Origin: Minisyncoccota bacterium
GTDB lineage: Bacteria > Patescibacteriota > Minisyncoccia > Phycocordibacterales > UBA9973
NCBI GenBank assembly: GCA_035353995.1
Contig: DAOQAL010000001.1
Span: forward strand, 145,464 to 209,463
DNA length: 64,000 nucleotides
Direction: 5' to 3'
The notes under the pieces: generated by a model
Seen by the model: the letters and a program-made list of their open reading frames with translations, nothing else
Told to the model about the DNA's origin: nothing
Database searches by the model: none
Shown here: piece by piece, positions 1-64,000 of the stretch
How positions within the stretch are numbered: the stretch's first letter is position 1
How the letters are laid out: each line of letters begins with the position of its first letter
Program-made: the position numbers and the translations under genes

Positions 1-2
1 TG

Positions 3-869
3 CAAATTTTTATTCCATATAAAAAATATTCAAAATACTTAAAATATTTATCTTTTGTTCTTTTGGCTTATATTTTTTCGGCATTTTCTGTAAACATTAA
101 TTGGTCTGATCTTTTTCATAATCTTTTTATTCCAGCTTTTTCTTTTTCTAAAAATGAAATTATTTTAATTTGTGCTGCTTTTGGAACGACTATTTCGCCA
201 TATCTTTTTTTCTGGCAGACTTCTCAAGAAGTTGAAGAACAAATAGTCAAAGGGGAGAGAACTGAAGAAAAAAGAAAATCATTGGTTAATGATAATGATA
301 TTCATAAAATGAGAATTGATGTTTGGTCTGGAATGTTACTTTCAAATTTAATTATGTTTTTCATTATAGCTACGTGTGCTGCTGCATTATTTAGCAATGG
401 CATTACAAATATTAATACTGCCGCAGATGCAGCATTAGCATTACGTCCATTTGCTGGCAATTTTGCTTTTTTCCTATTTGCTATTGGAATTTTAGGAGTT
501 GGATTACTCGCTATACCAGTTTTGGCAGGTTCGGCATCTTATGCTTTATCTGAAGCATTTAGTTGGAAATCTGGTTTATATAGAAAATTAAAAAATGCTA
601 CTTCTTTTTATGGTGTAATAATAATCGCTATGATTTTGGGTATTTCATTGAATTTCATAGGCCTAGATCCTATAAAAGCATTAATTTATTCAGCAGTGTT
701 AAATGGTATAATTTCTCCAATCGTATTATTATTAATTGTAAAAATTAGTGGCAGTGAGGAAATAATGGGACAATTTAAAACAAAAAGAGTTGGGAATATA
801 ATAGGATGGTTAGCTGTTGGTATTTTATTTGTTGTTAGTATCTCAACGATTATTTTTCTCTTTATTTAA
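3..869 (+). CDS. NRAMP-family divalent metal transporter (MntH-like), 5'-truncated by window edge
   Basis: Frame open from nt 3 with no upstream stop; multi-TM C-terminal region with NRAMP-like segment FAIGILGVGLLAIPVLAGSASYAL. Confidence 0.5.
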   Translation, partial: QIFIPYKKYSKYLKYLSFVLLAYIFSAFSVNINWSDLFHNLFIPAFSFSKNEIILICAAFGTTISPYLFFWQTSQEVEEQIVKGERTEEKRKSLVNDNDIHKMRIDVWSGMLLSNLIMFFIIATCAAALFSNGITNINTAADAALALRPFAGNFAFFLFAIGILGVGLLAIPVLAGSASYALSEAFSWKSGLYRKLKNATSFYGVIIIAMILGISLNFIGLDPIKALIYSAVLNGIISPIVLLLIVKISGSEEIMGQFKTKRVGNIIGWLAVGILFVVSISTIIFLFI

Positions 870-873
870 ATTT

Positions 874-1887
874 ATGGAAATAAAAACAAATTATGATTTA
901 ACAAAATTAAATACATTTGGTATACGAGCAGAAACAAAATTTTTTGCTGAGATAAATTCAGAAAATGATTTGAAGGAATTATTTAATTCTGCAGAATTTA
1001 AAAATAACGAAAAATTATTTTTAGGTTATGGTAGTAATATATTATTTACTAATAATTTTTCAGGAATTGTTGTTGTTAATAGACTAAAAGGCATAGAAAT
1101 AATAAGTGAAGATGAAAATCACATATTAATAAAAGCAAATGGCGGAGAAAAATGGAATGATTTAGTTCAATTTGTAGTAGAAAAAGGGTATTGGGGAATA
1201 GAAAATCTTGCATTGGTACCTGGTTCTGTTGGAGCTACTCCTGTTCAAAATATTGGTGCTTATGGTGTTGAAGTTAAAGATTCTATTGAAAATGTTGAAG
1301 CTTTTAATATAGAGAATGGAGAAAAAAGAATTTTTTCTAATGCAGAGTGTAAATTTGGTTACAGGGACAGTATTTTTAAAAATGAGTTAAAAGGAAAATA
1401 TTTTATTTCTGCTGTAATTTTTAAATTAAACAAAAAAGAAAATCAAAAATTGGATTATAAAGTTTTGCGAGATTATATTGAAAAAAATAATGTGAAAATT
1501 TTATCATCAAAAGATGTAAGTGAAGCAGTTTCAAATATACGTCGTAGCAAATTGCCTGATCCAAAAATTTTAGGTAATGCTGGAAGTTTTTTCAAAAATG
1601 CTTTAGTGGAAGAAAAAAAATTAAAAGAAATGGAAACAGCTTTTGGGTGTATACCTTCTTTCGGTGAGGGAAATATAAGAAAAATACCATCTGGCTGGCT
1701 TATTGAACAATGTGGTTGGAAAGGTAAAAAAGTTGGTAATGTTGGCGTATATGAAAAACAAGCTTTAATAATAGTAAATTATGGTGGTGCAACTGGCACT
1801 GAAGTTAAAAATTTGGCTGAAAATATAATTAAATCTGTTAATGAAAAATTTGGACTTGAAATAAGCCCAGAAGTCAATTTGATTTAA
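874..1887 (+). CDS. murB: UDP-N-acetylenolpyruvoylglucosamine reductase
   Basis: FAD-binding and MurB C-terminal motifs (GYGSNILF, GGEKWNDLV, LALVPGSVGATPVQNIGAYG); ATG at 874 after in-frame junk of ORF-track start. Confidence 0.85.
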   Translation: MEIKTNYDLTKLNTFGIRAETKFFAEINSENDLKELFNSAEFKNNEKLFLGYGSNILFTNNFSGIVVVNRLKGIEIISEDENHILIKANGGEKWNDLVQFVVEKGYWGIENLALVPGSVGATPVQNIGAYGVEVKDSIENVEAFNIENGEKRIFSNAECKFGYRDSIFKNELKGKYFISAVIFKLNKKENQKLDYKVLRDYIEKNNVKILSSKDVSEAVSNIRRSKLPDPKILGNAGSFFKNALVEEKKLKEMETAFGCIPSFGEGNIRKIPSGWLIEQCGWKGKKVGNVGVYEKQALIIVNYGGATGTEVKNLAENIIKSVNEKFGLEISPEVNLI

Positions 1888-1939
1888 AATATTTCGGGTT
1901 GTATAATCAACCTTATTAGAAGAATAATAAATTAAGATT

Positions 1940-2425
1940 ATGGAAAAAAATAAAAAAAATATGGTGGTTTGGTTTTTGATAGTTCTAATTGTTATTGCAT
2001 TTTTCGTTTACATTACAATTAAGAGTAGCAACTCCACAAAACAAGTTGGAGATGAACAAAATATAAATATGAATAATTCACAAGTAGAAGGAGTAAAAGT
2101 TACTGTTTTACAAGAAGGTACAGGAGATGTTGTAAAATCCGGTGATACAGTTGCTGTAAATTACACTGGAAAGTTTACTGATGGAACAGCTTTTGATTCA
2201 AATATTGATCCAAAGTTTGAACACGTACAACCATTTGTTTTCACAGTTGGTGCTGGACAAGTAATAAAAGGTTGGGATGTTGGAGTTGAAGGAATGAAAA
2301 TTGGAGAAAAAAGAAGTCTTGAGATAGCTCCAGAATTTGCTTATGGAGAAAATGGAGCGGGTGAAATAATACCTCCAAATACTACTCTTATTTTTGAGGT
2401 TGAACTTTTGTCAATTAAAAAATAA
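1940..2425 (+). CDS. FKBP-type peptidyl-prolyl cis-trans isomerase with N-terminal TM anchor
   Basis: FKBP domain motifs (GDTVAVNYTGKFTDGTAFDS, VIKGWDVGVEGMKIGEKR, LIFEVELL). Confidence 0.8.
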   Translation: MEKNKKNMVVWFLIVLIVIAFFVYITIKSSNSTKQVGDEQNINMNNSQVEGVKVTVLQEGTGDVVKSGDTVAVNYTGKFTDGTAFDSNIDPKFEHVQPFVFTVGAGQVIKGWDVGVEGMKIGEKRSLEIAPEFAYGENGAGEIIPPNTTLIFEVELLSIKK

Positions 2426-2448
2426 TTACCTTTTGGTAAAATAAATCT

Positions 2449-3234
2449 ATGACAGAAAATTTAAAAACAAACAAAAAATGTTGGATTACAATGGCTATTG
2501 TAGCTATCGTTCTATGCGCAGGGTTAGTATATATGTGTTTGGAATGTTTTGGTGATAAGAATGAAAACATAAATGTAATTGCTATTTCTGGACACGGAGA
2601 AGTAAGTGCTACTCCTGATATTGCAAATATAAGCATCACTATATCTAAAGAAGCTAAAACAGTAAAAGAAGCACAAGAAGAAGTTGCAAAAGTTGAAAAA
2701 GAAGTTTTAAATTTGTTGAAAACAAACTCTGTTGATGATAAGGATATAAAAACAATAAATTCTTCTTTTAATCCTACTTATGAATATAAGTATGTTTCAA
2801 GCTACTGTACGCAATATAGCTGTCCTTCTTCTGGCAATAGAGTAATTGTTGGCTATGAAGCATATGAAAATATTTCTATAAAAATTAGAAATATAGATGA
2901 TTCAGGTAAAATAATACAAGGTCTTGGTGCATTAGGTTTGTCAGAGTTGTCAGGACCAAATTTTGCTATTGATAAAGAAGATGAATTAAAAGCAGAAGCT
3001 CGCAAAGAAGCCATTGATGATGCTCAATCTAAAGCAAAAAAATTGGCAAAAGATTTAGGTATAAAATTAGGTGATATAACGTCATTTAATGAGAATGGTA
3101 ATTACCCATCACGATTATATGCAAGTGATATGAGCGCAAAATTAGAAAGTGTAAATACGGCTTATGTGGCAGAACTTCCAAAAGGAGAGAATACTATAAC
3201 TTCTGATGTTACAATAACCTACGAAATAAGATAA
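2449..3234 (+). CDS. SIMPL/DUF541-family periplasmic protein
   Basis: N-terminal TM, SIMPL-like pattern (ISGHGEVSATPDIANISITI ... KEAQEEV). Confidence 0.55.
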   Translation: MTENLKTNKKCWITMAIVAIVLCAGLVYMCLECFGDKNENINVIAISGHGEVSATPDIANISITISKEAKTVKEAQEEVAKVEKEVLNLLKTNSVDDKDIKTINSSFNPTYEYKYVSSYCTQYSCPSSGNRVIVGYEAYENISIKIRNIDDSGKIIQGLGALGLSELSGPNFAIDKEDELKAEARKEAIDDAQSKAKKLAKDLGIKLGDITSFNENGNYPSRLYASDMSAKLESVNTAYVAELPKGENTITSDVTITYEIR

Positions 3235-3276
3235 AAACCAACGGTTGACTATTCTCCAAGAAAAGAGTATATTAAA

Positions 3277-3301
3277 AGAGCCCTTGAAAGGGGCTTTTTT
3301 A
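3277..3301 (+). terminator. Intrinsic terminator after SIMPL gene
   Basis: Hairpin AGCCC-ttgaaag-GGGCT followed by T6. Confidence 0.5.
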
Positions 3302-3321
3302 AAATAAAAAAAATAAATTTT

Positions 3322-3507
3322 ATGTCAAAGTCAAGCGAGTATTTTCAAGATATTAAGTCAGAGCTAAAACACGTTAATTGGCCTACTAAAAAACAAACAA
3401 TTGCTTATACAGTAATTGTAATTGTGCTTTCTATTTTAGTAGCATACTTCTTGGGACTATTTGATTTCATTTTCTCAACAGGTTTGGGAAAAATTATTTC
3501 ATTTTAA
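3322..3507 (+). CDS. secE: Preprotein translocase subunit SecE
   Basis: 61 aa, single C-terminal TM, position immediately upstream of nusG. Confidence 0.75.
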   Translation: MSKSSEYFQDIKSELKHVNWPTKKQTIAYTVIVIVLSILVAYFLGLFDFIFSTGLGKIISF

Positions 3508-3517
3508 TTTTTAATTT

Positions 3518-4063
3518 ATGTCAAAACAAGAAATACAAGGGGTAAGGAATTGGTATGCAATTCATACTTATGCCGGATATGAAAATGCGGTTCTTCGTAA
3601 TTTAAAGCAAAGAATAGATTCTCTTGGTATGAATGATAAAATTTTTAATGTCATTGTTCCAGTAGAAAAGAAAATAAAAATAAAAGCAGGTAAGAGAGTT
3701 GAAGTAGAAGAGAAAATTTACCCAGGATATGTTTTAGTAGATATGATTGTAACAGATGATTCTTGGTATGTTGTTAGAAATACACCAAGAGTAACAGGAT
3801 TTGTTGGGGCAGGAGTAAATCCAGTACCTTTGAAAAAAGATGAAGTAGATTATCTATTTAAGAAAATGGATACAAGTACAGTTAAACATAAAATGGATAT
3901 TGCAATTGGTGAGACGATAAGAATTGTTGATGGACCATTTAAAGATCTTGAGGGAAAAGTAAATTCACTAGATCAGGAGCGTGGAAAAATAAAGGTTCTT
4001 GTCTCTATGTTTGGTCGTGAGACACCAGTAGAATTAGATTTCTTGCAAGTTAAAAAAATATAA
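3518..4063 (+). CDS. nusG: Transcription termination/antitermination factor NusG
   Basis: NGN domain (WYAIHTYAGYE) and C-terminal KOW (GETIRIVDGPFKDLEGKV). Confidence 0.85.
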   Translation: MSKQEIQGVRNWYAIHTYAGYENAVLRNLKQRIDSLGMNDKIFNVIVPVEKKIKIKAGKRVEVEEKIYPGYVLVDMIVTDDSWYVVRNTPRVTGFVGAGVNPVPLKKDEVDYLFKKMDTSTVKHKMDIAIGETIRIVDGPFKDLEGKVNSLDQERGKIKVLVSMFGRETPVELDFLQVKKI

Positions 4064-4077
4064 GTTAATGTAAAAAT

Positions 4078-4503
4078 ATGGCAAAGAAAATAACAAAAAA
4101 AATTAAATTACAAATTCAGGCAGCTAAAGCAACACCAGCACCACCACTTGGTCCGGCTCTTGGACAGGCAGGTATAAACATTGGTGATTTCGTAACAAAA
4201 TTCAATGCTGCTACTCAAAAAATGGCAGGAGATAAGGTTGGAGTAGTAGTTTCAGTTTATGATGATAGATCTTATGATTTCGTAATTAAGACTCCACCAA
4301 TTACTGGTTTGATTCTTAAAGCAGCTGGAATAGAGAAAGGCTCAGGGAAGAATGCAACTCACAAAGTCGGAAAAATTACGAAAGCTCAGGCTTTAGAAAT
4401 TGCTAAGAAGAAAATGCAAGACTTGAATTCAAAAGATGATGCAGGAGCAATAAATATAGTAGCAGGCTCTGCTCGTTCCATGGGTATTGAAGTTAAAGAC
4501 TAA
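4078..4503 (+). CDS. rplK: 50S ribosomal protein L11
   Basis: [35 protein letters not shown]. Confidence 0.9.
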
Positions 4504-4510
4504 TAAAAAA

Positions 4511-4539
4511 AGACCAGCGAAAGCTGGTCTTTTGTTTTT
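4511..4539 (+). terminator. Intrinsic terminator directly after rplK
   Basis: 8-bp perfect stem AGACCAGC-gaaa-GCTGGTCT followed by TTTGTTTTT. Confidence 0.7.
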
Positions 4540-4558
4540 AGCAAGGTATAATCTTAGT

Positions 4559-5080
4559 ATGAAAAAACAAAACAAAATAATAAAAAAAGAAGAAGTAAAA
4601 AAATATAAAAGGCCGTCTTGGGATGAATATTTTATTGATATTATGCACGCTGTTGGTGAAAGGGGAACATGTGACAGGGGAAGAGTTGGTTCTGTAATAG
4701 TAAAAGAAAAAAGATTGATTTCTGCTGGGTATGTTGGTGCTCCAGCAAAATGTAAAAGTTGTGACGAGATTGGTCATGAGATGCATACAGTTACTCAGGA
4801 AGATGGAACACAATCACGACACTGCATTAGGACTGCTCACGCTGAAACAAATGCCATTATTCAGGCGGCACGTTTTGGAATTAGTACAGAAGGTGCGACT
4901 TTATATTGTATGATGACTCCTTGCTATGCTTGTGCAAAAAATATAATCAATGCTGGTATTTCCAGAGTTGTTTCCGAAAAAGATTATCACGCAGGGAAAA
5001 GAAGTAAAGAGATTTTTAAAGAAGCAAAAGTAAAATACGAATTATTAAACGATATTTTAGTTAAATATAAAGATCAATAA
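4559..5080 (+). CDS. dCMP deaminase (cytidine/deoxycytidylate deaminase family)
   Basis: HAETNAI zinc-ligand motif and PCYACAKNII; ATG at 4559 chosen because the ORF-track N-terminal extension spans the rplK terminator. Confidence 0.8.
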   Translation: MKKQNKIIKKEEVKKYKRPSWDEYFIDIMHAVGERGTCDRGRVGSVIVKEKRLISAGYVGAPAKCKSCDEIGHEMHTVTQEDGTQSRHCIRTAHAETNAIIQAARFGISTEGATLYCMMTPCYACAKNIINAGISRVVSEKDYHAGKRSKEIFKEAKVKYELLNDILVKYKDQ

Positions 5081-5081
5081 T

Positions 5082-5633
5082 ATGTCTAAGATAATTATCG
5101 GTTTAGTGGGTTCATTGGCTAGCGGGAAAGAGACTATAAAAAAATATTTAGTGGAAAAAAATAATGCAAAAGATTGCAAATTTTCTTCTATTTTGAGAGA
5201 TGTTTTAAATAGGTTATCTGTGCCAATAAGTAGAGAAAATTTGCAGAAAGTTTCTACCGTTTTGCGTGAAAATTTTGGTGAGGATTTACTTGCTAGTGCT
5301 ATTGCTACTGATGCATCCAAATTGGATGCTGATATCGTTGTTATAGATGGTGTCAGAAGATTTACAGATATTGAACACTTAAAAGATTTACCAAATTTCG
5401 TTTTAGTAAAAATAGATGCTGATCCAAAATTGAGATATGAGAGAATGAAATTGAGAAACGAAAACGTAGGAGATGATAAAAAAACTTTTGAAGAATTTAT
5501 GAAAGATCACGAAGCAGAAGCAGATAAACAAATTCCTGAAGTTATGAAAACAGCAAAATATGAAATCATAAATAATGGCTCTTTTGAAGATTTATATAAG
5601 CAATTAGATGAGCTAATTGCTAAGCTTTCTTAG
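5082..5633 (+). CDS. P-loop nucleotide/nucleoside kinase-like protein (possibly dNMP kinase or dephospho-CoA kinase-like)
   Basis: Walker A GLVGSLASGKET at N-terminus; ~180 aa; sits in nucleotide-metabolism cluster. Confidence 0.45.
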   Translation: MSKIIIGLVGSLASGKETIKKYLVEKNNAKDCKFSSILRDVLNRLSVPISRENLQKVSTVLRENFGEDLLASAIATDASKLDADIVVIDGVRRFTDIEHLKDLPNFVLVKIDADPKLRYERMKLRNENVGDDKKTFEEFMKDHEAEADKQIPEVMKTAKYEIINNGSFEDLYKQLDELIAKLS

Positions 5634-6150
5634 TATATTCAACGAATTCTAAATCGTATTTATTTAAATCGTCTTTTGAATATTTTTGACTGGTAGTTTT
5701 TTGCCAGATATTTTCGTCTATTTCGGGAAAGAATATTTCAGCATCTGGAAATTCTGCATCAACGTGCGTTATATAAAGTTTGTCTGCTTTTTCTATCATA
5801 ATTCTATATATAGAGCCACCACCAATGACAAAAACTTCTTCGTTTTCTTGTGTTGTGTTTTTCAATAAATCTAAAAGTTCATCTATTGAATGAACTATTT
5901 CTGCGCCTTCTATTTTTAAATTAGAATCTTGGGAAATTATTATATTTCTTCTATTTGGCAAAAGTCTGCCAATCTGTTTTCCAGAAGTGTCTTTGCCCAA
6001 AGATTCAAAAGTTTTTTGCCCCATAATTACTGTATGTCCAGAAGTTGTTTCTTTGAAGTGTTTCATATCTGCAGGTAAATTCCAAAGAAGATCATTCTTT
6101 TTTCCGATTTCGTTATTTTTACCAATTGCTGAAATTATTGAGATAATCAT
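5620..6150 (-). CDS. folA: Dihydrofolate reductase
   Basis: MIISIISAIGKNNEIGKKNDLLWNLPADMKHFKETTSGHTVIMGQKTFESLG ... VIGGGSIY. Confidence 0.85.
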   Translation of the reverse strand: MIISIISAIGKNNEIGKKNDLLWNLPADMKHFKETTSGHTVIMGQKTFESLGKDTSGKQIGRLLPNRRNIIISQDSNLKIEGAEIVHSIDELLDLLKNTTQENEEVFVIGGGSIYRIMIEKADKLYITHVDAEFPDAEIFFPEIDENIWQKTTSQKYSKDDLNKYDLEFVEYTKKA

Positions 6151-6156
6151 ATTTTT

Positions 6157-7029
6157 TTAAACAGCTATTTCAAAAGGAATTTTGTCGTAGCTTTGATAGT
6201 TTAATAATTTTGTATCTTCAGAATGCCAATCGAAAATGGATTTCCAATTTTCTGTTTCTATCTTTGGTAGGGGATATTTATTGTAGTCTCGTGATAATTG
6301 TTCTTTAACACCTTCTAAATGATTTTCATAAATATGAACATCGGACAAAAAGCCAACCAATTTTCCTTCTTGTAAATTGGCTTCTTTTGCTAACAAGTGA
6401 AGAAATAATGCATAACTTGCAATGTTAAATGGAAGTCCAAGCATTGTATCAACAGAACGTTGGTTCCAAAGAAGATTCAATTTTCCATCTATTACTGTTA
6501 CCTGAAAAGCATAGTGACATGGTGGCAATGCCATTTCATTAAACTGAAGTGGATTCCATGCACTTACTATCATTCGGCGGTCGCGTGGATCTGTTTTTAA
6601 TGTTTCAATTATATTTTTTAATTGGTCAATTCCTTTTCCAGTGTAGTTTGAATCATAATTTTCATAAGGTGCATTAAAGTGTCGCCATTGAAAACCATAA
6701 ATTGGTCCTAAATCTCTTTCTTCAAGCATTTTTTTCTTTGCTTCTTGATCGTGTCCATACGGAGCTTTTTGTGGTTTTGCCCATTCATCCCAAATGTGAT
6801 TGTTCTTAGCCTGTAGCCATTGTTTGTCAGTTATGCCATTTATAAAAAATTCTAGTTCTGAAGCTATAAGTTTAAATGGAGTTTTTTTTGTTGTTAGGAG
6901 AGGAAAACCATTTGACATATCATGCTCGAATATTGCTCCAGCGATAGTATAAGCTTGTATGCCAGTTCTGGTCTCCACTTTTTTGCCTTCTTTCAAAATT
7001 TTTTGAATTATGTCTATGTATGCTTTCAT
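6157..7029 (-). CDS. thyA: Thymidylate synthase
   Basis: ThyA motifs incl. active-site PPCHYAFQ; start taken at internal Met (MKAYIDII). Confidence 0.9.
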   Translation of the reverse strand: MKAYIDIIQKILKEGKKVETRTGIQAYTIAGAIFEHDMSNGFPLLTTKKTPFKLIASELEFFINGITDKQWLQAKNNHIWDEWAKPQKAPYGHDQEAKKKMLEERDLGPIYGFQWRHFNAPYENYDSNYTGKGIDQLKNIIETLKTDPRDRRMIVSAWNPLQFNEMALPPCHYAFQVTVIDGKLNLLWNQRSVDTMLGLPFNIASYALFLHLLAKEANLQEGKLVGFLSDVHIYENHLEGVKEQLSRDYNKYPLPKIETENWKSIFDWHSEDTKLLNYQSYDKIPFEIAV

Positions 7030-7045
7030 GTAGTTATTATAACAG

Positions 7046-7072
7046 AAAACCACCCGAAGGTGGTTTTTTTAT
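7046..7072. terminator. Hairpin/T-tract between thyA start and rpmB end (likely rpmB terminator, bidirectional-looking)
   Basis: AACCACC-cgaa-GGTGGTT followed by T7 on + strand; A/T-rich on - strand. Confidence 0.45.
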
Positions 7073-7075
7073 TAT

Positions 7076-7321
7076 CTATTTTACTATTCCAGCTTTCTTT
7101 AGTGTTTTATAGGTACCATTCTTTTTCATTGTTCGCATACCTTTCGTTGAAACTTTGATTATTACTGTTTTATTTAATTCAGGAACAAAAATTCTCTTCT
7201 TTTGAAGATTTGTGAACTTCCTTTTCTTCCCAGTTGGATTAAATTTAGTTGCACGAGTTCTGTTCGAATATCCTCCTCCCACTATTGAGCTTTTTTTTGT
7301 TATCTTGCAAATTTTTGCCAT
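7076..7321 (-). CDS. rpmB: 50S ribosomal protein L28
   Basis: MAKICKITKKSSIVGGGYSNRTRATKFNPTGKKRKFTNLQKKRIFVPE. Confidence 0.8.
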   Translation of the reverse strand: MAKICKITKKSSIVGGGYSNRTRATKFNPTGKKRKFTNLQKKRIFVPELNKTVIIKVSTKGMRTMKKNGTYKTLKKAGIVK

Positions 7322-7419
7322 TCCATTAAAAAATTTAAATTATAATTTTATATTTTGATACAAGTTCATTGACTTTTCAATGAGACAAGTAAGTTTTCCT
7401 ATGTTATCATAAAAATAAC

Positions 7420-8040
7420 ATGGACGCAACCAATGCAATATTTTATATAGCTATATTAATAATGTCTGTCGTAATTCATGAAGTTTCGCATGGATTTATG
7501 GCACGACATTTTGGAGATCAAACAGCATACCTTGCTGGCAGACTTACGCTAAATCCTTTTAGGCATTTAGATTTATTCGGCTCTGTCTTATTGCCTGCAA
7601 TTCTTGTATTAACAAATTCTCCTTTTTTAATTGGTTGGGCAAAACCAGTACCATACAATCCTAATAATTTTAAAAATAAAAAAATGGGTACCATAGCTGT
7701 AGCGGCAGCGGGAGTATTGGCAAATTTATTTATAGCAGTTTTTTTTGGTTTAATTTTACGTTTTTCTGTTGGATTAAATGCACCAGAGGGTTTTTATTTG
7801 ATTATTTCTTCAATTGTAATTGTTAATCTTGCATTGGCAATATTTAATCTAGTTCCTATTCCACCACTTGATGGCTCAAAAATTCTTTTTAACCTACTAC
7901 CACCTTCTTTTTATAATGCTATAGCAGTAATTGAAAGATACTCCCTTGTATTTATAATCATATTTTTAGTATTTTTATCTAATTATTTAGTGCCTGTTTT
8001 AACATTTCTTTATAAGGTTATTACAGGTTTTTCTTTGTAA
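7420..8040 (+). CDS. Site-2 protease family (peptidase M50) integral membrane metalloprotease
   Basis: HEVSHG (HExxH) in TM1 region and downstream LDG motif (PPLDGSKIL); multiple TM segments. Confidence 0.7.
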   Translation: MDATNAIFYIAILIMSVVIHEVSHGFMARHFGDQTAYLAGRLTLNPFRHLDLFGSVLLPAILVLTNSPFLIGWAKPVPYNPNNFKNKKMGTIAVAAAGVLANLFIAVFFGLILRFSVGLNAPEGFYLIISSIVIVNLALAIFNLVPIPPLDGSKILFNLLPPSFYNAIAVIERYSLVFIIIFLVFLSNYLVPVLTFLYKVITGFSL

Positions 8041-8111
8041 CATTTATAGCTTGTAGTTTATACACATGTTTCGTTGTTTTACAAAAAACTACTGTATAAT
8101 TATATATGTAA

Positions 8112-10673
8112 ATGGACACTTTAAATTTTTTAAAAATTAAGTGGCACAAGATTACTTCTATCGTTTTATTGATTCTGCTTTTTGGTGCTTATGTAAATAT
8201 TTTTGCGATAGATCAAACTTATGATCCTGGTGAAACATTGGATCCAGAATGTGTGCCTGGTGAAGTAAATTGCACAGTAGAAATTCCTGTTTCACAATGG
8301 ACGACAAATGGAAGCAATATTTATTACGACTTAGGTAATGTTGGAATTGGAACAACTTTACCAAATCAACAATTAGAAATTACTCAAAACTTTAGACTTC
8401 CTTCTACAACTTACAATAGTGGAAATCCTTATGGAATAATTTACAAAGGAACAAATCCATTCATCCATGATTTCAATTATGGAAACAACGGTACTGTAAC
8501 GACAAGAGGACGCAATTTATTTATTGGTGAGAGTGCTGGTAACTTTACAATGGGGTCAACGGCAAATTACAGTAATAATTCTTCCAATAATATTGGAATA
8601 GGATTTCGCTCTTTGTATTCTAATACCACAGGATCTGAGAACTCTGCAGTAGGAAATTCTGCTCTTTATTTAAATACCACAGGAAGCGGTAACTCTGCAG
8701 TAGGAAATTCTGCTCTTTATTTTAATACAACAGGATCCACTAATTCTGCAATAGGAGATTATACTCTTTATTTAAATACCACAGGAAGCGGTAACTCTGC
8801 ATTAGGATCTGCTGCTCTTTATAGTAATACTGAAGGAAATTTTAACTCTGCAGTAGGATCTTTTGCTCTCTCTCGTAATACTATAGGAATTTATAACTCT
8901 GCAATTGGAAATAGAGCTGGTAGTTCTGTTGGTAATGGAGATAATCCAGGTATTGCCAGTAGTTACGGTGTATACATCGGTGCGTATGCCAAAGCTTTTG
9001 CCGATGGTGGTCAAAATGAAATTGTAATTGGTTATGATGCTACAGGTAACGGAAGTAATACAGCAACAATTGGAAACAGTTCTATATTAAGAACATATTT
9101 AAGAGGAGTAAATTTAGCAGGAGGTACAGCAACAGCAGGAACTGCTCCACTTAAATTTGTATCAGGAACATTACTTACAACTCCCGAGGCAGGCGCGATG
9201 GAATTTAATGGAACTAATTTATTTTTTACTCCTTCTTCTTCAAGAAAAAAAATTTCTTTTATAGAAGATCTTCCAATTACAATAGTTAATTCTTCAAGTC
9301 TTTTTTCAACAGGATTGTCTGGAACTGGTAGTGGAACAACAGCAGGGTATTCTATTTTTTTGGGAGTTGACGCAGGAGGTAGTGCTACTGGTGCAACATA
9401 CTCTAATTTTCTAGGTAATGGTGCTGGACTTAATGCAACTTCAGCAACAGCTTCAAATTTTTTCGGTTATTATGCTGGAGAAACAGCCACAGCAGCTAAT
9501 CATTCTAATTTCTTTGGCACTGAAGCTGGATACAGAGCTACTGGTGCACATTACTCAAATTTCTTTGGTAGTTATGCTGGCGAGTTCGCAGTAAATGCTA
9601 TTGAATCAAATTTTTTCGGTACTTCTGCTGGAGATTCTGCAGAAAATGCATCTCATTCAAATTTTATAGGCGATAATGCTGGAAATTATGCTTTAAATTC
9701 ATCACATTCAAACTTTTTTGGTACAGCTGCTGGTTACGCTGCTGAGAATGCATCAAATTCAATTTTTATAGGGTATAAGGCTGGAGAAAATGATACTGTC
9801 AACAATACTACAAATGCTAGTTATTATTCTATTCTTATAGGTCCAAGTACTAGCACTGATGGAAATGAAAATAGTATTGCATTGGGTGGTAGCGCAAAAA
9901 ATACAGCATCAAATCAATTTGTTATTGGTTCTGCTACAAGTCCGATAGATACAACTGTTATATATGGATCTGGCGGTACAATATGTACTATTACAACTGG
10001 AACGGGAATTGGTTGTTCTTCAGATGAGAATTTAAAAACAAATATTGTTGATTTAGATACGAACACTTTGGAAAAATTAACACAAGTAAGAACTGTAACT
10101 TTTAATTGGAAAAATCGAAATACTACTTCAAATAATATTGGATTTATTGCACAAGATTTAGAAAAATATTTTCCAGAATTAGTAAATACAGATCCAACTG
10201 GTTATAAATCAGTTTATTATGCAAACATAACTCCTATTTTAACTGAAGCTATAAGAGAACTTGATTTAAAAGTAAAAGAATTTTCTTCTATTGATGTTTC
10301 TAATGAAAATTCTTTTGCATCTTTAATTAAAAAATATTTGGCTGATGTTGCAAATGGTATTGAAATAGTTTTCTTTGGAGAAGTTCATACAAAACAATTG
10401 TGTATTGATGATGTTTGTATAAATAAAGATCAACTACAACAATTATTAGATAGTTCTAATATTACTAATACAATTACAAGCACTGTTACAGATACAGATA
10501 CAACAGAAAATACAAATTTGGAAAATGCTGACGATGCGGATAGTGATGAACCTGTAATAGATTCAGATATAGATTCTGAAAATATAGAAGAACAAGTAGT
10601 AGAAGAACAACAAAATAATGTAATTGAAGATGTAAATCCAAGTTTAGGTGCTGAACCAGTAGTAGAAGAATAG
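8112..10673 (+). CDS. Large secreted tail-fibre-like protein: Gly/Asn/Ser-rich beta-helical repeats plus intramolecular-chaperone (peptidase S74-like) domain and acidic C-terminal tail
   Basis: N-terminal TM/signal. Repeated NSAxGNSALYxNTTGS units. Motif SSDENLKTNI...TFNWKN...IGFIAQDLEKYFPELV typical of phage tail-fibre / endosialidase C-terminal chaperone domains. D/E-rich tail. Confidence 0.6.
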   Translation: MDTLNFLKIKWHKITSIVLLILLFGAYVNIFAIDQTYDPGETLDPECVPGEVNCTVEIPVSQWTTNGSNIYYDLGNVGIGTTLPNQQLEITQNFRLPSTTYNSGNPYGIIYKGTNPFIHDFNYGNNGTVTTRGRNLFIGESAGNFTMGSTANYSNNSSNNIGIGFRSLYSNTTGSENSAVGNSALYLNTTGSGNSAVGNSALYFNTTGSTNSAIGDYTLYLNTTGSGNSALGSAALYSNTEGNFNSAVGSFALSRNTIGIYNSAIGNRAGSSVGNGDNPGIASSYGVYIGAYAKAFADGGQNEIVIGYDATGNGSNTATIGNSSILRTYLRGVNLAGGTATAGTAPLKFVSGTLLTTPEAGAMEFNGTNLFFTPSSSRKKISFIEDLPITIVNSSSLFSTGLSGTGSGTTAGYSIFLGVDAGGSATGATYSNFLGNGAGLNATSATASNFFGYYAGETATAANHSNFFGTEAGYRATGAHYSNFFGSYAGEFAVNAIESNFFGTSAGDSAENASHSNFIGDNAGNYALNSSHSNFFGTAAGYAAENASNSIFIGYKAGENDTVNNTTNASYYSILIGPSTSTDGNENSIALGGSAKNTASNQFVIGSATSPIDTTVIYGSGGTICTITTGTGIGCSSDENLKTNIVDLDTNTLEKLTQVRTVTFNWKNRNTTSNNIGFIAQDLEKYFPELVNTDPTGYKSVYYANITPILTEAIRELDLKVKEFSSIDVSNENSFASLIKKYLADVANGIEIVFFGEVHTKQLCIDDVCINKDQLQQLLDSSNITNTITSTVTDTDTTENTNLENADDADSDEPVIDSDIDSENIEEQVVEEQQNNVIEDVNPSLGAEPVVEE
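8621..8880 (+). repeat. Tandem ~60-bp coding repeats inside tail-fibre-like gene
   Basis: Near-identical nucleotide units (...aactctgcagtaggaaattctgctctttatttaaataccacaggaagcggt...) repeated about 4 times. Confidence 0.6.
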
Positions 10674-10699
10674 TAAATTAATTTTTAGTATATATTGAA

Positions 10700-12451
10700 A
10701 TGACTAAAACTTTCAAAAAGTTTTTAAAATATATTTTTGTTTTTATATTTTTTAGTATTCCTTTTACATTTCTTTTTGCTTCCGAGACAGATGGGACAAT
10801 AAATTCTATAAACCATAGTGCACTTCTTTGTGAAAATTATACATGCACTACAACTACACAAATTAATTTTTTGACTAGTCGTGGTCAAGCAGTACAGGTA
10901 ACTGATACAAAACTAACTGGTCATATTTGGTCTGAAAAAACAGGATGGATTAATTTAAACTCATCTAATGGTGGAGTTACAAATACAGAAGATGGAACTC
11001 TTGGTGGTTATGCTTGGGGAGAAAATACGGGATGGATAAATTTTAATCCAACAAATGGTGGTGTAACTATAAATAATTCTGGCAAATTTGTTGGGTGGGC
11101 TTGGGCACAAAATTACGGGTGGATTAAGTTTAATTGTAGCGTTGCAAATGCTTGTGTAGAAACAGATTGGCGCCCCATTGGTGCTCGTGATGGTGGTAGT
11201 AGTGGTAGTACAGGAGGTGGCACAACTGGAGGAGAAGGAGAAACACCAACTCCAACACCAAATCCTACGCCAATACCAGAAGAACCAGTAGAAATACCAA
11301 TTAACCCTTTACCTGTAGAATTACCTGTAGAGCCAGAAAATGTTCCAATTCAAATAGATGAGGAGACTAATGATGTTGAAACTGAATCAAATAATACACA
11401 AATACAAAATATTTTAGATGAAGGTGCTAATTTTTTAGATGACATTTTTCTAATTTTACAAACAGCAATAAATACAATATTTAATATATTTAGTACACCA
11501 ATAGGAAGTATTGTTTCAAAAACACTAGCTACTATCGGTGTTGTAACTGGATTTTACTTTAGTCTTATATCAATGTTCACAAACCCACTTTCATTTTCTG
11601 AATTAATATTAATACCTATGCGATTGTGGAGTTTATTGTTGGTTGCTTTTGGTGTTAAGAAACGCAATCGTCCTTGGGGAACAGTCTACGATAGTGTTAC
11701 AAAACAACCCCTTGATCCTGCATATGTTGTTCTTCAAGATTTAAATGGAAATGAAATTGCTACATCCATTACAGACTTGGATGGTCGTTATGGTTTTCTT
11801 GTTCCTGCTGGCCAATATAGAATTGTTGCCAATAAAACAAATTATGAATTTCCTTCAAAAAAAATGGCTGGTAAATCAAGTGATGAATTATATCAAGAAT
11901 TATATTTCAATGAAGTTATAAATGTTAATGAAGATGGGGAAGTTATTTCAAAAAATATACCAATGGATCCGATTAAGTTTGATTGGAATGAATTTGCTAA
12001 AAGAGATCAAAATGTTATGAGATTTTTTTCAAAGCGAGAAATTTGGATTGCTCGTGCTTCAAATACTTTATTTATTTTAGGTTTTTTGTTTTCTATAATT
12101 GCTACGATAATTTCTCCTAATGTATACAACATAATAATTATTTGTACTTATGCATTGTTATTCATACTGAAGAAAACAATTTTGAAGCATAAAGTGCTTG
12201 GCTGGATAAGACAAAAGGAAACAAAAAATCCACTTTCGTTTGCAATAATGAGAGTATTTTTTGCTGATAGTGGAAATGAAGTTATACATAAAGTTACTGA
12301 TAAAACAGGAAAATATTACTGTCTAATACCAAATGGAAGGTATTACGCCAAGATAGAAAATAAAAATCTTGATGAAAGATATAGTCTTGTTTATACTTCA
12401 GAACCTATAGAGGTCAAAAAAGGTTATATAAATAAAAAATTTGAAGTTTAA
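10700..12451 (+). CDS. Secreted/membrane protein with three W-rich GWINFN-type repeats, Pro/Thr-rich linker, TM helices and two carboxypeptidase-regulatory-like beta-sandwich domains
   Basis: Signal peptide. Repeats TGWINLNSSNGGVT / TGWINFNPTNGGVT / YGWIKFNCS. Linker TPTPTPNPTPIPEEPVEIP. CarbopepD_reg-like segments (DLDGRYGF..AGQYRI; TDKTGKYYCLIPNGRYYAKI). Confidence 0.5.
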   Translation: MTKTFKKFLKYIFVFIFFSIPFTFLFASETDGTINSINHSALLCENYTCTTTTQINFLTSRGQAVQVTDTKLTGHIWSEKTGWINLNSSNGGVTNTEDGTLGGYAWGENTGWINFNPTNGGVTINNSGKFVGWAWAQNYGWIKFNCSVANACVETDWRPIGARDGGSSGSTGGGTTGGEGETPTPTPNPTPIPEEPVEIPINPLPVELPVEPENVPIQIDEETNDVETESNNTQIQNILDEGANFLDDIFLILQTAINTIFNIFSTPIGSIVSKTLATIGVVTGFYFSLISMFTNPLSFSELILIPMRLWSLLLVAFGVKKRNRPWGTVYDSVTKQPLDPAYVVLQDLNGNEIATSITDLDGRYGFLVPAGQYRIVANKTNYEFPSKKMAGKSSDELYQELYFNEVINVNEDGEVISKNIPMDPIKFDWNEFAKRDQNVMRFFSKREIWIARASNTLFILGFLFSIIATIISPNVYNIIIICTYALLFILKKTILKHKVLGWIRQKETKNPLSFAIMRVFFADSGNEVIHKVTDKTGKYYCLIPNGRYYAKIENKNLDERYSLVYTSEPIEVKKGYINKKFEV

Positions 12452-12537
12452 GTTATATCCTCAAAATATTTGCTTTTTTGTTAAGGTTATAGTAAAGTAG
12501 TTTTTACTAGTCCTTGTGACTATTTTTGTTTTTAATT

Positions 12538-12960
12538 ATGCCTACAATAAATCAATTAGTAAAAAATAAAAGAAGAAAAGTTGTCCGAAAGTCAAAAACT
12601 GTCGCTTTAGCACGTGGTTTTAATGTGTTAAAGAATAGACCAGTGTATTATCCTGCTCCATTCAAGAGGGGAGTTTGTACAAAAGTAACTACAACTACAC
12701 CTAAGAAACCAAACTCAGCTCTACGAAAAATTGCAAGAGTAAGGTTAACAAATGGAATGGAAGTAACTGCTTATATACCAGGAGAAGGACATAATTTACA
12801 AGAACACTCAGTTGTAATGCTTCGTGGTGGACGTGTGAAAGACTTGATTGGAGTAAGATATCACATTGTTCGTGGTGTACTCGATACACAAGGGGTTGAA
12901 AAACGAAGACAAGGAAGATCATTGTATGGTAATAAACGACCAAAAGAAAGCAAAAAATAA
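12538..12960 (+). CDS. rpsL: 30S ribosomal protein S12
   Basis: [14 protein letters not shown]...[10 protein letters not shown]. Confidence 0.9.
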
Positions 12961-12971
12961 TTTAAAATAAT

Positions 12972-13442
12972 ATGAGACGAAAAGTAAAAAACAGAAATAT
13001 AGTAGAGCCAGACTTTTTATACAATTCCCAAAAATTGGAGAAGTTTATTAATTACATTATGTGGTCTGGGAAAAAAGAAACTGCACGAAAAGTAATGTAT
13101 GAAGCATTTGAACTTATAAAAGAAAAAACAGGAAATCCAAACCCTCTTGAGGTTTTTGACTTAGCATTAAAGAATGCAGGGCCATTAACTGAAGTTAGAT
13201 CAAAAAGAATTGGAGGTGCAAACTATCAGGTTCCTCGTGAGGTTCGTCCAGAAAGAAGACTTGCTCTTGCTATGAGATGGATAAGAGATGCAGCTCGCTC
13301 AAAAAAAGGACAGCCTATGCATATAAAACTTGCTGATGAACTTATCGCAGCTTCAAAAAACGAAGGTGCTGCTATTAAGAAAAAAGAAGATACACACAAA
13401 ATGGCAGAAGCCAACAAAGCCTTTGCTCACTTTGCTTGGTAA
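12972..13442 (+). CDS. rpsG: 30S ribosomal protein S7
   Basis: S7 signature, 156 aa, directly after rpsL. Confidence 0.9.
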   Translation: MRRKVKNRNIVEPDFLYNSQKLEKFINYIMWSGKKETARKVMYEAFELIKEKTGNPNPLEVFDLALKNAGPLTEVRSKRIGGANYQVPREVRPERRLALAMRWIRDAARSKKGQPMHIKLADELIAASKNEGAAIKKKEDTHKMAEANKAFAHFAW

Positions 13443-13504
13443 TTTTTTACTTTGTAAAAAATTATTCTGAGCGTAGTTGAAGGATATATTAAAATATTTA
13501 AAAC

Positions 13505-13536
13505 AAAAACTCCCCATTGGGGAGTTTTTGTCATTT
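13505..13536. terminator. Bidirectional intrinsic terminator after rpsG
   Basis: AAAAACTCCCC-att-GGGGAGTTTTT flanked by A and T runs; also abuts the stop of the minus-strand ORF 13537..13881. Confidence 0.7.
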
Positions 13537-13881
13537 TTAGTTCATATTAGAGAATTGTTTGCCTTCTTTTATTTTTGTTGGATATCCTATTGTTTTTCCA
13601 TTGTTAATAAAATCTTTTCGTACTGTAATCTCTTTTCTCGCTAATAACTCTCCTTCAACTCGAGTATGTAATTCTGGATTTTTATCTGTGCTAAAACTTT
13701 TTAAAGCAGACTTTAATTCTTCTGTGCTTATTTTAGATAAATCACCATAAAGGTATTTATCTTTTTTATTTTCATTCAAATCTTGTTGTCTTTCAAATTT
13801 TTCCATATATTTTATAGTGTTACTACTAATAGCGAGATTATAGTCTTGTGTTAACAAAAAAGCAAAAATATTTGTACACAT
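13537..13881 (-). CDS. Hypothetical small protein (114 aa; start uncertain, alt. Met at 13806)
   Basis: ORF only; no recognisable domain; divergent from Cas2-like ORF. Confidence 0.35.
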   Translation of the reverse strand: MCTNIFAFLLTQDYNLAISSNTIKYMEKFERQQDLNENKKDKYLYGDLSKISTEELKSALKSFSTDKNPELHTRVEGELLARKEITVRKDFINNGKTIGYPTKIKEGKQFSNMN

Positions 13882-13908
13882 ATCAGCTATCGCGTATATA
13901 TGTAAATA
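13879..13908. promoter_or_regulatory. Imperfect palindrome CACATATCAGCTATCGCGTATATATG plus first copy of 16-bp direct repeat GCGTATATATGTAAAT, in divergent intergenic region
   Basis: Read directly; right half-site identical to the perfect palindrome at 14311..14336. Confidence 0.4.
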
Positions 13909-13923
13909 TATTATAATTTAAAT

Positions 13924-14292
13924 ATGTCTCCTTATTATAAGGGAATGAAAGTAAATTTACTTGGTTTTCCGGTTAGCAATTCTAATAAAAGCGACCGTGT
14001 AAAAAAGAATGGAAGAAAGAGAAAATTTTATCATCTTTCTTTTTCGTCTCCTTTTCCAGAAAATGCACCGAAGAATTTGCTTTTAGTCTATGATATTCCA
14101 GAACTAATGAAAAAAGAGCGAGATTGGTTTCGCCGACAACTTATTAGTTTTGGTTTTGTGATGATTCAGAAAAGTGTCTGGGTAGGGCCATCACCTTTGC
14201 CGAAAGAATTTCTTAATTATTTGAAATTGATAAAAAAAGGGGACAACTTTAAGACTTTTAAATTAGCGAAAGGGTACGAAACTAAAAAATAA
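13924..14292 (+). CDS. Small protein with Cas2/VapD-like motif pattern and ~50-aa basic N-terminal extension
   Basis: Segment LLLVYDIPELMKKERDWFRRQLISFGFVMIQKSVWVG...FKTFKL parallels Cas2 beta1 (LVxYD[IV]) -helix- (GxRxQxSV[FW]) - C-terminal strand pattern; assignment is by motif only. Confidence 0.4.
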   Translation: MSPYYKGMKVNLLGFPVSNSNKSDRVKKNGRKRKFYHLSFSSPFPENAPKNLLLVYDIPELMKKERDWFRRQLISFGFVMIQKSVWVGPSPLPKEFLNYLKLIKKGDNFKTFKLAKGYETKK

Positions 14293-14310
14293 AGCATAGG
14301 AACCCAAATA

Positions 14311-14340
14311 CATATATACGCTATAGCGTATATATGTAAA
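14311..14340. promoter_or_regulatory. Perfect 26-bp palindrome CATATATACGCTATAGCGTATATATG plus second copy of GCGTATATATGTAAAT
   Basis: Reverse complement identical over 26 bp; lies between Cas2-like ORF stop and fusA promoter. Confidence 0.45.
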
Positions 14341-14367
14341 TTGGAGTATGCATAAACCATTTTTTAT

Positions 14368-14396
14368 TTGCAAAAAAGCTACATATGTTATATATT
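14368..14396 (+). promoter_or_regulatory. Candidate sigma70-type promoter for fusA (TTGCAA-17-TATATT)
   Basis: Good -35/-10 spacing; followed at the predicted 5' end by hairpin AAGCGC-aatc-GCGCTT plus T5 (14402..14421). Confidence 0.4.
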
Positions 14397-14445
14397 ACGG
14401 GAAGCGCAATCGCGCTTTTTAATATTAAATTATAAAAGATTATTT

Positions 14446-16599
14446 ATGGAAAGAGATTATCCACTAGAAAAAGTTAGAAATATTGGAATTATTGCGCACA
14501 TTGACGCTGGTAAAACTACTACCAGTGAACGTATTTTGTATTACACAGGAATGTCTCACAAAATTGGAGAAGTTCATGACGGGGAAGCTACAACTGACTG
14601 GATGGAACAAGAAAGAGAGCGTGGTATTACTATTACTTCAGCAGCTATAACTTGTTTCTGGACTCCAACATATACTCTTCCAACGGACAAAGCAAAGAAA
14701 CATCGTTTCAATATTATTGACACACCAGGGCACATTGATTTTACAGTGGAAGTAAAAAGATCTCTTCGCGTACTTGATGGTGCTGTTGTTGTTTTTGATG
14801 GAGTTGCAGGAGTAGAACCACAATCAGAAACAAACTGGAGATATGCTGACGAAGCTAAAGTTCCTCGTATTTGTTTTGTTAATAAATTGGATAGAACTGG
14901 AGCATCATTTGAACATTCATTTGCAACTATTCTTGATCGTCTTACAAAAAAGGCTGTTAGAATGCAAATTCCTATCGGTTTGGAAGACAAACACGAGGGA
15001 GTTGTTGATTTGTTAAAAATGAAAGCTTATTACTTTGAAGGAGAAATGGGTAATAAAGTAATAGAAAAAGAAATTCCAGAGGAATTAAAAGCTGATGCAG
15101 AAAAATACCATAACGAACTCATTGAAAAAATAGTTGAACAAGACGAAAAAGCAATGAGTGATTATTTTGAAGGAAAAATTCCAGATATTGATACTTTGAA
15201 AAAATTATTAAGAAAAGGAGTTATTGCTAATGAAGTTTTCCCAGTATTTACTGGTTCTGCTTTAAAAAATAAAGGAGTACAGCTTGTTTTGGATGGTGTA
15301 GTAGATTATTTGCCATCACCACTTGATATTCCTCCAGTAACAGGAACAGATCCAAATAACGATGATGAACCAATTATAAGAAAAGCCTCTGACGAAGAAC
15401 CATTTTCTGCTCTTGCATTTAAAGTTGCTACAGATCCATTTGTTGGTCAATTAATTTTCTTTAGAGTTTATTCTGGATCATTAAATTCTGGTTCTTATAT
15501 TTATAATCCTCGTACTCGAAATAAAGAAAGAATAGGAAGAATTTTACGAATGCATGCAAACGATAGAGAAGAAGTTAAAAAAGTTTTTGCTGGAGAAATT
15601 GCTGCAGCGGTTGGTTTGAAAGATACAATTACTTCAGATACTTTATGTGATGAAGAAAAACCAATTGAATTGGATAGAATTTCTTTCCCAGAGCCAGTTA
15701 TTCAATTACGTATTGAACCAAAGACAAAAGCTGATCAAGAAAAAATGGGTATGGCACTTAACCGTCTTGCACAAGAAGATCCAACATTTAAAGTTTCAAC
15801 AGATCAAGAAACAGGTGAGACAATTATAGCTGGAATGGGAGAATTGCATTTGGAAATTATTGTTGATCGTATGAAAAGAGAATTTACAGTTGAAGCAAAT
15901 GTTGGTAAACCACAGGTAGCTTATAGGGAAACAATTACAGGAGATTCTGAAGCAGAAGGAAAATATATTAAGCAATCAGGTGGACGTGGAAACTATGGAC
16001 ACGTAAAGATAAAGATAAAGCCAATGAAAATTCTTACTAAAGAAGAGATTGAAGATTTACCTAAAAATACAAAAAGATCTGAAGGCTTTGAATTCATTAA
16101 TACTATTAAAGGTGGAGTTATTCCTCAAGAATATATTGCTCCTTGTGAAAAAGGATTTAAAGAAGGTTTGGATAGAGGTGTACTTGCAGGATTTAAGATT
16201 GTAAATGTTTCAGTAGAATTATGGGATGGTTCTTATCACGAGGTTGACTCAAACGAAATGGCCTTTAAGATTGCAGCATCAATGGCAATACAAGATGCTT
16301 GTAAGAGAGCTAAACCTGTAATATTGGAACCTATGATGAAAGTTGAAGTTGTAACACCAGAAAAATTTATGGGAGATGTGACAGGAAATCTTTCTTCAAA
16401 GAGAGGAATCATTGAAGGAATGGAAGACAGAGGAATGAATAAAGTTCTTCGAGCAATTGTTCCATTGTCAGAAATGTTTGGATATATGACTGGTCTTCGT
16501 TCTATGACTGAAGGTAGAGCATCATTTACAATGGAATTCATACGTTACGATATTGTTCCACAAAATGTTGCTGATACAATCATCGCTTCAAGAAAATAA
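14446..16599 (+). CDS. fusA: Elongation factor G
   Basis: [26 protein letters not shown] and full-length EF-G domains; start at MERDYPLEK. Confidence 0.95.
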
Positions 16600-16610
16600 A
16601 AAAAACACCA

Positions 16611-16640
16611 AAAACACCCCATAATTTGGGGTGTTTTTGT
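16611..16640 (+). terminator. Intrinsic terminator after fusA
   Basis: ACACCCC-ataattt-GGGGTGT followed by T5. Confidence 0.7.
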
Positions 16641-16651
16641 TATATGTTATA

Positions 16652-17275
16652 ATGAAATATATGTTTAGAGAACAACGAGAACCAATTTTAGAAAAAAAAG
16701 AAGTTATAGTCCCTCCCGAAAAACAAAAAATAATTAATGAGCTTGTTAATTTTGGTAAAAAAACTGGGAATGAACTGAAATTTTCAGACTATGGCAAGGA
16801 ATATGCGGACTCTCTTTTACTTAAAGAGGAAGCATTAACTGGTCTGGGTGAAAGGGAAGTAGAAGATTTGGGTATGTATCTTGGAATTCTAAAATCGTAT
16901 GTTTCCGGACCCATTTTTACTGATGGTTTTCACGGAGATCATAATTCACGAAGGGTTTGGGAAAACGAAAATATTCAAAAAGTTTCAACCCTTGAAACAG
17001 AAGCGAAAGATTATTATTTAACCAATAGGTTAAATCAAGGTAGTAGAATACACCCTGTCATGGGATTTTTATCTGAGATTACAGAGATAATAAAAAACCC
17101 AAATATAAAAGAAAAACTATTAAATTTGGAAAAGGAAATTCCAGAGGAATTTACAAGTAAGGAAGATTTGTATAGTACTTTGTCCGATGAGGAAAAAGTA
17201 AAAGTTGTTAATAAATTTTCTGAAGTTTTGAGAAATACTATTAATTTACTTGAAAACAAATTGTCTGAATCCTAA
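16652..17275 (+). CDS. Hypothetical protein (~207 aa)
   Basis: ORF only; start moved to first Met downstream of the fusA terminator hairpin. Confidence 0.35.
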   Translation: MKYMFREQREPILEKKEVIVPPEKQKIINELVNFGKKTGNELKFSDYGKEYADSLLLKEEALTGLGEREVEDLGMYLGILKSYVSGPIFTDGFHGDHNSRRVWENENIQKVSTLETEAKDYYLTNRLNQGSRIHPVMGFLSEITEIIKNPNIKEKLLNLEKEIPEEFTSKEDLYSTLSDEEKVKVVNKFSEVLRNTINLLENKLSES

Positions 17276-17368
17276 TATTGATTTTACAAAAGATAATGTT
17301 ATAGTAAAAACAGGCTGGTTTTTTGACAAAACTGGTTTAGTGGTTATCAAAGAGGATAGCCTTTTTGT

Positions 17369-18304
17369 TTGTCCGATTTGGTAATCACTAAACTAAAAAA
17401 TACTACAGATATGAAAACAAAAGTTTTTAAATTCGGTGGAGCTTCTAATAAAAAGGAGGTTCTTCAGGACCCAATTTTTGTTAAGATGCTCCAGAAAGAA
17501 GCAAGCAATAACACATTATTTACTGTATCGGCATTAGAAGGTGTAACTAGGTTGCTTCGTCTTATTTTTGATTCGAAAATAGAAAGATTGAATAAAGAGT
17601 TCAAAGATCTGATTATTCATCTTTCCGTTAACGAATTCGATCGTATCCACAAGGACCTCATCGATTCTATGTTTTCTGGAGTTGAAAAACATAAGGTAAA
17701 CATTAAATTTGAAGAGGTTAAAGATTCACTCATATCAGACCTTAATGGTTACAAAAAGGATGATAGCGAAGAACAATTTTATGCCAGCTTGGTGAAGCAC
17801 GGAGAACTAGCTAGTTCTTCAATTTTTAACAGCTATCTGTGCTCAATCGGAATAGAAAGTGAGCTTCTGGATGCTCGAGACTTCTTGACGACGGATAGTA
17901 ATTTTAAGGAGGCAAAGATTCTGGAGGTTAACCCAGCTCTCAAGAAAATTTTCCCGAGGAAAACTGGGGTAAGGGTTATTCAAGGTTTTATCGCTAGAGA
18001 TTCTCAAGGCCATGACACTGTGCTGGGTTTTGATGGAAGCGACTTGTCTGCTTCTTACTTTGCTGTAGAGCTTGGTGCCTTGCTTACTTATTGGAAAAAC
18101 GTCGATGGGTTTTATCAAAAAGATCCTTCGCTTTTTCCAAGCCAGAAAGATGTTCGTCGCAGGATGTCAATTTCCGAGTACGAGGAATTACCGACACACC
18201 CTATCAGATTGGATTCAGTGAAACATGCGGTGGAAAATGGTATAGTGGTTCACATGAGATCCTTTCTGCACCCAAAGGGGGTGGATGCAAGAATTTATGC
18301 GTAG
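17369..18304 (+). CDS. Aspartokinase-like amino-acid kinase, catalytic domain only (no ACT domains); alt. start 17411
   Basis: N-terminal KFGGAS and SALEGVTRLL; C-terminal GFDGSDLSASYFAVELGA...WKNVDGFYQKDPSLFP...LSISEYEEL matches the aspartokinase catalytic core. Codon usage (ctc, gac, ctg) and GC visibly higher than flanking genes. Confidence 0.55.
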   Translation: MSDLVITKLKNTTDMKTKVFKFGGASNKKEVLQDPIFVKMLQKEASNNTLFTVSALEGVTRLLRLIFDSKIERLNKEFKDLIIHLSVNEFDRIHKDLIDSMFSGVEKHKVNIKFEEVKDSLISDLNGYKKDDSEEQFYASLVKHGELASSSIFNSYLCSIGIESELLDARDFLTTDSNFKEAKILEVNPALKKIFPRKTGVRVIQGFIARDSQGHDTVLGFDGSDLSASYFAVELGALLTYWKNVDGFYQKDPSLFPSQKDVRRRMSISEYEELPTHPIRLDSVKHAVENGIVVHMRSFLHPKGVDARIYA

Positions 18305-18329
18305 TATAAAACACCTTAATTGGTATTCA

Positions 18330-18372
18330 CCCTGGACGGTTTTCGCCGACCAGGGTTTTTTATTTTTTCAAC
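18330..18372 (+). terminator. Intrinsic terminator after aspartokinase-like gene
   Basis: 10-bp stem CCCTGGACGG/CCGACCAGGG (one mismatch) followed by T6ATTTTTT. Confidence 0.6.
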
Positions 18373-18383
18373 TGAAGTTGTAT

Positions 18384-18412
18384 TTGACATTAATTTTTTA
18401 ATTTGCTACTAT
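18384..18412 (+). promoter_or_regulatory. Candidate promoter for tuf (TTGACA-17-TACTAT)
   Basis: Consensus -35; followed by hairpin AACTGC-actttg-GCAGTT plus T4 at 18419..18439. Confidence 0.4.
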
Positions 18413-18532
18413 CATAGCAACTGCACTTTGGCAGTTTTTATATTGCATTTTTATTATTAATTAATTTTTATTAGTAGCTAGGCCTTAGCAACAGTTCTCG
18501 TATGTTAAGTTTTAGTTATTAACTATAAATAT

Positions 18533-19726
18533 ATGGCAGAAGAATTTAAAAGAGACAAGCCGCACGTAAATGTCGGTACTATCGGTCACGTTGACCATGG
18601 TAAAACAACATTAACCGCAGCTATTTTACATGTTTTAAATATGGGAGGTAACGAGGTCCGCCTAAGAGGAGTTGACCAAATTGATAATGCTCCTGAAGAA
18701 AAAGCTCGTGGAATCACTATTAATATTTCCCACAATGAATATTCTACTGCAACACGTCACTATGCACACATTGATGCCCCAGGACACGCTGACTATATTA
18801 AAAATATGATCACCGGTGCTGCTCAAATGGACGGTGCTATTTTGGTTGTTGCTGCTACTGATGGTGCTATGCCACAAACTCGTGAACACGTTTTGCTTGC
18901 AAAACAAGTTGGAGTACCAAGGATTATCGTATTTTTGAATAAATGCGATATGGTTGATGATAAAGACATGATTGATATGGTTGAAGAAGAAATCCGTGAA
19001 CTTCTAACAAAACAAGGTTTTGATGGTGCAAATGCTCCAGTAATTAGAGGCTCAGCTTTGAAAGGACTTGAAGCATCATCTCTTGATGATGAATGGGCAA
19101 AGAAGATAATTGAATTAACAAATGCACTTGATACTTATATTCCAGTTCCAGAAAGAGATACTTCAAAACCATTTCTTATGCCTGTTGAAGATATTTTCTC
19201 AATTGAAGGACGTGGAACAGTTGTAACTGGTAAAATCGAAAGAGGAGTTATAAAAGTTGGAGAAGAAGTTGAAATTGTTGGAATTAAACCTACACAGAAA
19301 TCAACAGTTACTGGTATTGAAATGTTCAACAAGAATCTTCAAGAGGGTATGGCAGGAGACAATGCTGGAGTATTGCTACGTGGTTTGAAAAAAGAAGATA
19401 TTACACGTGGACAAGTATTAGCAAAACCAGGAACAGTTACTCCACATGATAACTTTACTTGCGAAATTTATGTTCTTAAAAAAGAAGAAGGTGGAAGACA
19501 CACTCCTTTCTTTAAAGGATATAAACCCCAATTTTATATTAGAACAACTGACGTTACTGGAGATGTAACATTGGCTGAAGGTGTAGAAATGGTTATGCCT
19601 GGAGATACAGCAAAACTTACAGTTAAGCTTGTAACCCCAGTAGCACTTGAGGAATCAATGAAATTTGCAATTCGTGAAGGTGGTAAAACAGTTGGTGCAG
19701 GAGTCGTTACAAAAATCATTGCTTAA
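18533..19726 (+). CDS. tuf: Elongation factor Tu
   Basis: [29 protein letters not shown]; 397 aa. Confidence 0.95.
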
Positions 19727-19750
19727 TACATAAAAGATTAGTCATTAGTC

Positions 19751-20164
19751 ATGACAACAACAGAAATAGAAACAAAATCAAAAATAAAAAAAGCAAAAGC
19801 CGTTTCAAAACCAAAAGCAACAAAGGTTTCGAAAGCAAAGATGAAAGGTGAAGAAGGAAAAGTAATTCTTCGCATAAGAGTCAGAGCTTATGAAAACAAA
19901 ATCTTAGATGCTTCTGCAAAGCAGATTATGGATACAGCAATGCGCTACGATGCTACCATTGTTGGCCCTATTCCTTTACCTACAGAAATAAAAAAGTATA
20001 CAGTTAACCGTGCTTCCTTTATTTACAAAAATACGCGAGAACAATTTGAAATAAGGGTTCATAAAAGACTGATTGATATTATTAATCCTAGCGCCAAAAC
20101 GATTGAAGCGCTGACAAATCTTTCTCTTCCTTCCGGGGTTGATATAGATGTAAAAATGTTGTAA
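19751..20164 (+). CDS. rpsJ: 30S ribosomal protein S10 with ~35-aa Lys/Ala-rich N-terminal extension
   Basis: S10 core (ILRIRVRAYENKILDASAKQI...) preceded by KSKIKKAKAVSKPKATKVSKAK. Confidence 0.85.
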   Translation: MTTTEIETKSKIKKAKAVSKPKATKVSKAKMKGEEGKVILRIRVRAYENKILDASAKQIMDTAMRYDATIVGPIPLPTEIKKYTVNRASFIYKNTREQFEIRVHKRLIDIINPSAKTIEALTNLSLPSGVDIDVKML

Positions 20165-20180
20165 GAGAACCTAAATAGTT

Positions 20181-20795
20181 ATGAAATTTATTCTTGGAAA
20201 AAAAGAGAATATGACAGAATACTTTTCCCCAGAAGGAGAGGTTGTTCCTGTTACAATTATTTCTGCAGGACCTATAACTGTAACTAGAGTTTTTGAAAAA
20301 TCGAAAGATGGTTACAATTCTGTTCAAGTTGGTTTTGAAGCACAAAAAAAACAAAGAATTAATCGTGCAAATATTGGACAAATGAAAGGAGGTTTTTATA
20401 AAACACTCAAGGAGTTTAGATTAAAACCAATAGATGCAACAGAAGTAAAAGAGGGAGATGTTATAGATGTTTCTATCTTTAATCCTGGAGACAAACTTCA
20501 AGTTTCCAGCATATCAAAAGGTAAAGGATTCCAAGGAGTTGTAAAACGCCATGGTTTCGGAGGAGGTCCAAGGTCTCATGGTCAAAAACATTCAGAAAGA
20601 GAGCCAGGTTCAATAGGAGGAGGTTTACGAACGCACGTTCCAAAAGGAATGAGAATGGCTGGACGTATGGGATCTGATAAAATAACACAAAAGAATTTAA
20701 AAGTTATTTTTGTTGATAAGGAAAATAATACAATTTTAGTAAAGGGTGCCATTTCAGGAAAGAGAGGTACTTTAGTTGAAATAGTTTCAAGATAA
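20181..20795 (+). CDS. rplC: 50S ribosomal protein L3
   Basis: MKFILGKKENMTEYF...; operon position. Confidence 0.9.
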   Translation: MKFILGKKENMTEYFSPEGEVVPVTIISAGPITVTRVFEKSKDGYNSVQVGFEAQKKQRINRANIGQMKGGFYKTLKEFRLKPIDATEVKEGDVIDVSIFNPGDKLQVSSISKGKGFQGVVKRHGFGGGPRSHGQKHSEREPGSIGGGLRTHVPKGMRMAGRMGSDKITQKNLKVIFVDKENNTILVKGAISGKRGTLVEIVSR

Positions 20796-20799
20796 AAAT

Positions 20800-21459
20800 A
20801 TGGAATCAATAATATACAACCAAAAAGGAAAAGAAGCAGGAAAGATAAAACTTCCAGAAAAAGTTTTTGCTGCAAAATGGCGTTCTGATTTAGTTCATCA
20901 GGTTGTAGAAGGTATGCGTTCAAACAAGCGTGCTGGTACAGCAGATACTAAAGGACGTGGAGAGGTAAGTGGAGGAGGAAAAAAACCATGGAAACAAAAA
21001 GGAACAGGACGAGCAAGACATGGTTCTACTAGATCACCAATTTGGGTTGGTGGAGGTGTTACACATGGTCCTCTTGCAGAAAAGAATTACAAGAGAAAAA
21101 TTTCAAAAACTATGAGAGCGCAAGCATTATTTTCTGTGCTTTCAAAAAAAATGAAAGAAGACGAAATAGTTTTTGTTGATTCTTTGGAAATGTCTGGAAT
21201 GAAAACAAAAGATGCAGAAGATGTAATGAAAAATTTAGCAAAAGCATCAGGAAAAAGACCATTGGCAAATGCAAAAAATGCAAAAGTTTTAGTTGCATTG
21301 TCAGGTAGAAATGAAAAAACAGAAAAAAGTTTCAGAAATCTTTCTCAGCTTGAAATAGTTTTTGTAAAAAATTTAAATCCAGTTGATGTTTTGAATTACA
21401 AATATCTATTGATAGAAAAACCTGAAGAAAGTGTAAAGTTTTTAGAAAATAGAGGATAA
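20800..21459 (+). CDS. rplD: 50S ribosomal protein L4
   Basis: Operon position after rplC; L4 length/motifs. Confidence 0.85.
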   Translation: MESIIYNQKGKEAGKIKLPEKVFAAKWRSDLVHQVVEGMRSNKRAGTADTKGRGEVSGGGKKPWKQKGTGRARHGSTRSPIWVGGGVTHGPLAEKNYKRKISKTMRAQALFSVLSKKMKEDEIVFVDSLEMSGMKTKDAEDVMKNLAKASGKRPLANAKNAKVLVALSGRNEKTEKSFRNLSQLEIVFVKNLNPVDVLNYKYLLIEKPEESVKFLENRG

Positions 21460-21471
21460 TTTTAAATAAAA

Positions 21472-21750
21472 ATGACAAACGCAGTAAAAATAATTAAAAA
21501 TCCAAGAATTACAGAAAAAGCTTCTTTTAATGCAGAACATAATGCATATACTTTTGATGTATCTAAAGATGCAAATAAGACCGAAATCAAAAAAGCAATT
21601 TTTTCTTTGTATAAAGTGCATCCTACAAGAGTAAATATTTTAAAAATACAAGAAAAAAGAGTTACATCAAGAGGAATAAAAGGAGTAAAAAGTGGAGGTA
21701 AAAAAGCAGTCGTATATTTAAAAGAAGGAGACAAAATAGAATTTATCTAA
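21472..21750 (+). CDS. rplW: 50S ribosomal protein L23
   Basis: Operon position; 92 aa. Confidence 0.85.
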   Translation: MTNAVKIIKNPRITEKASFNAEHNAYTFDVSKDANKTEIKKAIFSLYKVHPTRVNILKIQEKRVTSRGIKGVKSGGKKAVVYLKEGDKIEFI

Positions 21751-21751
21751 T

Positions 21752-22600
21752 ATGAAAACCTATAAACCTACAACGAAATCAAGGAGACAGATGACCAATG
21801 TGACTTATCGTGGAGTTTTGACAAAAACAGAACCAACTAAGTCATTAACTCATGGTTTCAGACGTTCTGTTGGGCGCAATAGTCAAGGAAGAGTAACTAC
21901 TCGTCACAAGGGCGCAGGACATAAGCGTTTGTATCGTGAAGTTGATTTTCTTTATAATAAAAAAGATATTCCTGCAATTATAAAAAGTGTTGAGTATGAT
22001 CCAAATCGTTCAGCATTTATTGGTCTTGCTGTATATAAAGATGGAGAAAAAAGATATGTAGTTTTGCCAAAATCAATAAAACCAGGAGATTCTTTTATAG
22101 TTTCTGAAAAGGCAGAATTAACACCTGCAAATAGGCTACCTTTAAAAAATATTCCTGTTGGAACATTCGTTTACAATATTGAATTAAAACCAAGAGGAGG
22201 TTCCAAAATCGGACGATCTGCAGGTATATTTGCACAAGTTGTTGCAAATGCTGATGGTTATACAAACTTAAAAATGCCTTCATCAGAAATAAGAAAAATA
22301 TCAGAAGAATGTTGGGCATGCGTTGGAACAGTTTCGAATGAAGAACATCACTTAGAAAATTATGGAAAAGCAGGACGATCTAGATGGAAAGGAATTCGTC
22401 CTACTGTTAGAGGTACTGCAATGAATCCAGTTGATCATCCATATGGAGGAGGTGAAGGAAGACAAGGCCGTGGAACTAAGCGTCCAAAGACGATGTGGGG
22501 TAAGGTTACAGGTGGAAGAAAAACTAGACACCCAAAGAAATATTCTAATATTTTCATTGTAAGTCGCCGAAAAACAGGAAAAGGAAGAAAATCTCAATAA
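21752..22600 (+). CDS. rplB: 50S ribosomal protein L2
   Basis: L2 C-terminal GTAMNPVDHPYGGGEGR. Confidence 0.9.
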   Translation: MKTYKPTTKSRRQMTNVTYRGVLTKTEPTKSLTHGFRRSVGRNSQGRVTTRHKGAGHKRLYREVDFLYNKKDIPAIIKSVEYDPNRSAFIGLAVYKDGEKRYVVLPKSIKPGDSFIVSEKAELTPANRLPLKNIPVGTFVYNIELKPRGGSKIGRSAGIFAQVVANADGYTNLKMPSSEIRKISEECWACVGTVSNEEHHLENYGKAGRSRWKGIRPTVRGTAMNPVDHPYGGGEGRQGRGTKRPKTMWGKVTGGRKTRHPKKYSNIFIVSRRKTGKGRKSQ

Positions 22601-22612
22601 AATAAAAAATAA

Positions 22613-22641
22613 AAAAACACCAATAAGATTGGTGTTTTTTT
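22613..22641 (+). terminator. Intrinsic terminator after rplB
   Basis: AACACCA-ataagat-TGGTGTT followed by T6. Confidence 0.6.
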
Positions 22642-22703
22642 GACAATTTTTGTTATAAGGAGTAATCTAACAAAAAAAGTTCTTAACCAAAAAAATCAAC
22701 GAC

Positions 22704-23105
22704 ATGAAAACAGAGAATATAGTACTAAATTCTTTTTATTTTTTTGAACTCTATGTGTTTGATAAAAGCAGTGTTATGGGTTTAGCCTATAAACCAGACA
22801 TTGATATCAAAAAATTAAAAGAAGACGGTGTTTTTGATGCTGTTGCCTTTGGTGTTGTTAATCAAATAAAAACACAAGAAGGTTATATAACCAATGGCAA
22901 AATCCGTAATATGTTTAATAAGGTTTGGAATATCGTAGATTTTAAATTAAGTTTTAACAAACTTGAGTTCACGTGTGAATCAGAAAAAGAACTTTCACTG
23001 GATTTTGTTTTTCCTCTCAACAAAAATGGTTTCTTTAGAGGAACATGTTGTGCGAAAGGAGGTAAGAACTTAGAGTGCATATCCATAGTTAGAGATGTTC
23101 CTTAG
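22704..23105 (+). CDS. Hypothetical protein inserted between rplB and rpsS (133 aa, Cys-rich C-terminus)
   Basis: ORF only; no recognised domain. Confidence 0.3.
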   Translation: MKTENIVLNSFYFFELYVFDKSSVMGLAYKPDIDIKKLKEDGVFDAVAFGVVNQIKTQEGYITNGKIRNMFNKVWNIVDFKLSFNKLEFTCESEKELSLDFVFPLNKNGFFRGTCCAKGGKNLECISIVRDVP

Positions 23106-23161
23106 GAATTCTTTGATGCCATGTTTGTGGAATAGCACGTATTTTCAGTGCTTTGTTTTGT

Positions 23162-23195
23162 AAAAAAGGGTGGTATGTAGTGCCGCCTTTTTTAT
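23162..23195 (+). terminator. Intrinsic terminator after inserted hypothetical gene
   Basis: AAAAAAGGGTGG-tatgtagtg-CCGCCTTTTTT (one G-U pair). Confidence 0.45.
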
Positions 23196-23266
23196 TTGAT
23201 AAATTAGTGAAATTTTATCAATTTTAGAATAAATATTATTAATATGGTTAGAATTAATTACTAAAT

Positions 23267-23294
23267 TTGACTTTATTTTGTAATTTGCTATTAT
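23267..23294 (+). promoter_or_regulatory. Candidate promoter for rpsS block (TTGACT-16-TATTAT)
   Basis: Followed by hairpin AGCTCG-tta-CGGGCT plus T5 (23302..23320) then rpsS ATG at 23334. Confidence 0.35.
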
Positions 23295-23333
23295 GAAAGT
23301 CAGCTCGTTACGGGCTTTTTATTTAGTTAAAAT

Positions 23334-23681
23334 ATGACCAGATCAATCAAAAAAGGAATAAATGTAGATGAGAAACTGCTAAAGAAAATAGCAGGCAAAA
23401 ATCCGTTACAAACTCCAGTTATAAAGACATGGAAAAGAGCATGCCAAATTGCTCCAGAAATGGTTGGTTTCACTTTTGGAGTTCATAATGGAAAACAACA
23501 TGTTGAAGTGTTAGTAACAGAAGATATGGTTGGTCATAGACTTGGTGAATTTTCACCAACAAGAAAGTTTATTAAGCATGGAGGTAAAATGCAGAAAGAA
23601 CTTGAGCAAAAGAAGAAAGAAGCTGAAATGGCTCAAGCAAAAGCCGCTTCTTCTGCAGCCACCGATGCAAAGAAAAAATAA
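23334..23681 (+). CDS. rpsS: 30S ribosomal protein S19 with K/E/A-rich C-terminal tail
   Basis: [35 protein letters not shown]. Confidence 0.9.
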
Positions 23682-23715
23682 TTTGATAAATTCACTATAA
23701 ATAATTTTTAAAACA

Positions 23716-24186
23716 ATGAAGGCATTTTTAAAAAACTACAGACAGTCTCCAAGAAAGGTTCGCTTAGTTGCAGATCTTGTAAGAGGGAAAAAAGTAGATG
23801 AAGCAGTTGCTCAGCTTGATTTTTTGCCTAAAAGAGCTGGTTTTCCAATCAGAAAACTTTTGCTTTCAGCTATTGCAAATGCAAAAGCAATGGGTATTGA
23901 AAAGGAGAATTTATTTATAAAAGAAATAAGAGTTGATAAAGGTATAGTGATGAAAAGAATGATGCCAGCAGCTATGGGCTCTGGTCATAGAATAAATAAA
24001 CGTACTAGTCATATAGAAATAATTCTTGCTGAAAAAACTATTGTAGCTAAAAAAGAAAAAAAGGAAACAAAAGAAAAAGTTGTAAAAACAGATAAAAAAG
24101 AAGAAAAAGAAGAAAAAGTAAAAACAAAAAAGATTATTAAGAAAAGCAGTCCTGCTTCGTCAAAACTTCACGGAGTAAAAAAATAA
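23716..24186 (+). CDS. rplV: 50S ribosomal protein L22 with K/E-rich C-terminal extension
   Basis: L22 core; operon position. Confidence 0.85.
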   Translation: MKAFLKNYRQSPRKVRLVADLVRGKKVDEAVAQLDFLPKRAGFPIRKLLLSAIANAKAMGIEKENLFIKEIRVDKGIVMKRMMPAAMGSGHRINKRTSHIEIILAEKTIVAKKEKKETKEKVVKTDKKEEKEEKVKTKKIIKKSSPASSKLHGVKK

Positions 24187-24187
24187 T

Positions 24188-24874
24188 ATGTCAAAAATAG
24201 TTCACCCATATGCACATAGATTGATAATTTTAAGAGATTGGAAATCTCGCTGGTTTGCTGATCCTAAAAAATATTGTACATATTTAAAAGGCGATGTGCT
24301 TTTGCGTGAGTTTTTAGAAAAGAAATTGCGAGGTATGTATGTTTCATCTATAGAAATAGAGAGAAGTGAAAAAATGACACGTTTTATTATAAAAACTTCT
24401 CGCCCCGGTTTGATTATAGGTAGGAATGGTGAAGGAGCAACAAAATTGAAAGAAGAAATCTTGAAAAAGATGGAAAAATTAAAGCTTAAGAAGTCAGAAG
24501 ACTTCAAGCTTGAAATAGTTGAAATAACAAATCCAGAAGCAGATGCTGCAATTGTTGCTTATATGATTGCCGAAGGATTAGAAAAAAGAATGCCTTACAG
24601 AAGAGTTATAAAACAGATTCTTGAAAAAGTTATGTCTGCTCGTGGTGTAGAAGGAGCAAGAATTCTTTTGTCAGGACGTCTTGGTGGTGCTGAAATTGCT
24701 CGTTCTGAAGAATTAAAACGAGGTTCTATACCATTACAAACATTTCGTGCAGATATTGATTTTAAAAGAGAAAGAGCAGTTTTGCCATATGGAACTATCG
24801 GAGTAAAAGTTTGGATTTATCGTGGAAAAATTTTTGCCGATAAAAATAGAAATAAAGAAGTAAATAATCAATAA
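24188..24874 (+). CDS. rpsC: 30S ribosomal protein S3
   Basis: KH domain and S3 C-terminal motifs. Confidence 0.9.
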   Translation: MSKIVHPYAHRLIILRDWKSRWFADPKKYCTYLKGDVLLREFLEKKLRGMYVSSIEIERSEKMTRFIIKTSRPGLIIGRNGEGATKLKEEILKKMEKLKLKKSEDFKLEIVEITNPEADAAIVAYMIAEGLEKRMPYRRVIKQILEKVMSARGVEGARILLSGRLGGAEIARSEELKRGSIPLQTFRADIDFKRERAVLPYGTIGVKVWIYRGKIFADKNRNKEVNNQ

Positions 24875-24879
24875 AAGTT

Positions 24880-25305
24880 ATGTTAATCCCTAAAAAAGTA
24901 AAATTTAGAAAATGGCAAAGTGATAGGATAAATCCTAAAGCAAGAACTCCGGAAACCCGTGGTATAAAACTTGCATTTGGATCTTATGGCCTTAAAGCAA
25001 CCACACAAGCAAGAGTAAAATCAAATCAGATTGAATCTGCCAGAAAAGTTATATCAAGAACTCTTACAAAAGCAGGAAAATATTGGATTCGTATTTTTCC
25101 TGACAGACCATTTACTGCAAAAGCTGCTGAAGTTGGAATGGGTAAGGGAAAAGGAGATCCAAAAGGATATTGTTTTGAAGTTTTTCCAGGTCGTATCATT
25201 TTTGAAGTAGATGGAGTTGATGAAGTTACTGCACGTGAAGCATTAAGAAAAGCAGGAACTAAACTTCCAGTTAAAACAAAAGTTATTTCAAGAATTCATA
25301 ATTAG
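24880..25305 (+). CDS. rplP: 50S ribosomal protein L16
   Basis: MLIPKKVKFRK... Confidence 0.9.
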   Translation: MLIPKKVKFRKWQSDRINPKARTPETRGIKLAFGSYGLKATTQARVKSNQIESARKVISRTLTKAGKYWIRIFPDRPFTAKAAEVGMGKGKGDPKGYCFEVFPGRIIFEVDGVDEVTAREALRKAGTKLPVKTKVISRIHN

Positions 25306-25319
25306 CAATTTTAAACAAA

Positions 25320-25520
25320 ATGGCAAAGAAAAAAGAAAATCCAAAAGGAATGAGTAAAGACGAGTTAGAAGTTAAACTTGCTGAATTGCGAGAAAGCTTG
25401 AGAATTTTACATTTTAAAGTTGAAGGTTCTAAGTCAAAAAATGTGAAAGAAGCTCAAAGTATAAAAAGACAAATTGCTAGAGTTTTGACAGAGATAAACG
25501 CAGATAAAAAAAGTAAATAA
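25320..25520 (+). CDS. rpmC: 50S ribosomal protein L29
   Basis: 66 aa; [13 protein letters not shown]. Confidence 0.8.
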
Positions 25521-25528
25521 TATTTATT

Positions 25529-25810
25529 ATGAAAATAAAAGATAAAAAAGAAAATACAGAAAATAAAAATAATACCCTTAAGGGAGTAGTTGTTTCTGAT
25601 AAAATGGATAAAACTGTAGTTGTGTCTGTATCTCGTTTTGTAAAACATCCTAAGTATGGTAAATATTACAAAATCAGTAAGAAATATAAAGCTCACGACG
25701 AAGAAAATAAATATAAGACAGGAGATAATGTAGAAATAATAGAAACAAGGCCGATTTCAAAGGATAAAAAGTTTAAAGTGCTTCACATTGTTGGGAAGCA
25801 AGTAAAATAA
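25529..25810 (+). CDS. rpsQ: 30S ribosomal protein S17
   Basis: [18 protein letters not shown]... Confidence 0.85.
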
Positions 25811-25811
25811 T

Positions 25812-26183
25812 ATGATTCAACCAGAAACATTAGTAAAAATAACAGACAATGCTGGAGGTACTCTTGGAAAAGTATTTAAGGTACTTGGAAGTTCCAAAAA
25901 GCGATATGCAACACTTGGCGAATTGGTAATAATTTCAGTTAAGGTTGCTCAACCTAGAAAAGGTGTTAAGAAAAAGGATGTTCATCAAGCTGTTGTTGTA
26001 AGAACAAGAAATGCTTATCGCAGAAAGGATGGATCTTATATTCGTTTTGACGATAATGCTGTAGTTATTTTAGAAAAAGGTAAAAAAGATCCAAAAGCTG
26101 GACGTATTTTTGGACCTATACCTAGAGAGTTAGCAGAGAAAGGATTCCAGAAAATAGTATCTCTAGCTCCAGAGGTAATTTAA
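25812..26183 (+). CDS. rplN: 50S ribosomal protein L14
   Basis: MIQPETLVKITDNAG. Confidence 0.9.
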   Translation: MIQPETLVKITDNAGGTLGKVFKVLGSSKKRYATLGELVIISVKVAQPRKGVKKKDVHQAVVVRTRNAYRRKDGSYIRFDDNAVVILEKGKKDPKAGRIFGPIPRELAEKGFQKIVSLAPEVI

Positions 26184-26214
26184 TAAATTATAAATTTTCA
26201 ATTAAGAATTAATT

Positions 26215-26520
26215 ATGAAACTTAGAAAAGGTGACAATGTAATAGTAACTGCAGGAAAAGATAAAGGCAAAAAAGGAAAAATTGTCAAAGCTTTGCCTAG
26301 TTTAAATAAGGTTGTTGTAGAAGGGTTGAATATGACTAAAAGACATCAGCGTCCACGAAAATCAAATGAAAAAGGACAAATTGTAAAGATGTCTATGCCT
26401 ATTCATGTTTCAAATGTTATGATAGTTGATCCAAAAACTGGCAGTGGTTCACGTATAGGTAAAAGAAAAATAGGTGATAAAATGGCTCGAATTTCAAAAA
26501 AAAGTAACCAAGAAATTTAA
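26215..26520 (+). CDS. rplX: 50S ribosomal protein L24
   Basis: KOW motif KGDNVIVTAGKDKGKKGKI. Confidence 0.85.
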   Translation: MKLRKGDNVIVTAGKDKGKKGKIVKALPSLNKVVVEGLNMTKRHQRPRKSNEKGQIVKMSMPIHVSNVMIVDPKTGSGSRIGKRKIGDKMARISKKSNQEI

Positions 26521-26522
26521 TT

Positions 26523-27071
26523 ATGAAACATTTAACTGTAAAAGAAAAAGAATCATTAGCATTTGAAAAAATGAAAAGTTCATTTCATTATAAAAATGCA
26601 ATGGCTGTACCAAAATTAAAAAAGATTGTTATTAATGTAGGTACTGGTACTGCTATAAAAAAAGATAAAAATAGAAATGATTTTGTTGCAGATCGTTTAG
26701 CAAAAATCACAGGACAGAAAAGTGCACCAAGAGGAGCAAAGAAATCTATCTCTTCTTTTAAGGTGAGACAAGGAGATCCAATCGGAATGGTTGTAACATT
26801 GCGTGGTGGAAGAATGTATTCTTTTTTGGAAAAATTATTAAATATTGCATTACCTCGTACAAAGGACTTTCGTGGAATTTCTCGTAGTGCTGTAGATAAT
26901 ATTGGTAATATTACAATTGGTATTAAAGAACATACAATCTTTCCAGAAACTGCAGATGAAGATATAAAAGATGTTTTTGGACTTTCTATAACAATTGTTT
27001 CAACTGCTAAAAATAATAAAGAAGGATTTACTTTTTTTGAACTCCTTGGAGTTCCGTTTAAGAAACAATAA
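26523..27071 (+). CDS. rplE: 50S ribosomal protein L5
   Basis: L5 motifs; operon position. Confidence 0.9.
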   Translation: MKHLTVKEKESLAFEKMKSSFHYKNAMAVPKLKKIVINVGTGTAIKKDKNRNDFVADRLAKITGQKSAPRGAKKSISSFKVRQGDPIGMVVTLRGGRMYSFLEKLLNIALPRTKDFRGISRSAVDNIGNITIGIKEHTIFPETADEDIKDVFGLSITIVSTAKNNKEGFTFFELLGVPFKKQ

Positions 27072-27087
27072 AAAATAAAAATCTTTT

Positions 27088-27116
27088 AAAAAATCCCCTA
27101 TGGGGATTTTTTATTT
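27088..27116 (+). terminator. Intrinsic terminator after rplE
   Basis: AAAATCCCC-tat-GGGGATTTTTT. Confidence 0.7.
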
Positions 27117-27194
27117 GTAAGATTAAAAATTGTTTCAAATAAATAATAAAGAAGATGTTGATACGGCTGAAGAATGTATGTCTAGAAAATATAT

Positions 27195-27223
27195 TTGACT
27201 AATAGTTGAGAATCTGCTAGTAT
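27195..27223 (+). promoter_or_regulatory. Candidate promoter for rpsZ-rpsH-...-secY transcript (TTGACT-17-TAGTAT)
   Basis: Followed by ~110-nt leader containing hairpin CTTATTC-(16 nt)-GAATAAG at about 27264..27296. Confidence 0.35.
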
Positions 27224-27337
27224 CTAGTGAAAGGGAATAGTATTTTGATTAATCCACTTTTCTCCTTATTCTTTCAAGAAAGTGAAGGAATAAGAAAAAA
27301 AGTGTGATATTGCAAAATAATCCCCATTTTAATTTAT

Positions 27338-27523
27338 ATGGCAAAAACATCAGTAAAAGTTAGGGCTTTAAAAAAGCCGAAATTTAGCACTCGAGCAAAG
27401 AATCGATGTTTTCGTTGTGGTCGCGGAAATAGTTATATGAGAGACTTCGGTGTTTGCAGAATTTGTTTTAGAGAATTGGCAAATGAAGGAATGTTACCTG
27501 GAGTAAGAAAGTCTTCTTGGTAG
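27338..27523 (+). CDS. rpsZ: 30S ribosomal protein S14 type Z (zinc-binding)
   Basis: 61 aa with CFRCGRG...CRICFR. Confidence 0.85.
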
Positions 27524-27551
27524 TTAGTAAATACTATAAATAATAAATTTT

Positions 27552-27938
27552 ATGGATTCAATCTCAAACATGATAATAATGATAAAGAATGCAGGTCTTG
27601 CACAAAATGAGACTACTGTTTTTTCTTATTCAAAAGTTAAGAATGCTATTCTTGAATGTTTAAAGAAAGAAGGTTTTATTTCAGATTTTTCTAAAAAAAC
27701 AAAAAAGGGTGTTCCAGTTCTTGAAGTTAAATTAGTTTATACAAATAACAAGCCAAAAATTTCAGAAGTACAAAGAATTTCAAAACAGTCAAGAAGAGTT
27801 TATTTTGGAGTAAAAGATATTTATCCAGTTAAAAATGGTTCGGGTCTTTTAGTTCTTTCAACGCCTAAAGGAATTTTGTCTGGGAAAGAAGCAAGACGTG
27901 AACTGGTCGGTGGAGAAGCATTGTTTAAGGTTTGGTAG
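27552..27938 (+). CDS. rpsH: 30S ribosomal protein S8
   Basis: Operon position; S8 length and C-terminal motif. Confidence 0.9.
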   Translation: MDSISNMIIMIKNAGLAQNETTVFSYSKVKNAILECLKKEGFISDFSKKTKKGVPVLEVKLVYTNNKPKISEVQRISKQSRRVYFGVKDIYPVKNGSGLLVLSTPKGILSGKEARRELVGGEALFKVW

Positions 27939-27969
27939 TTTGATTAAATCACTATAAATAATTAAATTT

Positions 27970-28506
27970 ATGTCAAGAATAGGAAAACAAGAAATTAAAA
28001 TACCAAAAGGTGTTGAAGTCACACAAAATGGTGAAACAATAACCGTAAAAGGACCAAAGGGAACACTCTCAAGAGTTTTTCGTAGTGATATAACAATAAC
28101 TATATCAGCAGATGGAAAGATTGTTTTGAATGTAAACAGAAATGATAAATTTTCAAAATCTCTTTGGGGAACATATGCTTCACACATAAAAAATATGATA
28201 AAGGGTGTTGAGGTTCCATATCAAAAGAAATTAATTTTGGAAGGAGTAGGATTTAAGTCTGAAGTTAAAGGAAAAGAACTTGTTTTCGCTTTAGGCTTTT
28301 CTCATCCAGTAATAGTTAAAATTCCAGATGGAATTACAGCAACTGCAGAAAAAAATATAATTACAATTTCGGGTATTGATAAAGAATTAGTTGGGTCTTT
28401 TGCTTCTTCTGTAAGATCTTTAAAGAAACCAGAGCCTTATAAAGGTAAAGGTATGAGATATGAAGGGGAAGTTATCAGAAGAAAGCAAGGTAAAAAGACA
28501 GCATAA
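27970..28506 (+). CDS. rplF: 50S ribosomal protein L6
   Basis: MSRIGKQEIKIPKGVEV. Confidence 0.9.
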   Translation: MSRIGKQEIKIPKGVEVTQNGETITVKGPKGTLSRVFRSDITITISADGKIVLNVNRNDKFSKSLWGTYASHIKNMIKGVEVPYQKKLILEGVGFKSEVKGKELVFALGFSHPVIVKIPDGITATAEKNIITISGIDKELVGSFASSVRSLKKPEPYKGKGMRYEGEVIRRKQGKKTA

Positions 28507-28524
28507 AAATTTAAATTATAAAAA

Positions 28525-28866
28525 ATGATAAACAAAACAGAAAAAAGAATAAGATTAAAGTCAAAAATTAGAGCAAAGATACAAGGTACTTCAGCACGTC
28601 CTAGACTTTCTGTTTTCCGTTCAAATAAATTTATTTATGCTCAAGTAATAGATGACACAAAAGGAAAGACTTTAGTTTCTGCAAGTGATGTTAAAATAAA
28701 AAAGGGAACAAAGAGTGAGAGAGCAAAAGAAGTAGGAAAATTAATAAGTAGTGCTTGTATTTCTGCAAAAATTACTAGTGTAGTTTTTGATAGAAATGGT
28801 TTTAAATATACTGGTCGCATTAAAACAGTAGCAGACGAAGCAAGAGCTGGCGGTCTAAAATTTTAA
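28525..28866 (+). CDS. rplR: 50S ribosomal protein L18
   Basis: RLSVFRSNKFIYAQVIDD. Confidence 0.85.
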   Translation: MINKTEKRIRLKSKIRAKIQGTSARPRLSVFRSNKFIYAQVIDDTKGKTLVSASDVKIKKGTKSERAKEVGKLISSACISAKITSVVFDRNGFKYTGRIKTVADEARAGGLKF

Positions 28867-28875
28867 TTAAAAAAT

Positions 28876-29433
28876 ATGGAAAAAGGAAACGAAAAAAGAA
28901 ATAGTAGACGATCAAGTTCTTTTACGAGACCAAAACCAGAATTTGACCAGAAAATTTTGGATATTCGTAGAGTTACAAGAGTTGTAGCTGGAGGACGAAG
29001 ATTTTCTTTTAGTGTTGTTTTAGTTGCTGGTGACAGAAAAGGAAGTATTGGATTAGGATTAGGTAAAGCTGGAGATACATCACTTGCTATAAATAAAGCT
29101 TTAAGAAATGCAAAGAAAAATATGATTAGGCTTAAACTTACAAAAACATTTTCATTGCCTTATGAAGTTTCAGCAAAATATTCAAGTTCTCAAATAGTTT
29201 TAATTCCTAATAAAGGACGTGGTTTGGTTGCTGGTTCTGTTGTTCGTGATATAGTAAAACTTTCAGGAATGAAAGATATTACTGGTAAAATTTTATCTGG
29301 AACTAAAAATAAATTAAATAATGCAAAAGCTACTATGCTTGCTTTGAAAGATATTTCAACAAAATATTCTGCTCCATCTGTAGAGACACAAATAGTATCT
29401 GGAAAAGAAGAAGTTATTGTTTCAAATAATTAA
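28876..29433 (+). CDS. rpsE: 30S ribosomal protein S5
   Basis: RVTRVVAGGRRFSFSVVLVAGDRKGSIGLGLGKA. Confidence 0.9.
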   Translation: MEKGNEKRNSRRSSSFTRPKPEFDQKILDIRRVTRVVAGGRRFSFSVVLVAGDRKGSIGLGLGKAGDTSLAINKALRNAKKNMIRLKLTKTFSLPYEVSAKYSSSQIVLIPNKGRGLVAGSVVRDIVKLSGMKDITGKILSGTKNKLNNAKATMLALKDISTKYSAPSVETQIVSGKEEVIVSNN

Positions 29434-29439
29434 ATTTTT

Positions 29440-29751
29440 ATGCAAATACATAATATTAAAAGAGTACATAAGAATAAAAAGGATAGAATTGTAGGTCGTG
29501 GAGGAAAACATGCCAAAACTTCTGGTAGAGGAGGAAAGGGGCAAACAGCTAGAGCTGGAAACAAAAGACGACCTGAACTTCGTGATATTATAAAAAAGTT
29601 ACCTAAAAATCGTGGGTATCATTTTAAGTCTGTTCGCAAACCGACAGTATTATTAAGAGAAAAAACTATTACAACTGCTGGTAAACAAGAAACATTTTCT
29701 GAAATCAGAAAGCGTTTGAATATCAAAGGAGGAAAAATAAGAATAAAATAA
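29440..29751 (+). CDS. rplO: 50S ribosomal protein L15 (short, 103 aa); no L30 gene precedes it
   Basis: GRGGKHAKTSGRGGKGQTARAG motif; located between rpsE and secY. Confidence 0.75.
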   Translation: MQIHNIKRVHKNKKDRIVGRGGKHAKTSGRGGKGQTARAGNKRRPELRDIIKKLPKNRGYHFKSVRKPTVLLREKTITTAGKQETFSEIRKRLNIKGGKIRIK

Positions 29752-29753
29752 AA

Positions 29754-31025
29754 ATGGAAAAATTTTTGGGAAAAATTAAATTAATTTGGACCGATCCATC
29801 ATTAAGAAAAAGAATACTTTTTGTTCTTGGAGCTTTTGTTGTTTTTCGTTTACTTTCTTCTATACCAATACCAGGAATAGATGCTGTAGCTCTAAACAGA
29901 TTTTTGAATAATAACCAATTCTTTGGAATATTGAATATCTTTTCTGGTGGAGGACTTTCTAATCTTTCTATAATAATGCTTGGTGTTGGACCTTATATTA
30001 CTGGATCAATCATAATGCAATTATTAACAATTATGGTTCCTTCTTTGAAGAGACTTTATCACGAAGAAGGGGAAGCTGGAAAAAAGAAATTTGTTCAATA
30101 CTCAAGAATGCTTACTATCCCTCTTGCTGTAATACAAGGTTTTTCTTTGCTTGCAGTTCTTGAAGGACAGAAAATTTTGGTAAATCTAACAGCTTTTGAT
30201 AGAGTAACAAATCTTATAATAGTAGTTGCTGGTGCTATGCTTATTATGTGGATTGGGGAACTTATGTCTGAGTTTGGTATAGGTAATGGAGTGTCCCTTA
30301 TCATTTTTGCTGGTATCGTTTCTAGATTGCCATCTGGAATTAGCCAAATATTATTTACATTCGATGTTTCTCAAATACCAACATTTATATTACTTGTTGC
30401 ATTTGGAATATTAGTAATTGCTGGTGTAGTCATAGTTACAGAAGCAGAACGTCCTATTCCTGTAACTTATGCAAAAAGGGTACGAGGTTTAAAAATGTAT
30501 GGTGGTGGTTCAACATATTTACCACTAAGAGTAAATCAAGCTGGAGTTATTCCAATAATTTTTGCTTTGTCTATTTTGCTATTTCCACAAATGATAGGTA
30601 ATTTTCTTGCAAATGCAACAAATCCTGTTCTAGCAAAAATTGCTACTACATTATCGTCATTTTCTCAGACTAGCTGGCTTTATATGGTTTTGTATTTTGT
30701 GCTTGTTTTCTTATTTACTTATTTTTATACTGCTGTCACATTTGATCCAGAAGCACTATCAAACAATTTGCAAAAAAATGGTGCATTTATACCAGGTATT
30801 CGTCCAGGTCTTTCAACTTCAACGTATATTTCAAAAGTTTTAAATAGAATAACTCTATTAGGAGCTGTCTTCCTTGGCATAATAGCTATTTTGCCTCTAA
30901 TAGTTAGAGTAGCTACTGGAATTACTGCAATAGCAATAGGAGGAACATCACTTCTAATCGTTGTTTCTGTTGTGCTTGATTTGATAAAGAAAGTTGATGC
31001 TCAGATATCAATGAGAGAATACTAG
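29754..31025 (+). CDS. secY: Preprotein translocase subunit SecY
   Basis: 10 TM, SecY signature regions, operon position. Confidence 0.9.
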   Translation: MEKFLGKIKLIWTDPSLRKRILFVLGAFVVFRLLSSIPIPGIDAVALNRFLNNNQFFGILNIFSGGGLSNLSIIMLGVGPYITGSIIMQLLTIMVPSLKRLYHEEGEAGKKKFVQYSRMLTIPLAVIQGFSLLAVLEGQKILVNLTAFDRVTNLIIVVAGAMLIMWIGELMSEFGIGNGVSLIIFAGIVSRLPSGISQILFTFDVSQIPTFILLVAFGILVIAGVVIVTEAERPIPVTYAKRVRGLKMYGGGSTYLPLRVNQAGVIPIIFALSILLFPQMIGNFLANATNPVLAKIATTLSSFSQTSWLYMVLYFVLVFLFTYFYTAVTFDPEALSNNLQKNGAFIPGIRPGLSTSTYISKVLNRITLLGAVFLGIIAILPLIVRVATGITAIAIGGTSLLIVVSVVLDLIKKVDAQISMREY

Positions 31026-31026
31026 T

Positions 31027-31596
31027 TTAGTTATCTTTTATCCACTCGTTGTATTTAGATATAATAATTTGAACAACCTCGAAGAGGTTGTTTTTGTTTG
31101 TGTCTATAACAAGATCAAAATTGTTTTTGTCTGTGTGGTCAATGTTATACAGTTCTTTATATCTTTTTTTCTCGCTTTCTAATCTGTCTGTTATTTTTTT
31201 ATAAATTTCTTCTTTAGTTGATGACTCTTCACTACTTTTTCTTAATAGATTTTCTTTTAAATCATTCGCTATTCTGTCTTTTGCAATTTCAAGAGGTAAA
31301 TCTAAAAAAACTTTAAAAGAATCTGGTATCCAATGAAAAGCAAGACGAGAGTCAATTACAATTTGGTTTTCATTCGCTAATTTTCGTATTTCTTCATCTG
31401 TCATTTTGTCTATTCTCGTATCAGTTTCTGCAATTTTTGAAACTTGATTTAATGAAATTCCAAGCTTAAGTCCGATTTGACGAAAAAAATCACCAGATGA
31501 AAAATGTCTAAAATTAAGTTTTTGTGCAACTAATTTTGCAGTACTAGATTTTCCACTTCCAGGTGCTCCAGCTATTGTTATAATTTGTTTTTTCAT
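31027..31596 (-). CDS. cmk: Cytidylate kinase, short (archaeal-type) form
   Basis: IAGAPGSGKSSTAKLVAQKL P-loop; ~190 aa. Confidence 0.65.
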   Translation of the reverse strand: MKKQIITIAGAPGSGKSSTAKLVAQKLNFRHFSSGDFFRQIGLKLGISLNQVSKIAETDTRIDKMTDEEIRKLANENQIVIDSRLAFHWIPDSFKVFLDLPLEIAKDRIANDLKENLLRKSSEESSTKEEIYKKITDRLESEKKRYKELYNIDHTDKNNFDLVIDTNKNNLFEVVQIIISKYNEWIKDN

Positions 31597-31654
31597 ATAT
31601 ATGATAAATAATATCATTATTGATTTTTAAGCTCAAATTTTGTATTCTTAAAGA

Positions 31655-32242
31655 ATGCAAACACAAACTTTCGTATTTTTTGGTCAAGTTGGCTCTGGAA
31701 AGGGAACTCAGGTAAAATTGTTGATGGATTTTTTGAAAAATAAAGATAGTAAAGAACAAGTATATATTTCTACTGGTTCTGAATATAGAAAATTGATTGA
31801 ATCTGGCAACATTACAGGCTCTTTAGTTAAACAATCTATTGAAAAAGGAGAGTTACAGCCTGATTTCTTAACAACATCTATGTTTACTAATGTTTTAATT
31901 AATTCTTTAAGCGAAGATAAACATTTATTTGCTGATGGATATCCTAGGACTGTATTTCAATCTCAAACTTTTGAGGCAATGATGAAGTTTTATAAAAGAG
32001 ATTTAATAAAAATTATTTATATTAAAGTTGGCAAAGAAGAAGCAACGAAAAGGATGTTACTAAGAGCAAGAACAGATGATACGAATGAAGGTATTGCAAA
32101 AAGATTTGATGAATATGAAAATAATGTTATTCCCGCTATGAATTATTTTCAAAACAAAGATGGATATACAATTTACTCTATAAATGGTGAACAAACAGTC
32201 GAAGAAGTCCACAAAGAAATTATTAAAGCATTAAATTTCTAA
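31655..32242 (+). CDS. adk: Adenylate kinase
   Basis: FFGQVGSGKGTQVKLL P-loop; ~195 aa short form. Confidence 0.85.
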   Translation: MQTQTFVFFGQVGSGKGTQVKLLMDFLKNKDSKEQVYISTGSEYRKLIESGNITGSLVKQSIEKGELQPDFLTTSMFTNVLINSLSEDKHLFADGYPRTVFQSQTFEAMMKFYKRDLIKIIYIKVGKEEATKRMLLRARTDDTNEGIAKRFDEYENNVIPAMNYFQNKDGYTIYSINGEQTVEEVHKEIIKALNF

Positions 32243-32243
32243 A

Positions 32244-32927
32244 ATGAAAGAAGAAATAATTGTTATATCACTTGGTGGTTCATTAATCGTGCCTGATCAG
32301 GTGGATGTAGAGTTCTTAAAAGATTTTAAAGAACTTATTTTATCACAAGTTAAAAATGGAAAAAAATTTGTTATTGTTACGGGTGGCGGAAAATTTTGTC
32401 GAAGATATCAAGAAGCTTTAAAAAACTTAACATTACCATCAGGTGAAGATTTGGATTGGCTTGGTACATATTCAACTCGTTTTAATGCGGAATTTTTACG
32501 TTTAATTTTTGGTGAATTAGCTTGCAATGAGATAATAACAGACCCAACATTACCAATATCTTTTGATCATCCTATTGTGATTGGTTCAGGATGGAAACCG
32601 GGATGGAGTTCAGACTATGATGGTATTTTGCTTGCAAAGTCAGTTGGTGCTAAAAAAATGATTAATTTATCAAATACAGATTACGTTTATGATTCAGATC
32701 CGAAATTAAATCCTAATGCACAAAAAATTGAAAGAATTTCATGGAAAGAATATCGTGAATTGATTCCTAAAGAATGGAATCCTGGATTAAATTCTCCATT
32801 TGATCCTATCGCTTCAGAAATGGCAGAGAGGGAAGGTATTGAGGTTACAATAATGAATGGAAAACCTATTAGCAATTTAGAAAGTTACATTAATGGAGAA
32901 GATTTTCAAGGAACTATAATATATTAA
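32244..32927 (+). CDS. Amino-acid kinase family protein, probable UMP kinase (archaeal-type)
   Basis: ISLGGSLIV and VIVTGGGKF motifs; 227 aa. Confidence 0.5.
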   Translation: MKEEIIVISLGGSLIVPDQVDVEFLKDFKELILSQVKNGKKFVIVTGGGKFCRRYQEALKNLTLPSGEDLDWLGTYSTRFNAEFLRLIFGELACNEIITDPTLPISFDHPIVIGSGWKPGWSSDYDGILLAKSVGAKKMINLSNTDYVYDSDPKLNPNAQKIERISWKEYRELIPKEWNPGLNSPFDPIASEMAEREGIEVTIMNGKPISNLESYINGEDFQGTIIY

Positions 32928-32932
32928 AAATT

Positions 32933-33700
32933 ATGATAACAATAAAAACAAAAGAAGAAATAGAAATATTAAGAGAATGTGGCAAACGTTTAGCATTTGT
33001 ATTACATAAAACAGCAGAAAAAGTTGCTCCAGGAGTTTCTACTTGGGAACTTGATAAATATGCTGAAAAGTTAATAAAAGAAATGGGTGATTACCCAGCT
33101 TTCTTAAATTATCTACCAGAAGGGGCTAGCAGGCCATTTCCAGGGTCTCTTTGTGTCTCTGTGAATGATGAAGTTGTTCATGGTATACCTAGCAAAAAAA
33201 GGATTTTGAAAGAAGGAGATATTGTTTCTCTTGATTTGGGTTTACAACATAATGGACTTTTTACAGATATGGCAATTACTGTTCCAGTTGGGGAAGCAAG
33301 TCCAGCTTCTTTGAAATTAATTAAAACAACAGAAAAAGCTTTAGAGGTTGGTATTTCTGCTGCATGTGGTGGTGCAAGAGTTGGCGATATTGGTCATGAA
33401 ATAGAAAGTTTTGTAAGACCACAAAGGTATGGGATAGTAGAAATTTTGGCTGGACATGGAGTAGGAAGGGCAATACATGAAGATCCTTTTATACCAAATT
33501 ACGGAAAGAAAGGCGTAGGCGCTAAATTGGTTCCTGGTATGGTGATAGCAATTGAACCAATGTTAAACAATGGTACAAAAAATGTAACACTAGAAGATGA
33601 TGATTGGACATTTAGAACTGCTGATAGAAAAAAGAGTGCTCATTTTGAACATACCATTCTTATTACAGAAGGAGAGCCAGAAATTTTAACAAAAATGTAA
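32933..33700 (+). CDS. map: Methionine aminopeptidase type I
   Basis: Pita-bread fold metal ligands (D..D, H, E, E) in conserved context. Confidence 0.9.
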   Translation: MITIKTKEEIEILRECGKRLAFVLHKTAEKVAPGVSTWELDKYAEKLIKEMGDYPAFLNYLPEGASRPFPGSLCVSVNDEVVHGIPSKKRILKEGDIVSLDLGLQHNGLFTDMAITVPVGEASPASLKLIKTTEKALEVGISAACGGARVGDIGHEIESFVRPQRYGIVEILAGHGVGRAIHEDPFIPNYGKKGVGAKLVPGMVIAIEPMLNNGTKNVTLEDDDWTFRTADRKKSAHFEHTILITEGEPEILTKM

Positions 33701-33702
33701 AC

Positions 33703-33732
33703 TAAAAAATCCCCCATTGGGGGATTTTTTAG
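33703..33732. terminator. Bidirectional terminator between map and convergent gene
   Basis: AAAAAATCCCCC-att-GGGGGATTTTTT. Confidence 0.7.
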
Positions 33733-33736
33733 TTTG

Positions 33737-34303
33737 TTATTTACTTAATTCCAAAATTCTTTTTTCTCCATTTTCTCTCATCTTTGTTAGGAACATTCTG
33801 TGTTGTTCATTGAACTGAGCTTGTAGTGCTACTGCATCTTCAGTTTTGCCAATTTCCTTTTTTAAAGCAATTATTTTTTCTGTAAGTTTTTCTCCATCTT
33901 CACCCATTTCATATTTTTCTGCCATATTTTTGTAATTTCCACCTGCTTCTATTGAAACTCCTCCTACTCCAGTTGAGTATGAAGCTATATGATTTAAATC
34001 AAGCAAGTCATCCTTTAGTATTTCTTTAAGTTTTTCTGGATCTTTTATTTCAGAAATCGTTTTGGCTTTGAACAATTTCATAATTTTTTCTCTTATGCTA
34101 TTCCTCTTTTCCTCAGTTCTTTTTTCTACAAATTCATTATTTTTTGCTACAGGTTCTTTTACTGTTTCCGGATTCAAAATCCTCTTAGCTTGTTTAATAA
34201 CTTCTTCTTGTCCATTAATGTCTTCTTGCACACCAATGTTCTCATCAACTTCTTTTCTATTTTCTCCGTCTCCTTTAGGAGGCATTTCTTTTGTTAAAGG
34301 CAT
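33737..34303 (-). CDS. Hypothetical highly charged (E/K-rich) protein
   Basis: ORF only; divergent from the VirD4-like ATPase gene. Confidence 0.35.
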   Translation of the reverse strand: MPLTKEMPPKGDGENRKEVDENIGVQEDINGQEEVIKQAKRILNPETVKEPVAKNNEFVEKRTEEKRNSIREKIMKLFKAKTISEIKDPEKLKEILKDDLLDLNHIASYSTGVGGVSIEAGGNYKNMAEKYEMGEDGEKLTEKIIALKKEIGKTEDAVALQAQFNEQHRMFLTKMRENGEKRILELSK

Positions 34304-34378
34304 ATTTTTATATATTTAATCTAATAATATCTACATGTATATTATACATCTTTTTTAATTTATTGTATAATTGACCCA

Positions 34379-37144
34379 ATGGAAGGATTGTTTTCAAAGG
34401 AAATTCCGAAATTTAAAACTCCAGAGGAAGAGTTAAGCTTTTTGCGTGCTCATATTGAAAAAAGAGAAAGAGAATTAAAGGCAAATGGTCAAATTGAACA
34501 CTCTACTGAAAATGTTGCAAAGAATGTTATTTTAGAATATAAAGAAGCACCTGCTAATGAAATTATTCATAAAGATAATTTATTAAGCAAAAGAGATACA
34601 CAAGAAATTGTTTTAAAATTGAAACCAGAAACTCATGATGCTGTTATGGAAGAGTTGCTTGGTGTTGTAATAACAAAAGGAATTAAAAATGCTTTAGAAA
34701 TTGTTAGTTCAATGAACAATCCTCACGTTGATGATGATTTTCAAAGATTACTTGTTCAATACTTAAAGACAGGACAAATAATATCAGGATTGAAAGAGGG
34801 GTCTCCTTTGTATAGAGAATTAAATATGACACTGTTTGAAATAACATTGCCACCACCTATAGATGAAGCTGATAAGCAAAAAAGTTTTAAAGAATTTATT
34901 AGCGCAATGGAACAATTTTATGCTGGTATGCAATCTATTTCTGTAAGTGTTAATAATGAAAGGGAAGAATACTTTTCTCTTGAAGTAGCATTGTCGAGCG
35001 AAAGTGACCAAGTTGTTATATATGCAGCAATACCAAATAAACACATTTCTCTTTTTGAAAAACAAGTTCTTGCATTTTATCATGATGCAAAAATAAAAGA
35101 AGTTCCTGACGATTACAATATTTTTAATGAAAAAGGTTATTCTGTTGGAGCTTATGCCACTTTTGCTGAACGTGCCGTTTTGCCAATTAAAACATACGAT
35201 AGTATAGAACATGACCCAATGAATATGATACTTAATGCTTTTTCTAAGTTAAAGACTAATGGCGAAGGAGCAGCAATACAAATTTTGATTGCTCCAGCTG
35301 GTAATAAATTTATAAATGAATTTCATAAAATATTAGATGATGTTAAAGATGGAATATCGGTAAAACATGCTGATGATAATCTTTATAAATTCAATAAAGC
35401 TTTTTTGAAAGCATCAAAAGAACTTTTGTTTAATACTGAAAAGAAAACAGAAGAGAAAAAAGAAAAATATATGAAGGGAAGACGTGCCGTAGATGAAGGT
35501 GCTGTTGAAAAAATTGGCAACAAATTGAAAAGTTCTATTTTAAAAGCAAATATAAGAATAGTTGCTTCAGGTGAGAATAAGGAAAGAGCAGAAGCAATAT
35601 TGCGAGAATTAGAATCTTCTTTTAATCAATTCACAGAAGCTGCAAGTAATAGAATTTTTTTCGAACAAATTTCTGGAAATGAATTAAAAAAACTATTTCA
35701 TGATTTTTCCTACAGAGCTTTTTCCCATGATAAAATTTTGCCAATGAATCTAAAAGAGTTATCTTCTGTTTTTCATTTTCCAGTTGGAATTTCTGGTCAG
35801 GCTCAACTAAAAGAAGCAAAAGCTGGAATTTCTCCAGCACCTATTGATATGTCACAAGATGGTATCGTTCTTGGAATAAACAGCTATAGGGGACGTGATA
35901 CTATGGTTCGTCTCAATAGGGAAGATAGAATGAGGCATTTTTATGTAATAGGGCAGACTGGTACAGGTAAAACAAATGTAATGTTAAATATGATAACTCA
36001 GGATATTAAAAATGGTGATGGATGTTGTTATATTGACCCTCATGGCACTGATATTCAAACAATATTATCACGTATACCAAAAGAGAGAATCGATGATGTA
36101 ATATATTTTGATCCAGCTTATACTGCGCGTCCAATGGGTTTAAATATGCTTGAATTTGATCCAAAATATCCAGAGCAAAAAACCTTTGTTGTGAATGAAC
36201 TGATGGGAATTTTTAATAAGTTATTCGATATGAAAACATCTGGTGGTCCAATGTTTGAGCAGTATTTTAAAAACTCTGCATTTTTAATTATGGAAGATCC
36301 AGAATCAGGTTGCACATTGCTTGAAATTTCAAGAGTGCTTGCTGATAAACAATTCCGTGATATGAAATTGGCTAAATGTAAGAATCCAATCATAAAACAG
36401 TTTTGGATTTCAGCTGAACAAACAACCGGTGATCAATCCTTGGCTAACTTTGTGCCTTATATAACTTCAAAATTTGATAATTTTATTTCAAATGACATAA
36501 TGCGTCCTGTTGTTTTACAAGAAAAATCTGTGTTTGATTTTCGTAAGATTATGGATGAGAAAAAAATTCTTTTAGTTAACCTTTCGAAAGGACGTTTGGG
36601 AGAAATGAATGCAAATTTAATAGGACTTGTTCTTGTTGGAAAAATTCAAATGGCAGCATTATCAAGAGTAGATATGTTTGGAAAACAAATGAATGATTTT
36701 TATCTTTATATTGATGAATTCCAGAATGTTACAACTGATTCCATAGCATCAATTCTTTCTGAAGCACGAAAATATCGTCTTTCTCTAAATGTTGCTCATC
36801 AATATATCTCTCAGTTAGAAGAATCAATTAAAAATGCAGTATTCGGTAACGTAGGTTCAATGGCTGTCTTTCGTGTAAGTTCTGAAGATGCTGAATTTTT
36901 AGAAAAAAGATTTCAACCAACATTTAAATCAGCTGATATTATGAAGTTGGATAATTACAATGCTTATGTAAGTATGTTAGTAAAAGGCCAGCCAACAAAG
37001 CCTTTTAATATTTATACTCTTCCACCAGAAAAAGGTAATCCAGAAATAGTAGAGAGTTTGAAAGAACTTTCTTACTTAAAATACGGTCGCGATAGGGAAG
37101 AAATAGAATCCGAAATTATGCACAAATACGAGAGACAACAATAA
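34379..37144 (+). CDS. VirD4/TraG-like (type IV coupling-protein-like) P-loop ATPase with ~490-aa N-terminal region of unknown function
   Basis: Walker A GQTGTGKT followed by YIDPHGTD (DPxGE-like). Walker B LYIDEFQNV. C-terminal ARKYRLSLNVAHQYISQL resembling the TraG/TraD C-terminal region. Confidence 0.55.
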   Translation: MEGLFSKEIPKFKTPEEELSFLRAHIEKRERELKANGQIEHSTENVAKNVILEYKEAPANEIIHKDNLLSKRDTQEIVLKLKPETHDAVMEELLGVVITKGIKNALEIVSSMNNPHVDDDFQRLLVQYLKTGQIISGLKEGSPLYRELNMTLFEITLPPPIDEADKQKSFKEFISAMEQFYAGMQSISVSVNNEREEYFSLEVALSSESDQVVIYAAIPNKHISLFEKQVLAFYHDAKIKEVPDDYNIFNEKGYSVGAYATFAERAVLPIKTYDSIEHDPMNMILNAFSKLKTNGEGAAIQILIAPAGNKFINEFHKILDDVKDGISVKHADDNLYKFNKAFLKASKELLFNTEKKTEEKKEKYMKGRRAVDEGAVEKIGNKLKSSILKANIRIVASGENKERAEAILRELESSFNQFTEAASNRIFFEQISGNELKKLFHDFSYRAFSHDKILPMNLKELSSVFHFPVGISGQAQLKEAKAGISPAPIDMSQDGIVLGINSYRGRDTMVRLNREDRMRHFYVIGQTGTGKTNVMLNMITQDIKNGDGCCYIDPHGTDIQTILSRIPKERIDDVIYFDPAYTARPMGLNMLEFDPKYPEQKTFVVNELMGIFNKLFDMKTSGGPMFEQYFKNSAFLIMEDPESGCTLLEISRVLADKQFRDMKLAKCKNPIIKQFWISAEQTTGDQSLANFVPYITSKFDNFISNDIMRPVVLQEKSVFDFRKIMDEKKILLVNLSKGRLGEMNANLIGLVLVGKIQMAALSRVDMFGKQMNDFYLYIDEFQNVTTDSIASILSEARKYRLSLNVAHQYISQLEESIKNAVFGNVGSMAVFRVSSEDAEFLEKRFQPTFKSADIMKLDNYNAYVSMLVKGQPTKPFNIYTLPPEKGNPEIVESLKELSYLKYGRDREEIESEIMHKYERQQ

Positions 37145-37147
37145 TTT

Positions 37148-37666
37148 ATGGAAGACGAAAACTTACTAGAATTTGGCATTAAAAGAGAAAACGAAGAACG
37201 TCGCGATGGTGGCTGTGCTGTTGTTTTTGACCCAGAATCACAGAAATATGCTGTATATATTAATACCAAGAACGGTATTTATGGATTATTCGGTGGAGGA
37301 TTTAATGAAGGCGAGGATGAAAAAGAAGGAGTACTCAGAGAGCTTAGGGAAGAGAGCGGGCTTTATGATTTTTTATATATCGAGAAAATTGACAAGGTTC
37401 TGACCCATTATTTTAACAGTAACAAAGAAGTAAATCGTGTTGCAACGGCGGTTTGTTTTTTGGTTATCCTAAAAAGTTCAGATCGAAAGGATCCAAAACT
37501 TGAAGAACATGAAAAATTCGAATTTATTTTTACTGAACCAAAAGAAATAATGAATAATTGGCAGTCCAGAAATCAAAATAAAGATTACGACCACTGGATT
37601 TATTTTTTGAAAAAAGGAACGGAACGGGCTGGGAAACTTGGTTATGATAAAAAAATCACCGAATAA
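37148..37666 (+). CDS. NUDIX hydrolase
   Basis: Nudix box GGGFNEGEDEKEGVLRELREESGL; start 4 nt after ATPase stop. Confidence 0.75.
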   Translation: MEDENLLEFGIKRENEERRDGGCAVVFDPESQKYAVYINTKNGIYGLFGGGFNEGEDEKEGVLRELREESGLYDFLYIEKIDKVLTHYFNSNKEVNRVATAVCFLVILKSSDRKDPKLEEHEKFEFIFTEPKEIMNNWQSRNQNKDYDHWIYFLKKGTERAGKLGYDKKITE

Positions 37667-37782
37667 ATTTAAACTAAAAAAGGATTGCCTTATTAAATGG
37701 TAATCCTTTTTGTTATTATTGGCGTTTGCTAGAAAATCTGTTAGAATAGCTTTATTAATAGCTAAGTTTTTATAATAAAATT

Positions 37783-38367
37783 ATGAAACATCCAAAAGAA
37801 GAACAGACATATGTAATGATTAAGCCGGATGGAGTTCGTAAGGGCTTAATCGGTGAAATAATTAAACGTCTTGAACAGCGTGATTTGAAGATTGTTGCAT
37901 TGGAAATGTTCCAGCCAACCTTTGATATGATTAATGAGCATTATCCTAAGAAGGAGGAATGGATTACTCGACTTGGAGAAAAAACTAAAACTACATACGA
38001 AAAATACGGCTACGATTTGATTACTGATTTCGGTACTGACGATACATCAAAAATCGGACCAGAAGTTAGAAAGTGGTTGGTAGATTATATGACGAGTTCT
38101 CCACTTGTAAAAATGGCAGTACAAGGAGTGCATGCTGTTGATGTAGTCCGCAAGATTGCTGGTGACACAATGCCTTATAAGGCCGATATGGGAACCATTA
38201 GAGGAGATTTTTCCATAGATTCTCCAGCTTTGGCCAATAAAGAGAAACGGGCAGTCATGAATATTATTCATTGTTCCGAGACTCCCGAAGAAGCAGAGCA
38301 CGAAATAAAGCATTGGTTTGGTAATCAGAAAACTTACGACTATAAACGCTTTGGAGTAGACGAATAA
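37783..38367 (+). CDS. ndk: Nucleoside diphosphate kinase
   Basis: TYVMIKPDGV..., active-site His in NIIHCSE; contains an internal insertion. Confidence 0.8.
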   Translation: MKHPKEEQTYVMIKPDGVRKGLIGEIIKRLEQRDLKIVALEMFQPTFDMINEHYPKKEEWITRLGEKTKTTYEKYGYDLITDFGTDDTSKIGPEVRKWLVDYMTSSPLVKMAVQGVHAVDVVRKIAGDTMPYKADMGTIRGDFSIDSPALANKEKRAVMNIIHCSETPEEAEHEIKHWFGNQKTYDYKRFGVDE

Positions 38368-38375
38368 AATTTGAC

Positions 38376-38403
38376 AAAATCCCCGAGAGGGGATTTTGCT
38401 TTT
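38376..38403 (+). terminator. Intrinsic terminator after ndk
   Basis: AATCCCC-gaga-GGGGATTTT. Confidence 0.65.
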
Positions 38404-38510
38404 ATGGAGCATGCTTGTTTTTGTTAAAAATCTGTGTTTGTATTGAAAAATTAATTGCAAAAAGTTTTATTTAAGTTAGACTTTAAGTAGGGTTATTTCC
38501 AATTATTACC

Positions 38511-38650
38511 TAGAACAATATTTTTTGGGAACCTCGATCCCGTTTTGCCTTGGCAAAACAGGTCTGGCACCCACCTAGCTTATAGCTACGGTAATATATT
38601 GGAAATAGTCCTAAGAAAAATTCCACTTTTATGTGGATTTTTTCTTTTCA
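38511..38650 (+). other. Candidate structured 5' leader / small RNA (unclassified)
   Basis: Locally GC-richer segment with hairpins GTTTTGCC-tt-GGCAAAAC and TAGCT-tat-AGCTA, and terminal hairpin TCCAC-tttta-TGTGGA plus T6. Confidence 0.2.
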
Positions 38651-38694
38651 GGAGAATTTTTTAGAAAAAGTTATAAAATGATATAATTATATTA

Positions 38695-39078
38695 ATGATA
38701 AATAGAAAAAAGTTATTAAATAGAATTATTTTGTTTATTTTGTTTATTTTTGTTCTTAATTTTTTGGCTATGAAATTTTATTGGTATTCAAGCATATGGT
38801 GGTTTGATATGCCAATGCATTTATTAGGTGGATTTTGGATTGGTATTACATTAATTTGGTTTCTATCGCTAAAAAATTTATCATTAAAGAATGTTATTAT
38901 TGTAATTTTAGGTGTTTTGTTAGTTGGTATAGGATGGGAAATATTTGAAATATCAGTTGATAAAATCGTAACAGGCAACGTATTCAATGTTTTAGATACA
39001 ATGTCAGATATATGTTTTGATTTATCTGGTGGTTTTTTATCCATGTTTTATTTCTTAAAAAGAATTATGGTTAAATAA
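38695..39078 (+). CDS. Small integral membrane protein (4 predicted TM), function unknown
   Basis: Hydrophobic profile only. Confidence 0.4.
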   Translation: MINRKKLLNRIILFILFIFVLNFLAMKFYWYSSIWWFDMPMHLLGGFWIGITLIWFLSLKNLSLKNVIIVILGVLLVGIGWEIFEISVDKIVTGNVFNVLDTMSDICFDLSGGFLSMFYFLKRIMVK

Positions 39079-39101
39079 AAAATTAAGTTATAATAAAAAT
39101 A

Positions 39102-40466
39102 ATGAACAGCATAGTAAAAATAACATTTTGTGGTGGAACAGGCTCTGTAACGGGAGCAAATTTTTTATTAGAAGCAGAAAATAAAAAAATATTAATTGAT
39201 TGTGGACTAACTCAGGGTTTGAAACTAGCTGATGATATAAACTGGGATCCTTTTGTTTATGATCCGAAAGAAATAGATATGCTATTTGTTACACATGCAC
39301 ATGTTGATCATATTGGAAGAATTCCAAAATTAATTAATGAAGGTTTTCGTGGAAAAATTTATTCTACATTACCAACAAAAGCATTAGCGTCACCAATGCT
39401 TGAAGATACAATGGGTATTCTTTCAAAAAATAAAGAATATGATTTAGGCAGTATATATACTGAAGAAAATATTAAAATCGCATTGTCACTTTGGCAAGGA
39501 TATAATTTTCATGAATCAATAAAAATTGCTGATAATTTTGAAGTCTCATTTTTGAATTCTGGACATATACTTGGTTCAGCAATGGTTCAATTTATTTTAA
39601 ATGGAAAGAAAATTATTTTTACAGGTGATTTAGGTAATAGTCCTTCTATGTTGTTACCTGATACTGAGATTATAAAAGACGCTGATTATTTAATAATGGA
39701 AAGCGTTTATGGAGATAGAAATCACGAATCAAGAGACGAACGCCAGAAATATTTAGAAAATACTATTAAGGATAATTATAGAGCAAAAGGTACCCTTATA
39801 ATTCCAACTTTCTCTCTCGAAAGGTCTCAGGAGCTTCTTTTTGAATTGAATGACATGGTAGAGAATAATCGTATTCCTGTAATGCCAATTTTCTTTGATT
39901 CTCCACTAGCTATTCGTCTCACTGAAATTTTTAAACAGTTTAAAAATTATTTTAATGAGAATGCTCAAAAGGTAATGATTCACGATAAGTATATTTTTGA
40001 TTTTCCTGGTCTTCACTCAACTTTACAATCTGAAGAATCAAAAATGATTAATTCTGCACCAAATCCAAAAGTTATTATTGCTGGATCAGGTATGTCGGCT
40101 GGTGGTCGCATTGTTCATCATGAAAAACATTTTTTGCCTGATCCAAATAACACATTACTTCTTACTGGTTATCAATCAGTTGGAACTCCAGGTCGTTTAA
40201 TTCAAGAGGGTGTAAGAACAGTTCGCATTTCTGGAGAAAATGTAATTGTAAGATCTCATGTTGTTACAATATCAGGTTACTCTGGACATAAAGACTCAAA
40301 TGGTTTGATTGAATTTGTAGAAAATATGGCAGATAATGTTAAAAAAATTTTTGTAGTGATGGGTGAACCAAAGTCTTCAATGTTTTTAGTTCAAAAAATA
40401 AGAGATAATTTTGGTATCGAAGCTAGCGCACCAGAAAGAAACGAAACTATTTCATTTATTTGTTAA
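39102..40466 (+). CDS. MBL-fold beta-CASP ribonuclease (RNase J / CPSF-like family)
   Basis: HAHVDH metallo-beta-lactamase motif and beta-CASP motifs (incl. GYSGHKD). Confidence 0.7.
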   Translation: MNSIVKITFCGGTGSVTGANFLLEAENKKILIDCGLTQGLKLADDINWDPFVYDPKEIDMLFVTHAHVDHIGRIPKLINEGFRGKIYSTLPTKALASPMLEDTMGILSKNKEYDLGSIYTEENIKIALSLWQGYNFHESIKIADNFEVSFLNSGHILGSAMVQFILNGKKIIFTGDLGNSPSMLLPDTEIIKDADYLIMESVYGDRNHESRDERQKYLENTIKDNYRAKGTLIIPTFSLERSQELLFELNDMVENNRIPVMPIFFDSPLAIRLTEIFKQFKNYFNENAQKVMIHDKYIFDFPGLHSTLQSEESKMINSAPNPKVIIAGSGMSAGGRIVHHEKHFLPDPNNTLLLTGYQSVGTPGRLIQEGVRTVRISGENVIVRSHVVTISGYSGHKDSNGLIEFVENMADNVKKIFVVMGEPKSSMFLVQKIRDNFGIEASAPERNETISFIC

Positions 40467-40489
40467 TTAATATATAATACATAACTATT

Positions 40490-41083
40490 ATGAATTCAAA
40501 AACATTTTTAAATAATAATGATAAGCACGGACACAGACAAATAAAAATTTGTGTTTCTGGTGCTGCAGAGACTGGACATTGCGGTTTAGATGCTTTAGAA
40601 AAAACAAAAGAACTTGGAAGGGAAATAGCAAGACAGGGTGCAATTCTTGTTACGGGTGCAACAACCGGTGTTCCTCTTTGGGCAGCTATGGGGGCAAAAG
40701 AAGTTGGGGGAGTGTCAATTGGTTTTTCTCCAGCATCAACAGAAAAAGAACATGTTGAAGTGTATAAATTGCCGATAGATTATATGGATTTAATAATTTA
40801 TACTGGTTTTGGTTATCCTGGTAGAGATTTATTACTTACTCGTTCTGTTGATGCTGTAGTTTGTGGTTGTGGGCGAGTTGGCACAATACATGAATTTGCT
40901 GTTGCCTTTGAAGATAATAAAGCAATAGGAATATATGAAGGTTCTTGGGAAATGGGCGAAGAATTGAAAGAAATAGTTGAAAAAAGTCATCGTCCATATT
41001 CAAAAATAGTCTCGGGTGATGATCCTAAGAAACTTGTTTCAGACTTGATAGATCTTGTAAATAAAGATAAATTAGATAAATAA
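40490..41083 (+). CDS. SLOG/LOG-like Rossmann-fold protein (TIGR00725-like)
   Basis: ICVSGAAETG...ILVTGATTGVPLWAAMGAKEVGG...AVVCGCGRVGT resembles the LOG/DprA-like SLOG fold; locally GC-richer. Confidence 0.45.
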   Translation: MNSKTFLNNNDKHGHRQIKICVSGAAETGHCGLDALEKTKELGREIARQGAILVTGATTGVPLWAAMGAKEVGGVSIGFSPASTEKEHVEVYKLPIDYMDLIIYTGFGYPGRDLLLTRSVDAVVCGCGRVGTIHEFAVAFEDNKAIGIYEGSWEMGEELKEIVEKSHRPYSKIVSGDDPKKLVSDLIDLVNKDKLDK

Positions 41084-41089
41084 ACAAAA

Positions 41090-41122
41090 TAAAAACACCC
41101 TTGCAAGGGTGTTTTTATTTTT
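41090..41122. terminator. Bidirectional terminator between SLOG gene and rplT
   Basis: ACACCCTT-gc-AAGGGTGT flanked by A/T runs. Confidence 0.6.
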
Positions 41123-41126
41123 AGTT

Positions 41127-41471
41127 TTATTTTAGGCTTGCTATAACTTTAGCAAATGTTTTTGGATTATTTTCTGCAAGATCTGCTAGTATTTTTCTAT
41201 CAAGTTCTATTTTGTTTTTCTTCAATGTGTCTATTAATTTTGAATAAGACATTCCATTCTCACGACTTCCAGCATTTATTTTAATATTCCATAACTTTCT
41301 GTTGTGTGATTTCTTATCTTTTCTGTGGGCGAAAGCGTAATTTCCAGCATGCAATAAAGCATCTTTTGCTTGACGCTCTTTTGTGCTACGACCATGCCTA
41401 AAACCTTTTGTTTGTTTTAAAACACTTCTTCTCCTTTTTAATGCATGTACTCCCTTTTTTACTCTTGTCAT
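41127..41471 (-). CDS. rplT: 50S ribosomal protein L20
   Basis: MTRVKKGVHALKRRR... Confidence 0.9.
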   Translation of the reverse strand: MTRVKKGVHALKRRRSVLKQTKGFRHGRSTKERQAKDALLHAGNYAFAHRKDKKSHNRKLWNIKINAGSRENGMSYSKLIDTLKKNKIELDRKILADLAENNPKTFAKVIASLK

Positions 41472-41498
41472 GTTTTTGTTCTTATTAAGAAATTATTT

Positions 41499-41684
41499 TT
41501 AACTAAATGGTAACAAGTGACTTTTTGGTTTGTTTTTTATTACAAAGCCCTTACCTTTACGACCAGCTAATTGTGCATTACGTGATTGTTTTGCATTGAA
41601 ATGGTTAAAGCCTGGTTTCCTTGAAATCAATTTACCATTCTTTGTTATTTTTAATCTTTTTGTATATGACTTATTTGTTTTCAT
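41499..41684 (-). CDS. rpmI: 50S ribosomal protein L35
   Basis: 61 aa basic protein between infC and rplT. Confidence 0.85.
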   Translation of the reverse strand: MKTNKSYTKRLKITKNGKLISRKPGFNHFNAKQSRNAQLAGRKGKGFVIKNKPKSHLLPFS

Positions 41685-41755
41685 TTTTTCTACCTAAATT
41701 TTTAATAATTTATTTTTTGACCTCCACATAATTTTTTGTAAAAAACTTTGTGGAT

Positions 41756-42262
41756 TTATTTCGCTTTTTCTATTGTTATAAACAAACCCTTAGGACCTCT
41801 TTTACAAGAGTCTGATACTTTGTAATCTTCAGTTATTAAGTGAAGTACTCTGTCTAAGCGTTCTTTTAAAAAACTTTCATCCATGAATTTGGCACGTCCA
41901 GAAAGAAACAATTCTATTTTTATTCTGTGACCTTCCTTTAACCACTTAGAAGCTGTTTTAGCTTTTAATCCTAAATCATGATCTCCAGTACCAATTTTTA
42001 TCTGTATAGACTTAGTTTCTGTAATTTTTGCACCAGCTTTTGCTTTTTTTAATTTTTTACTAGCTTCATATTGATACTTACCAAAATCCATTATCTTTGC
42101 CACTGGGGGATTTGCATTTGGTGATATTTCAATCAAATCAAGACCTTTACTTTGGGCAAGTTCTAAAGCATCTTTAATATTTAAAATGCCAAGATTTTGA
42201 TTTTCGTTATCAACGACGCGAAGCTCGCTGGCTCGTATTTGGTTGTTTATTCTTTCTCTCAA
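41756..42262 (-). CDS. infC: Translation initiation factor IF-3 (start codon uncertain)
   Basis: IRASELRVVDNENQNLGIL...LDLIEISPNANPPVAKIMDFGKYQY. Confidence 0.85.
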   Translation of the reverse strand: MRERINNQIRASELRVVDNENQNLGILNIKDALELAQSKGLDLIEISPNANPPVAKIMDFGKYQYEASKKLKKAKAGAKITETKSIQIKIGTGDHDLGLKAKTASKWLKEGHRIKIELFLSGRAKFMDESFLKERLDRVLHLITEDYKVSDSCKRGPKGLFITIEKAK

Positions 42263-42299
42263 TGTATATTTATAAAGCTATAACTTAAATGAGTTTACC

Positions 42300-43664
42300 T
42301 TATTTTAGCCCCAAAGTCAATTTAGTCTCTGTAAATAAGGCATCTATTCTTTCTTGTGTTTTTGCTTCTCCAAAAAGTCTAATTATTGGTTCAGTATTAG
42401 ATGGTCTTAGATGTAGCCATGAACCATCTGGTAAATCTAGGCGTAAACCATCTTGTTCGTCTATTTTAGCATTCGCAAAATGAGACTTAAGTGTTAAATA
42501 TATTTTTGATAAGTCTTCTCCAATTTGCCATTTGTCTTTTTTAATAAAATATTTTGGCATAGTTTCTATGCATTTGCTTACTGTTTGTTTCCTTTCCGCC
42601 AATAGCTCAAGAACCAACGAAAGGGCAGTAAAACTGTCACGACAAGTATTTATTGTAGGATAAATAACCCCACCATTTCCTTCTCCACCTATTATTGCGT
42701 TTTTGGAAATGATTTTATCAACAACATAGCCTTCTCCGATTTTTGAACGATAGCATTCACTGCCATATTTTTTTGCTATGTCAGATCCCATTTGAGATGT
42801 TGATAAATTAAGAACTACAGGTTTACCAGGATTTTTAGATAAAATATTTTCTATCCCAAAAACTACAGAATATTCTTCAGAAACGACTTCTCCTTTTTCA
42901 TTTATTATTACAAGCCTGTCAGCATCTGGATCGTGAACAAAACCAATATCAGCTTTTATTTCTCTTGTAACCTTCATTGTCTCTTCTAAATTTTCTCTCA
43001 ATGGTTCTGGTCTATGTGCAAATTTACCATTTGGTATATTATTAAGTGGTATTAATTCAACTCCAAGTTGTTCAAAAAGGTATGGATCCATTACACAAGC
43101 AGAAGCATTTATCATATCTGCAACAACTTTAAATTTTCTTTCTTTGATGGCGTTTATATTTATATTTTTTAATATATGATCAATGTGTTCTTTTGGAAAA
43201 TTTGGTGTTTCTAAAGGAATATATTCTTTAGGATGCATTTCTAAATTTTCTTCTACTTCGAAATATTCATTTATTTTTTTAACCTCTTCTTCAATAGTAA
43301 AAAGAGCATTTTTGTTTACAAATTTTAGCCCATTGTATTCTATTGGGTTATGACTTGCTGTAATAATTATTGCGCCATCATATTTATGTTTACGAACAGA
43401 AAATAAAACTGTAGGTGTTGGCATAATATCTCCATCAACAATATTAACGTTAAGACTATTTAATTCCTTTATAATTATTTTTCTAATTTGTGGACCACTT
43501 TCTCTTCCGTCACGTCCGATTAGTATTGTAGGATTTTCTTTTTTTGAATCTTCTTTTGTAAAACGCACAAAAGCTCTGGTATATAAAATAACAATTTCTT
43601 CTGTGAGTGTTTCTCCCCAGACGCCCCTATACCCAGAAACATTTAATTTTCTTTTTAAAATCAT
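42300..43664 (-). CDS. Phosphohexomutase (phosphoglucosamine/phosphomanno/phosphoglucomutase family)
   Basis: Active-site loop TASHNPIEYNGLKF and metal-binding DPDADR. Confidence 0.7.
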   Translation of the reverse strand: MILKRKLNVSGYRGVWGETLTEEIVILYTRAFVRFTKEDSKKENPTILIGRDGRESGPQIRKIIIKELNSLNVNIVDGDIMPTPTVLFSVRKHKYDGAIIITASHNPIEYNGLKFVNKNALFTIEEEVKKINEYFEVEENLEMHPKEYIPLETPNFPKEHIDHILKNININAIKERKFKVVADMINASACVMDPYLFEQLGVELIPLNNIPNGKFAHRPEPLRENLEETMKVTREIKADIGFVHDPDADRLVIINEKGEVVSEEYSVVFGIENILSKNPGKPVVLNLSTSQMGSDIAKKYGSECYRSKIGEGYVVDKIISKNAIIGGEGNGGVIYPTINTCRDSFTALSLVLELLAERKQTVSKCIETMPKYFIKKDKWQIGEDLSKIYLTLKSHFANAKIDEQDGLRLDLPDGSWLHLRPSNTEPIIRLFGEAKTQERIDALFTETKLTLGLK

Positions 43665-43714
43665 AATTTAATTATATGCTTTTTATTACTTTCCTCAAAT
43701 GCTAATATAAAGAT

Positions 43715-44161
43715 ATGGCATTTTATTCAGAAAACAGAAAAGCTAGATTCAACTATGAATTTTTGGACAAATACGAAGCAGGTATTGAGCTTTTGGGTAT
43801 AGAAGTAAAGTCTATAAGGGCAGGACAAATATCTTTAGAGGGGTCATTTGTAATAGTTAGGGGAGGAGAAGTGTTTTTAATAAATGCGAATATTCCACCT
43901 TATCAGCCAAATAATACACCAAAAGAATATGATCCATTACGAAATAGAAAACTTTTACTTACTAAAGATGAAATAAAAAAACTTTCCGAAAGTGATAAAA
44001 ATAAAAATTTGACAATAATACCAATTTCAGTGTATAATAAAGACAGAAAAATAAAAGTTGAGATTGTTTTGGCTAAAGGAAAGAAAAAATTTGATAAAAG
44101 AGAGAATATAAAAAAGAGAGATATAGATCGTGAACTAAGACGCGAATACAAAGATCGTTAA
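43715..44161 (+). CDS. smpB: SsrA-binding protein SmpB
   Basis: RKARFNYEFLDKYEAGIELLGIEVKS. Confidence 0.9.
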   Translation: MAFYSENRKARFNYEFLDKYEAGIELLGIEVKSIRAGQISLEGSFVIVRGGEVFLINANIPPYQPNNTPKEYDPLRNRKLLLTKDEIKKLSESDKNKNLTIIPISVYNKDRKIKVEIVLAKGKKKFDKRENIKKRDIDRELRREYKDR

Positions 44162-44173
44162 AAATAAAATTAT

Positions 44174-44574
44174 GGGGGTGCAAGGCATAGACAGAGAGCC
44201 TTTTGCACTTAATGCATGTCGAGAATAAACGTAATCTCGTAAAACTTCGTTTAAATGTTAATTGCAAAATTGACTTCTAAAGCTTTTGCAAAAGTTTCTC
44301 CATACTTCGGTATGAAGGACTTTGCATTTGCTCCAGCTTTCGCGTAAGCGCAGGTTGGTGTCTTTTTCATAGACTTCCGATATATGAAAAAAGGCATAAT
44401 ATTATCGGGATAGGGGAAAGAACGTCTTGATCTTTTTTCCAAAACTAAAAGAATCGATTTAGAAATATTTTGTTTATTTAAGAATTTTTAAATCTAAAAC
44501 AAAAAATAAACTAAACATGTAGATTTTTTGGCAGAAACTTTTTGCACGGGGGTTCAATTCCCCCCACTTCCACA
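44174..44574 (+). ncRNA. ssrA: tmRNA (ssrA)
   Basis: 5' GGGGGUG pairs with 3' CACUUCC (two G-U pairs) + A discriminator. T-arm GGGGGUUCAAUUCCCCC. In-frame tag ORF ending ...GMKDFAFAPAFA-TAA. Immediately downstream of smpB. Confidence 0.8.
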
Positions 44575-44587
44575 ATCTTACTAATCA

Positions 44588-44616
44588 TTGACTTTCAGAT
44601 TAAATTATGCTATAAT
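44588..44616 (+). promoter_or_regulatory. Strong candidate promoter TTGACT-17-TATAAT
   Basis: Consensus -35 and -10 with 17-nt spacer just downstream of tmRNA. Confidence 0.55.
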
Positions 44617-44648
44617 TTATAGGTTATAGTTATTTGACATGGGTTTTA

Positions 44649-44691
44649 TTGGTTTTCAGAGGAGATAGAAATTTTGTCTTTTGTGAAAACC
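44649..44691 (+). promoter_or_regulatory. 43-nt conserved 5'-UTR element, copy A
   Basis: TTGGTTTTCAGAGGAGATAGAAATTTTGTCTTTTGTGAAAACC; terminal inverted repeat GGTTTTCA/TGAAAACC; second copy at 45612..45653. Confidence 0.5.
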
Positions 44692-44707
44692 TTTAAAACC
44701 CTCATGT

Positions 44708-45457
44708 ATGAAAAAAATAATCAGTTTTTCTCTGTTTTTTGTTGTTATCGCTTATATTTGTTTTAGCCAAACAACAATGACATTACCGCGACAATCCGGT
44801 AAAGTAAAAGTATGGGCTATGGCATCTGCGAATGCTTTACTTGGTAATGTGTATACGATGGGAAGGGGTGCGAATTGGAATATTGCATTTTCACCATCTC
44901 AAAACGCATTTGCGAATGCAGTAATGGTCGTTACAGGAACATACACATCTGACGATATGAAAGTCGCCGGAAGTGCATATCAAAATTGTAATCAGATTGG
45001 AAATCAACAAGATAAGTATTTCAAACCAAATGCGTATCTAATTTTCCAAAATGGAACAATATCCTTCAGTGATCAATCAAGTTGTAATTCTATTCAGGTG
45101 TACAAATTGATTGATAAAAGTACTATCCTTTCCGATGTAGTAAATGCTCGTACAAAATCGGCAATGGTTTGGAGATTCTTTGTTGAGAAAAGATGGATCA
45201 TAAAATACAATGACGGTACAAAAGAAATGGGAAGAGAGTTGCTTATTGTTGATTTTCATACTGCCCTTACTCTTGCTGAAGCTTGTGCTTACGTGAAAGG
45301 GTTAGAGAGAAATACAGTATATCGAGACTTTAATTATGTAAGCACCGTAACTGCCTGTCTTCTTGATACCGGTATATTCAGACCATTTTTGCTGAACGGA
45401 AACAGTGTTCATGGAACATTTCCGACACAACAGAGTAATGTTATTGTGGTTAAGTAG
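44708..45457 (+). CDS. Secreted hypothetical protein (249 aa)
   Basis: Signal peptide; no recognised domain. Confidence 0.45.
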   Translation: MKKIISFSLFFVVIAYICFSQTTMTLPRQSGKVKVWAMASANALLGNVYTMGRGANWNIAFSPSQNAFANAVMVVTGTYTSDDMKVAGSAYQNCNQIGNQQDKYFKPNAYLIFQNGTISFSDQSSCNSIQVYKLIDKSTILSDVVNARTKSAMVWRFFVEKRWIIKYNDGTKEMGRELLIVDFHTALTLAEACAYVKGLERNTVYRDFNYVSTVTACLLDTGIFRPFLLNGNSVHGTFPTQQSNVIVVK

Positions 45458-45465
45458 TAGTTAAT

Positions 45466-45508
45466 GCCCACAGAAAGCCCCGCTTTCTGTGGGCTTTCTT
45501 GTTTTTTT
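45466..45508 (+). terminator. Strong intrinsic terminator
   Basis: 13-bp stem GCCCACAGAAAGC-ccc-GCTTTCTGTGGGC followed by T-rich tract. Confidence 0.75.
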
Positions 45509-45611
45509 ATAGTGTTTTATATTTTATTACATAAACATTCTTACACATATTTGACTTTTAGAGTTTATTGTGATATCATATATATTAGTATAATGTTATT
45601 TTTATATTTTG

Positions 45612-45653
45612 TTGGTTTTCAGAGAAGATAAAATTTTTGTCTTTTGTGAAAAC
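45612..45653 (+). promoter_or_regulatory. 43-nt conserved 5'-UTR element, copy B
   Basis: TTGGTTTTCAGAGAAGATAAAATTTTTGTCTTTTGTGAAAACC (2 substitutions + 1 indel vs copy A), 14 nt before ATG 45668; candidate promoter TTGACT-17-TATCAT at 45551..45579. Confidence 0.5.
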
Positions 45654-45667
45654 CAATAAAATCAGGT

Positions 45668-45814
45668 ATGGAAACAACAGAAACAGGTGAAACTAAACAA
45701 CCAACAGGAAAAGAAATAGCTGATTCCACAGGAGAAGATTTTCATATTAACATTGACGGTACTAATGATCCACCGTCAGAAGGAGGCAGTGATGACCTTT
45801 TTAATTGCTAATAG
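45668..45814 (+). CDS. Small acidic peptide, 48 aa, C-terminal Cys (METTETGETKQPTGKEIADSTGEDFHINIDGTNDPPSEGGSDDLFNC)
   Basis: Not in the ORF track (<60 aa); has its own leader element and its own terminator. Confidence 0.3.
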
Positions 45815-45837
45815 TAAAAGGTTCTGAAAAAAATGAA

Positions 45838-45866
45838 AGCGGTTGCGAGTCAATCGCTTTTTTTAT
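45838..45866 (+). terminator. Intrinsic terminator after small-peptide ORF
   Basis: AGCGGTTG-cgagt-CAATCGCT (one G-U) followed by T7. Confidence 0.55.
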
Positions 45867-45902
45867 TTAACAATTTAAGTTTTTTATGTTAACATTTAGC
45901 TT

Positions 45903-47816
45903 ATGGATTTTAATGTTTTAAATACAAAAGATGCTAAGAATAAAGGTAAAAAGGGCAAAAAAGGCCCTAGTTTTACCAGTAGTATAGCTACTGCTCTTTT
46001 GGTGTTTATGCTTATAACATCACTTTATTTAGTAATTACTGAAAACAAAAAAGACATACCACAAATTTCTATTTCTGATTTAGCTAAAAATGTTTCCGAG
46101 GGAACAGTAAAAAAAGTTGTTGTTGCTGGAGAAAAACTTACTATTACATATACAAATGATGAAGTTAAAGAATCAAAAAAAGAAGCAGAATCTTCTCTTT
46201 CTCAAACATTATTTAATTACGGAGTAAAACCAGAAGCACTTTCTCAAACTACTATAGAAATAAAAAATGAAAATGGTTTTGGATATTGGTTATTAAATAT
46301 ATTGCCATTTTTGATTCCTGTAGTTTTTGTTCTATTTTTCTTTTGGTATTTATCCAGACAAGTTAAGGGTGCAGGCATGCAAGCATTTACATTTGGTCAA
46401 TCAAAAGCAAGAATTACTGACCCTAATGATAAAAGTAATAAAGTTACATTTAAAGATGTGGCTGGGTGTAAAGAAGCAAAAGAAGAATTAAAAGAAATTG
46501 TTGATTTTCTAAAAAGTCCAAAAAAGTTTTTAGATATTGGTGCAAGAATTCCTAAAGGAGTTATTTTAACTGGAGCTCCAGGAACAGGTAAAACATTACT
46601 TGCAAGAGCTGTAGCAGGTGAAGCATCAGTCCCTTTTTTCCATCTTTCTGGATCTGAATTTGTTGAAATGTTTGTTGGTGTTGGAGCTTCTAGAGTTAGA
46701 GATTTATTCAAAATGGCAAAAAAATCTGCTCCATCTATAATTTTTGTTGATGAAATAGATGCAATAGGAAGAACACGTGGTGGAGGATTTGGAGGTGGAA
46801 ATGATGAACGTGAACAAACATTAAATCAGATATTGGTTGAAATGGATGGTTTTGAACCAAATGATAAAGTTATAGTAATGGCCGCAACAAATAGACCAGA
46901 TGTTCTTGATCCAGCTCTAATTCGTCCAGGGCGTTTTGATAGAAAAGTAATTTTAGAATTACCTGATCGTTCAGATAGAGAAGATATTTTAAAAATACAT
47001 GCACAGAGAAAACCACTTGCTGAAGATATTAATTTGAAATTAATTGCTGAAAGAACTCCTGGATTTTCTGGAGCAGATTTATATTCATTAATGAACGAGG
47101 GAGCCATTTTAGCTGCACGTGAGAATCGTAAAAAGGTTTTTCAATTTGACTTGATTCGTGCTATAGAAAAAGTAATGCTTGGTCCAGAAAGAAAAAGTCA
47201 TTTGCTTTCAAAGAAGGAAAAAGAAATAACTGCTTATCACGAAGCAGGGCATGCTCTTGTTGCTTCTGTATTGCCTAATGCTGATCCAGTACATAAAGTA
47301 TCTATTATTGCGAGAGGAAATGCAGGCGGTTACACTCTTAAATTGCCTCTTGAAGAGAGAAGATTACAATCTAAAAAAGAATTTATTGATGATATTGCAA
47401 TGTCTCTTGGTGGATATGTTGCAGAAAAAATTGTTTTTGGAGACATAACAACAGGGCCTTCAAGTGATTTGCAGGTTGCTACAAATTTGGCTCGTGCAAT
47501 GGTTACACGTTTTGGTATGTCTGATATAATTGGTCCTGTCGCTTTGGAAGATTCTGGTGGCAAATTACAATTTGGTGAGGTATATGAAAAAGAATATTCT
47601 GAGGCAATGTCTATAAAAGTTGATTCTGAAATTTCAAAAATTATTGATAATGGAATAAAATCTGCAGAGAAAGCATTAAAAGAAAATAGGGAAGCATTTG
47701 ATAGCATAGCAAAAAGATTAATTGAGGTCGAAACAATAGAACAGGAAGAATATGAGAAAATAATTATTGCACATGGTATAGTTCCTAAGAAGTTAGTTGT
47801 TGAAAAAACAAATTAG
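45903..47816 (+). CDS. ftsH: ATP-dependent zinc metalloprotease FtsH
   Basis: AAA module [11 protein letters not shown] region, HEAGHALV zinc motif. Confidence 0.95.
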
Positions 47817-47831
47817 AATTAATTTGCAAAA

Positions 47832-47905
47832 CCGTCCTTAGCTCAGCTGGTTAGAGCACGGAGCTTATACCTCCGGGGTCCTAGGTTCGAATCCTAGAGG
47901 ACGGA
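47832..47905 (+). tRNA. tRNA-Ile, anticodon UAU (reads AUA)
   Basis: Cloverleaf CCGTCCT/AGGACGG acceptor, anticodon arm CGGAG-CTTATAC-CTCCG, T-arm CTAGG-TTCGAAT-CCTAG, discriminator A; CCA not encoded. Confidence 0.75.
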
Positions 47906-47978
47906 CAAGGATAATTTTTCCATAAAATTGGAAAATAGATTTTTGAATTAGAAAGAATTGAAGAAGAATAATAATTCT

Positions 47979-49469
47979 TTAAGCTTCTGCTATTTGAATT
48001 TTCTTATCTATTTTTTCGTCTTTTTCTTTAAGAGCTAATATGGTGAATGAGCCCAGCGCAACTACTATACTGGATACTATAAATACAAAGTCATAGGAAG
48101 TGACTTGAGCTTTTAATGCTATTAGTGATATATATTGTTGCAAGTCTATGGGGCTATTGCTAAATAAATGACTAAAATTATTTATTTGTAATACATTATG
48201 TTCAATTCTGTTATTCAGAATAGTTCCAAATAAAGCAATTCCGAATGCACCAGATATACTTCTTGCTAGAGCAAGGACTGATGAAGCAATTCCAATTTCA
48301 CTGTCTTTAACAATAGTTGTTACTAAGTTTGTTCTTTGCGCCATACCAAGACCCATACCAAATGCCATTATACTTAGTGGTATTATTACACCCCAAACAG
48401 TTGATCTTGGGTCAAGAAATGAAAATAAGAAGAGTCCAAATGCTGATATCAAAGTGCTTGCGAATATTACATATTTAGATTTTACTCTTCCAGTTAACAT
48501 ACCTCCTATCGGTGATGTAATCATCATAACTAATGCCATTGGCATAAATAAATACCCAGATTCTGTGGCACTAAAACCGAGAAATGTTTGCACAAAAACT
48601 GGTATTAGAAATACCGATCCCATCATTCCCATAAAAATTATAAAATTGTTTGAGATTATATTTACAAAAGCTGGTATTTTGAAAAAACTTAAATCTACTA
48701 TTGGCTCTTTTGCTTTATGTTCAACATCTATAAATATTTTACCGAAAATTAGAATTACAAGATAAGAAATTATACTGCTTATTGAAAGCCATCCCCAACT
48801 TGATCCTTTTTCAAGAACAAGAACTAAAGAAGAAAGTGTTACTCCTAATGTTATTGCTCCCCACCAGTCAAAGTGTTGTGGTTTTTCTTCTGATCTTGAT
48901 TCATTAATAAATCTTAATGCCATCAAAACTCCAATTATTCCAATAGGCAAATTTATAAAGAAAACTGATCTCCAACCTAAACTATCAATAAGAGGACCTC
49001 CGATGAGTGGACCAAGTACAGAAGCTGCTGCGAATGCAGAAGACCAAATACCTAATGCTTGTGCTCTTTCTCGCCCTTGTTTAAAAGTTACTGCAATAAT
49101 TGCCATAGCAGTAGGGTAGTCAGCAGATCCAGCGATAGCTTGTATTACACGAAATACTATCATTGATTTTAAATCCCATGCAAAACCAGCCAAAATTGAT
49201 CCTAGCACAAACACACTGAAACCGATTATATAAACTTTTTTTCTTCCAATTGTGTCTCCAAGTTTTCCCCAAATAGGAACAAAAATAGCATTAGCAATAA
49301 TGTAGGCAGTGGCAATCCAACCGGCTGCTGATACTGTAATGTTAAATTCGTCAATTATTTTAGGGAGGGCAAGGTTTACAACCGTTTGATCCATTGAACT
49401 TAAAAAAGTTCCAATGATAACAGTTATAAGAACCCACCATCGCAGTTTGTCCTGCTTGGCTTCTGTCAT
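47979..49469 (-). CDS. MFS drug:H+ antiporter (DHA2/EmrB-QacA type, 14 TM)
   Basis: N-terminal MFS motif LSSMDQTVVNLALPKI; 496 aa. Confidence 0.85.
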   Translation of the reverse strand: MTEAKQDKLRWWVLITVIIGTFLSSMDQTVVNLALPKIIDEFNITVSAAGWIATAYIIANAIFVPIWGKLGDTIGRKKVYIIGFSVFVLGSILAGFAWDLKSMIVFRVIQAIAGSADYPTAMAIIAVTFKQGRERAQALGIWSSAFAAASVLGPLIGGPLIDSLGWRSVFFINLPIGIIGVLMALRFINESRSEEKPQHFDWWGAITLGVTLSSLVLVLEKGSSWGWLSISSIISYLVILIFGKIFIDVEHKAKEPIVDLSFFKIPAFVNIISNNFIIFMGMMGSVFLIPVFVQTFLGFSATESGYLFMPMALVMMITSPIGGMLTGRVKSKYVIFASTLISAFGLFLFSFLDPRSTVWGVIIPLSIMAFGMGLGMAQRTNLVTTIVKDSEIGIASSVLALARSISGAFGIALFGTILNNRIEHNVLQINNFSHLFSNSPIDLQQYISLIALKAQVTSYDFVFIVSSIVVALGSFTILALKEKDEKIDKKIQIAEA

Positions 49470-49473
49470 ATAA

Positions 49474-50106
49474 TTATTTATTAAAAACTTTTATTTTAGC
49501 GGACATACCATTTTTAAATTCTGGATGAAGTTCGATATCATATTTTATTTTGATTGTAAATTCTTTTACTTCTCTTTTGTCTGAAATACTAAATACAACA
49601 CTTGAGTCTTTTGAAGTTTCACTAATTTCATCTACTATACCTGTATATTTTTCTCCTGGAAATGCATCAAGAACAAAACTTACAGGATCACCAATAGAAA
49701 TTTTAGAAAATCCAGAATCTTCTTTTATTGTTCCAATAACTCTAAGTTCATTTGGATCAATCATTTTTATTACAGCTTGAGAAGGGGAGAACAGTTGTCC
49801 TGGTGTATTATTTGCTACAATAATATGGCCGTCTATTCTTGATGTAAGTATTTCAGCTCCAACGTGAGCTAAAGGTTCTCCAGCTTTTACATCATCTCCA
49901 ACTTTTACATACACTTGATCAAGTATTCCAGAAACTTCTGGACTTATAGTTATTACTGGAGCTTCAACAGTTCCATTTTCAATTTTTATATGTGATGAAA
50001 TTGATTTGTAGAATAATATACCGGTAATCAAAGCTACAACAATCAAGACGCCTGATAAACTTTGAACCCATGGTTTTTTAAAAATACTTTCTTTAGGATT
50101 TTCCAT
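49474..50106 (-). CDS. HlyD/EmrA-family membrane-fusion protein (short)
   Basis: N-terminal TM plus biotinyl/lipoyl-like and beta-barrel segments; operon with MFS pump. Confidence 0.55.
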   Translation of the reverse strand: MENPKESIFKKPWVQSLSGVLIVVALITGILFYKSISSHIKIENGTVEAPVITISPEVSGILDQVYVKVGDDVKAGEPLAHVGAEILTSRIDGHIIVANNTPGQLFSPSQAVIKMIDPNELRVIGTIKEDSGFSKISIGDPVSFVLDAFPGEKYTGIVDEISETSKDSSVVFSISDKREVKEFTIKIKYDIELHPEFKNGMSAKIKVFNK

Positions 50107-50107
50107 A

Positions 50108-51094
50108 TTATTTTATAGTTATACTTATAACTGGTTTATTGGAAGAGACCGACTGTCCAACTTTAAGATTTTCATCAATAGAAGTTACAACACCATCAGC
50201 TGGTGCAATAATTAAATTGTTTTGATATGAACCAAGTGCTGCTTCATATGATCCACGTGCTGCTTCAACTTGTGCACGGGCTACACTATTTTCATTTCCA
50301 CTATCGCCGATGTTTGTTGAAAGATCTGTTAATATTTTTTCTCTATTTGCTAAAGCCAATTCATAGGAATTTTTATTTGCCATATAAACTGAACTTTTTT
50401 TATTTGGAATTTCTATTGTCCAAGTAATAGTGTCATTAAAATATTCTGAAACTTTGTTGAATTTTATTTGTAGACCACAATCTCCAAGAGCAATAGGGTT
50501 TTCATATTTTACTGGAGCAAAACCACTTTCAAGCCCGGAATATTTAAATGAATATCCAGTATCGTTATCAGATGAGCGATATGGTTCTATTTTGTAAGAT
50601 CCTTCTTTTCCACATGTATAAGTTCCAGATATTGTAGGAACATTTAAATCTTGTTTATTTGGAGTACCTTCAAGTCCGCTTGAAAGTAATGTCTTATACG
50701 CATTTTCGACAATAAGATCTTGCTGTGCTTTTGTTGTTTTATATTGTGTATTAAGTAATGCATATTGTGCTTCTGCTAAATCAAGAGCACTCTTTGCTTG
50801 GCTTACTGCACCTTGTGAATCTGGTGCTGAAAGTTTTGCTAAAATATCTCCTTTTGTTACATTTTGTCCAACTTTTACTAATACAGATTCAAGCCTTCCA
50901 CTTTTTGGAAAAGAAAGATCTACATTGTCTTGTGAAGTTAGCTCTATGGACGGATTAGTACTTTCTCCAATATTTACAACTGGTGCTTTTCCTATATATT
51001 TCCATCCTATAACTAGAGCTATTGCTCCAATAATTATGGTTATAAAAATTATATTTTTTGGTTTTGAAAACATTTTTTTTATTTTTTCTTTCAT
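50108..51094 (-). CDS. HlyD-family membrane-fusion protein
   Basis: TM anchor, lipoyl-like hairpin (VKVGQNVTKGDILAKL), coiled-coil. Confidence 0.6.
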   Translation of the reverse strand: MKEKIKKMFSKPKNIIFITIIIGAIALVIGWKYIGKAPVVNIGESTNPSIELTSQDNVDLSFPKSGRLESVLVKVGQNVTKGDILAKLSAPDSQGAVSQAKSALDLAEAQYALLNTQYKTTKAQQDLIVENAYKTLLSSGLEGTPNKQDLNVPTISGTYTCGKEGSYKIEPYRSSDNDTGYSFKYSGLESGFAPVKYENPIALGDCGLQIKFNKVSEYFNDTITWTIEIPNKKSSVYMANKNSYELALANREKILTDLSTNIGDSGNENSVARAQVEAARGSYEAALGSYQNNLIIAPADGVVTSIDENLKVGQSVSSNKPVISITIK

Positions 51095-51108
51095 ATATTA
51101 TTTATTAA

Positions 51109-51543
51109 TTAATTTGGTACACACTTTATAAGTATTCTTGCTAAATCTTCTTTGTCTTTCTTGCCTAACCTTAAAAACATTTTTTTGAATATATGCATCT
51201 TTTTATTATGGATAGAACGAAACATATTTTCTCCTTTTACTCCAAGCCTTACATAAACTTCTCTTCTGTCCTTTTTATTATGGATATTTACTCTCTCAAT
51301 CATTCCTTTTTCTATTAATATCTTTACTAATACACTCGCTGATGGGGGAGTAATATGTAGCCAAGATGCTATTTCTTTCATTGTGATACTACCTCTTTCT
51401 GCTATATACATCAAGATTTCAAAGTGCGAAAGAGACAAACCTGTTTCTTTTGCTTCTTCTAATAAAAATGTAGTCATTGAATGACGAAACATCATTAGAA
51501 CCCTATCTAAGTTTCTATTGCGTGTTAATACTATTTTTTTCAT
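51109..51543 (-). CDS. MarR-family transcriptional regulator
   Basis: wHTH region LSLSHFEILMYIAERGSITMKEIASWLHITPPSASVLVKILIEKGMIER. Confidence 0.75.
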   Translation of the reverse strand: MKKIVLTRNRNLDRVLMMFRHSMTTFLLEEAKETGLSLSHFEILMYIAERGSITMKEIASWLHITPPSASVLVKILIEKGMIERVNIHNKKDRREVYVRLGVKGENMFRSIHNKKMHIFKKMFLRLGKKDKEDLARILIKCVPN

Positions 51544-51616
51544 AAGTTTATCTAATATTTAGATAATCTAAATATTATCAAAATGACTTTTAAAAGTCAA
51601 GTTTTTTAAAAGTAAA

Positions 51617-53770
51617 CTATTCGAAATGAAATTTCTCTGTTTTTTCTTTTACTTTAGATTTAAGTAAAGAATATTTCAAAAGTTCAGGGTCCTCATTTAT
51701 TAAACGTATTGCTTCACTTCTTGCAGCTTCAACCATTTTTATATTTTTTATTGCTTCCATTCCAATATCTGTAATTCCCCATTGTTTTCCTCCAGAAAGT
51801 TCTCCAGCACCTCGTAATGTTAAATCAAGTTCAGCTAATTCAAAGCCATTTTTTGCTGTTTTTAAAGCTCGTAATCTTTTTATTGTTTTTTCTGTTTTTG
51901 CATCAGCAAATACATAACAATATGCCTGATGATTGCTTCTTATAACTCTGCCACGAAGTTGATGTAGTTGTGCAAGTCCGAATCTTTCAGCTCCTTCAAT
52001 AATAATAATTGTTGCATTTGGAACATTTATGCCAACTTCTATTACTGACGTAGCACATAAAATATTTAATTTACCATAAGCAAAATCTTTCATAACTTCT
52101 TCTTTTTTCTGTTTAGACATTTTTGAATGAAGTACTCCTATTTCACAATTTTGAAAAACTTCTTTCTTCAAACGTTTTGCTTCTGCTGTCGCAGATTTTA
52201 CGTTTAAAGCCATTTCTTTTTCTGGGTCAGGTTCAAAAATTCTTGGGCATATGACATACAATTGTCTGCCGTCTTTAATTTCTTTTTTTATTTTTTCATA
52301 TGTATCTTCACGCTTGTCTGGAGTTATTATTTCTGTAATAATTTGTTTTCTTCCGGCTGGCATTTCATCAAGTAAAGATAAGTCCAAATCTCCAAAAATT
52401 GTAAGAGCAAGCGTTCTTGGAATTGGGGTAGCTGTCATAGAAAGCAAATGTGGAGCAATATTATCTTTTCTTACTAACTTTCTTCTTTGTGCTGTGCCAA
52501 ATCTATGTTGCTCATCTATAACTACAAATGCTAAATTTTTAAATTTTACAGTTTTCTGAATTAGAGCGTGAGTTCCTATTAATATTGATATATCGCCACT
52601 TGCTGTCCATTTTAAAAGTTGTGAGCGAGATATATCTGTCCAACCAGCAGGATTTACTTTTGATGGAAATTTTTTACATCCAGATCCTGTTATCAATCCT
52701 ATATTGATAGGTAAATGTTTAAAATATTGTATAAAAGATTCAAAATGTTGTGATGCTAATATTTCAGTTGGTGCCATGTATGCAGTTTGTAAATTGCCAA
52801 AATTTTGTAATCGATTTTTTACAACTACATAAGCGGCTGTTGCTGCTACGGCTGTTTTTCCAGATCCTACATCTCCTTCAAGTAAACGTGACATTGGAAA
52901 TGGATTTGTCATATCTTTTAATATTGTTTCTATGGATTTTTTTTGTGAGTCTGTTGGAGAAAAAGGGAAACGTTTTAAGAATTCTTTAACTTCGTTTTCT
53001 GTATTTGTTATTTTAAAAGATTTATTTTTTTTATATTCAAGTTTTTCATGCTGTCTTTCAAGTTGTATATAAAAAACCTCTTCAAATGCGAATCTTTTTC
53101 TTGCGATTTCTGCATTTTTTTCATTCCTTGGTTTATGTATCCAAATTAATGCTGTTTTCAAACTTGGTAAGTTGTATCTCTCTAATATGTCGTTAGGAAT
53201 ATGATCTTCTATAGTATCTAAAATTTTTTCTTTAAATATTTTTTCTATTGCATGATAAAACCAACGTGATGTTATTCCTCTTGTCTCATGATATACAGGA
53301 TAAGATGAACCAGTAAGTTTTGTATCGTTTTTAAATAATGTGTTGTGAGAATCTATTGGTAATTCATTTGTTTTTTCAAATTCTGGATTAGCTAAATAAA
53401 TTCCTTGTTTGCCATTTGTAACTCGTCCTGTTAGTTTTACATTTTGGCCATTATGAATCATTTTTGCTAGATATGCTTGATTAAACCAAATTATTTTTAT
53501 TTTTGATGTTAAATCTTCTATTTCTCCCTCTGCCATTGGAATTTTAGAACGATACCCTTTTTTAGTTTTAAGTTTTGAAACTTTTCCATAGACTGTTGCA
53601 GTTTCTCCAGGAATAAGATTTTCAATTAGTTTTACTTCGCTTATGTCTCCATACCTAACAGGGAAGTAGAAAAGTAAATCATAAACAGAAAAAACCCCAA
53701 GCTTTTTTAAAGCCCTTTTTTGACTTTCGTCTAAGCGAAATATTGTCTCAATCCTGTCATTAAGTTGCAT
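51617..53770 (-). CDS. recG: ATP-dependent DNA helicase RecG
   Basis: N-terminal wedge domain, helicase motifs (GDVGSGKTAVA, DEQHRFG). Confidence 0.9.
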   Translation of the reverse strand: MQLNDRIETIFRLDESQKRALKKLGVFSVYDLLFYFPVRYGDISEVKLIENLIPGETATVYGKVSKLKTKKGYRSKIPMAEGEIEDLTSKIKIIWFNQAYLAKMIHNGQNVKLTGRVTNGKQGIYLANPEFEKTNELPIDSHNTLFKNDTKLTGSSYPVYHETRGITSRWFYHAIEKIFKEKILDTIEDHIPNDILERYNLPSLKTALIWIHKPRNEKNAEIARKRFAFEEVFYIQLERQHEKLEYKKNKSFKITNTENEVKEFLKRFPFSPTDSQKKSIETILKDMTNPFPMSRLLEGDVGSGKTAVAATAAYVVVKNRLQNFGNLQTAYMAPTEILASQHFESFIQYFKHLPINIGLITGSGCKKFPSKVNPAGWTDISRSQLLKWTASGDISILIGTHALIQKTVKFKNLAFVVIDEQHRFGTAQRRKLVRKDNIAPHLLSMTATPIPRTLALTIFGDLDLSLLDEMPAGRKQIITEIITPDKREDTYEKIKKEIKDGRQLYVICPRIFEPDPEKEMALNVKSATAEAKRLKKEVFQNCEIGVLHSKMSKQKKEEVMKDFAYGKLNILCATSVIEVGINVPNATIIIIEGAERFGLAQLHQLRGRVIRSNHQAYCYVFADAKTEKTIKRLRALKTAKNGFELAELDLTLRGAGELSGGKQWGITDIGMEAIKNIKMVEAARSEAIRLINEDPELLKYSLLKSKVKEKTEKFHFE

Positions 53771-53777
53771 TTATCAA

Positions 53778-54152
53778 TTATTTTCCAATCAATTCTTTTA
53801 CCTTTGCTGTAAGTTCGTCAAGACTAAAATTTGATTTAACCATGAACTGATTTATACCAAGTCCTTTTGCTTTTTCTATGTCTTTTTCTTCTGATAAGTT
53901 TGAGAATATAATTACGGGAACATTTACAAGCTCTTGTTCTTTTTTTATTATTTTTAGAATTTCAAATCCATCAACATCAGGTAGCATAAGATCAAGGAGT
54001 ACTAAATCAATTTTAACTTTTCTTTTTATTATATCTATAACACCATCCGCGTTAATAGCTGTCTGTATATCATATCCTTCCTTCTTTAGCTTTGTTGCTT
54101 CAAGGCCTTGAAGAAAAGTATCATCTTCTATAATAAAAACTGTTTTTGCCAT
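53778..54152 (-). CDS. Stand-alone response-regulator receiver domain (CheY-like)
   Basis: IIEDD...LVLLDLMLPDVDGFEIL...K; no output domain. Confidence 0.8.
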   Translation of the reverse strand: MAKTVFIIEDDTFLQGLEATKLKKEGYDIQTAINADGVIDIIKRKVKIDLVLLDLMLPDVDGFEILKIIKKEQELVNVPVIIFSNLSEEKDIEKAKGLGINQFMVKSNFSLDELTAKVKELIGK

Positions 54153-54169
54153 ATGTATTAATTATACTA

Positions 54170-54952
54170 CTACAAAGTGTTAGTGCAAGGTATTTGTGCA
54201 CTTTTTTGGGGAATTGTAAAAAAGAATGTTGTTCCTTGGTTTTGTTTACTCTCAAACCATATTTTACCATTATGATTTTCAATTATTTTTTTAGTCGTAA
54301 AAAGTCCTATTCCTGTGCCAGTTGCTTCTTTCTTTTTTGCTTCTGGGTCACGATAAAATCTTTCAAAAATTTTGGCTTTTCCTTCCTCAGATATTCCAAT
54401 ACCAGTATCTTTTATTGAAACTTCAGCAAAACCGTTTTCTTCTTTAATTGCGATAAATATTTTTCCTTTTTTATTGCTATATTTGATAGCATTTTCTATA
54501 AGATTTTGTAAAACAATTCGTATTTTTTCTTTGTCTGCATATATCATTGGAAATTTTGTTTCTGGTTTTAGAAAAATTATTTCTTCTTCATGGCTATATG
54601 TTTCACCCGAAAAATCAAAAATAGAATCATTTATGAGTTCTATTATGTCGAATTCTTCTAAATTATATTTTTTTTCTTCTGTGTCTTCAGTTTTATTAGC
54701 TAAAAGTAATTCGCTGACTATCTCTATTGCTCTGACATTATCTTCATAGGCTCTTTTCATCAAATTTTCTTGTTCTGCTGTGAGTTCTCCTAAATCGCCA
54801 TCTAAAAACATTTTAATAATCCACCTTGAAGCGGAAAGGGAAGTTCTAATTTGGTGTGCACTAATAGAAACTATATCTGTTTTTGCTAAACATAATTTTT
54901 CTAACCTATCATTTTTTTCCTGCAAAGATTTTATTAAATCATCTTTTCCCAT
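54170..54952 (-). CDS. Cytoplasmic sensor histidine kinase (HisKA + HATPase_c)
   Basis: H-box SISAHQIRTSLS; N, G1, G2 boxes (GTGIGLF); no TM. Confidence 0.8.
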   Translation of the reverse strand: MGKDDLIKSLQEKNDRLEKLCLAKTDIVSISAHQIRTSLSASRWIIKMFLDGDLGELTAEQENLMKRAYEDNVRAIEIVSELLLANKTEDTEEKKYNLEEFDIIELINDSIFDFSGETYSHEEEIIFLKPETKFPMIYADKEKIRIVLQNLIENAIKYSNKKGKIFIAIKEENGFAEVSIKDTGIGISEEGKAKIFERFYRDPEAKKKEATGTGIGLFTTKKIIENHNGKIWFESKQNQGTTFFFTIPQKSAQIPCTNTL

Positions 54953-55053
54953 GAATCTATTATAACACTTTTAAGTTTACCTATCACTTTCTATAAAAAC
55001 ATATTACATAGGCAAGATATATGTAATGGTGAAAGCCATCACTTTCGCGAATG

Positions 55054-55142
55054 CGGAGACGGCGGGATTCGAACCCGCGAAGGGTTTTGAAGCCCTTGCC
55101 TCTTTAGCAAAGAGGTACGTTAGACCACTCTGACACGTCTCC
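55054..55142 (-). tRNA. tRNA-Ser (GCU), class II with long variable arm
   Basis: Reverse complement: acceptor GGAGACG/CGTCTCC, anticodon arm CCTCT-TTGCTAA-AGAGG, long variable stem-loop, T-arm CGGGTTCGAATCCCG, discriminator G. Confidence 0.8.
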
Positions 55143-55224
55143 TTTATAATTTAATTACTTTAACATATTTTTTATACTTTTACAGTTTTTATGTTATATT
55201 ATTTTTGTATTTTAGAAATGAAAA

Positions 55225-55311
55225 GGAGGCGTGGATGAGTGGCTTAAATCAGCGGTTTACTAAACCGCCGTCCCTTAATCGGGACCGTGAGTTCGAATCT
55301 CACCGCCTCCG
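55225..55311 (+). tRNA. Class II (long variable arm) tRNA with apparent ACU anticodon (Ser-like identity, G73)
   Basis: Acceptor GGAGGCG/CGCCTCC, anticodon arm GCGGT-TTACTAA-ACCGC, variable arm GTCCC-ttaatc-GGGAC, T-arm GTGAG-TTCGAAT-CTCAC. Confidence 0.6.
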
Positions 55312-55401
55312 CAGAGTCGTGATAGCACAAGATGCTTAGTTCAAAAAGGTTTTAATTTATAAAATTAAAACCTTAAAATTTAGATAATAATCTGATATAC
55401 T

Positions 55402-56616
55402 TTGAATATGATTGAAAACAGCATTGTTTATCGAGATTTCAAAGGAAAATATGAATACCTTCCTATTTCAAAAGCGGAGGGTTCTTTAATTTGGGATAGA
55501 GACGGAAAAAGATATATAGATTTTTCATCAGCTTGGAACGTGACAAATCTAGGATGGAATAACCAAGAAATCAACGAAGCAATAATTGAACAAACAAAGA
55601 AAAATGTTCAGGGTCTTCTTTGGGGTTCTGATCCTATTCAAGAAGAATATGCTAAAGCTTTAACAGAAGCATTACCAAAAGAACTTGATGCATGTATTAA
55701 AGAAACAAGTGGCACAGAATCAATCGAAGTTGCAATTAAAGTAGCTCGTGTCTACACAGAAAGAAAAAGAATTATCGGTTTTAATTCTCATTATCACGGA
55801 CAGTTATTTGCTTCACTTGCTATTGGGTATCCAAAAGATTCACATCAAAAACTTCAACCGTTAGTTCCAGAAATTGAACCAATTCCATTTCCGCACAACA
55901 AAATAAGTGAAGAAGATTTCAATAAATTCATATCAGATTTTGAAGAATTACTTTCAAAAAAAGATGTCGCTGCGGTTGTTACAGAACCAGGAATTATTAC
56001 TGGTTGGGGTTCAACATTGATTTCATATCCTGGCTTTCTTACAAAACTTCGAGAAATTACTTCAAAGTATGGGACAATACTTATTGTTGATGAAGTTGGA
56101 ACTGGTTTTTCAAGAACTGGAAAACTTTTTGGTATACAGCATGAAAATGTAACACCAGATATGATTATATTCGCAAAAGGTATATCTAATGGAGCTTCAG
56201 CTATCGGTGCAGTTGTTGGTAAATCTGAAATGTTTGAAAAGGCATTTTCAGAAGCAATGTTAATTTCTACATTTGGTTGGACTCCAATAGCATGTGCTGT
56301 TTCTTTAAAAGCCCTTCAAATTCATTTAAGAGATAAAACCTGGGAAATGGCAGAAAAGAAAGGAAATTATATACAAGAAAAATTAAAAGCTCATGTTGGA
56401 GATACTGTCGTTGAAGTAAGAGGAATGGGATTAGAAATCGGATTACAATTTAAAGATGCAGAAACTTGCAAAAGAATTCAAAAGGCATGTTTTGCTGATG
56501 GACTTCATGTAGTTGTAGGAAGTGGAGATAATATGCAAATTATGCCACCACTTACAATTCCACAAGAACTATTAGATGAGGGACTAGATATTTTAATAAA
56601 AAATTTAAAAAGTTAA
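55402..56616 (+). CDS. Class III (omega-type) PLP-dependent aminotransferase
   Basis: DEVGTGFSRTGKLFG and PLP-lysine region IIFAKGISNG. Confidence 0.8.
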   Translation: MNMIENSIVYRDFKGKYEYLPISKAEGSLIWDRDGKRYIDFSSAWNVTNLGWNNQEINEAIIEQTKKNVQGLLWGSDPIQEEYAKALTEALPKELDACIKETSGTESIEVAIKVARVYTERKRIIGFNSHYHGQLFASLAIGYPKDSHQKLQPLVPEIEPIPFPHNKISEEDFNKFISDFEELLSKKDVAAVVTEPGIITGWGSTLISYPGFLTKLREITSKYGTILIVDEVGTGFSRTGKLFGIQHENVTPDMIIFAKGISNGASAIGAVVGKSEMFEKAFSEAMLISTFGWTPIACAVSLKALQIHLRDKTWEMAEKKGNYIQEKLKAHVGDTVVEVRGMGLEIGLQFKDAETCKRIQKACFADGLHVVVGSGDNMQIMPPLTIPQELLDEGLDILIKNLKS

Positions 56617-56627
56617 ATTATAAATTT

Positions 56628-56966
56628 ATGAAAATCACAAAAAAATCGCATGAAACTTTTGTACGAGAGGATGCTCACGGTGGTAGTGGTGGACGGAAAT
56701 TACTGTTAGCTGACAGTGAAATGAAAAATGTACAAGGCATGACCTATGGATTTTTGCCAGCAGGTGCTAAATTTACATGGCATAATCATGAAAAAATAAA
56801 CGAAGTAATGCTTGTTCTAAAAGGACAAGGGTCTGTGCGAGATGAAGATGGTATTTATCCTTATTCAGTAGGAGATGTGTTTGTGTTCCCTCAGAATATT
56901 TTTCATGAAATTGAAAACACATCTAATGAAGAACATGAATATATTTTTGTGAGAATTTATGAATAA
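56628..56966 (+). CDS. Cupin-domain protein
   Basis: Two-His cupin motifs (TWHNHEKINEVMLVLKGQG ... PQNIFHEIEN). Confidence 0.6.
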   Translation: MKITKKSHETFVREDAHGGSGGRKLLLADSEMKNVQGMTYGFLPAGAKFTWHNHEKINEVMLVLKGQGSVRDEDGIYPYSVGDVFVFPQNIFHEIENTSNEEHEYIFVRIYE

Positions 56967-57138
56967 AATAAATTAATCAACATTCACGAGATATGTCGTT
57001 ATGGTAATATAAAATTATTAGAAATAACGTTACAGGGCTTGTCTGTGAAAGGTTCTAACACGAGTATCTCCGCAAATTAAAAATAGTATCGGTAGACTTA
57101 ATTGCCTTAAATTATATAATTAAGATATTATTATTAAT

Positions 57139-57888
57139 ATGAAAAATATTTTTTACAAATATAAAATTAAGGCAATAAAAGAATGTAAGACTTTGACTTA
57201 TGCTGAGAAAACAAAGGGATTATGGAAAAAAAGGGCAATACATGAATACTTTGATTGTCTAAAACTCGATGATGCAAATAAAAAAATTTCTTCATTATTA
57301 TTAAGAAAAAAATTAAATGGTAAAAAAATTTTAATAATAGGTGGTGGAACAGGTAAACTAGGAAGAAATCTTTCAAATAAATGCAATTATGTGAAAATAG
57401 TAGAAATTGATTCTTCTTTAAGTATCTCTAATCATGCAAATTATTTAGCTAAAAAAGAAAAACTCAAAAATTTTATTTCTATCAATGCGAGTTGTCAAAA
57501 AATTCCATTCAAAGATAATTTTTTTGATTATGTTGTAGCATATGGAGTTTTTAGATATATCCCAGAAAATGATCATAAAATATCAATATCGGAAATTATT
57601 CGTGTTTGTGAAAATTCATTCATTATATCAGAACCAGCTATGGGAAATTTTTTATTATCTTTAAAAAAACAAATACCTAATAGTATTAATATAAAATTAA
57701 ATAAACAAAAAATAACAATGTTTAGAATGTCTTTATTTTATATGTTGTTTAAATTATATAAGAATGATAAAAATTTTAAAAAAGTAGTTGATTCAAAAAT
57801 CAATTTGAAAAATAATTTTATTAAAATAATATCTAATATAGCTGGAACTAAAAAAGGTTATCTTTATAATCTTGTTTGTAAAAAATAA
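57139..57888 (+). CDS. Class I SAM-dependent methyltransferase
   Basis: Motif I ILIIGGGTGKLG; very AT-rich gene. Confidence 0.6.
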   Translation: MKNIFYKYKIKAIKECKTLTYAEKTKGLWKKRAIHEYFDCLKLDDANKKISSLLLRKKLNGKKILIIGGGTGKLGRNLSNKCNYVKIVEIDSSLSISNHANYLAKKEKLKNFISINASCQKIPFKDNFFDYVVAYGVFRYIPENDHKISISEIIRVCENSFIISEPAMGNFLLSLKKQIPNSINIKLNKQKITMFRMSLFYMLFKLYKNDKNFKKVVDSKINLKNNFIKIISNIAGTKKGYLYNLVCKK

Positions 57889-57911
57889 AGTATCAAAAGA
57901 TTTATAAACTT

Positions 57912-58436
57912 ATGAATCATATAAATATTGAAATAAAAGCTAAATCAAATAATCATGAAAGAATTCGTGAATTCTTGAAATCTCATAACGCTGACTTCAA
58001 AGGAATTGATCATCAAATTGATACATATTTCAAAGTAAATAAGGGTCGTTTAAAGTTACGCGAAGGAAACATCGAAAACTATCTAATATATTATGAAAGA
58101 GAAAATAAAGAAGGACCAAAACAATCAGATGTAATACTTTTTAAATTAACCTCAGGAAGCTCACTTAAATCAATATTAATAAACACAAATGGAGTACTAG
58201 TTGTTGTAGATAAAAAACGAGAAATATATTTTATTGAAAATGTGAAATTTCACATTGATACTGTTCAAGAACTCGGTACATTTATTGAAATAGAGGCTAT
58301 CGATGATGATGGTAGTATTGGAAAAAATAAACTGCTCCAGCAGTGCAACGAATATCTCAAACTCTTTGATATTTCAGAATCTGATCTTATTTCTGTATCA
58401 TACAGTGATTTATTGCTTGAAAAGATCGAAAAATAG
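57912..58436 (+). CDS. CYTH-domain protein (CyaB / thiamine-triphosphatase-like)
   Basis: N-terminal IEIKAK (ExExK) and size ~170 aa. Confidence 0.5.
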   Translation: MNHINIEIKAKSNNHERIREFLKSHNADFKGIDHQIDTYFKVNKGRLKLREGNIENYLIYYERENKEGPKQSDVILFKLTSGSSLKSILINTNGVLVVVDKKREIYFIENVKFHIDTVQELGTFIEIEAIDDDGSIGKNKLLQQCNEYLKLFDISESDLISVSYSDLLLEKIEK

Positions 58437-58533
58437 TTGAGGTGCCAAACTACGTGGTATATTTTTTATATAAAAAATTTTTATGTTATAATCAGCTAGT
58501 GTTGAATTTACTAATTTTATCTTTTAAAATTTT

Positions 58534-59721
58534 ATGAATAAAAAAATAATTAAACTTTTGTTTATTTGTGCAATTGCAATCTTTGGATTGAAAGCAGATG
58601 CTTCTTGTTCATTTACTAGAGACTTAGAGCTTGGTTCAGAAGGAGAAGATGTTCGATGTTTGCAACAATATTTAAATAGTGCAGGATACACTATTTCAAC
58701 TTCTGGCGCTGGTTCAGTTGGAAAAGAAACAAATACTTTTAAAGCAAAAACAAAAGAAGCTATTATATCTTGGCAATCAGCAAATGGAATAAGCCCAGCT
58801 AAGGGATATTTTGGTACTAAGTCTCAATTAAAATATTGGGAATTAGTAAATAGTAGTACTAGTTCAACAACTACAACCACGTCCACAACTGGTACTTCTT
58901 ATTCTGTTTCAGAATTAAATGATCAAATTACTTCTCTAAAATCTCAATTAGTAGTAGCTCAAAATTCTTCTACTGTAAAACCTGGTGAAGTTGCTGCTTC
59001 AAAAAGAATAAAAGAAGCATTGGATATGATTGAGGAAGCAGATGATCAAATAGATGATAGTGATGAAGATACAACATCAGCAAAAAATAATTTAGAAGAT
59101 TCCAAAGAAGATTTATTTGATGCTATAAGATCATTTTTTGATAATAAATTTACAGATGCACTGGATTCTGCAGATGATGCATACAAAAACGCTGAAGATG
59201 CATTTGAAGATGCAGGTGGTGAATCTAGAGAAGATGAAGTTAATAATAGTATAGATGAAGCAGAAGACGATATTGATAATGCTGAACAAAAAATAGAAGA
59301 CGCAAATGATGACGATGAAGATACAGATGAAGCTGAAAAAATATGGAATGATGCAAATGATAAATTGGATGAAGCAAAAACAGCATTCGATGATGGAGAT
59401 TATGACGAAGCAGAAAATTTGGCAGAAGAAGCTTCTGATCTTGCAGATGAGGCAATAGATGCAATAGGAGAGAGCAGTGAAAAAGATGATGCAAATGATG
59501 CAATAGATGATGCAAACGATACAATAAATGATGCAGAGGATGAAATAAATGAAGCTGAAGATGATGGTAAAGATGTAGATGACGCAAATGATTTATTAGA
59601 TGATGCAAAAAGTACACTTGATGATGCTGAAGAAGCATTTGATGATAAAGATTATGATGAAGCAAAAGATTTGGCAGAAGAAGCTTCTGATCTTGCAAAC
59701 GATGCAGTAGATGAATTGTAA
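58534..59721 (+). CDS. Secreted protein: peptidoglycan-binding domain followed by extremely acidic D/E/A repeat region
   Basis: Signal peptide; PG_binding_1-like GEDVRCLQQYLNSAGY...AIISWQSANGI; repeated DEAE/KDL/AEEASDLADEAIDA units. Confidence 0.55.
   Translation: MNKKIIKLLFICAIAIFGLKADASCSFTRDLELGSEGEDVRCLQQYLNSAGYTISTSGAGSVGKETNTFKAKTKEAIISWQSANGISPAKGYFGTKSQLKYWELVNSSTSSTTTTTSTTGTSYSVSELNDQITSLKSQLVVAQNSSTVKPGEVAASKRIKEALDMIEEADDQIDDSDEDTTSAKNNLEDSKEDLFDAIRSFFDNKFTDALDSADDAYKNAEDAFEDAGGESREDEVNNSIDEAEDDIDNAEQKIEDANDDDEDTDEAEKIWNDANDKLDEAKTAFDDGDYDEAENLAEEASDLADEAIDAIGESSEKDDANDAIDDANDTINDAEDEINEAEDDGKDVDDANDLLDDAKSTLDDAEEAFDDKDYDEAKDLAEEASDLANDAVDEL
59371..59716 (+). repeat. ~96-bp imperfect direct repeat (2 copies) encoding acidic helical units
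   Basis: 59371..59466 vs 59620..59716 share ...gattatga(c/t)gaagcaga/aaaaatttggcagaagaagcttctgatcttgca... Confidence 0.5.
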
Positions 59722-59785
59722 TCTAAACCTTTTCTAGTAAATTTTTTGAATTTATATTCAATATTTTTTGTGCTATAATTTTCGC

Positions 59786-60286
59786 ATGAATTTTGCAAGT
59801 AAATTAAAACAAAAATCTTGGAGAGTAATATATAGATTTTTTTCTCCTATGCAAAAGTTTTTATTGAAAACTGGTTTAATTTGGCACGATAAAGGTAGAC
59901 AAAAATATCATTTAGGTTGGCTTGCTCCTGGTAAAACACTAGAAGATTTAAAAAAACATTTACATGAAAAATGGAGTTTTGGTAACCATTTCATTGCTTG
60001 GACTGATGACGGACAAGTTTTAAGTTGGAGAAAATTAAATTCTTTTGAAGATCAATATCATTTGCGTGTTTTTAAAGATGGGGAATTGAGAGGACATTTT
60101 GAATATACTCCAGAGGCTCATCCTGTTGATCATTTTGTTGAGAAAGGGGAAGTAAATAAGAAAGATGACTTTTTAAAATTTCTAGGAGATTTTGTTGTGC
60201 AAAAAAAACATATCTCTCATCTTGAAATTGACCCAGATGCATTTAATCCAGATTCTGAATTAACTATAGAACAAATAAAAAAATAA
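59786..60286 (+). CDS. Hypothetical protein (~166 aa; start uncertain)
   Basis: ORF only; convergent with ATP-grasp gene. Confidence 0.3.
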   Translation: MNFASKLKQKSWRVIYRFFSPMQKFLLKTGLIWHDKGRQKYHLGWLAPGKTLEDLKKHLHEKWSFGNHFIAWTDDGQVLSWRKLNSFEDQYHLRVFKDGELRGHFEYTPEAHPVDHFVEKGEVNKKDDFLKFLGDFVVQKKHISHLEIDPDAFNPDSELTIEQIKK

Positions 60287-61474
60287 TTATTCTAATTTAG
60301 ATTCAGGGATAACAAGATCCCAAAGTTTTCCAGCTACATTATTTGATTTTCCAAATAATGTATAATGATGCAAATCAATAAAAGGTAAACTATTACATTC
60401 AATTACGCCACAATGTTCTTGTTCATTCCAAGGTTTTGTAATATCTTCAATTATAAAATCAACTCCAATAAGTGGATCTTTCAAATATGAACCTACATGT
60501 TCTAACATTTCTACATTCACAGGATGAGTGATGTCTGTAACTTCTGTAGTTGTTCCTCCGCAACCTCGACTTGTTTTTTGAGAAAATGTTATTGGAATTC
60601 CTTTTTCTGGAATACTATTAATATTTACTTTTTGGCGTGCAAGTTCTTGTTCCGCTTCTTTATCAATTATAATTTTGTGAAATATAGGACCAGAACGTTC
60701 AGTTCTTTCATTTTCTTTTTCTAATAATTCCTTTACTGTATGAATTCCATCTCCTGTAACTTCTGGTTGATCTCTTCTTACAACTCCAACTAATTTTTCT
60801 CCAATTAATGTTCCTCTAAAAAGGTGACCATTTAATTCTTCTTCAATAACTACAATTGGAGAAAGTTTTTTTGCTTTTTTAAATCCTATTTTTAAATCTT
60901 TTTCTGTATTTATATGTATTGTTGTATGCCTGCTTCTAGATCCAAGATTTGGTTTTGTTATTACTGGTTTTGTTATTTTTCTGAAAATTTTTAATGCCTT
61001 TTTATAAGTCCATGCTGTGCCACCTTTTGCTACAGGAATTCCTTCTTTTTGAAATTTTTGTTTCATAATTCCTTTATTATCCATCCAATTTATAGAATCT
61101 GATTCTTTGTCTTCCGGTCTTGGTAGTCCATCAAAAGTTATTTTTTTACCTTTATATTCTGCAATAAAAATGTTTCTAATAGGTCCTAAATGGAATTCAT
61201 ACATTTTTATGCCACGTTTTTTTGCTTCTTCCCAACAACATTTTGTTCTCCAAGTATCTTTTTCGTCAGGTTCAAAAGAATAATGACCTAATTTTAAAAA
61301 AATCATCAAACGATAAAATGGGAATGATACTTTATCTGATATCGCATCAGCTACATTTTTAAAAAAGAATTTTATTAAATTAAAAAAAGGTTCACTTGTC
61401 ATACCAAGAAGCACAGACATATAAGCAATACAATGTATTTCTTGAGATGGTTCACAATCTTTGCAATGTTTCAT
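60287..61474 (-). CDS. ATP-grasp protein resembling the N-terminal domain of cyanophycin synthetase, with Cys-rich N-terminus
   Basis: ITKPNLGSRSRHTTI and VTGDGIHTVKELLEKEN....IDITHPVNVEMLEHV...GVDFIIEDI parallel CphA-N ATP-grasp motifs; N-terminal CxxC...HC. Confidence 0.55.
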   Translation of the reverse strand: MKHCKDCEPSQEIHCIAYMSVLLGMTSEPFFNLIKFFFKNVADAISDKVSFPFYRLMIFLKLGHYSFEPDEKDTWRTKCCWEEAKKRGIKMYEFHLGPIRNIFIAEYKGKKITFDGLPRPEDKESDSINWMDNKGIMKQKFQKEGIPVAKGGTAWTYKKALKIFRKITKPVITKPNLGSRSRHTTIHINTEKDLKIGFKKAKKLSPIVVIEEELNGHLFRGTLIGEKLVGVVRRDQPEVTGDGIHTVKELLEKENERTERSGPIFHKIIIDKEAEQELARQKVNINSIPEKGIPITFSQKTSRGCGGTTTEVTDITHPVNVEMLEHVGSYLKDPLIGVDFIIEDITKPWNEQEHCGVIECNSLPFIDLHHYTLFGKSNNVAGKLWDLVIPESKLE

Positions 61475-61511
61475 AATTTTTATTATAGCATTACATTAAA
61501 TTTTAAAAAAT

Positions 61512-62159
61512 TTAATGTGCGACAGTAAAAGCTATAACTTTTTTTGCTCCAGCTTCTCTTAATACTTTTTTTGCTTCGCCTAGCGTTGCTCCTGTTGTAG
61601 TAACATCATCTATCAAAATTATATTTCTATTTTTTATTTTTTCTGCATTTTTCACAGAAAAAGATCCGATTATATTTTTTAAACGTTTATTCCTTTCTTT
61701 TATTAATGCTTGATGCTCTGTGTCTTTTGGTTTTAACAAAACGTCTTTTTCTAATATGAAATCTGTGTTATTTAATTTAATAAGTTTTTCGCAAATAAGA
61801 CTTGCTTGATTAAAACCCCTTTGGCGTAATCTTTTTGGTGAAAGTGGTATTGGTATTAATATTGGTTTTTGAAAATTTTCAAGTAATGATAAATCTGATA
61901 TTTCTTCAAGTATTCTTCCATACATTACTTCTGCAAAAATAGATGCAATACCTTTTTTATTTTTATATTTTAAAAGCCAAACTGCCTTTTTCACTGGTAT
62001 ATGCCTATAGTCATACATTGGAATAATCCATTTTGCGCTCTCACGTTCTGCTTCTGGGGAATCGTTTAAACATTTTATACACAAATCTGTGCCTTTTTTG
62101 CCACAAGAAATACAATACGATGGAAAGATTATATCTAAAATATTGTTTAAGATTTTCAT
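61512..62159 (-). CDS. comF: ComF-family phosphoribosyltransferase-domain competence protein
   Basis: N-terminal CISCG...CIKC zinc ribbon, C-terminal PRTase motif ILIDDVTTTGATL. Confidence 0.75.
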   Translation of the reverse strand: MKILNNILDIIFPSYCISCGKKGTDLCIKCLNDSPEAERESAKWIIPMYDYRHIPVKKAVWLLKYKNKKGIASIFAEVMYGRILEEISDLSLLENFQKPILIPIPLSPKRLRQRGFNQASLICEKLIKLNNTDFILEKDVLLKPKDTEHQALIKERNKRLKNIIGSFSVKNAEKIKNRNIILIDDVTTTGATLGEAKKVLREAGAKKVIAFTVAH

Positions 62160-62257
62160 TACTTTAAAAATTTTATTAAGAAGTCCTTTTACTCCTTATT
62201 TTTCTTGGTAATTACTTCCTTTTAATATTGCTTTTATGTTATAATATTAGCATAAAA

Positions 62258-63385
62258 ATGAATAATCCCTTTAAAGATTTTTTTTCAAATATCAAAGTTT
62301 TAGACAAAGATTCAAATAGTAGCGCTGTCGGAATAGACATCGGTTCTTCGTCTATTAAGGTTGTTGAAATAAAAAAGAAGGGAGGGAAGGCTACATTGGT
62401 AACTTATGGCATGATTGCTCTTGGTCCTTATGCAGATATTGAAGTAGGCCGTGTAACTAATCTACCTGTAGAAAAAACGATAGAAGCCTTAAAAGAAACA
62501 TTAAAACAATCTGGAGTTACAACAACATCTTCTGCTTTAGCAATTCCTTCACAGTCAAGTTTAGTTTTTACTATTGAGCTTCCTCCACAGGTTAAAAAGA
62601 CAGAAATGGCATCAATAGTTTCTACAGAGGCAAGAAAATATATTCCTGTGCCAATAGATGAAGTTTCTCTAGACTGGTTTATTCTTCCCAAAAAGGAAAT
62701 TTCTTTTGAAGAAGCAAATAATCCAGACTTGCAATTAGAGACATTTGAAAAAACAGAAGTTCTTGTAGTTGCAATACAAAATGATGTTGTATCAAAATAC
62801 AGATCAATTGTTGATGGGAACAAACTTAATGCTAGTTTTTTTGAAATTGAAATTTTTTCGTCAATACGTTCTAACTTTGAACATGAATTATCATTAGTTC
62901 TTTTAATGGATTTTGGAGCTTCGCGTACAAAACTTTCTATTGTTGAATTTGGAACAGTGAAAAGTTTTCACATTATACAGAAGGGTGGGGCAGATATAAC
63001 AGATTCTATTTCAAAATCTTTGAGTATTCCTTTTGCTGAAGCTGAAAAAATGAAAAAAGAATTTGGACTTTATGGCAATCCGAATGAAAAACAGCTAGCT
63101 GATATTATAAAAATTCACACAGACTATATCTTTTCAGAAACAAATAATGTATTATTAGGATACGAGAAGAAATACAATAAGTCTATAAGTAAAGTTATTA
63201 TTACCGGTGGAGGATCTTTACTGAAAGGATTGAAAGAAGTTGCTTCTGCAAATTTTAAAGCTGATATAGAAATTGGGCGCCCGTTTTCAAAAGTCGGTGC
63301 TCCTGCATTTTTAGATAAAGCATTAGAAGCCACAGGTCCTGAGTTCGGAGTTGCTATAGGACTTGCTTTGAGAAAATTACAATAA
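62258..63385 (+). CDS. pilM: Type IV pilus assembly ATPase-like protein PilM
   Basis: Actin-like fold N-terminus VGIDIGSSSIKVVEI; start at MNNPF (ORF-track start 62228 trimmed). Confidence 0.8.
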   Translation: MNNPFKDFFSNIKVLDKDSNSSAVGIDIGSSSIKVVEIKKKGGKATLVTYGMIALGPYADIEVGRVTNLPVEKTIEALKETLKQSGVTTTSSALAIPSQSSLVFTIELPPQVKKTEMASIVSTEARKYIPVPIDEVSLDWFILPKKEISFEEANNPDLQLETFEKTEVLVVAIQNDVVSKYRSIVDGNKLNASFFEIEIFSSIRSNFEHELSLVLLMDFGASRTKLSIVEFGTVKSFHIIQKGGADITDSISKSLSIPFAEAEKMKKEFGLYGNPNEKQLADIIKIHTDYIFSETNNVLLGYEKKYNKSISKVIITGGGSLLKGLKEVASANFKADIEIGRPFSKVGAPAFLDKALEATGPEFGVAIGLALRKLQ

Positions 63386-63406
63386 GTGAGATAATATAAA
63401 TAGAGT

Positions 63407-64000
63407 ATGGATCAAAATTTTCAAACATCATTTATACCTAAAAAACCGATGATTGAACAAAAGACAACGGAAAAACGTCCGATTGGTATTTTTGTTGCTA
63501 TTTCTCTTATTATATTTTTAGCTATAGCTCTTATATCTGGAGGTGCTTATTTTTACAAAAGCGTTTTGATAAAAAATCTTTCTGAGATGAAAGCAAATCT
63601 TGAATTGGCAAAGAATCGTTTTGAACCATCTAAGATTGCACAACTTCAAACTTTTGATAAACGTTTAATATCATCTACTGAAATTTTATCAAAACACATA
63701 GCAATTTCTCCTATATTTCAAGTATTGCAAGATAGCACGTTAAAAACTATTCGTTATACAGATTTTGGATACGAAATGGACGATAAAACAAATACAATAA
63801 ATATAAAAATGAGTGGTCAGGCTGTTGGATATCGTTCTATTGCTCTTCAGTCAGATTTACTTGTTGCAAATAAAAATTTTATTGATCCAGTATTTTCAAA
63901 TCTTTTGCTTGATGAAAAAGGTAATGTCCTTTTCGATTTGCAATTTTCAGTTGATCCAAGTTTTGTAAATTATAAACAGGTGCTTAAAACAGAAGATGTA
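63407..64000 (+). CDS. PilN/PilO-like pilus assembly membrane protein, 3'-truncated by window edge
   Basis: ATG 63407, open to the window end; N-terminal TM (IGIFVAISLIIFLAIALISGGAYF) then periplasmic domain; follows pilM. Confidence 0.45.
   Translation, partial: MDQNFQTSFIPKKPMIEQKTTEKRPIGIFVAISLIIFLAIALISGGAYFYKSVLIKNLSEMKANLELAKNRFEPSKIAQLQTFDKRLISSTEILSKHIAISPIFQVLQDSTLKTIRYTDFGYEMDDKTNTINIKMSGQAVGYRSIALQSDLLVANKNFIDPVFSNLLLDEKGNVLFDLQFSVDPSFVNYKQVLKTEDV

Follow-up and report, generated by a model that had tools for sequence, protein, structure and literature searches.

Does a gene for a protein resembling phage tail fibres, lying beside a membrane-protein gene in a bacterial chromosome, mark a phage relic or a surface structure of the cell itself? 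We addressed this question for two neighbouring open reading frames, hereafter A and B, within a window of 64,000 nucleotides (the whole stretch of DNA that was analysed) from a Minisyncoccota bacterium. A preliminary description had announced tandem giant surface proteins of 853 and 583 amino acids; both reading frames are present with these lengths (Table 1), neither of which is giant. Both proteins are already known in NCBI under generic names and are assigned there to Candidatus Paceibacterota, in agreement with the CPR host that had been assumed: A is identical to a 'tail fiber domain-containing protein', and B is a 'carboxypeptidase-like regulatory domain-containing protein'. B starts 26 nt past the stop codon of A on the same strand, and a scan of positions 7069-13503 returned no terminator-like sites. 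The pair is flanked by the gene of an M50 protease and by rpsL, and the genes around it are housekeeping genes (thyA, rpmB, M50, rpsL, rpsG and fusA).

Table 1. Features of the A/B locus, with residues numbered within each protein and nucleotide positions within the window.
Feature	Residues	Position	Strand	Basis
M50 (site-2 protease family) membrane peptidase, context gene		7420..8040	+	Pfam Peptidase_M50, E 1.8e-12
ORF A, 853 aa, phage-tail-fibre-type protein, predicted to be exported, with putatively self-cleaving chaperone domain		8112..10673	+	ORF
A, predicted signal peptide: K-rich n-region, hydrophobic core, IFA|ID	1-32	8112..8207	+	helix 8-30 in model
A, N-terminal Cys motif YDPGETLDPECVPGEVNC (C47, C54)	37-54	8220..8273	+	homologue alignment, motif counts
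A, repeat block 1, ~7 units x 17 aa (NSAvGnsALYlNTTGsg)	161-279	8592..8948	+	TRF, model
A, repeat block 2, ~9 units x 17 aa (SNFFGxxAGxxAxxAxx)	415-567	9354..9812	+	TRF, model
A, phage-type intramolecular chaperone / autoprocessing (Peptidase_S74) domain	637-725	10020..10286	+	Pfam, alignment, Foldseek
A, catalytic codon Ser637	637	10020-10022	+	homologue alignment
A, catalytic codon Lys642	642	10035-10037	+	homologue alignment
A, subfamily-specific extension, helix + small beta unit	726-790	10287..10481	+	alignment A3, model
A, acidic low-complexity disordered tail	791-853	10482..10670	+	composition; pLDDT <40
ORF B, membrane protein of 583 aa conserved in Paceibacteria		10700..12451	+	ORF
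B, putative Trp-repeat ectodomain, four conserved Cys	28-162	10781..11185	+	conservation, model
B, Gly/Pro-rich variable linker (TPTPTPNPTPIPEEP...)	163-232	11186..11395	+	pLDDT <50
B, TM hairpin 1, conserved NPLSFSE turn + KKRNR flank	275-320	11522..11659	+	hydropathy, charge, consensus
B, beta-sandwich 1 (CarboxypepD_reg / CnaB / transthyretin-like)	327-424	11678..11971	+	Pfam, Foldseek
B, TM hairpin 2	450-496	12047..12187	+	hydropathy 450-496; helices 445-471, 475-495
B, beta-sandwich 2, paralogue of sandwich 1	501-583	12200..12448	+	BLASTP, model

The Peptidase_S74 chaperone domain that had been proposed for A was recovered by an HMM search, in which PF13884 matched residues 637-691 (E 1.5e-16; 60.8 bits versus a cut-off of 22), the Pfam model spanning just the first 58 residues of the domain. 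S637 and K642 were invariant across 30 aligned homologues of A, and their i/i+5 spacing equals that of the known Ser/Lys dyads of endoNF (S911/K916), MyRF (S587/K592) and T5 (S1264/K1269) (PMC8326128, PMC4690869). From the dyad and its position in these studies, the cut in A is predicted to fall between S636 and S637. In Foldseek searches the modelled chaperone best matched the ICA domain of MyRF (7dc3), followed by endoNF (3gw6) and GA-1 (3gud), with modest E-values obtained from a monomer model (for 7dc3: E 2e-3, probability 1.0, TM-score to the target 0.64). The same model has the S74/ICA alpha/beta fold with its long terminal helix, the element that builds the trimeric coiled coil in such domains, at residues 703-725 (pLDDT 75-87). 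A BFVD search with A gave 185 matches at E<1e-3, ICA-domain fibres among them, and PHROG tail-fibre families likewise matched A, their profiles stopping at residues 723-728.

Upstream of the chaperone, the NSAxGNSALYxNTTGS-type tandem repeats were found as described, although with a period of 51 bp (17 amino acids) in two blocks, at 8616-8909 and 9555-9767 according to TRF, instead of the suggested ~60 bp. Block 1 could be aligned with phage fibre repeats, and a virion fibre that a Methanosarcinales virus encodes in its tail module aligned with both blocks as well as with the chaperone; A is homologous to genuine virion tail fibres over all three regions. The structure prediction, made for a single chain and averaging a pLDDT of 62.5, placed one strand per 17 residues in block 1 (pLDDT ~80) and strands at 415...551 in block 2 (pLDDT up to 94). 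Foldseek found no significant match in the PDB for the repeat region of this monomer model, and the similarity of A to beta-helix tailspikes and lyases was weak and non-significant. Given the monomeric model and the lack of a PDB match for the repeats, we infer a trimeric stalk from the chaperone domain alone.

Both ends of A set it apart from its viral homologues. The signal or membrane anchor announced for its N-terminus proved to be half right: the hydrophobic stretch is there, but the family consensus reads ...AxA followed by PG..Y.PG.TLDP.C, and such an AxA ahead of the mature N-terminus indicates a cleaved signal peptide and no TM anchor, so that the signal peptide of A looks cleavable. 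Of the motif that follows, in which L43 and P45 are nearly invariant, we counted occurrences in 29/39 extended-type proteins, 2/43 short-type cellular proteins and none of 45 viral ones. Its cysteines form one of three Cys pairs in A (47/54, 625/635 and 764/769), the last of which is invariant in the C-terminal extension. This extension was absent from all 62 viral ORFs in which it was sought (0/62) and present in close cellular relatives of A and 293 cluster representatives; it starts a median of 4 residues past the chaperone core and carries CxnC in 144 of 145 cases. Since phage tail-fibre profiles and viral ORFs stop at about residue 725, the excess past the chaperone amounts to ~128 residues, fewer than the ~170 first given, and it is atypical, as had been stated, among viral ORFs, but the norm in the cellular subfamily of A. 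The acidic tail also stood up, with 34% D/E and no K/R over residues 790-853 and predicted disorder; homologue tails vary between 40 and 110 residues. A belongs to a large cellular subfamily whose N-terminal Cys motif and C-terminal Cys-hairpin/acidic tail are lacking in the viral homologues examined, and these subfamily-specific terminal modules are a new finding. As for the earlier idea of a domesticated phage module, the tail-fibre homology holds, while the large cellular subfamily, the protein's own export signal and the two terminal modules argue against a recent domestication.

For B, which has relatives in 431 species-representative genomes, the three Trp repeats, the TPTP/Pro-rich linker and the TM helices were all found. 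The repeats are 29-residue units of the form G[YW]AWxxNxGWIxF (GWINLN, GWINFN, GWIKFN) within a putative ectodomain that is modelled as all-beta (pLDDT ~95) and has 38 of 135 positions invariant; the domain had no relative in Pfam and PDB, and a search with it gave 1384 matches from many phyla. The linker varies in length, some homologues carrying VWA or other inserts, and hydropathy resolves TM hairpin 1 into segments 275-294 and 297-320. Of the two carboxypeptidase-regulatory-like domains expected, the first was significant (PF13620, E 1.9e-11, 44.6 bits versus a cut-off of 32.3), matched SdrD-B, CnaB2 and carboxypeptidase D in Foldseek, and is the most conserved region of B, with many invariant residues. 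The second was sub-threshold when searched alone in Pfam (E 0.087, 13.6 bits), but is homologous to the first (BLASTP, 30% identity, E 3e-9) and was modelled as a beta-sandwich with pLDDT >90.

The treatment of A and B as a pair was borne out, their linkage across species being well above chance. A chaperone-domain gene directly flanks B in 24/80 species-representative loci, and 27 of the 34 chaperone-domain genes in 83 B loci adjoin B (expected, 6.5+-2.2), a number reached in 0/10,000 within-locus permutations. B was adjacent to 7 of ~23 extended-type genes versus 0 of >100 short-type or viral genes. Nonetheless, the fibre gene is missing within 10 kb in about two thirds of B loci and ~70% of extended-type fibre genes lie away from B, so the partnership would be facultative or non-specific. 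The location of most extended-type genes elsewhere speaks for the possibility that A and B are functionally independent and that the M50-rpsL region, where the str operon begins, is a favoured and well-expressed site at which variable genes for surface proteins insert, B simply being located there. The backbone M50-slot-B-rpsL-rpsG is conserved with the slot empty in many species, and other surface-protein genes likewise adjoin B, unrelated Ig-like/Fn3 giants filling the slot at L024, L032, L036, L039 and L046; these giants suit a surface-gene hot spot equally well. We nevertheless consider independence rather unlikely, because it is B that the fibre gene accompanies, on one side or the other, and not M50 or rpsL, because the pair co-travels into at least four contexts without M50 and rpsL (L002/L003, L066, L075, L076), and because of the permutation result.

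A second alternative assigns B to the upstream M50 site-2 protease, as a membrane-tethered sensor or substrate cut in its TM hairpin, with the fibre gene as a passenger. M50 lies immediately upstream of B in 29/78 loci and in 10 more with the fibre gene alone between them (39/78 together), and the turn separating TM1 from TM2 of B (NPLSFSE), which is invariant and helix-breaking, resembles helix-breaking features of site-2 protease substrates. However, the basis of this proposal is gene order only, genes for M50 proteases are common in the housekeeping repertoire, no signalling or DNA-binding output domain could be recognised in B, and the fibre linkage is left unexplained; we regard it as improbable.

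The best explanation of the whole, to which we give an even chance of being right, is a two-gene Paceibacteria surface module in which a self-processing fibre and B act in adhesion, making the pair a candidate surface-attachment module. Taken separately, it is quite probable that A is a trimeric fibre which is exported and processes itself. Its Sec signal peptide would lead to export, with which the three Cys pairs are in keeping, and outside the cell the Peptidase_S74/ICA domain would align three chains and seed folding of the 17-residue-repeat stalk; a C-terminal folding nucleus fits Sec export, as the C-terminus is last out of the translocon. The Ser637-Lys642 dyad would then cleave A between the predicted residues and free a 217-residue piece comprising chaperone, Cys-hairpin module and acidic tail, leaving a mature fibre with ~600 residues in each chain, the distal tip of which would be the region just upstream of the cut. 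Because mature A would have no membrane anchor and carries a Cys motif absent from viral fibres, we propose docking to a surface partner. The best candidate to hold the fibre on the cell is B, a polytopic protein putatively exposing a Trp-repeat domain with disulfide bonds at the end of a Pro-rich stalk, although its role as functional partner or anchor of A is put forward tentatively. By likeness to phage fibres and YadA-like adhesins, the fibre may help the cell to adhere to surfaces or to other cells.

It is quite improbable, in our judgement, that A is instead a secreted enzyme or antagonistic factor, such as a depolymerase of the tailspike kind or a fibre set free into the medium. The S74 domain was first described from endosialidase tailspikes, the apparently cleavable signal peptide leaves A no anchor of its own, and the weak, non-significant Foldseek likeness to beta-helix tailspikes and lyases points the same way; yet Pfam, NCBIfam and PHROGs revealed no catalytic domain in A, and its body consists of uniform 17-residue repeats as in fibres and YadA-type heads. 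Finally, despite the strong homology of A to phage tail fibres, a prophage or phage remnant (tail-fibre gene plus accessory gene) is extremely improbable and was rejected: we found no phage genes near the pair and no prophage, the neighbours are housekeeping genes, the chromosomal position is kept across many species, A combines a predicted Sec signal peptide with terminal modules lacking in viral homologues, and B has no phage relatives in PHROGs. By its setting, the pair is a chromosomal module of Paceibacteria.

Compared with known systems, A shares the HMM match, the i/i+5 dyad and the fold with phage fibres and tailspikes (K1F endoNF, T5 pb1, GA-1 gp12), as well as a repeat-rich upstream stalk, some virion fibres sharing these 17-residue repeats. 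In contrast to these, A is chromosomal and cellular, a predicted Sec signal peptide replaces the tail-attachment domain, and this signal peptide, the N-terminal Cys motif and the ~128 residues past the chaperone were all absent from the 45-62 viral homologues examined. The closest structural match to the chaperone (7dc3) comes from the ICA domain of MYRF/MrfA, eukaryotic membrane-bound transcription factors; in MYRF, too, this domain is not C-terminal and cleavage splits two functional parts (PMC8326128). There the ICA domain is followed by a TM anchor and luminal domain, whereas in A a soluble Cys-hairpin and disordered acidic tail follow, in an extracytoplasmic setting.

Like trimeric autotransporter adhesins of the YadA type, A has short Gly/Asn/Ser-rich repeats with a predicted regular beta-roll; some of its homologues carry a YadA_head Pfam domain or label, and the BFVD matches include 'YadA-like head' proteins. 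YadA-type head repeats have 14 residues, versus 17 in A, and an outer membrane is presumably absent from a CPR organism. Domain searches found no YadA_head or anchor domain in A, and a beta-barrel translocator is absent; we rejected the trimeric autotransporter assignment, as A ends in the S74 domain and its extension, not in a beta-barrel anchor, and any trimerisation of A would be by the S74 domain. Tail fibres of eCIS and tailocins exemplify a cellular, non-virion use of S74-terminated fibres (PMC12923769); A differs from them in its predicted Sec export and in having no contractile-injection or tail genes near it. As for B, its N-terminal Trp-repeat domain is without a characterised relative, each sandwich is preceded by a TM hairpin whose flank is rich in K/R, and the protein lacks an LPXTG signal, unlike in the Gram-positive CnaB, SdrD-B and transthyretin-like stalk proteins, with which both sandwiches share fold and Pfam family.

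The gene pair is a real feature. The preliminary observation holds for the most part, with some numbers corrected, and its interpretation is supported in part: protein A is predicted to be a cellular, Sec-adapted, self-cleaving phage-type fibre, and protein B, a membrane protein conserved in Paceibacteria, is genetically linked to it. Both ORFs were found at the exact coordinates of the preliminary description, with a 26-nt gap between them, in chromosomal DNA of about 31% GC. NCBI holds identical proteins for A ('tail fiber domain-containing protein') and B ('carboxypeptidase-like regulatory domain-containing protein') on the same 421-kb Candidatus Paceibacterota MAG contig, so the initial guess of a CPR organism was correct. 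Such generic database names were already available and the domain families are well known; within the incomplete coverage of our literature search we found no description of S74/tail-fibre proteins in Patescibacteria/CPR, of the two terminal modules of A or of the link to B, which is absence of evidence only.

Features of the gene pair, its flanks and the comparison loci (nucleotide positions refer to the window or to the named locus)
Feature	Location	Orientation	Description
A	8112-10673	same as B	ORF, 853 aa
A repeat block 1	aa 161-279		NSAvGnsALYlNTTGsg units
A repeat block 2	aa 415-567		SNFFGxxAGxxAxxAxx units
A post-chaperone module	aa 726-790		~65 aa; conserved; helix + small beta unit in model
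A acidic tail			~63 aa; disordered; 34% D/E, no K/R
B	10700-12451	same as A	ORF, 583 aa
B signal peptide	N-terminus
B Trp-repeat ectodomain	10781-11185, aa 28-162		all-beta; three 29-aa units; four conserved Cys; pLDDT ~95
B linker	after ectodomain		variable, Gly/Pro-rich
B TM hairpin 1	aa 275-320		invariant NPLSFSE turn
B beta-sandwich 1	aa 327-424		CarboxypepD_reg, E 1.9e-11
B TM hairpin 2	aa 450-496
B beta-sandwich 2	aa 501-583
Genes 5' of pair			DHFR, thymidylate synthase, L28, M50 peptidase (7420-8040); housekeeping
Genes 3' of pair			rpsL, rpsG, fusA, then long ribosomal-protein operon; housekeeping
Giants directly upstream of B	L024:3-3638, L032:2-3235, L036:1-9936, L039:2-2635, L046:2-8593		up to >3,300 aa

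A belongs to the S74/ICA family (Peptidase_S74 intramolecular chaperone autoprocessing domain) on profile, dyad and fold. The chaperone domain claimed earlier was recovered with a significant profile match (residues 637-691, E 1.5e-16; a score of 60.8 bits with the cut-off at 22). Only ten columns were invariant in a 30-sequence alignment, among them Ser637 and Lys642, which are spaced i/i+5 like the catalytic dyads of endoNF (S911/K916), MyRF (S587/K592) and T5 pb1 (S1264/K1269), in which the chain is cut immediately before the dyad serine (PMC8326128, PMC4690869); cleavage in this family needs a trimer (PMC8326128). The AlphaFold2 monomer model of A (mean pLDDT 62.5; 75-87 for residues 650-725) gave MyRF ICA 7dc3 (probability 1.0), endoNF 3gw6 and GA-1 3gud as its best PDB structural matches and 185 matches at E<1e-3 among predicted viral structures, many labelled as ICA-domain or tail-fibre proteins. 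PHROG tail-fibre families also matched A. In sequence searches of the PDB, full-length A retrieved nothing and its C-terminal 228 aa only a weak match, tail fibre 8jov (E 0.0014).

Past its first 58 residues, the chaperone domain is not covered by the Pfam S74 model. The PHROG tail-fibre profiles themselves terminate at A residues 723-728, and in 62 chaperone-bearing IMG/VR ORFs, compared with our own 164-position model, most matches end near model position 100 with 1-20 residues remaining; about 128 residues of A therefore lie past the phage-type domain. Residues after the chaperone are thus atypical for phages, as had been noted, but their number is lower than the ~170 first given. Chaperone-to-C-terminus lengths are bimodal among close homologues of A (~110-150 aa and ~200-270 aa), the excess being the majority form, and Cys764 and Cys769 of the post-chaperone module are invariant in a tighter alignment restricted to the C-terminal region. 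An exhaustive search with residues 726-800 against 1.84 billion cluster representatives returned 293 proteins; among the best 145 of these, the module lies near the C-terminus behind the chaperone core (median gap 4 aa), with CxnC present in 144/145. Since the extension is nearly always fused directly behind the chaperone, we ruled out an independent sorting module. With the E-value limit relaxed to 10, Pfam still gave no family for the extension or for the N-terminal part of A. The chaperone of MYRF is likewise non-terminal, the downstream part in that case being a membrane anchor.

At the other end, the A family has as consensus a signal peptide with an AxA end followed by PGxxYxPGxTLDPxCxPGxxNC; A itself reads IFA before and IDQTYDPGETLDPECVPGEVNC after the predicted signal-peptide junction. 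This cysteine motif was present in 29/39 extended-type proteins (those with the post-chaperone module), 2/43 short-type cellular proteins (without it) and 0/45 viral proteins. The six cysteines of A form three local pairs (47/54, 625/635 and 764/769), an arrangement that fits a predicted extracytoplasmic protein. Given the signal-peptide consensus, the cysteine motif and the local pairs, the most fitting reading of A is a fibre exported by Sec that lacks its own membrane anchor and whose signal peptide would be cleaved. A trimeric autotransporter was ruled out by the lack of a YadA_head match and of an anchor.

Tandem DNA repeats do occur in A, with a period of 51 bp (17 aa) rather than the ~60 bp first proposed. 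The monomer model places beta-strands every 17 residues of these repeats (pLDDT up to 94) and the region had no significant PDB structural match, which leaves the trimeric beta-helix putative. A 423-aa Caudoviricetes tail-module protein (BK063672.1, L216:5752-7023; assigned Methanosarcinales host) aligns with both repeat blocks and the chaperone, covering A residues 163-722 at ~35% identity, so that this phage record spans most of A. It has 17-aa repeats as in A, and its C-terminus lies 9 aa past the chaperone.

In protein B, the three Trp-rich repeats and the TM helices of the preliminary description were both found, the latter as two hairpins. Of the two carboxypeptidase-regulatory-like domains proposed, the first is clear; the second falls under the Pfam threshold on its own (E 0.087), yet proved homologous to sandwich 1 (30% identity, E 3e-9), and both resemble CnaB, SdrD-B and transthyretin-like structures in a structural search. 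As each of these homologous sandwiches follows a TM hairpin, B is an internal duplication of hairpin plus sandwich, preceded by a variable ectodomain. The Trp-repeat domain, with units of G[YW]AWxxNxGWIxF, had no Pfam match up to E 10 and none in a PDB profile search; it does hit ~1,400 proteins, unannotated and for the most part small, from many phyla, including Planctomycetota, Anaerolineales and Deltaproteobacteria, and is apparently a domain that is widespread but uncharacterised. Two topologies of B conflict: the count of hydrophobic segments (2+2; hairpins and flanks at 11522-12187) would put both sandwiches outside with the exported, disulfide-bearing ectodomain, whereas all K/R-rich flanks face the sandwiches and the hairpin loops are uncharged, which by the positive-inside rule disagrees with that placement. 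Some genomes hold two B paralogues, near-tandem (L081:1-1392 and 3369-5864) or on separate contigs (L051/L072; L067/L073), so B is not strictly single-copy.

A pattern scan of 185,579 species, one genome each, found B relatives in 431 genomes. We took 80 B loci with 10-kb flanks, added three further loci (83 in all), and identified fibre genes with in-house ORF calls and an HMM of the chaperone. In ~19/83 loci a chaperone-domain gene lay immediately upstream of B and was co-oriented with it, and in ~8 more one lay immediately downstream; for species-representative loci only, one adjoined B in 24/80 (30%). Across the 83 loci, 27 of 34 chaperone-domain genes adjoined B, where random within-locus placement expects 6.5 +- 2.2, a value of 27 being reached in 0/10,000 permutations. 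In the reverse test, on metagenome contigs encoding close relatives of the A C-terminus, B was adjacent to 7 of ~23 extended-type genes with enough flank and to 0 of >100 short-type or viral genes. No fibre gene lies within 10 kb in about two thirds of B loci, the majority of extended-type fibre genes sit away from B, and A-type genes are multi-copy in some genomes (e.g. three on one 324-kb contig). In five loci the slot before B is held by an unrelated Ig-like/Fn3 giant surface protein; the one checked, L024, has Bact_surface_Ig-like and fn3 domains. The five giants have a common C-terminal end, ...IITPRxNESIVDVIFKNFxxxFNFxxNVK. Because linkage is partial, other giants occupy the slot and A-type genes are multi-copy, B may serve several surface proteins as a common partner; alternatively, the site may simply gather surface-protein genes. 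A surface-gene hot spot of the latter kind, to be weighed against the permutation result, is less likely than not as the explanation of the A-B adjacency.

Ancestrally, the gene order is [~286 aa]-M50-[slot]-B-rpsL-rpsG, with the M50 (site-2 protease-family) gene upstream of B, directly or across a fibre gene, in 39/78 loci. Given this conserved neighbour and the helix-breaking NPLSFSE turn, intramembrane processing of B is possible. The turn itself, between TM1 and TM2 (11582-11602, B residues 295-301), is invariant. The rival in which B serves the M50 protease, as partner or as substrate, strikes us as quite unlikely. A-B pairs also occur without nearby M50 or rpsL (L002/L003, flanked by trmD / gyrA; L066; L075; L076). 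In the window scan no terminator-like site was found on the + strand at 7069-13503, so M50, A, B, rpsL and rpsG may form a single transcript, for which this is weak evidence. Promoter-like sites in the window were no more frequent than in shuffled sequence, and TGTATAAT at 8093-8100 counts as weak evidence given the 31% GC genome.

We propose that A would be exported and then trimerised by its C-terminal chaperone, that the Ser637/Lys642 dyad would cut the chain before Ser637, and that a 217-aa pro-fragment would be shed to leave the mature fibre; export, trimerisation and self-cleavage are together quite probable. Since this fibre would have no anchor but would retain a conserved non-viral N-terminal module, it might be kept on the cell by docking to a surface partner. 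B is the genetically linked candidate, a tentative one. An A released as an enzyme or effector, which the missing anchor would allow, is very unlikely. A prophage remnant is scarcely credible: A is homologous to virion tail fibres, but its context is non-phage, the prophage check raised earlier returning housekeeping neighbours and zero phage genes near the pair in the window annotation; on this context, both a virion component and a prophage origin were rejected. Nor were paralogues of A or B found elsewhere within the window.

Most Paceibacteria have yet to be cultivated, and little is known of the means by which they recognise partner cells and stay attached to them. A and B are testable candidates for surface attachment in this lineage. 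More speculatively, and on balance improbably, they could form a phage-derived attachment organelle. B would be its membrane-embedded base, with a Pro-rich stalk through the wall and the Trp-repeat head displayed, and trimeric fibres of A, or of its paralogues at other genomic sites, would insert into that head via the conserved N-terminal cysteine motif. Chaperone, Cys-hairpin and acidic tail would act as a pro-domain outside the cell, controlling when assembly follows Sec export and being lost afterwards. Specificity for a host or surface would lie in the variable stalk of 17-aa repeats and in the tip. The N-terminal cysteine motif and post-chaperone Cys-hairpin define a cellular subfamily of phage-type self-processing fibres, to which the conserved B is genetically linked, and both can be targeted directly by metaproteomics, cryo-ET and heterologous expression. 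A would represent a phage intramolecular chaperone adapted to Sec-dependent extracellular assembly, beside the eukaryotic MYRF case.

Several other features were observed in the window. A small PaaX_M / Cas2-like ORF (13924-14292, +; E 9e-13) lies between rpsG and fusA, and a PaaX_M protein likewise occurs near the A-B pair of L002. A 921-aa protein (34379-37144, +) in housekeeping surroundings has weak matches to TrwB/TraG-type coupling proteins and HerA-like ATPases. A tmRNA (44174-44575, +; Rfam 131 bits) has the long predicted tag AKLTSKAFAKVSPYFGMKDFAFAPAFA, and a tRNA-Ile with a UAU anticodon (47832-47906, +) lies directly 3' of ftsH. Two divergent tRNA-Ser genes (55225-55312, +; 55053-55142, -) carry one usual GCU anticodon and one unusual ACU (A34; loop UUACUAA; Rfam tRNA 54 bits).

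Follow-up and report, generated by a model that had tools for sequence, protein, structure and literature searches.

A palindrome-bracketed gene cassette in the rpsG–fusA spacer of a Patescibacteria genome, probably encoding a Cas2-fold autoregulator

The spacer between rpsG and fusA in the genome of an ultra-small Patescibacteria bacterium holds an insert of ~830 bp, lying between the rpsG terminator and the fusA promoter, which raises the question of what kind of unit this is and what its protein does. The insert comprises an orphan minus-strand gene and a gene for a 122-aa protein flanked by two copies of a 30-bp palindrome (Table 1). The whole stretch of DNA analysed, 64 kb in length, is referred to here as the window.

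Table 1. Coordinates of the insert, its borders and the neighbouring genes in the window
Feature	Position	Strand	Details
rpsL	12538-12960
rpsG	12972-13442
rpsG intrinsic terminator hairpin; left border of insert	13503-13531	+	13-pair stem then T-run, continuing to about 13541
Orphan gene outside conserved cassette	13537-13881	-	ORF of 114 aa
Upstream palindrome copy, proposed operator 1	13875-13907	.	core 14-mer TCAGCTATCGCGTA at 13883-13896; dyad between 13889 and 13890, 34 bp before ATG
-10 box TATAAT	13913-13918	+	5 nt before ATG at 13924 (direct count)
122-aa basic protein, pI 10.2	13924-14292	+	N-terminal YYKG..VN.FG.P motif and basic arm (residues 1-50); Cas2/PaaX_M-like domain (residues 50-118)
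Downstream perfect 30-bp palindrome, proposed operator 2	14309-14338	.	dyad between 14323 and 14324, 31 bp past stop codon
fusA promoter-like site; right border of insert	14367-14396	+	TTTGCA/TTGCAA, 17-18 nt spacer, TATATT
fusA leader hairpin with T-run	14402-14421	+	AAGCGC/GCGCTT; fold -6.9 kcal/mol
fusA ATG	14447

The initial annotation described a two-gene insertion bounded by terminators on both sides. The left terminator is genuine, but the right one is the leader hairpin of fusA and not a boundary of the insert, given that it lies downstream of the fusA promoter-like site and is kept in relatives that lack the insert. In one such relative (L162), the equivalent rpsG terminator hairpin directly adjoins the fusA promoter; the promoter sequence of the window is present there and in L161 and L164, and among the relatives compared the fusA promoter and leader are the same with or without the cassette. 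The 122-aa gene is missing from the rpsG–fusA spacer of all five relatives checked at the DNA level, which were found via rpsG at 90-94% identity, and occupies it in the window, in the syntenic relative L165 and on the P0276 contig. The synteny comparison proposed in the initial annotation, once run, returned close relatives with adjacent rpsG and fusA, a cassette of patchy occurrence, and palindromes conserved together with the gene. Relative to these genomes the unit is indeed an insertion, but a two-gene module is not supported, as the minus-strand ORF is an orphan. Rather than being fixed in the str operon, the cassette is an accessory unit of intergenic slots within housekeeping gene clusters, with a history of gain, loss and copying.

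The 114-aa minus-strand ORF is probably a real gene in an 89-aa form, the actual product probably being encoded by 13537-13806. A search of 5.8 billion proteins returned two matches, the gene's own entry, annotated at 89 aa, and a single 75% relative that occupies the same slot; differences by codon position of 12/11/32 indicate that the ORF is coding. It belongs to no Pfam family and is a singleton among 81 loci, missing from all the others. A proposed toxin–antitoxin-like module finds no support in this distribution, and a toxin–antitoxin pair with the 114-aa ORF was rejected because the ORF is an orphan; nor was a conserved adjacent partner (antitoxin) gene, as in VapD or type II toxin–antitoxin systems, found across the 81 loci.

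The 122-aa protein was noticed at the outset for a Cas2-like motif preceded by a basic extension of ~50 aa, and both observations hold: domain-model matches place it in the Cas2/PaaX_M fold, and residues 1-50 consist of the N-terminal motif and basic arm. Residues 50-118 have a beta-alpha-beta-beta-alpha-beta topology, for which the best Pfam match is PaaX_M (PF20803; 48.5 bits against a cutoff of 24, E=9e-13), whereas Cas2 models were passed narrowly (27.1 bits against 23.8). The protein ends after this central domain, with no Pfam match to the PaaX winged helix (PF07848) or PaaX_C, and scores 18.8 bits on TIGR02277, where the cutoff is 264.55. Relatives of ~165 aa carry a weak winged helix-turn-helix (wHTH), whereas the 122-aa protein has a 22-aa basic linker instead and is without any classical DNA-binding motif. 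As judged from these matches, it is a wHTH-less relative of PaaX-like proteins. An AF2 model built on 23 sequences was poor (pLDDT 60) and one built on 94 sequences was moderately confident (pLDDT 75), with a poorly modelled N-terminal arm. Asp57 is invariant and aligns with the catalytic Asp of Cas2; its conservation would also be compatible with a nuclease, a point that was counted against an autoregulator.

Two palindrome copies bracket the gene and are the sole such pair in the window. The downstream copy, with TACATATATACGCTA and TAGCGTATATATGTA on either side of its dyad, is perfect as first reported, although its length is 30 bp rather than 26 bp, and 100 shuffles yielded zero 30-mer palindromes with up to 3 mismatches. 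The degenerate copy reported in the divergent intergenic region is part of a 33-nt repeat that is 88% identical to 14309-14341, and a 16-mer said to start at 13893 and 14325 does occur twice, at corrected starts of 13892 and 14326. As a DNA hairpin the downstream palindrome reaches -13.8 kcal/mol (z -7.9), whereas the upstream copy does not fold (z -0.9). The degeneracy of the window's own upstream site was counted against an autoregulator. A terminator role was rejected for the cassette palindromes because no T-run follows them; the remaining long palindromes of the window are terminators of the classical kind.

The cassette family is Patescibacteria-specific, large and widespread, with more than 1,900 homologues in Paceibacteria. 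A full-text literature search returned no description of the family, or of Cas2-like or PaaX-like proteins with flanking palindromes in Patescibacteria, and the cassette is so far undescribed. About 80 loci share a common layout of palindrome, TATAAT, leaderless ATG, gene and second palindrome, with housekeeping genes as neighbours and several copies per genome, and the family has a conserved 50-aa N-terminal extension. The cassette is intact and the family is under strong purifying selection, which argues against the earlier suggestion of a mobile-element remnant. In 70 of 72 loci the upstream palindrome has its centre at -33 to -37 relative to the ATG; it overlies the -35 region of the gene's own promoter, giving an operator–promoter overlap at a fixed position. 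In 76 loci, the TATAAT box matches at 6/6 positions in 44 and at 5/6 in 26, and the gap from box to ATG is 6-7 nt in 66. The corresponding 5 nt in the window are near this family value, which implies a predicted leaderless or near-leaderless mRNA. The second palindrome copy lies at or within 45 bp past the stop codon in nearly all loci.

Palindrome positions k1, 3, 4, 7, 9 and 10 are invariant, and co-variation occurs at positions k2, 8 and 11-15, where complementarity reaches 65-80% and 30-50% would be expected; between paralogues on one contig, the outer arms differ. A search of 605 kb of family loci gave 168 site matches, against 0-9 in shuffles, and 145 of these lie at cassette ends. Sites away from a cassette number 12 of 157, most of which flank a neighbouring variable gene. 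The downstream site is kept even where the next gene is convergent, and downstream and extra sites are followed by a fixed promoter geometry in only 2 of 85 cases, so that a simple model in which the site is the operator of the next gene is unsupported. Both features were also weighed against an autoregulator.

Protein and palindrome co-vary at one residue in particular. Residue 60 (DIP-E/H) shares mutual information of 0.94 with the central base, against a 95% null of 0.43: H60 accompanies G at k2 in 30/30 loci, and E/D60 accompanies A or C at k2 in 30/30 loci. The window has E60 with TAT[A/C], and its syntenic relative L165 has H60 with CCATGG. The wHTH subfamily repeats the rule, with E accompanying [T/G]AT[A/C] in 36/36 loci and Q accompanying CAT[G/A] in 4/5. 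On a neighbour-joining (NJ) tree, 11/11 inferred residue-class switches share a branch with a base switch (P<1e-4), although the tree of this 122-aa protein is poorly resolved and the 11 'independent' switches may therefore be over-counted. Co-variation between the outer arm (k8, k11-14) and residues of the N-terminal arm is barely above the shuffled null and was for this reason not used as evidence, with the exception of R25, which accompanies G at k13 in 40/40 loci.

The autoregulation proposed in the initial annotation gains from these results, as the palindromes behave as cognate sites that are conserved with the gene in ~80 loci, lie over the -35 region and co-vary with the protein at their centre. 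The 467-bp unit 13875-14341 is a self-contained cassette whose protein probably acts as a dimeric palindrome-binding autoregulator. The Cas2-fold domain would most likely dimerise and sit on the dyad of the palindrome, with the start of helix 1 (residue 60, beside the conserved Asp57) reading the base pair that adjoins the centre. The invariant GCG/TA positions and the outer arm, which is variable, would be contacted by helix 1, basic and conserved (KKERDWFRR), and by the N-terminal arm, also basic. The gene's own promoter has a TATAAT box and no -35 element, and the upstream site covers it from about -50 to -20; binding at this position would be expected to repress the gene, resulting in negative autoregulation. 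The second site, past the stop codon, may reinforce repression by looping, or may serve as a roadblock shielding the cassette from strongly transcribed neighbours. Computation shows the fold, an invariant geometry of the cassette, conserved sites and their co-variation with the protein, whereas binding as a dimer, repression and looping or insulation are inferred, as would be any function beyond self-control. A regulator without a target besides itself would be biologically odd, and this was counted against the autoregulator, as were the absence of a classical DNA-binding motif and the fact that PaaX is known to bind DNA through a part other than its Cas2-like domain.

A different reading is that the cassette is a small mobile element, with palindromes as its ends or recombination sites and with the Cas2-fold protein, through Asp57, as a nuclease or recombinase cutting at or near the dyad; it would leave as a circle and insert at sites already resident, with autoregulation arising as a side effect, as it does in insertion sequences. 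We regard this as unlikely, although it retains some weight because the cassette is patchy among close relatives, has several paralogues per genome and has been copied as a unit at least once. The gene is bracketed by the protein's inferred recognition sites, and in many loci their slight centre asymmetry is mirrored (GCGATAGC upstream, GCTATCGC downstream). The catalytic alignment of Asp57 would also fit a mobile element, as would the site-gene-site-X-site arrays (X being a gene of the 122-aa family), tandem sites and solo sites of differing arm types. One slot can hold cassettes of different clades and one clade is found in different slots, but this polyphyly and the patchiness of the rpsG–fusA spacer can come from homologous recombination via the highly conserved flanking genes. 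Similarly, two copies in one genome (L017 and L040) share 91% DNA identity across exactly 479 bp, a stretch that runs from the end of one palindrome to the end of the other and beyond which the flanks are unrelated, but such a pair can come from gene conversion between paralogues. Within-genome paralogues are otherwise mostly old (59-71% amino acid identity), and in the rpsG–fusA slot the cassette has the same orientation as the flanking genes at 20/20 loci. Target-site duplications are absent, with shared flank words matching the null distribution, on which ground a DDE-type transposon was rejected; no transposase or recombinase fold is present, and near-identical within-genome copies were not found, the L017/L040 pair excepted. 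Half-site comparison gave no attL/attR hybrid pattern, with inner–inner and outer–outer halves matching no better than halves within a site, and Campbell-type hybrid sites were rejected; a phage or plasmid origin was likewise rejected, with zero relatives in viral contigs, phages and plasmids (IMG/VR, INPHARED and PLSDB). That the cassettes constitute a new autonomous mobile unit of Patescibacteria, in which a Cas2-fold site-specific nuclease or recombinase acts at palindromic ends and inserts into slots of housekeeping operons, is a stronger claim and more doubtful again. If true, it would provide the first case outside CRISPR of a Cas2-like enzyme acting sequence-specifically on palindromic repeats, one possibly related to the ancestor of the module for CRISPR adaptation, and cassettes that move by themselves would be mobile elements of a new class, lodged within the most conserved bacterial operons.

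The palindromes could instead work as RNA, forming hairpins at the 3' end of the upstream gene and at that of the cassette mRNA, to be bound or cleaved by a Cas2/VapD-like RNA binder or RNase. Some Cas2 and VapD proteins are ribonucleases (according to the descriptions of 3exc and 3ui3), the downstream palindrome would sit in the 3' UTR and folds strongly, and extra sites are located between genes of the same direction and are not followed by a promoter. This is nevertheless improbable, given that the upstream site stands at a constant distance before the -10 box of the cassette gene, that the palindromes lack a following T-run, and that the residue-60 rule fits major-groove readout of base pairs, Glu/Asp going with A or C and His/Gln with G. 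On neither strand are the palindrome mismatches biased towards G.U (27 vs 24 upstream, 36 vs 51 downstream), and no Rfam match reaches the gathering score, on which grounds an RNA hairpin or known RNA family was rejected. It is more improbable still that the protein is a genuine but orphaned CRISPR-associated Cas2, as its NCBI name has it, or a toxin paired with the 114-aa ORF, although the Cas2 models are passed just over their cut-offs and the two ORFs are divergent with an intergenic palindrome in common. The housekeeping neighbours and multiple copies per genome, the conserved N-terminal extension, the far higher PaaX_M score and the single database relative of the 114-aa ORF all count against it. 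As initially stated, no CRISPR array accompanies the gene, the window containing zero CRISPR-like repeats, and neither cas1 with an array nor a conserved partner gene was seen beside family members in any locus examined. A genuine Cas2 was thus rejected on genomic context.

Returning to the cassette as a probable autoregulator, thousands of Patescibacteria proteins now named 'CRISPR-associated endonuclease Cas2' or 'PaaX' appear to be neither, in which case counts of orphan cas2 in genome surveys of these lineages would mislead. The data point to sequence reading of double-stranded DNA by a Cas2-fold domain, with Glu/Asp60 accompanying A or C next to the dyad and His/Gln accompanying G. To our knowledge, almost nothing is known of the transcription factors, promoters and leaderless mRNAs of reduced-genome uncultivated Patescibacteria, and the cassette offers a defined promoter–operator pair for studying regulation in such bacteria.

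Among known systems, PaaX, the phenylacetyl-CoA-responsive repressor of E. coli (PDB 8A39; PF07848, PF20803 and PF08223), provides in its central Cas2-like domain the best Pfam match to the 122-aa protein. Its N-terminal winged helix recurs in the longer relatives, and both proteins are repressors, presumed in the case of the cassette, of palindromic operators. Unlike PaaX, the 122-aa protein lacks both the winged helix and a PaaX_C domain at the C-terminus, none of the family neighbourhoods examined contains paa genes, the operator is a 30-bp zero-spacer palindrome that brackets the gene, and the Cas2-like domain itself appears to read DNA, for which we know of no precedent in PaaX. CRISPR-associated Cas2 (type II-A-like; for example 5ZYF, 5XVN, 7CR6) is a dimer on double-stranded DNA in the Cas1–Cas2 complex, and shares with the 122-aa protein a ferredoxin-like fold and the motifs hhhh[FY]D[IM]P ... 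GF.M.Q.SV[WY], including the Asp at the catalytic position. The cassette differs in lacking cas1 and an array, in its N-terminal extension, in its multiple genome copies within housekeeping clusters and in a sequence-specific association with palindromes that flank its own gene. The dimeric beta-barrel DNA-binding domains of papillomavirus E2, EBNA1 and LANA are likewise beta-alpha-beta-beta-alpha-beta modules that dimerise and read a palindrome with helix 1, at the start of which the co-varying residue 60 lies in the 122-aa protein; these proteins act at viral origins and have no sequence relationship to the family, so that the likeness is one of functional analogy alone. In insertion sequences with a transposase that binds terminal inverted repeats over its own promoter, the gene is likewise flanked by binding sites for its product, and the cassette resembles them in the overlap of its upstream site with the -35 region and in the end-to-end copying of the unit, but it is set apart from them by the absence of a transposase fold and of target-site duplication, by its old within-genome paralogues and by positions that are in some cases syntenic across species.

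The interval between rpsG and fusA in the window contains the gene for ORF122, a 122-aa Cas2/PaaX_M-like protein, together with an ORF on the minus strand. The initial annotation described this locus correctly except in three details: a perfect palindrome given as 26 bp is 30 bp in length, a 16-mer is indeed present in two copies with coordinates that were wrong by one, and a right-hand "terminator" taken as a boundary of the insert is a hairpin forming part of the fusA leader. Given the 88% identity between the 33-nt element and 14309-14341, two copies flank the 122-aa gene. The 64-kb window contains no other match to the 30-mer palindrome at up to 3 mismatches (0 in shuffles), no second copy of the ORF122 gene or site, and no CRISPR-like repeats, in agreement with the earlier statement that no CRISPR array accompanies the Cas2-like gene.

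Features of the str-operon locus (coordinates within the window)
Feature	Coordinates	Strand
rpsL	12538-12960	
rpsG	12972-13442	
Strong terminator hairpin after rpsG	13503-13531	
Minus-strand ORF, 114 aa	13537-13881	-
33-nt element, 88% identical to 14309-14341	13875-13907	
TATAAT box shortly 5' of the ORF122 ATG	13913-13918	
ORF122	13924-14292	+
Perfect 30-bp zero-spacer palindrome	14309-14338	
fusA promoter-like site	14367-14396	
Short leader hairpin with T-run	14402-14421	
fusA	ATG at 14447	

Directly behind the fusA promoter-like site (TTTGCA, 18 nt, TATATT) comes a GC hairpin with a T-run (GAAGCGCnnnnGCGCTTTTT), the whole arrangement spanning window 14367-14421. Relatives with and without the ORF122-type gene (loci L161, L162 and L164) keep this order of elements, which in this lineage resembles an attenuator of transcription or a fusA leader. 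An 853-aa ORF (8112-10673) located 5' of the str operon contains tandem 51-nt (17-aa) repeats at 8616-8909 and 9555-9767. The next ORF (10700-12451), of 583 aa, combines a GWINF-type repeat motif with membrane segments at the C-terminal end, and its position is conserved in other loci (cluster 23).

ORF122 is basic (pI 10.2, 26 K+R) and matches the Pfam family PaaX_M, the "central Cas2-like domain of PaaX", over residues 53-115 (E=9.3e-13); matches to Pfam Cas2, TIGR01573 and the PADLOC Cas2 models are weaker yet above cutoff. An AlphaFold model built with 94 homologues (pLDDT 75) has a beta-alpha-beta-beta-alpha-beta core at residues 50-118 and a poorly ordered N-terminal 50 residues, and LLLVYDIPE aligns with the Cas2 beta-1 strand and the Asp at the catalytic position. 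The Cas2-type fold predicted from the sequence therefore holds. More than 1,970 proteins match ORF122 at 60-84% identity over the full length, including the N-terminal part, and every one is from Paceibacteria-type Patescibacteria, with source names of "Cas2" or "PaaX". Some records carrying the gene (L026, L034 and several "Saccharibacteria" MAGs among L005-L080) are titled Gammaproteobacteria, Burkholderiales or Saccharibacteria, although their neighbouring genes are Paceibacteria-like; these are probably mis-binned contigs or mislabelled MAGs.

Species-representative genomes yielded 337 loci with an ORF122 relative, of which 80 were fetched. Their gene is preceded by a palindrome (core TACGC[C/T]AT[G/A]GCGTA) that recurs just past the stop codon or overlapping it, and the unit is referred to here as a cassette. 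A scan requiring six invariant positions per arm found 168 sites in 605 kb (0-9 in shuffles), 145 of them at gene ends; the search covered the 64-kb window of this genome and flanks of about ±4 kb at the other copies, and a more distant regulon may exist. The upstream dyad lies 33-37 bp 5' of the ATG in 70/72 loci. A TATAAT box, matched at 6/6 positions in 44 loci and 5/6 in 26, lies 6-7 nt 5' of the ATG in 66/76, a regularity that is inflated because start codons were picked with the aid of the -10 box, which leaves the palindrome-to-box distance unaffected. This geometry predicts a leaderless or near-leaderless mRNA, with the upstream palindrome spanning about -50 to -20, the place of a -35 element. 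In 25 loci the downstream dyad falls within the gene, 8 nt before its end, and the C-terminus -ISAMA* is encoded there by the site; in the remainder the dyad is 10-44 nt past the stop. DNA similarity among related loci extends from ~50 nt 5' of the ATG to 40-50 nt 3' of the stop, which are the outer palindrome ends. One family member (L063, 4001-4303) lacks the N-terminal part, matching only at residues 25-118 with an ORF of 71 aa, and keeps its downstream site; it appears to be a decaying copy.

When sites are aligned on the dyad, arm positions 1, 3, 4, 7, 9 and 10 show almost no variation (half-site consensus T-[G/A]-G-C-G-T-A-[T/A]-A-T). Positions 2, 8 and 11-15 differ among loci yet remain complementary (65-80% observed, 30-50% expected). 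TCAGC replaces TACGC in 58/155 family sites (~37%), including window 13883-13887, and is confined to the left arm with respect to the gene; this half-site supplies codons of the conserved -ISAMA* C-terminus in 25 loci, although coding does not force TCAGC.

The base pair adjoining the dyad is tracked by residue 60, which follows the DIP motif at the start of helix 1. His60, and also Ser, Gln or Phe, accompanies a C..G centre (CCATGG), whereas Glu or Asp accompanies T..A or T..C (CTATAG, CTATCG); His60 occurs with G in 30/30 loci and Glu/Asp60 with A or C in 30/30. Residue and base have a mutual information of 0.94, where the 95% null is 0.43. On a neighbour-joining tree built from this short protein, with 16 base switches on 142 branches, 11/11 inferred switches of residue class share a branch with a base switch (P<1e-4). 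The switch is seen directly on comparing the window, which has E60 with TATC and TATA centres, to the syntenic locus L165, which has H60 with a CATG centre; the two are 79% identical in DNA over 1.26 kb. By general rules of protein-DNA recognition, the residue-60 pattern is as expected from major-groove readout, in which amino groups of A or C would be faced by a carboxylate and G by His or Gln. Association, tree test and orthologous pair together suggest that ORF122-type proteins read the palindrome centre via residue 60. In the basic arm, Arg25 occurs with G at arm position 13 in 40/40 loci, and the remaining correlations with the outer arm are marginal.

An exhaustive profile-free search for relatives returned 1,165 cluster representatives, many of ~165 aa. 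These long forms share with ORF122 the YYKG..VN.FGLP motif and the Cas2-like domain, between which they carry an inserted winged helix weakly similar to HTH_45, PaaX_N, PadR and BlaI. Where they have the recognition helix and wing, ORF122 has a basic linker of 22 aa. Among 80 metagenome loci sampled, a word of at least 11 nt is common to the upstream and downstream flanks of long forms in 49/73, compared with 1/49 control window pairs. Their palindromes have the common centre GCnATnGC and arms of up to 27 nt, and upstream and downstream copies are often mirrored. DIP-E is found with [T/G]AT[A/C] centres in 36/36 loci and DIP-Q with CAT[G/A] in 4/5. Some long forms (L093, L096, L159) use the exact ORF122 core TACGCTATAGCGTA, so the likely reader of the core is the Cas2-like domain common to both forms and not the winged helix. 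Locus L081 has, ~36 nt past the stop of a 164-aa winged-helix relative, a zero-spacer palindrome of 54 bp that is near-perfect (arms of 27 nt, up to 1 mismatch allowed) and unusually long for a bacterial chromosome.

Cassettes recur in particular slots, whose gene identities we assigned by interpreting cluster sequences: rpsL-rpsG-[X]-fusA (20 loci, the window included), where orientation is uniform, and SMC-[X], ThrRS/[X]/NusB, FolD-[X]-PAP2-SecDF, ArgRS-helicase-[X] and Pth-[X]-DnaE, X being the cassette gene. A single genome may carry cassettes in several slots, and one 198-kb contig holds two short, ORF122-like forms and one long form, whose outer arms differ. Identity among paralogues of the same genome is 59-71%. 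On the protein tree, one slot contains several clades and one clade spans several slots. One genome has two cassettes (L017 and L040) that share 91% identity over a stretch of exactly 479 bp, reaching from one outer palindrome end to the other; their surroundings are unrelated. In L015, L054, L070, L026, L047 and L078, extra palindromes bracket one variable neighbour gene (P-loop kinase-like, peptidase E-like or unknowns), which produces site-gene-site-X-site arrays; L039 and L056 have tandem sites that differ in arm type, and a solo site lies 3.6 kb away in L012. Viral, phage and plasmid collections contained no relatives.

The inference that the rpsG-fusA interval contains an insertion is borne out by relatives found through rpsG (90-94% identical), where the cassette is not fixed in the lineage. 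The two genes are adjacent or 126 nt apart in L162, L163 and L167, and are separated by a 90-aa nuclease-like GIY-YIG gene in L161 (3179-3451) and by an unrelated 157-aa orphan gene in L164 (3090-3563); no site is present in the four relatives scanned as DNA (L161-L164), L167 being judged from its gene table. In L162 the terminator directly adjoins the same fusA promoter and leader as in the window, which therefore carries an insert of ~830 bp (13537-14366). This rpsG-fusA spacer is apparently a hotspot where accessory or selfish genes settle. The motif ACTACGCTCA occurs just 3' of rpsG in the window (13469-13481, reverse strand, as reverse complement) and as a direct repeat flanking the GIY-YIG insertion of L161 (repeats near 2975-2990 and 3465-3480), a possible signature of another element's target or duplication.

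The main rival reading makes the cassette a mobile element whose nuclease or recombinase would be the protein; conservation of Asp57, bracketing of the gene by its own sites, patchy distribution and end-to-end duplication are all compatible with it. Cassettes lack target-site duplications, the paralogues are old and the positions are syntenic, all of which argue against a classical transposon. The uniform orientation in the rpsG-fusA slot and the lack of relatives in viral, phage and plasmid collections likewise weigh against classical mobility. Recombination via the conserved genes on either side, together with gene conversion among paralogues, can account for the spread. There is a minority chance that the cassette is a new type of mobile element.

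Three further readings are poorly supported. The palindromes could act as RNA hairpins or terminators, but among their mismatches G.T is no commoner than A.C, whichever strand is considered, and no T-run lies 3' of family palindromes, so this function is without support. A second reading, that the protein is a genuine Cas2, draws on Cas2 profile matches that are weaker than the match to PaaX_M. The third is the two-gene toxin-antitoxin-like module of the initial annotation, in which the minus-strand ORF would be the partner of ORF122; this ORF is absent from every other locus except the equivalent slot of one close relative genome, and is not a partner. That sole relative is 89 aa long and 75% identical, with differences by codon position of 12/11/32, concentrated at the third, and the ORF is probably a real 89-aa orphan gene (13537-13806). 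A sigma-70-like promoter judged good by eye (TTGCTT, 17 nt, TATAAT; 13837-13865, minus strand) is separated by ~10 nt from the upstream palindrome's outer end, so a putative palindrome-binding protein could also influence this divergent gene.

In the literature covered, from which most subscription journals were absent, no description was found of ORF122-type proteins, their flanking palindromes or a DNA-reading Cas2-like domain. The domain family itself is in Pfam, and the proteins are present in public databases under misleading names. Computational analysis places the ORF122 family, whose members would recognize their own flanking palindromes, among proteins of the PaaX/Cas2 fold.

Follow-up and report, generated by a model that had tools for sequence, protein, structure and literature searches.

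Locus organization and transcription signals

What is a VirD4/TraG-like ATPase doing on a patescibacterial chromosome, between a NUDIX hydrolase gene and an E/K-rich orphan gene and a short distance from ndk? The question arose from an earlier note on a 64,000-nt stretch (the window; all coordinates are positions in it) of contig DAOQAL010000001.1 from the Minisyncoccota bacterium assembly GCA_035353995.1, in which the ATPase was described as an orphan with a novel N-terminal domain that might work together with nucleotide-processing neighbors. The four open reading frames (ORFs) underlying that description, of 188, 921, 172, and 194 aa, were all recovered in place (Table 1). Of the interpretation as a whole, the orphan VirD4/TraG/TraD-type ATPase was retained, while the novelty of its N-terminal domain and its partnership with NUDIX were not.

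Table 1. Features of the ATPase locus and of the encoded ATPase
Feature	Position	Strand	Basis
Bidirectional intrinsic terminator	33697..33737	.	17-19-bp stem, 6 G-C pairs, T-runs on both strands
188-aa E/K-rich orphan ORF	33737..34303	-	ORF list; divergent from ATPase gene
Overlapping divergent promoter-like sites	34341..34371	.	TATACA-17-TATAAT on both strands, 10/12 matches; consensus match only
921-aa ATPase, T4CP family, DUF8128 subfamily	34379..37144	+	ORF, Pfam/NCBIfam, phrog, model
ATPase aa 1-140, clade-specific soluble helical bundle	34379..34798	+	Predicted helices 15-131, pLDDT about 65-89
ATPase aa 143-490, DUF8128 (PF26449) alpha/beta domain	34805..35848	+	PF26449 match; Foldseek; profile
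ATPase aa 496-921, T4CP-type nucleotide-binding domain	35864..37144	+	Pfam, NCBIfam, TrwB superposition
Walker A, ATPase aa 525-532	35951-35974	+	Motif
All-alpha insert, ATPase aa ~600-712	36176-36514	+	Secondary structure of model
Walker B LYIDEFQN, ATPase aa 776-783	36704-36727	+	Motif
172-aa NUDIX hydrolase, NUDIX box intact	37148..37666	+	Pfam; NUDIX-box regex
13-bp hairpin between A-tract and U-tract, likely terminator	37677..37711	+	Folding energy
Promoter-like site 5' of ndk	37719..37747	+	TTGGCG-17-TAGAAT and extended TG; consensus match only
ndk, 194-aa nucleoside-diphosphate kinase	37783..38367	+	Pfam NDK
Bidirectional terminator 3' of ndk, right edge of unit	38374..38399	.	Terminator scan

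The left edge of the unit is formed by the terminator that separates map from the convergent 188-aa ORF. On the + strand, the -10 box TATAAT ends 7 nt 5' of the ATPase ATG, so the ATPase transcript may have little or no leader. The NUDIX ATG follows the ATPase TAA stop after 3 nt, in agreement with the immediate adjacency described earlier, and the terminator scan found no terminator between the two genes; in the window genome, NUDIX is probably cotranscribed with the ATPase. The hairpin downstream of NUDIX (-16.5 kcal/mol, z = -4.9; 0/200 shuffles fold equally well), which the terminator scan missed because its stem contains too few G-C pairs, is the likely terminator closing the ATPase-NUDIX transcript. 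Judged from these signals, ndk forms a transcription unit of its own, with a promoter-like site and a terminator, and the ATPase-NUDIX-ndk functional cluster envisaged earlier is divided by this strong hairpin with its U-run.

The C-terminal half is a coupling-protein motor

The coupling-protein hallmarks reported for the C-terminal half held up: GQTGTGKT, YIDPHGTD, and LYIDEFQNV were all located in it, and the 921-aa protein matched TrwB_AAD_bind (1.4e-6) and TraG-D_C (2.7e-5) in Pfam and SXT_TraD (8e-13) together with further TraD/VirD4-like models in NCBIfam, where no VirB4 model matched. Its NCBI label is T4SS DNA-binding domain-containing protein, and the catalytic residues are invariant across 93 family sequences. 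The full-length AF2 model (pLDDT 80) places a helical insert at aa 600 to 712, and TrwB delta-N70 could be superposed on the modeled C-terminal half (TM-score of 0.61 to 0.66, rmsd of ~5 A over ~415 residues, 16 to 17% identity). By these criteria, the protein is a VirD4/TraG/TraD-type P-loop ATPase belonging to the coupling-protein (T4CP) branch of the FtsK-HerA ATPases.

With T4CPs such as TrwB of R388, it shares this fold, a P-loop domain whose Walker A and Walker B motifs are separated by an all-alpha insert, and, within the family, matches to the TrwB_AAD_bind, TraG-D_C, and T4SS-DNA_transf profiles. In contrast to them, it has no N-terminal transmembrane domain, is extended by a helical bundle of ~140 aa and a DUF8128 domain of ~350 aa, and is chromosomal, conserved like a core gene, and unlinked to relaxase or mating-pair-formation genes. 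FtsK/SpoIIIE and HerA belong to the same ATPase superfamily and gave weak profile and fold matches (FtsK_SpoIIIE, DUF87, HerA); however, the window ATPase lacks the multi-span membrane domain and gamma domain of FtsK as well as the HAS-barrel of HerA, and it possesses the T4CP-specific all-alpha insert.

The N-terminal half contains DUF8128

Whereas no recognizable domain had been noted in the N-terminal half, a precomputed Pfam match assigns residues about 143 to 490 to DUF8128 (PF26449), and the phage family phrog_5156 covers aa 147 to 916 (E = 8.9e-87). DUF8128 is thus an already catalogued family, not a novel domain. The alignment of distant family members begins at aa ~143 of the window protein, and the preceding bundle (aa 1 to 140) is the sole clade-specific part of the ATPase: a hydrophobic N-terminal segment occurs in 0/14 members of the window clade versus 75/79 distant members, and the soluble bundle stands where sister clades have a single membrane helix.

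Structure prediction of residues 1 to 490, as proposed in the earlier note, yielded this bundle followed by a predicted DUF8128 fold that resembles the N-terminal domain of VirB4. With the N-terminal-half model as the Foldseek query, the top 14 PDB matches were all TrwK/VirB4 (E values down to 2.5e-6), and these were the sole significant PDB matches. The likeness is that of a TM-score of about 0.34 over a 500-aa query and comes solely from Foldseek; no sequence or profile similarity between DUF8128 and the VirB4 N-terminal domain was found (hhalign probability of 0.2%).

The resemblance brings up the reading that the ATPase is no coupling protein but a divergent VirB4-type protein, which would give the Patescibacteria T4SS a second VirB4 paralogue; we consider this highly improbable. 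Like VirB4 (TrwK of R388), the window protein has an N-terminal alpha/beta domain ahead of a motor in collinear layout, and its full-length model found TrwK/VirB4 as best Foldseek matches, collinear over ~900 columns (E = 1e-15). The sister clades' arrangement of membrane helix, N-terminal domain, and motor can likewise be compared with the layout of VirB3-VirB4 fusions. However, the VirB4-type models CagE_TrbE_VirB, AAA_10, and TraC_F_IV match 0/24 family members, while T4CP models match all or most, and the TM-scores to VirB4 are low (0.25 to 0.31) beside those that the motor domain reaches with TrwB (0.61 to 0.66).

DUF8128 ATPases on plasmids and phages

Plasmid gene order bears on the same alternative. 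A DUF8128 profile built from Patescibacteria sequences only matched the N-termini of coupling-protein-like ATPases from Bacillus, Streptomyces, and haloarchaeal plasmids (4.5e-24, 4e-35, 1.8e-11, and 5e-11), e.g., on B. subtilis NZ_CP032854.1, Streptomyces NZ_CP081497.1, and Haladaptatus NZ_CP085341.1, and did not match the VirB4-like proteins that these plasmids encode. These homologues are labeled "DUF87 domain-containing protein" or [quoted passage not shown]. On two Bacillus plasmids, the homologue is followed by a Replic_Relax relaxase, TcpC, TcpE, and a VirB4-like ATPase (AAA_10 confirmed for L091); the Streptomyces plasmid has the order PrgI, VirB4-like ATPase, homologue, Replic_Relax, and NlpC/P60+SLT hydrolase, and the Haladaptatus plasmid has the VirB4-like ATPase and then the homologue. 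A separate VirB4-like ATPase therefore accompanies the homologue on 4/4 plasmids examined (Pfam confirmed on 3), and the homologue lies directly 5' of the relaxase gene on 3/4. This place beside a VirB4-type ATPase and a relaxase is that of a coupling protein.

The N-terminal region accordingly matches a domain common to ATPases of plasmid T4SS/relaxase clusters, contrary to what its supposed novelty implied. Plasmid and phage DUF8128 ATPases share with the window protein the combination of DUF8128 and a T4CP motor, align with it from aa ~149/195 to ~900 at 20 to 26% identity, and give significant profile E values for the N-domain alone. Unlike the plasmid copies, which reside in T4SS clusters, the window copy is an orphan, N-terminally extended, and vertically inherited. 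Homologues also occur in lytic Bacillus phages, such as phage G gp156 (phrog_5156), indicating that the family can function without any conjugation apparatus.

Conservation and genomic context in Patescibacteria

A relative was encoded in 593/600 candidate stretches from species-representative genomes, i.e., in at least 593 Patescibacteria species genomes, and 80 loci, all from Patescibacteria, were kept for comparison. Over 17 loci, the mean identity of the ATPase was 67.8%, versus 71.9% for SecY, 71.0% for L20, and 65.0% for map, so the ATPase and SecY are conserved to a similar degree. Gene order (map, ATPase, ndk, DUF2238, beta-CASP RNase) is retained down to about 47% identity, and in relatives the gene is surrounded by housekeeping genes (ribosomal operon tail, dnaE-aspS, dnaX, dnaB). 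The statement that T4SS and relaxase context is lacking was confirmed and extended: no such domain was found in about 40 window ORFs scanned, and no such gene was found near the ATPase in more than 90 related Patescibacteria loci.

Orphan VirD4-type homologues in Patescibacteria have been known since 2025. That study (Quinonero-Coronel et al. 2025, PMC12102498) counted 5,713 such homologues across 2,918 genomes of the phylum, of which only 148 lie close to virB4, reported a near absence of relaxases, and left exaptation of the T4CP homologues possible. The window ATPase agrees with these homologues in phylum, abundance, and rare proximity to virB4; the consulted passages of PMC12102498 make no mention of DUF8128 or its VirB4-like fold, nor of the map-ATPase-ndk synteny or of Paceibacteria having lost the membrane helix. 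The study also describes, for "Ca. Southlakia epibionticum", a t4cp homologue that was non-essential while the T4SS genes were essential; at the level of t4cp homologues in general, this counts against an obligatory T4SS role.

Such data could also mean that the ATPase was exapted as a T4SS-independent housekeeping translocase, its conjugation ancestry being merely history, with the cell's own chromosome or recombination intermediates (FtsK/HerA-like) or DNA uptake as proposed targets. We regard this as rather unlikely. It would agree with a protein that is soluble in the window clade, conserved like SecY, and always encoded among housekeeping genes, with the 148/5,713 proportion near virB4 in PMC12102498, with weak FtsK_SpoIIIE matches in 20/24 family members (best, 7e-5), and with phage homologues that function without a T4SS. 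Nevertheless, sister clades retain the membrane anchor, T4CPs, not FtsK or HerA, give the closest agreement in sequence and fold, the gamma domain and HAS-barrel were not found in the ATPase, and no conserved partner of the NurA/Xer type was seen in related loci.

Neighboring genes are not conserved partners

Composition was compared as the earlier note had suggested. The ATPase has a GC3 of 0.18, similar to that of adjoining genes (0.15 to 0.21), while ndk (GC3, 0.333, about twice that of its neighbors) and NUDIX (0.283) depart from them. The described GC richness of ndk was borne out (GC, 0.388), but within NUDIX it concerns the 5' half (0.384) and not the 3' half (0.314). Among relatives, two ndk types fill the ndk slot, and the placement of ndk beside the ATPase is block synteny.

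The Pfam assignments of both neighbors are clear (NUDIX, 1.1e-7; NDK, 6e-36), but conserved ATPase-NUDIX adjacency did not survive the co-occurrence check, with a NUDIX-box ORF directly 3' of the ATPase in only 3/70 loci, the window's own included, and 2/4 examined orthologues elsewhere in their genomes. The position 3' of the ATPase is a variable slot, which in relatives holds NUDIX (L012, L020/L095, L094; a non-orthologous one in L085) or other nucleotide hydrolases (CYTH, HD, HD_3). An IS200-type transposase occupies the same slot in L095. The divergent E/K-rich ORF exists as described but not as a cluster partner: tblastn found no homologue of it in 80 related loci (singleton cluster), no family match exceeded the threshold, and its slot in relatives contains unrelated genes or is empty, so it probably fills a variable slot. 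Thus, none of the three genes is a conserved partner of the ATPase, and NUDIX and ndk are mostly neighbors through synteny, which makes the fallback of the earlier note, that they are housekeeping neighbors, the better reading.

An updated form of the module envisaged earlier would be a nucleic acid feeding and salvage island, in which the ATPase imports or handles host RNA/DNA and neighboring enzymes (cmk, adk, pyrH, NUDIX, ndk, beta-CASP RNase, and a LOG-like protein) process it. A 2026 preprint, which leaves the uptake route open, proposes host-RNA feeding via PNPase, Adk, PyrH, Cmk, and Ndk, and the flanks do carry archaeal-type cmk, adk, archaeal-type pyrH, NUDIX, ndk, beta-CASP RNase, and a TIGR00725-family protein. 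Probable ATPase-NUDIX cotranscription and the recurrence of NUDIX and other nucleotide hydrolases in the downstream slot point the same way. However, the spc ribosomal operon ordinarily ends in secY-adk-map, and synteny extends over the whole 20-kb block, so adjacency of its genes says little. The low NUDIX counts, the foreign-looking GC3 of ndk and NUDIX, and the predicted separate transcription of ndk also count against it, and neither Gracilibacteria-type loci nor about 30 more distantly related Paceibacteria loci show the association. PADLOC gave no defense-system signature for the ATPase/NUDIX/ndk trio, which also speaks against the nucleotide-depletion defense module suggested earlier. 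We therefore consider such an island improbable.

The raised GC3 of NUDIX and ndk, the transposase in the equivalent slot of L095, and the abundance of the family on plasmids and phages might instead mark what is left of a conjugative or phage element that integrated recently, with NUDIX, ndk, and the 188-aa ORF as cargo. This is scarcely credible considering the native GC3 of the ATPase, its syntenic position in many species, its core-gene-level conservation, and the finding of no flanking integrase, relaxase, or repeats.

Proposed role of the ATPase

The explanation that we favor, and hold to be moderately likely, is that the ATPase is a chromosomally fixed, vertically inherited T4CP with DUF8128 preceding the motor, domesticated in Patescibacteria. 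Counting against it, the window protein has no N-terminal transmembrane domain, by which canonical T4CPs dock at the channel; the lack of linked relaxase or T4SS genes in the Patescibacteria loci compared and the homologues in lytic phages weigh in the same direction. By analogy with TrwB, the ATPase would form a ring, most likely a hexamer, in which NTP hydrolysis at Walker A and Walker B would thread a polymer through the pore, by homology most likely a nucleic acid. Docking may be the task of the all-alpha insert and of the VirB4-NTD-like DUF8128 domain, and the partner would be either the relaxase-less T4SS of Patescibacteria, encoded at another site, or a different membrane partner. In the window clade (Paceibacteria/Nomurabacteria-like), the soluble bundle would have replaced the membrane helix. 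Near-universal, conserved at the level of SecY, native in codon composition, and unlinked to virB4 or relaxase genes, the gene would thus represent a component of conjugation machinery that has become domesticated in Patescibacteria.

Gene order around the ATPase

All four ORFs proposed in the earlier note were recovered (see the table), in the ribosomal-operon region of a Patescibacteria genome of ∼31% GC. The gene order in the window is secY, archaeal-type cmk, adk, archaeal-type pyrH, map, the 188-aa ORF, the ATPase, NUDIX, ndk, DUF2238, a beta-CASP RNase, a TIGR00725-family protein and L20/L35/IF3. No T4SS or relaxase domain was detected among the ∼40 window ORFs scanned, in agreement with the absence of such a context noted earlier. 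Scores for cmk (31027-31617, -) and pyrH (32244-32927, +) exceed the curated cutoffs in the archaeal models TIGR02173 cyt_kin_arch and TIGR02076 pyrH_arch and fall under those of the bacterial models. Elsewhere, the window contains a thyA-folA pair (5620-7053, -) and a CYTH-domain gene (57912-58436, +) away from the ATPase slot; in relatives that slot holds a CYTH-domain gene, possibly of another family. An 853-aa protein with a Peptidase_S74 domain (endosialidase chaperone, tail-fibre-like; 8112-10673, +) is followed by a 583-aa CarboxypepD_reg protein (10700-12451, +); both are possible surface/adhesion proteins or of possible phage origin. A ComFC-like protein with a double zinc ribbon and a phosphoribosyltransferase domain (61512-62159, -) adjoins a PilM/FtsA-like type IV pilus gene (62228-63385, +), and these competence/pilus genes lie ∼25 kb away from the ATPase.

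Features of the ATPase locus (nucleotide positions in the window) and segments of the ATPase (aa)
Feature	Position	Strand	Basis
Bidirectional terminator, left	33697-33737		terminator scan
188-aa E/K-rich ORF	33737-34303	-	ORF call
921-aa ATPase	34379-37144	+	ORF call, Pfam, NCBIfam
NUDIX hydrolase, 172 aa	37148-37666	+	ORF call, Pfam
13-bp hairpin and U-run after NUDIX	37677-37711	+	-16.5 kcal/mol, z = -4.9
Nucleoside-diphosphate kinase ndk, 194 aa	37783-38367	+	ORF call, Pfam
Bidirectional terminator, right	38374-38399		terminator scan
Clade-specific soluble helical bundle	aa 1-140
DUF8128	aa 143-490
Motor	aa 496-921

A T4CP-type motor domain

The 921-aa protein contains GQTGTGKT (Walker A, aa 525-532), YIDPHGTD and LYIDEFQNV (Walker B, LYIDEFQN, aa 776-783), an FtsK-HerA-type P-loop nucleotide-binding domain with both Walker motifs intact, and K531, D779 and E780 were invariant (n = 93 sequences). 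Pfam matched TrwB_AAD_bind (aa 514-557, 1.4e-6) and TraG-D_C (aa 774-838, 2.7e-5), and the partial NCBIfam matches included SXT_TraD (8e-13), TOL TraD, CD1115-type VirD4-like and other models, with VirB4 models absent from them. In the full-length AF2 model (pLDDT 80), an all-helical insert (aa 600-712) is predicted between Walker A and Walker B, resembling the all-alpha domain within the nucleotide-binding domain of TrwB. The C-terminal half of this model aligned with TrwB delta-N70 over ∼415 of ∼420 residues, the all-alpha domain of TrwB included (target-normalised TM-score 0.61-0.66, rmsd ∼5 Å, identity 16-17%), followed by HerA and Cag-beta; a PDB sequence search with the whole ATPase gave weak HerA and TrwB matches around the P-loop and nothing stronger. 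The VirD4/TraG-type hallmarks recognized from sequence were thus upheld by motifs, T4CP profiles and the TrwB fold match.

The protein nevertheless differs from well-known relatives. Canonical T4CPs have an N-terminal transmembrane domain and are linked to relaxase and/or T4SS channel genes, whereas the window protein lacks such a domain and no such linkage was seen in the window, the 80 species loci or the sister-clade loci. FtsK/SpoIIIE proteins combine a multi-span membrane domain with a gamma (KOPS-binding) domain, whereas the window protein has no membrane segments, and the Pfam scan reported no winged-helix C-terminal domain; the family matches FtsK_SpoIIIE weakly (best 7e-5), below the T4CP models.

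The N-terminal half is DUF8128 with a clade-specific extension

The N-terminal half, previously described as novel and domain-less, proved to be catalogued: an identical public protein (421-kb contig, assembly GCA_964524305.1; NCBI label [quoted passage not shown] Candidatus Paceibacterota) has a precomputed match to DUF8128, Pfam PF26449. Local Pfam and NCBIfam scans of this half gave no match, the Pfam ones because PF26449 is missing from the local copy. PHROGs phrog_5156 matched aa 147-916 (E = 8.9e-87), and a literature search under the name DUF8128 returned nothing. When aa 1-490 were searched exhaustively against 1.84 billion cluster representatives, 1,039 proteins were retrieved at E <= 1e-3, and the apparently full-length members among the matches listed span about 800-1,120 aa. 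Alignment to distant members (∼800-840 aa) begins only at aa ∼143, and these start with a hydrophobic helix instead; the window protein thus has three parts (see the table). N-terminal 19-residue hydropathy reached >= 1.6 in 75/79 distant ∼830-aa relatives versus 0/14 in the window clade; within the first 80 aa, the maximum was -0.02 for the window protein and <= 0.36 for all 14 clade members. Family-wide conservation was highest in the motor (60%) and lower in DUF8128 (33%) and the extension (30%).

For aa 1-500, the AF2 model (pLDDT 76) comprises helices at 15-131 and an alpha/beta domain at 143-465. A Foldseek search of this model against PDB returned 14 matches at E <= 0.001, all to TrwK/VirB4 of the R388 T4SS (E 2.5e-6 to 3e-4, ∼400-436 columns, 7-10% identity, query-normalised TM-score ∼0.3), while the next match was noise (E = 5e-3); the predicted structure therefore points to a VirB4 (TrwK)-like fold in a region once thought domain-less. 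Hhalign of the DUF8128 profile with a plasmid VirB4-like N-terminal domain gave a probability of 0.2%, and a PDB sequence search with the N-domain profile gave noise only. Because no sequence or profile method links the two, the likeness is a fold-level lead and not demonstrated homology. TrwK/VirB4 structures were also the top fold matches of the full-length model, collinear over ∼900 columns (E = 1e-15), which could be taken to mean that the ATPase is itself a true VirB4. Their TM-scores were low (0.25-0.31), suggesting a different domain arrangement, and the C-terminal half fits TrwB delta-N70 far better. Moreover, the VirB4 signature models CagE_TrbE_VirB, AAA_10 and TraC_F_IV matched 0/24 family members, yet do match the VirB4-like ATPases encoded separately on the plasmids described below, so that a true VirB4 identity seems highly improbable. 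Speculatively, the DUF8128 subfamily may keep an ancestral layout of VirB4-like N-domain plus motor that pre-dates the VirB4/VirD4 split.

Homologues on plasmids and phages

A tblastn search against 72,556 plasmids retrieved 394 plasmid records, many with alignments from aa ∼149/195 to ∼900, on plasmids of Bacillus, Streptomyces, Haladaptatus/Natrinema and Sulfolobus. On two Bacillus subtilis plasmids (L091 and L093), the homologue (886 or 913 aa) stands at the start of a conjugation operon and is directly followed by a Replic_Relax relaxase, then by TcpC-like and TcpE proteins and a separate VirB4-like ATPase (TcpC and AAA_10 were Pfam-confirmed for L091 and taken from the record annotation for L093). 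The order on the Streptomyces plasmid is PrgI (VirB3-like), VirB4-like, homologue, Replic_Relax relaxase and an NlpC/P60+SLT wall hydrolase, and on the Haladaptatus plasmid a VirB4-like ATPase precedes the homologue. These neighborhoods place the DUF8128 ATPase in the coupling-protein position on plasmids. A profile built from Patescibacteria DUF8128 columns only (Z = 1e5) matched the N-termini of the plasmid homologues (4.5e-24, 4e-35, 1.8e-11 and 5e-11) and gave no match to the VirB4-like proteins of the same plasmids. Family members were also found by sequence in Bacillus phages, including G (gp156), CP-51, JL, Shanette and SPO1-like phages, and a fold search supported their presence in phages too (E = 2.5e-17).

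Distribution and conservation in Patescibacteria

In contigs sampled at one genome per species, relatives are encoded in at least 593 of the 600 candidate stretches. All 80 kept loci belong to Patescibacteria, mostly Paceibacteria lineages such as Nomura-, Yonath-, Taylor-, Kaiser-, Zambryski- and Campbellbacteria, and the sister form with a membrane anchor is present among Peregrini-, Gracili- and Portnoybacteria. Across the 17 loci carrying all marker genes, mean identity to the window protein was 67.8% for the ATPase, compared with 71.9% for SecY, 71.0% for L20, 65.0% for map and 63.3% for the beta-CASP RNase. No T4SS gene, relaxase or integrase was found near the ATPase in any of the 80 species loci or the sister-clade loci. 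The ATPase is a real, well-conserved member of a catalogued family combining DUF8128 with a T4CP motor, and the Patescibacteria gene is a domesticated copy. Given its native GC3 (0.18), synteny and conservation, a recent mobile-element remnant was rejected as extremely unlikely. In L015, one of the related loci, a second, truncated ATPase (496 aa) lies upstream of map, between zinc-ribbon genes of cluster c15; it precedes the full-length gene by a few kb and could represent a pseudogene or duplication.

These results agree with what Quinonero-Coronel et al. 2025 (PMC12102498) describe for orphan T4CP homologues. Their paper counts 5,713 VirD4-type homologues across 2,918 Patescibacteria genomes, of which just 148 lie close to virB4, and describes relaxases as almost absent from the phylum; in Ca. 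S. epibionticum (Southlakia), the t4cp homologue was not essential. Orphan T4CP homologues in Patescibacteria are thus a class known before this work; modestly new here are the predicted VirB4-like fold of DUF8128, the helical bundle in place of a membrane helix in Paceibacteria and the conservation of the ATPase at the level of SecY.

We consider it probable, with moderate confidence, that the ATPase is a ring translocase of the T4CP family, which came down from conjugation machinery of monoderms or archaea and became fixed in Patescibacteria. Its family, architecture and context are observed directly, and we infer from the T4CP relationship a ring oligomer that, with its intact and invariant catalytic motifs, would thread a polymer, probably nucleic acid, while DUF8128 and the all-alpha insert would serve as docking surfaces, possibly toward a T4SS. 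The main alternative, favoured by the lost membrane anchor, core-gene-level conservation and phage homologues, is exaptation as a T4SS-independent housekeeping translocase, which we regard as rather unlikely; the authors of PMC12102498 state that exaptation "cannot be ruled out."

Synteny and variable neighbors

About 45 loci, with ATPase identity as low as ∼47%, share the order map, ATPase, ndk, DUF2238 and beta-CASP RNase, which forms one syntenic housekeeping block. In ∼30 further loci and in the Gracilibacteria-type loci, the neighbors differ greatly and include no consistent partner; those ∼30 loci, which lack the map/ndk context, gave only lineage-restricted neighbors (DedA, FKBP, tgt, uvrB, bPH-like and large low-complexity proteins). 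Such synteny bears on another explanation, an update of the idea in the earlier note: the ATPase would be a cytoplasmic motor importing host RNA or DNA, with or without a relaxase-less T4SS, and its conserved place in Paceibacteria would reflect a nucleic-acid feeding/salvage island (cmk, adk, pyrH, ndk, the beta-CASP RNase and a changing set of NUDIX, CYTH and HD hydrolases). This idea is attractive given a 2026 preprint proposing host-RNA feeding by a route of uptake that it leaves unsettled, but it relies on a gene order that other clades do not keep, and we deem it improbable.

The slot between ATPase and RNase varies by genome and may hold NUDIX, CYTH, HD, HD_3, a second adk or an IS200-type transposase. 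In a widespread Nomurabacteria genome (L095/L096), an IS200/IS605-type Y1 transposase (5549-6184, -) directly follows the ATPase-NUDIX pair, which marks the slot as an insertion hotspot. No homologue of the 188-aa ORF was found among the related loci, and the ORF clustered as a singleton. Cluster c15 comprises cysteine-rich proteins of ∼560-590 aa with many CxxC zinc-ribbon-like motifs, present in one to three tandem copies between pyrH and map, in the ribosomal-operon tail of relatives (L008, L012, L015, L016, L019, L020, L022, L023 and L075) and absent from the window. Directly downstream of the ATPase, Kaiserbacteria-like loci (L045, L063, L071, L078, L079 and L081) encode a 780-950-aa low-complexity protein with an N-terminal charged coiled-coil, central hydrophobic segments and a C-terminal region that by eye seems shared among them, which could be a lineage-specific partner. 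PG_binding_1 (peptidoglycan-binding) proteins flank the ATPase in two Gracilibacteria-type loci (L088, 10709-12190; L089, 10595-11854), both with an M23 peptidase/SLH protein a few genes beyond, and in a close relative (L002, 7390-9942). Another close relative (L004/L005, 1-637) has a group II intron-like reverse transcriptase (RVT_1) just ahead of S14, inside its operon of ribosomal protein genes.

NUDIX and ndk

The NUDIX ATG lies 3 nt after the ATPase TAA stop, and the product matches Pfam NUDIX (1.1e-7) and, by regex, the box G-x5-E-x7-REUxEExGU; an RppH-like NCBIfam match was far under its cutoff. Upstream of the ATPase lies a -10 box, ending 7 nt before its ATG. With no terminator between ATPase and NUDIX, a hairpin after NUDIX and a promoter-like site between this hairpin and ndk, the ATPase and NUDIX are probably on a single transcript in this genome and ndk on a separate one. 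The adjacency pointed out in the earlier note did not hold beyond a few genomes. NUDIX orthologues are common in Paceibacteria (731 matches; 61-76% identity in the 120 listed), and a NUDIX-box ORF directly follows the ATPase in only 3/70 loci with full-length ATPase and downstream sequence: the window's own, L020 and L085 (non-orthologous NUDIX). In L012, it occupies the second downstream position. Four NUDIX orthologues were examined in their own contigs; two follow the ATPase (L094 and L095/96) and two lie elsewhere (L097 and L098). NUDIX/ndk coupling as a conserved system is therefore not supported.

The suggested nucleotide-depletion defence module fared no better. PADLOC gave a generic match on the ATPase core only (mad8 at 5e-12, HerA), marginal ones for NUDIX and the 188-aa ORF (E > 0.002) and none for ndk; with no defined system assigned, a defence-system reading of the gene set was rejected.

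GC3 was 0.283 for NUDIX and 0.333 for ndk, against 0.15-0.21 in neighboring genes. Two types of ndk occupy the same slot, one of 194 aa (72-85% identical to that of the window; L006-L009, L011-L013, L015, L016, L018, L019, L023, L033 and L035) and one of 157-183 aa (∼28-45% identical; L002, L004, L010, L014, L017, L021 and others). The former is kept at 72-85% even where ATPase identity is only 54-65% (L018, L023 and L035). The two types in one slot, together with a GC3 twice that of the neighbors, suggest that ndk was replaced in place or exchanged horizontally among Paceibacteria.

Significance

Patescibacteria cannot make nucleotides and depend on hosts. In the one Patescibacteria species that is genetically tractable, the T4SS is essential (PMC12102498), yet relaxases are lacking. 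These analyses remove a false lead, the NUDIX/ndk "module" being mostly synteny and a variable gene slot. Near-universal, conserved at the housekeeping level and soluble in Paceibacteria, the ATPase may be the motor or the substrate receptor behind T4SS traffic, for which it is a concrete candidate, or a repurposed chromosomal translocase. The identification of its N-terminal half as DUF8128, a domain common to plasmid and phage ATPases and with a predicted fold like that of the VirB4 N-terminal domain, provides handles on interaction partners, substrate and VirB4/VirD4 evolution.
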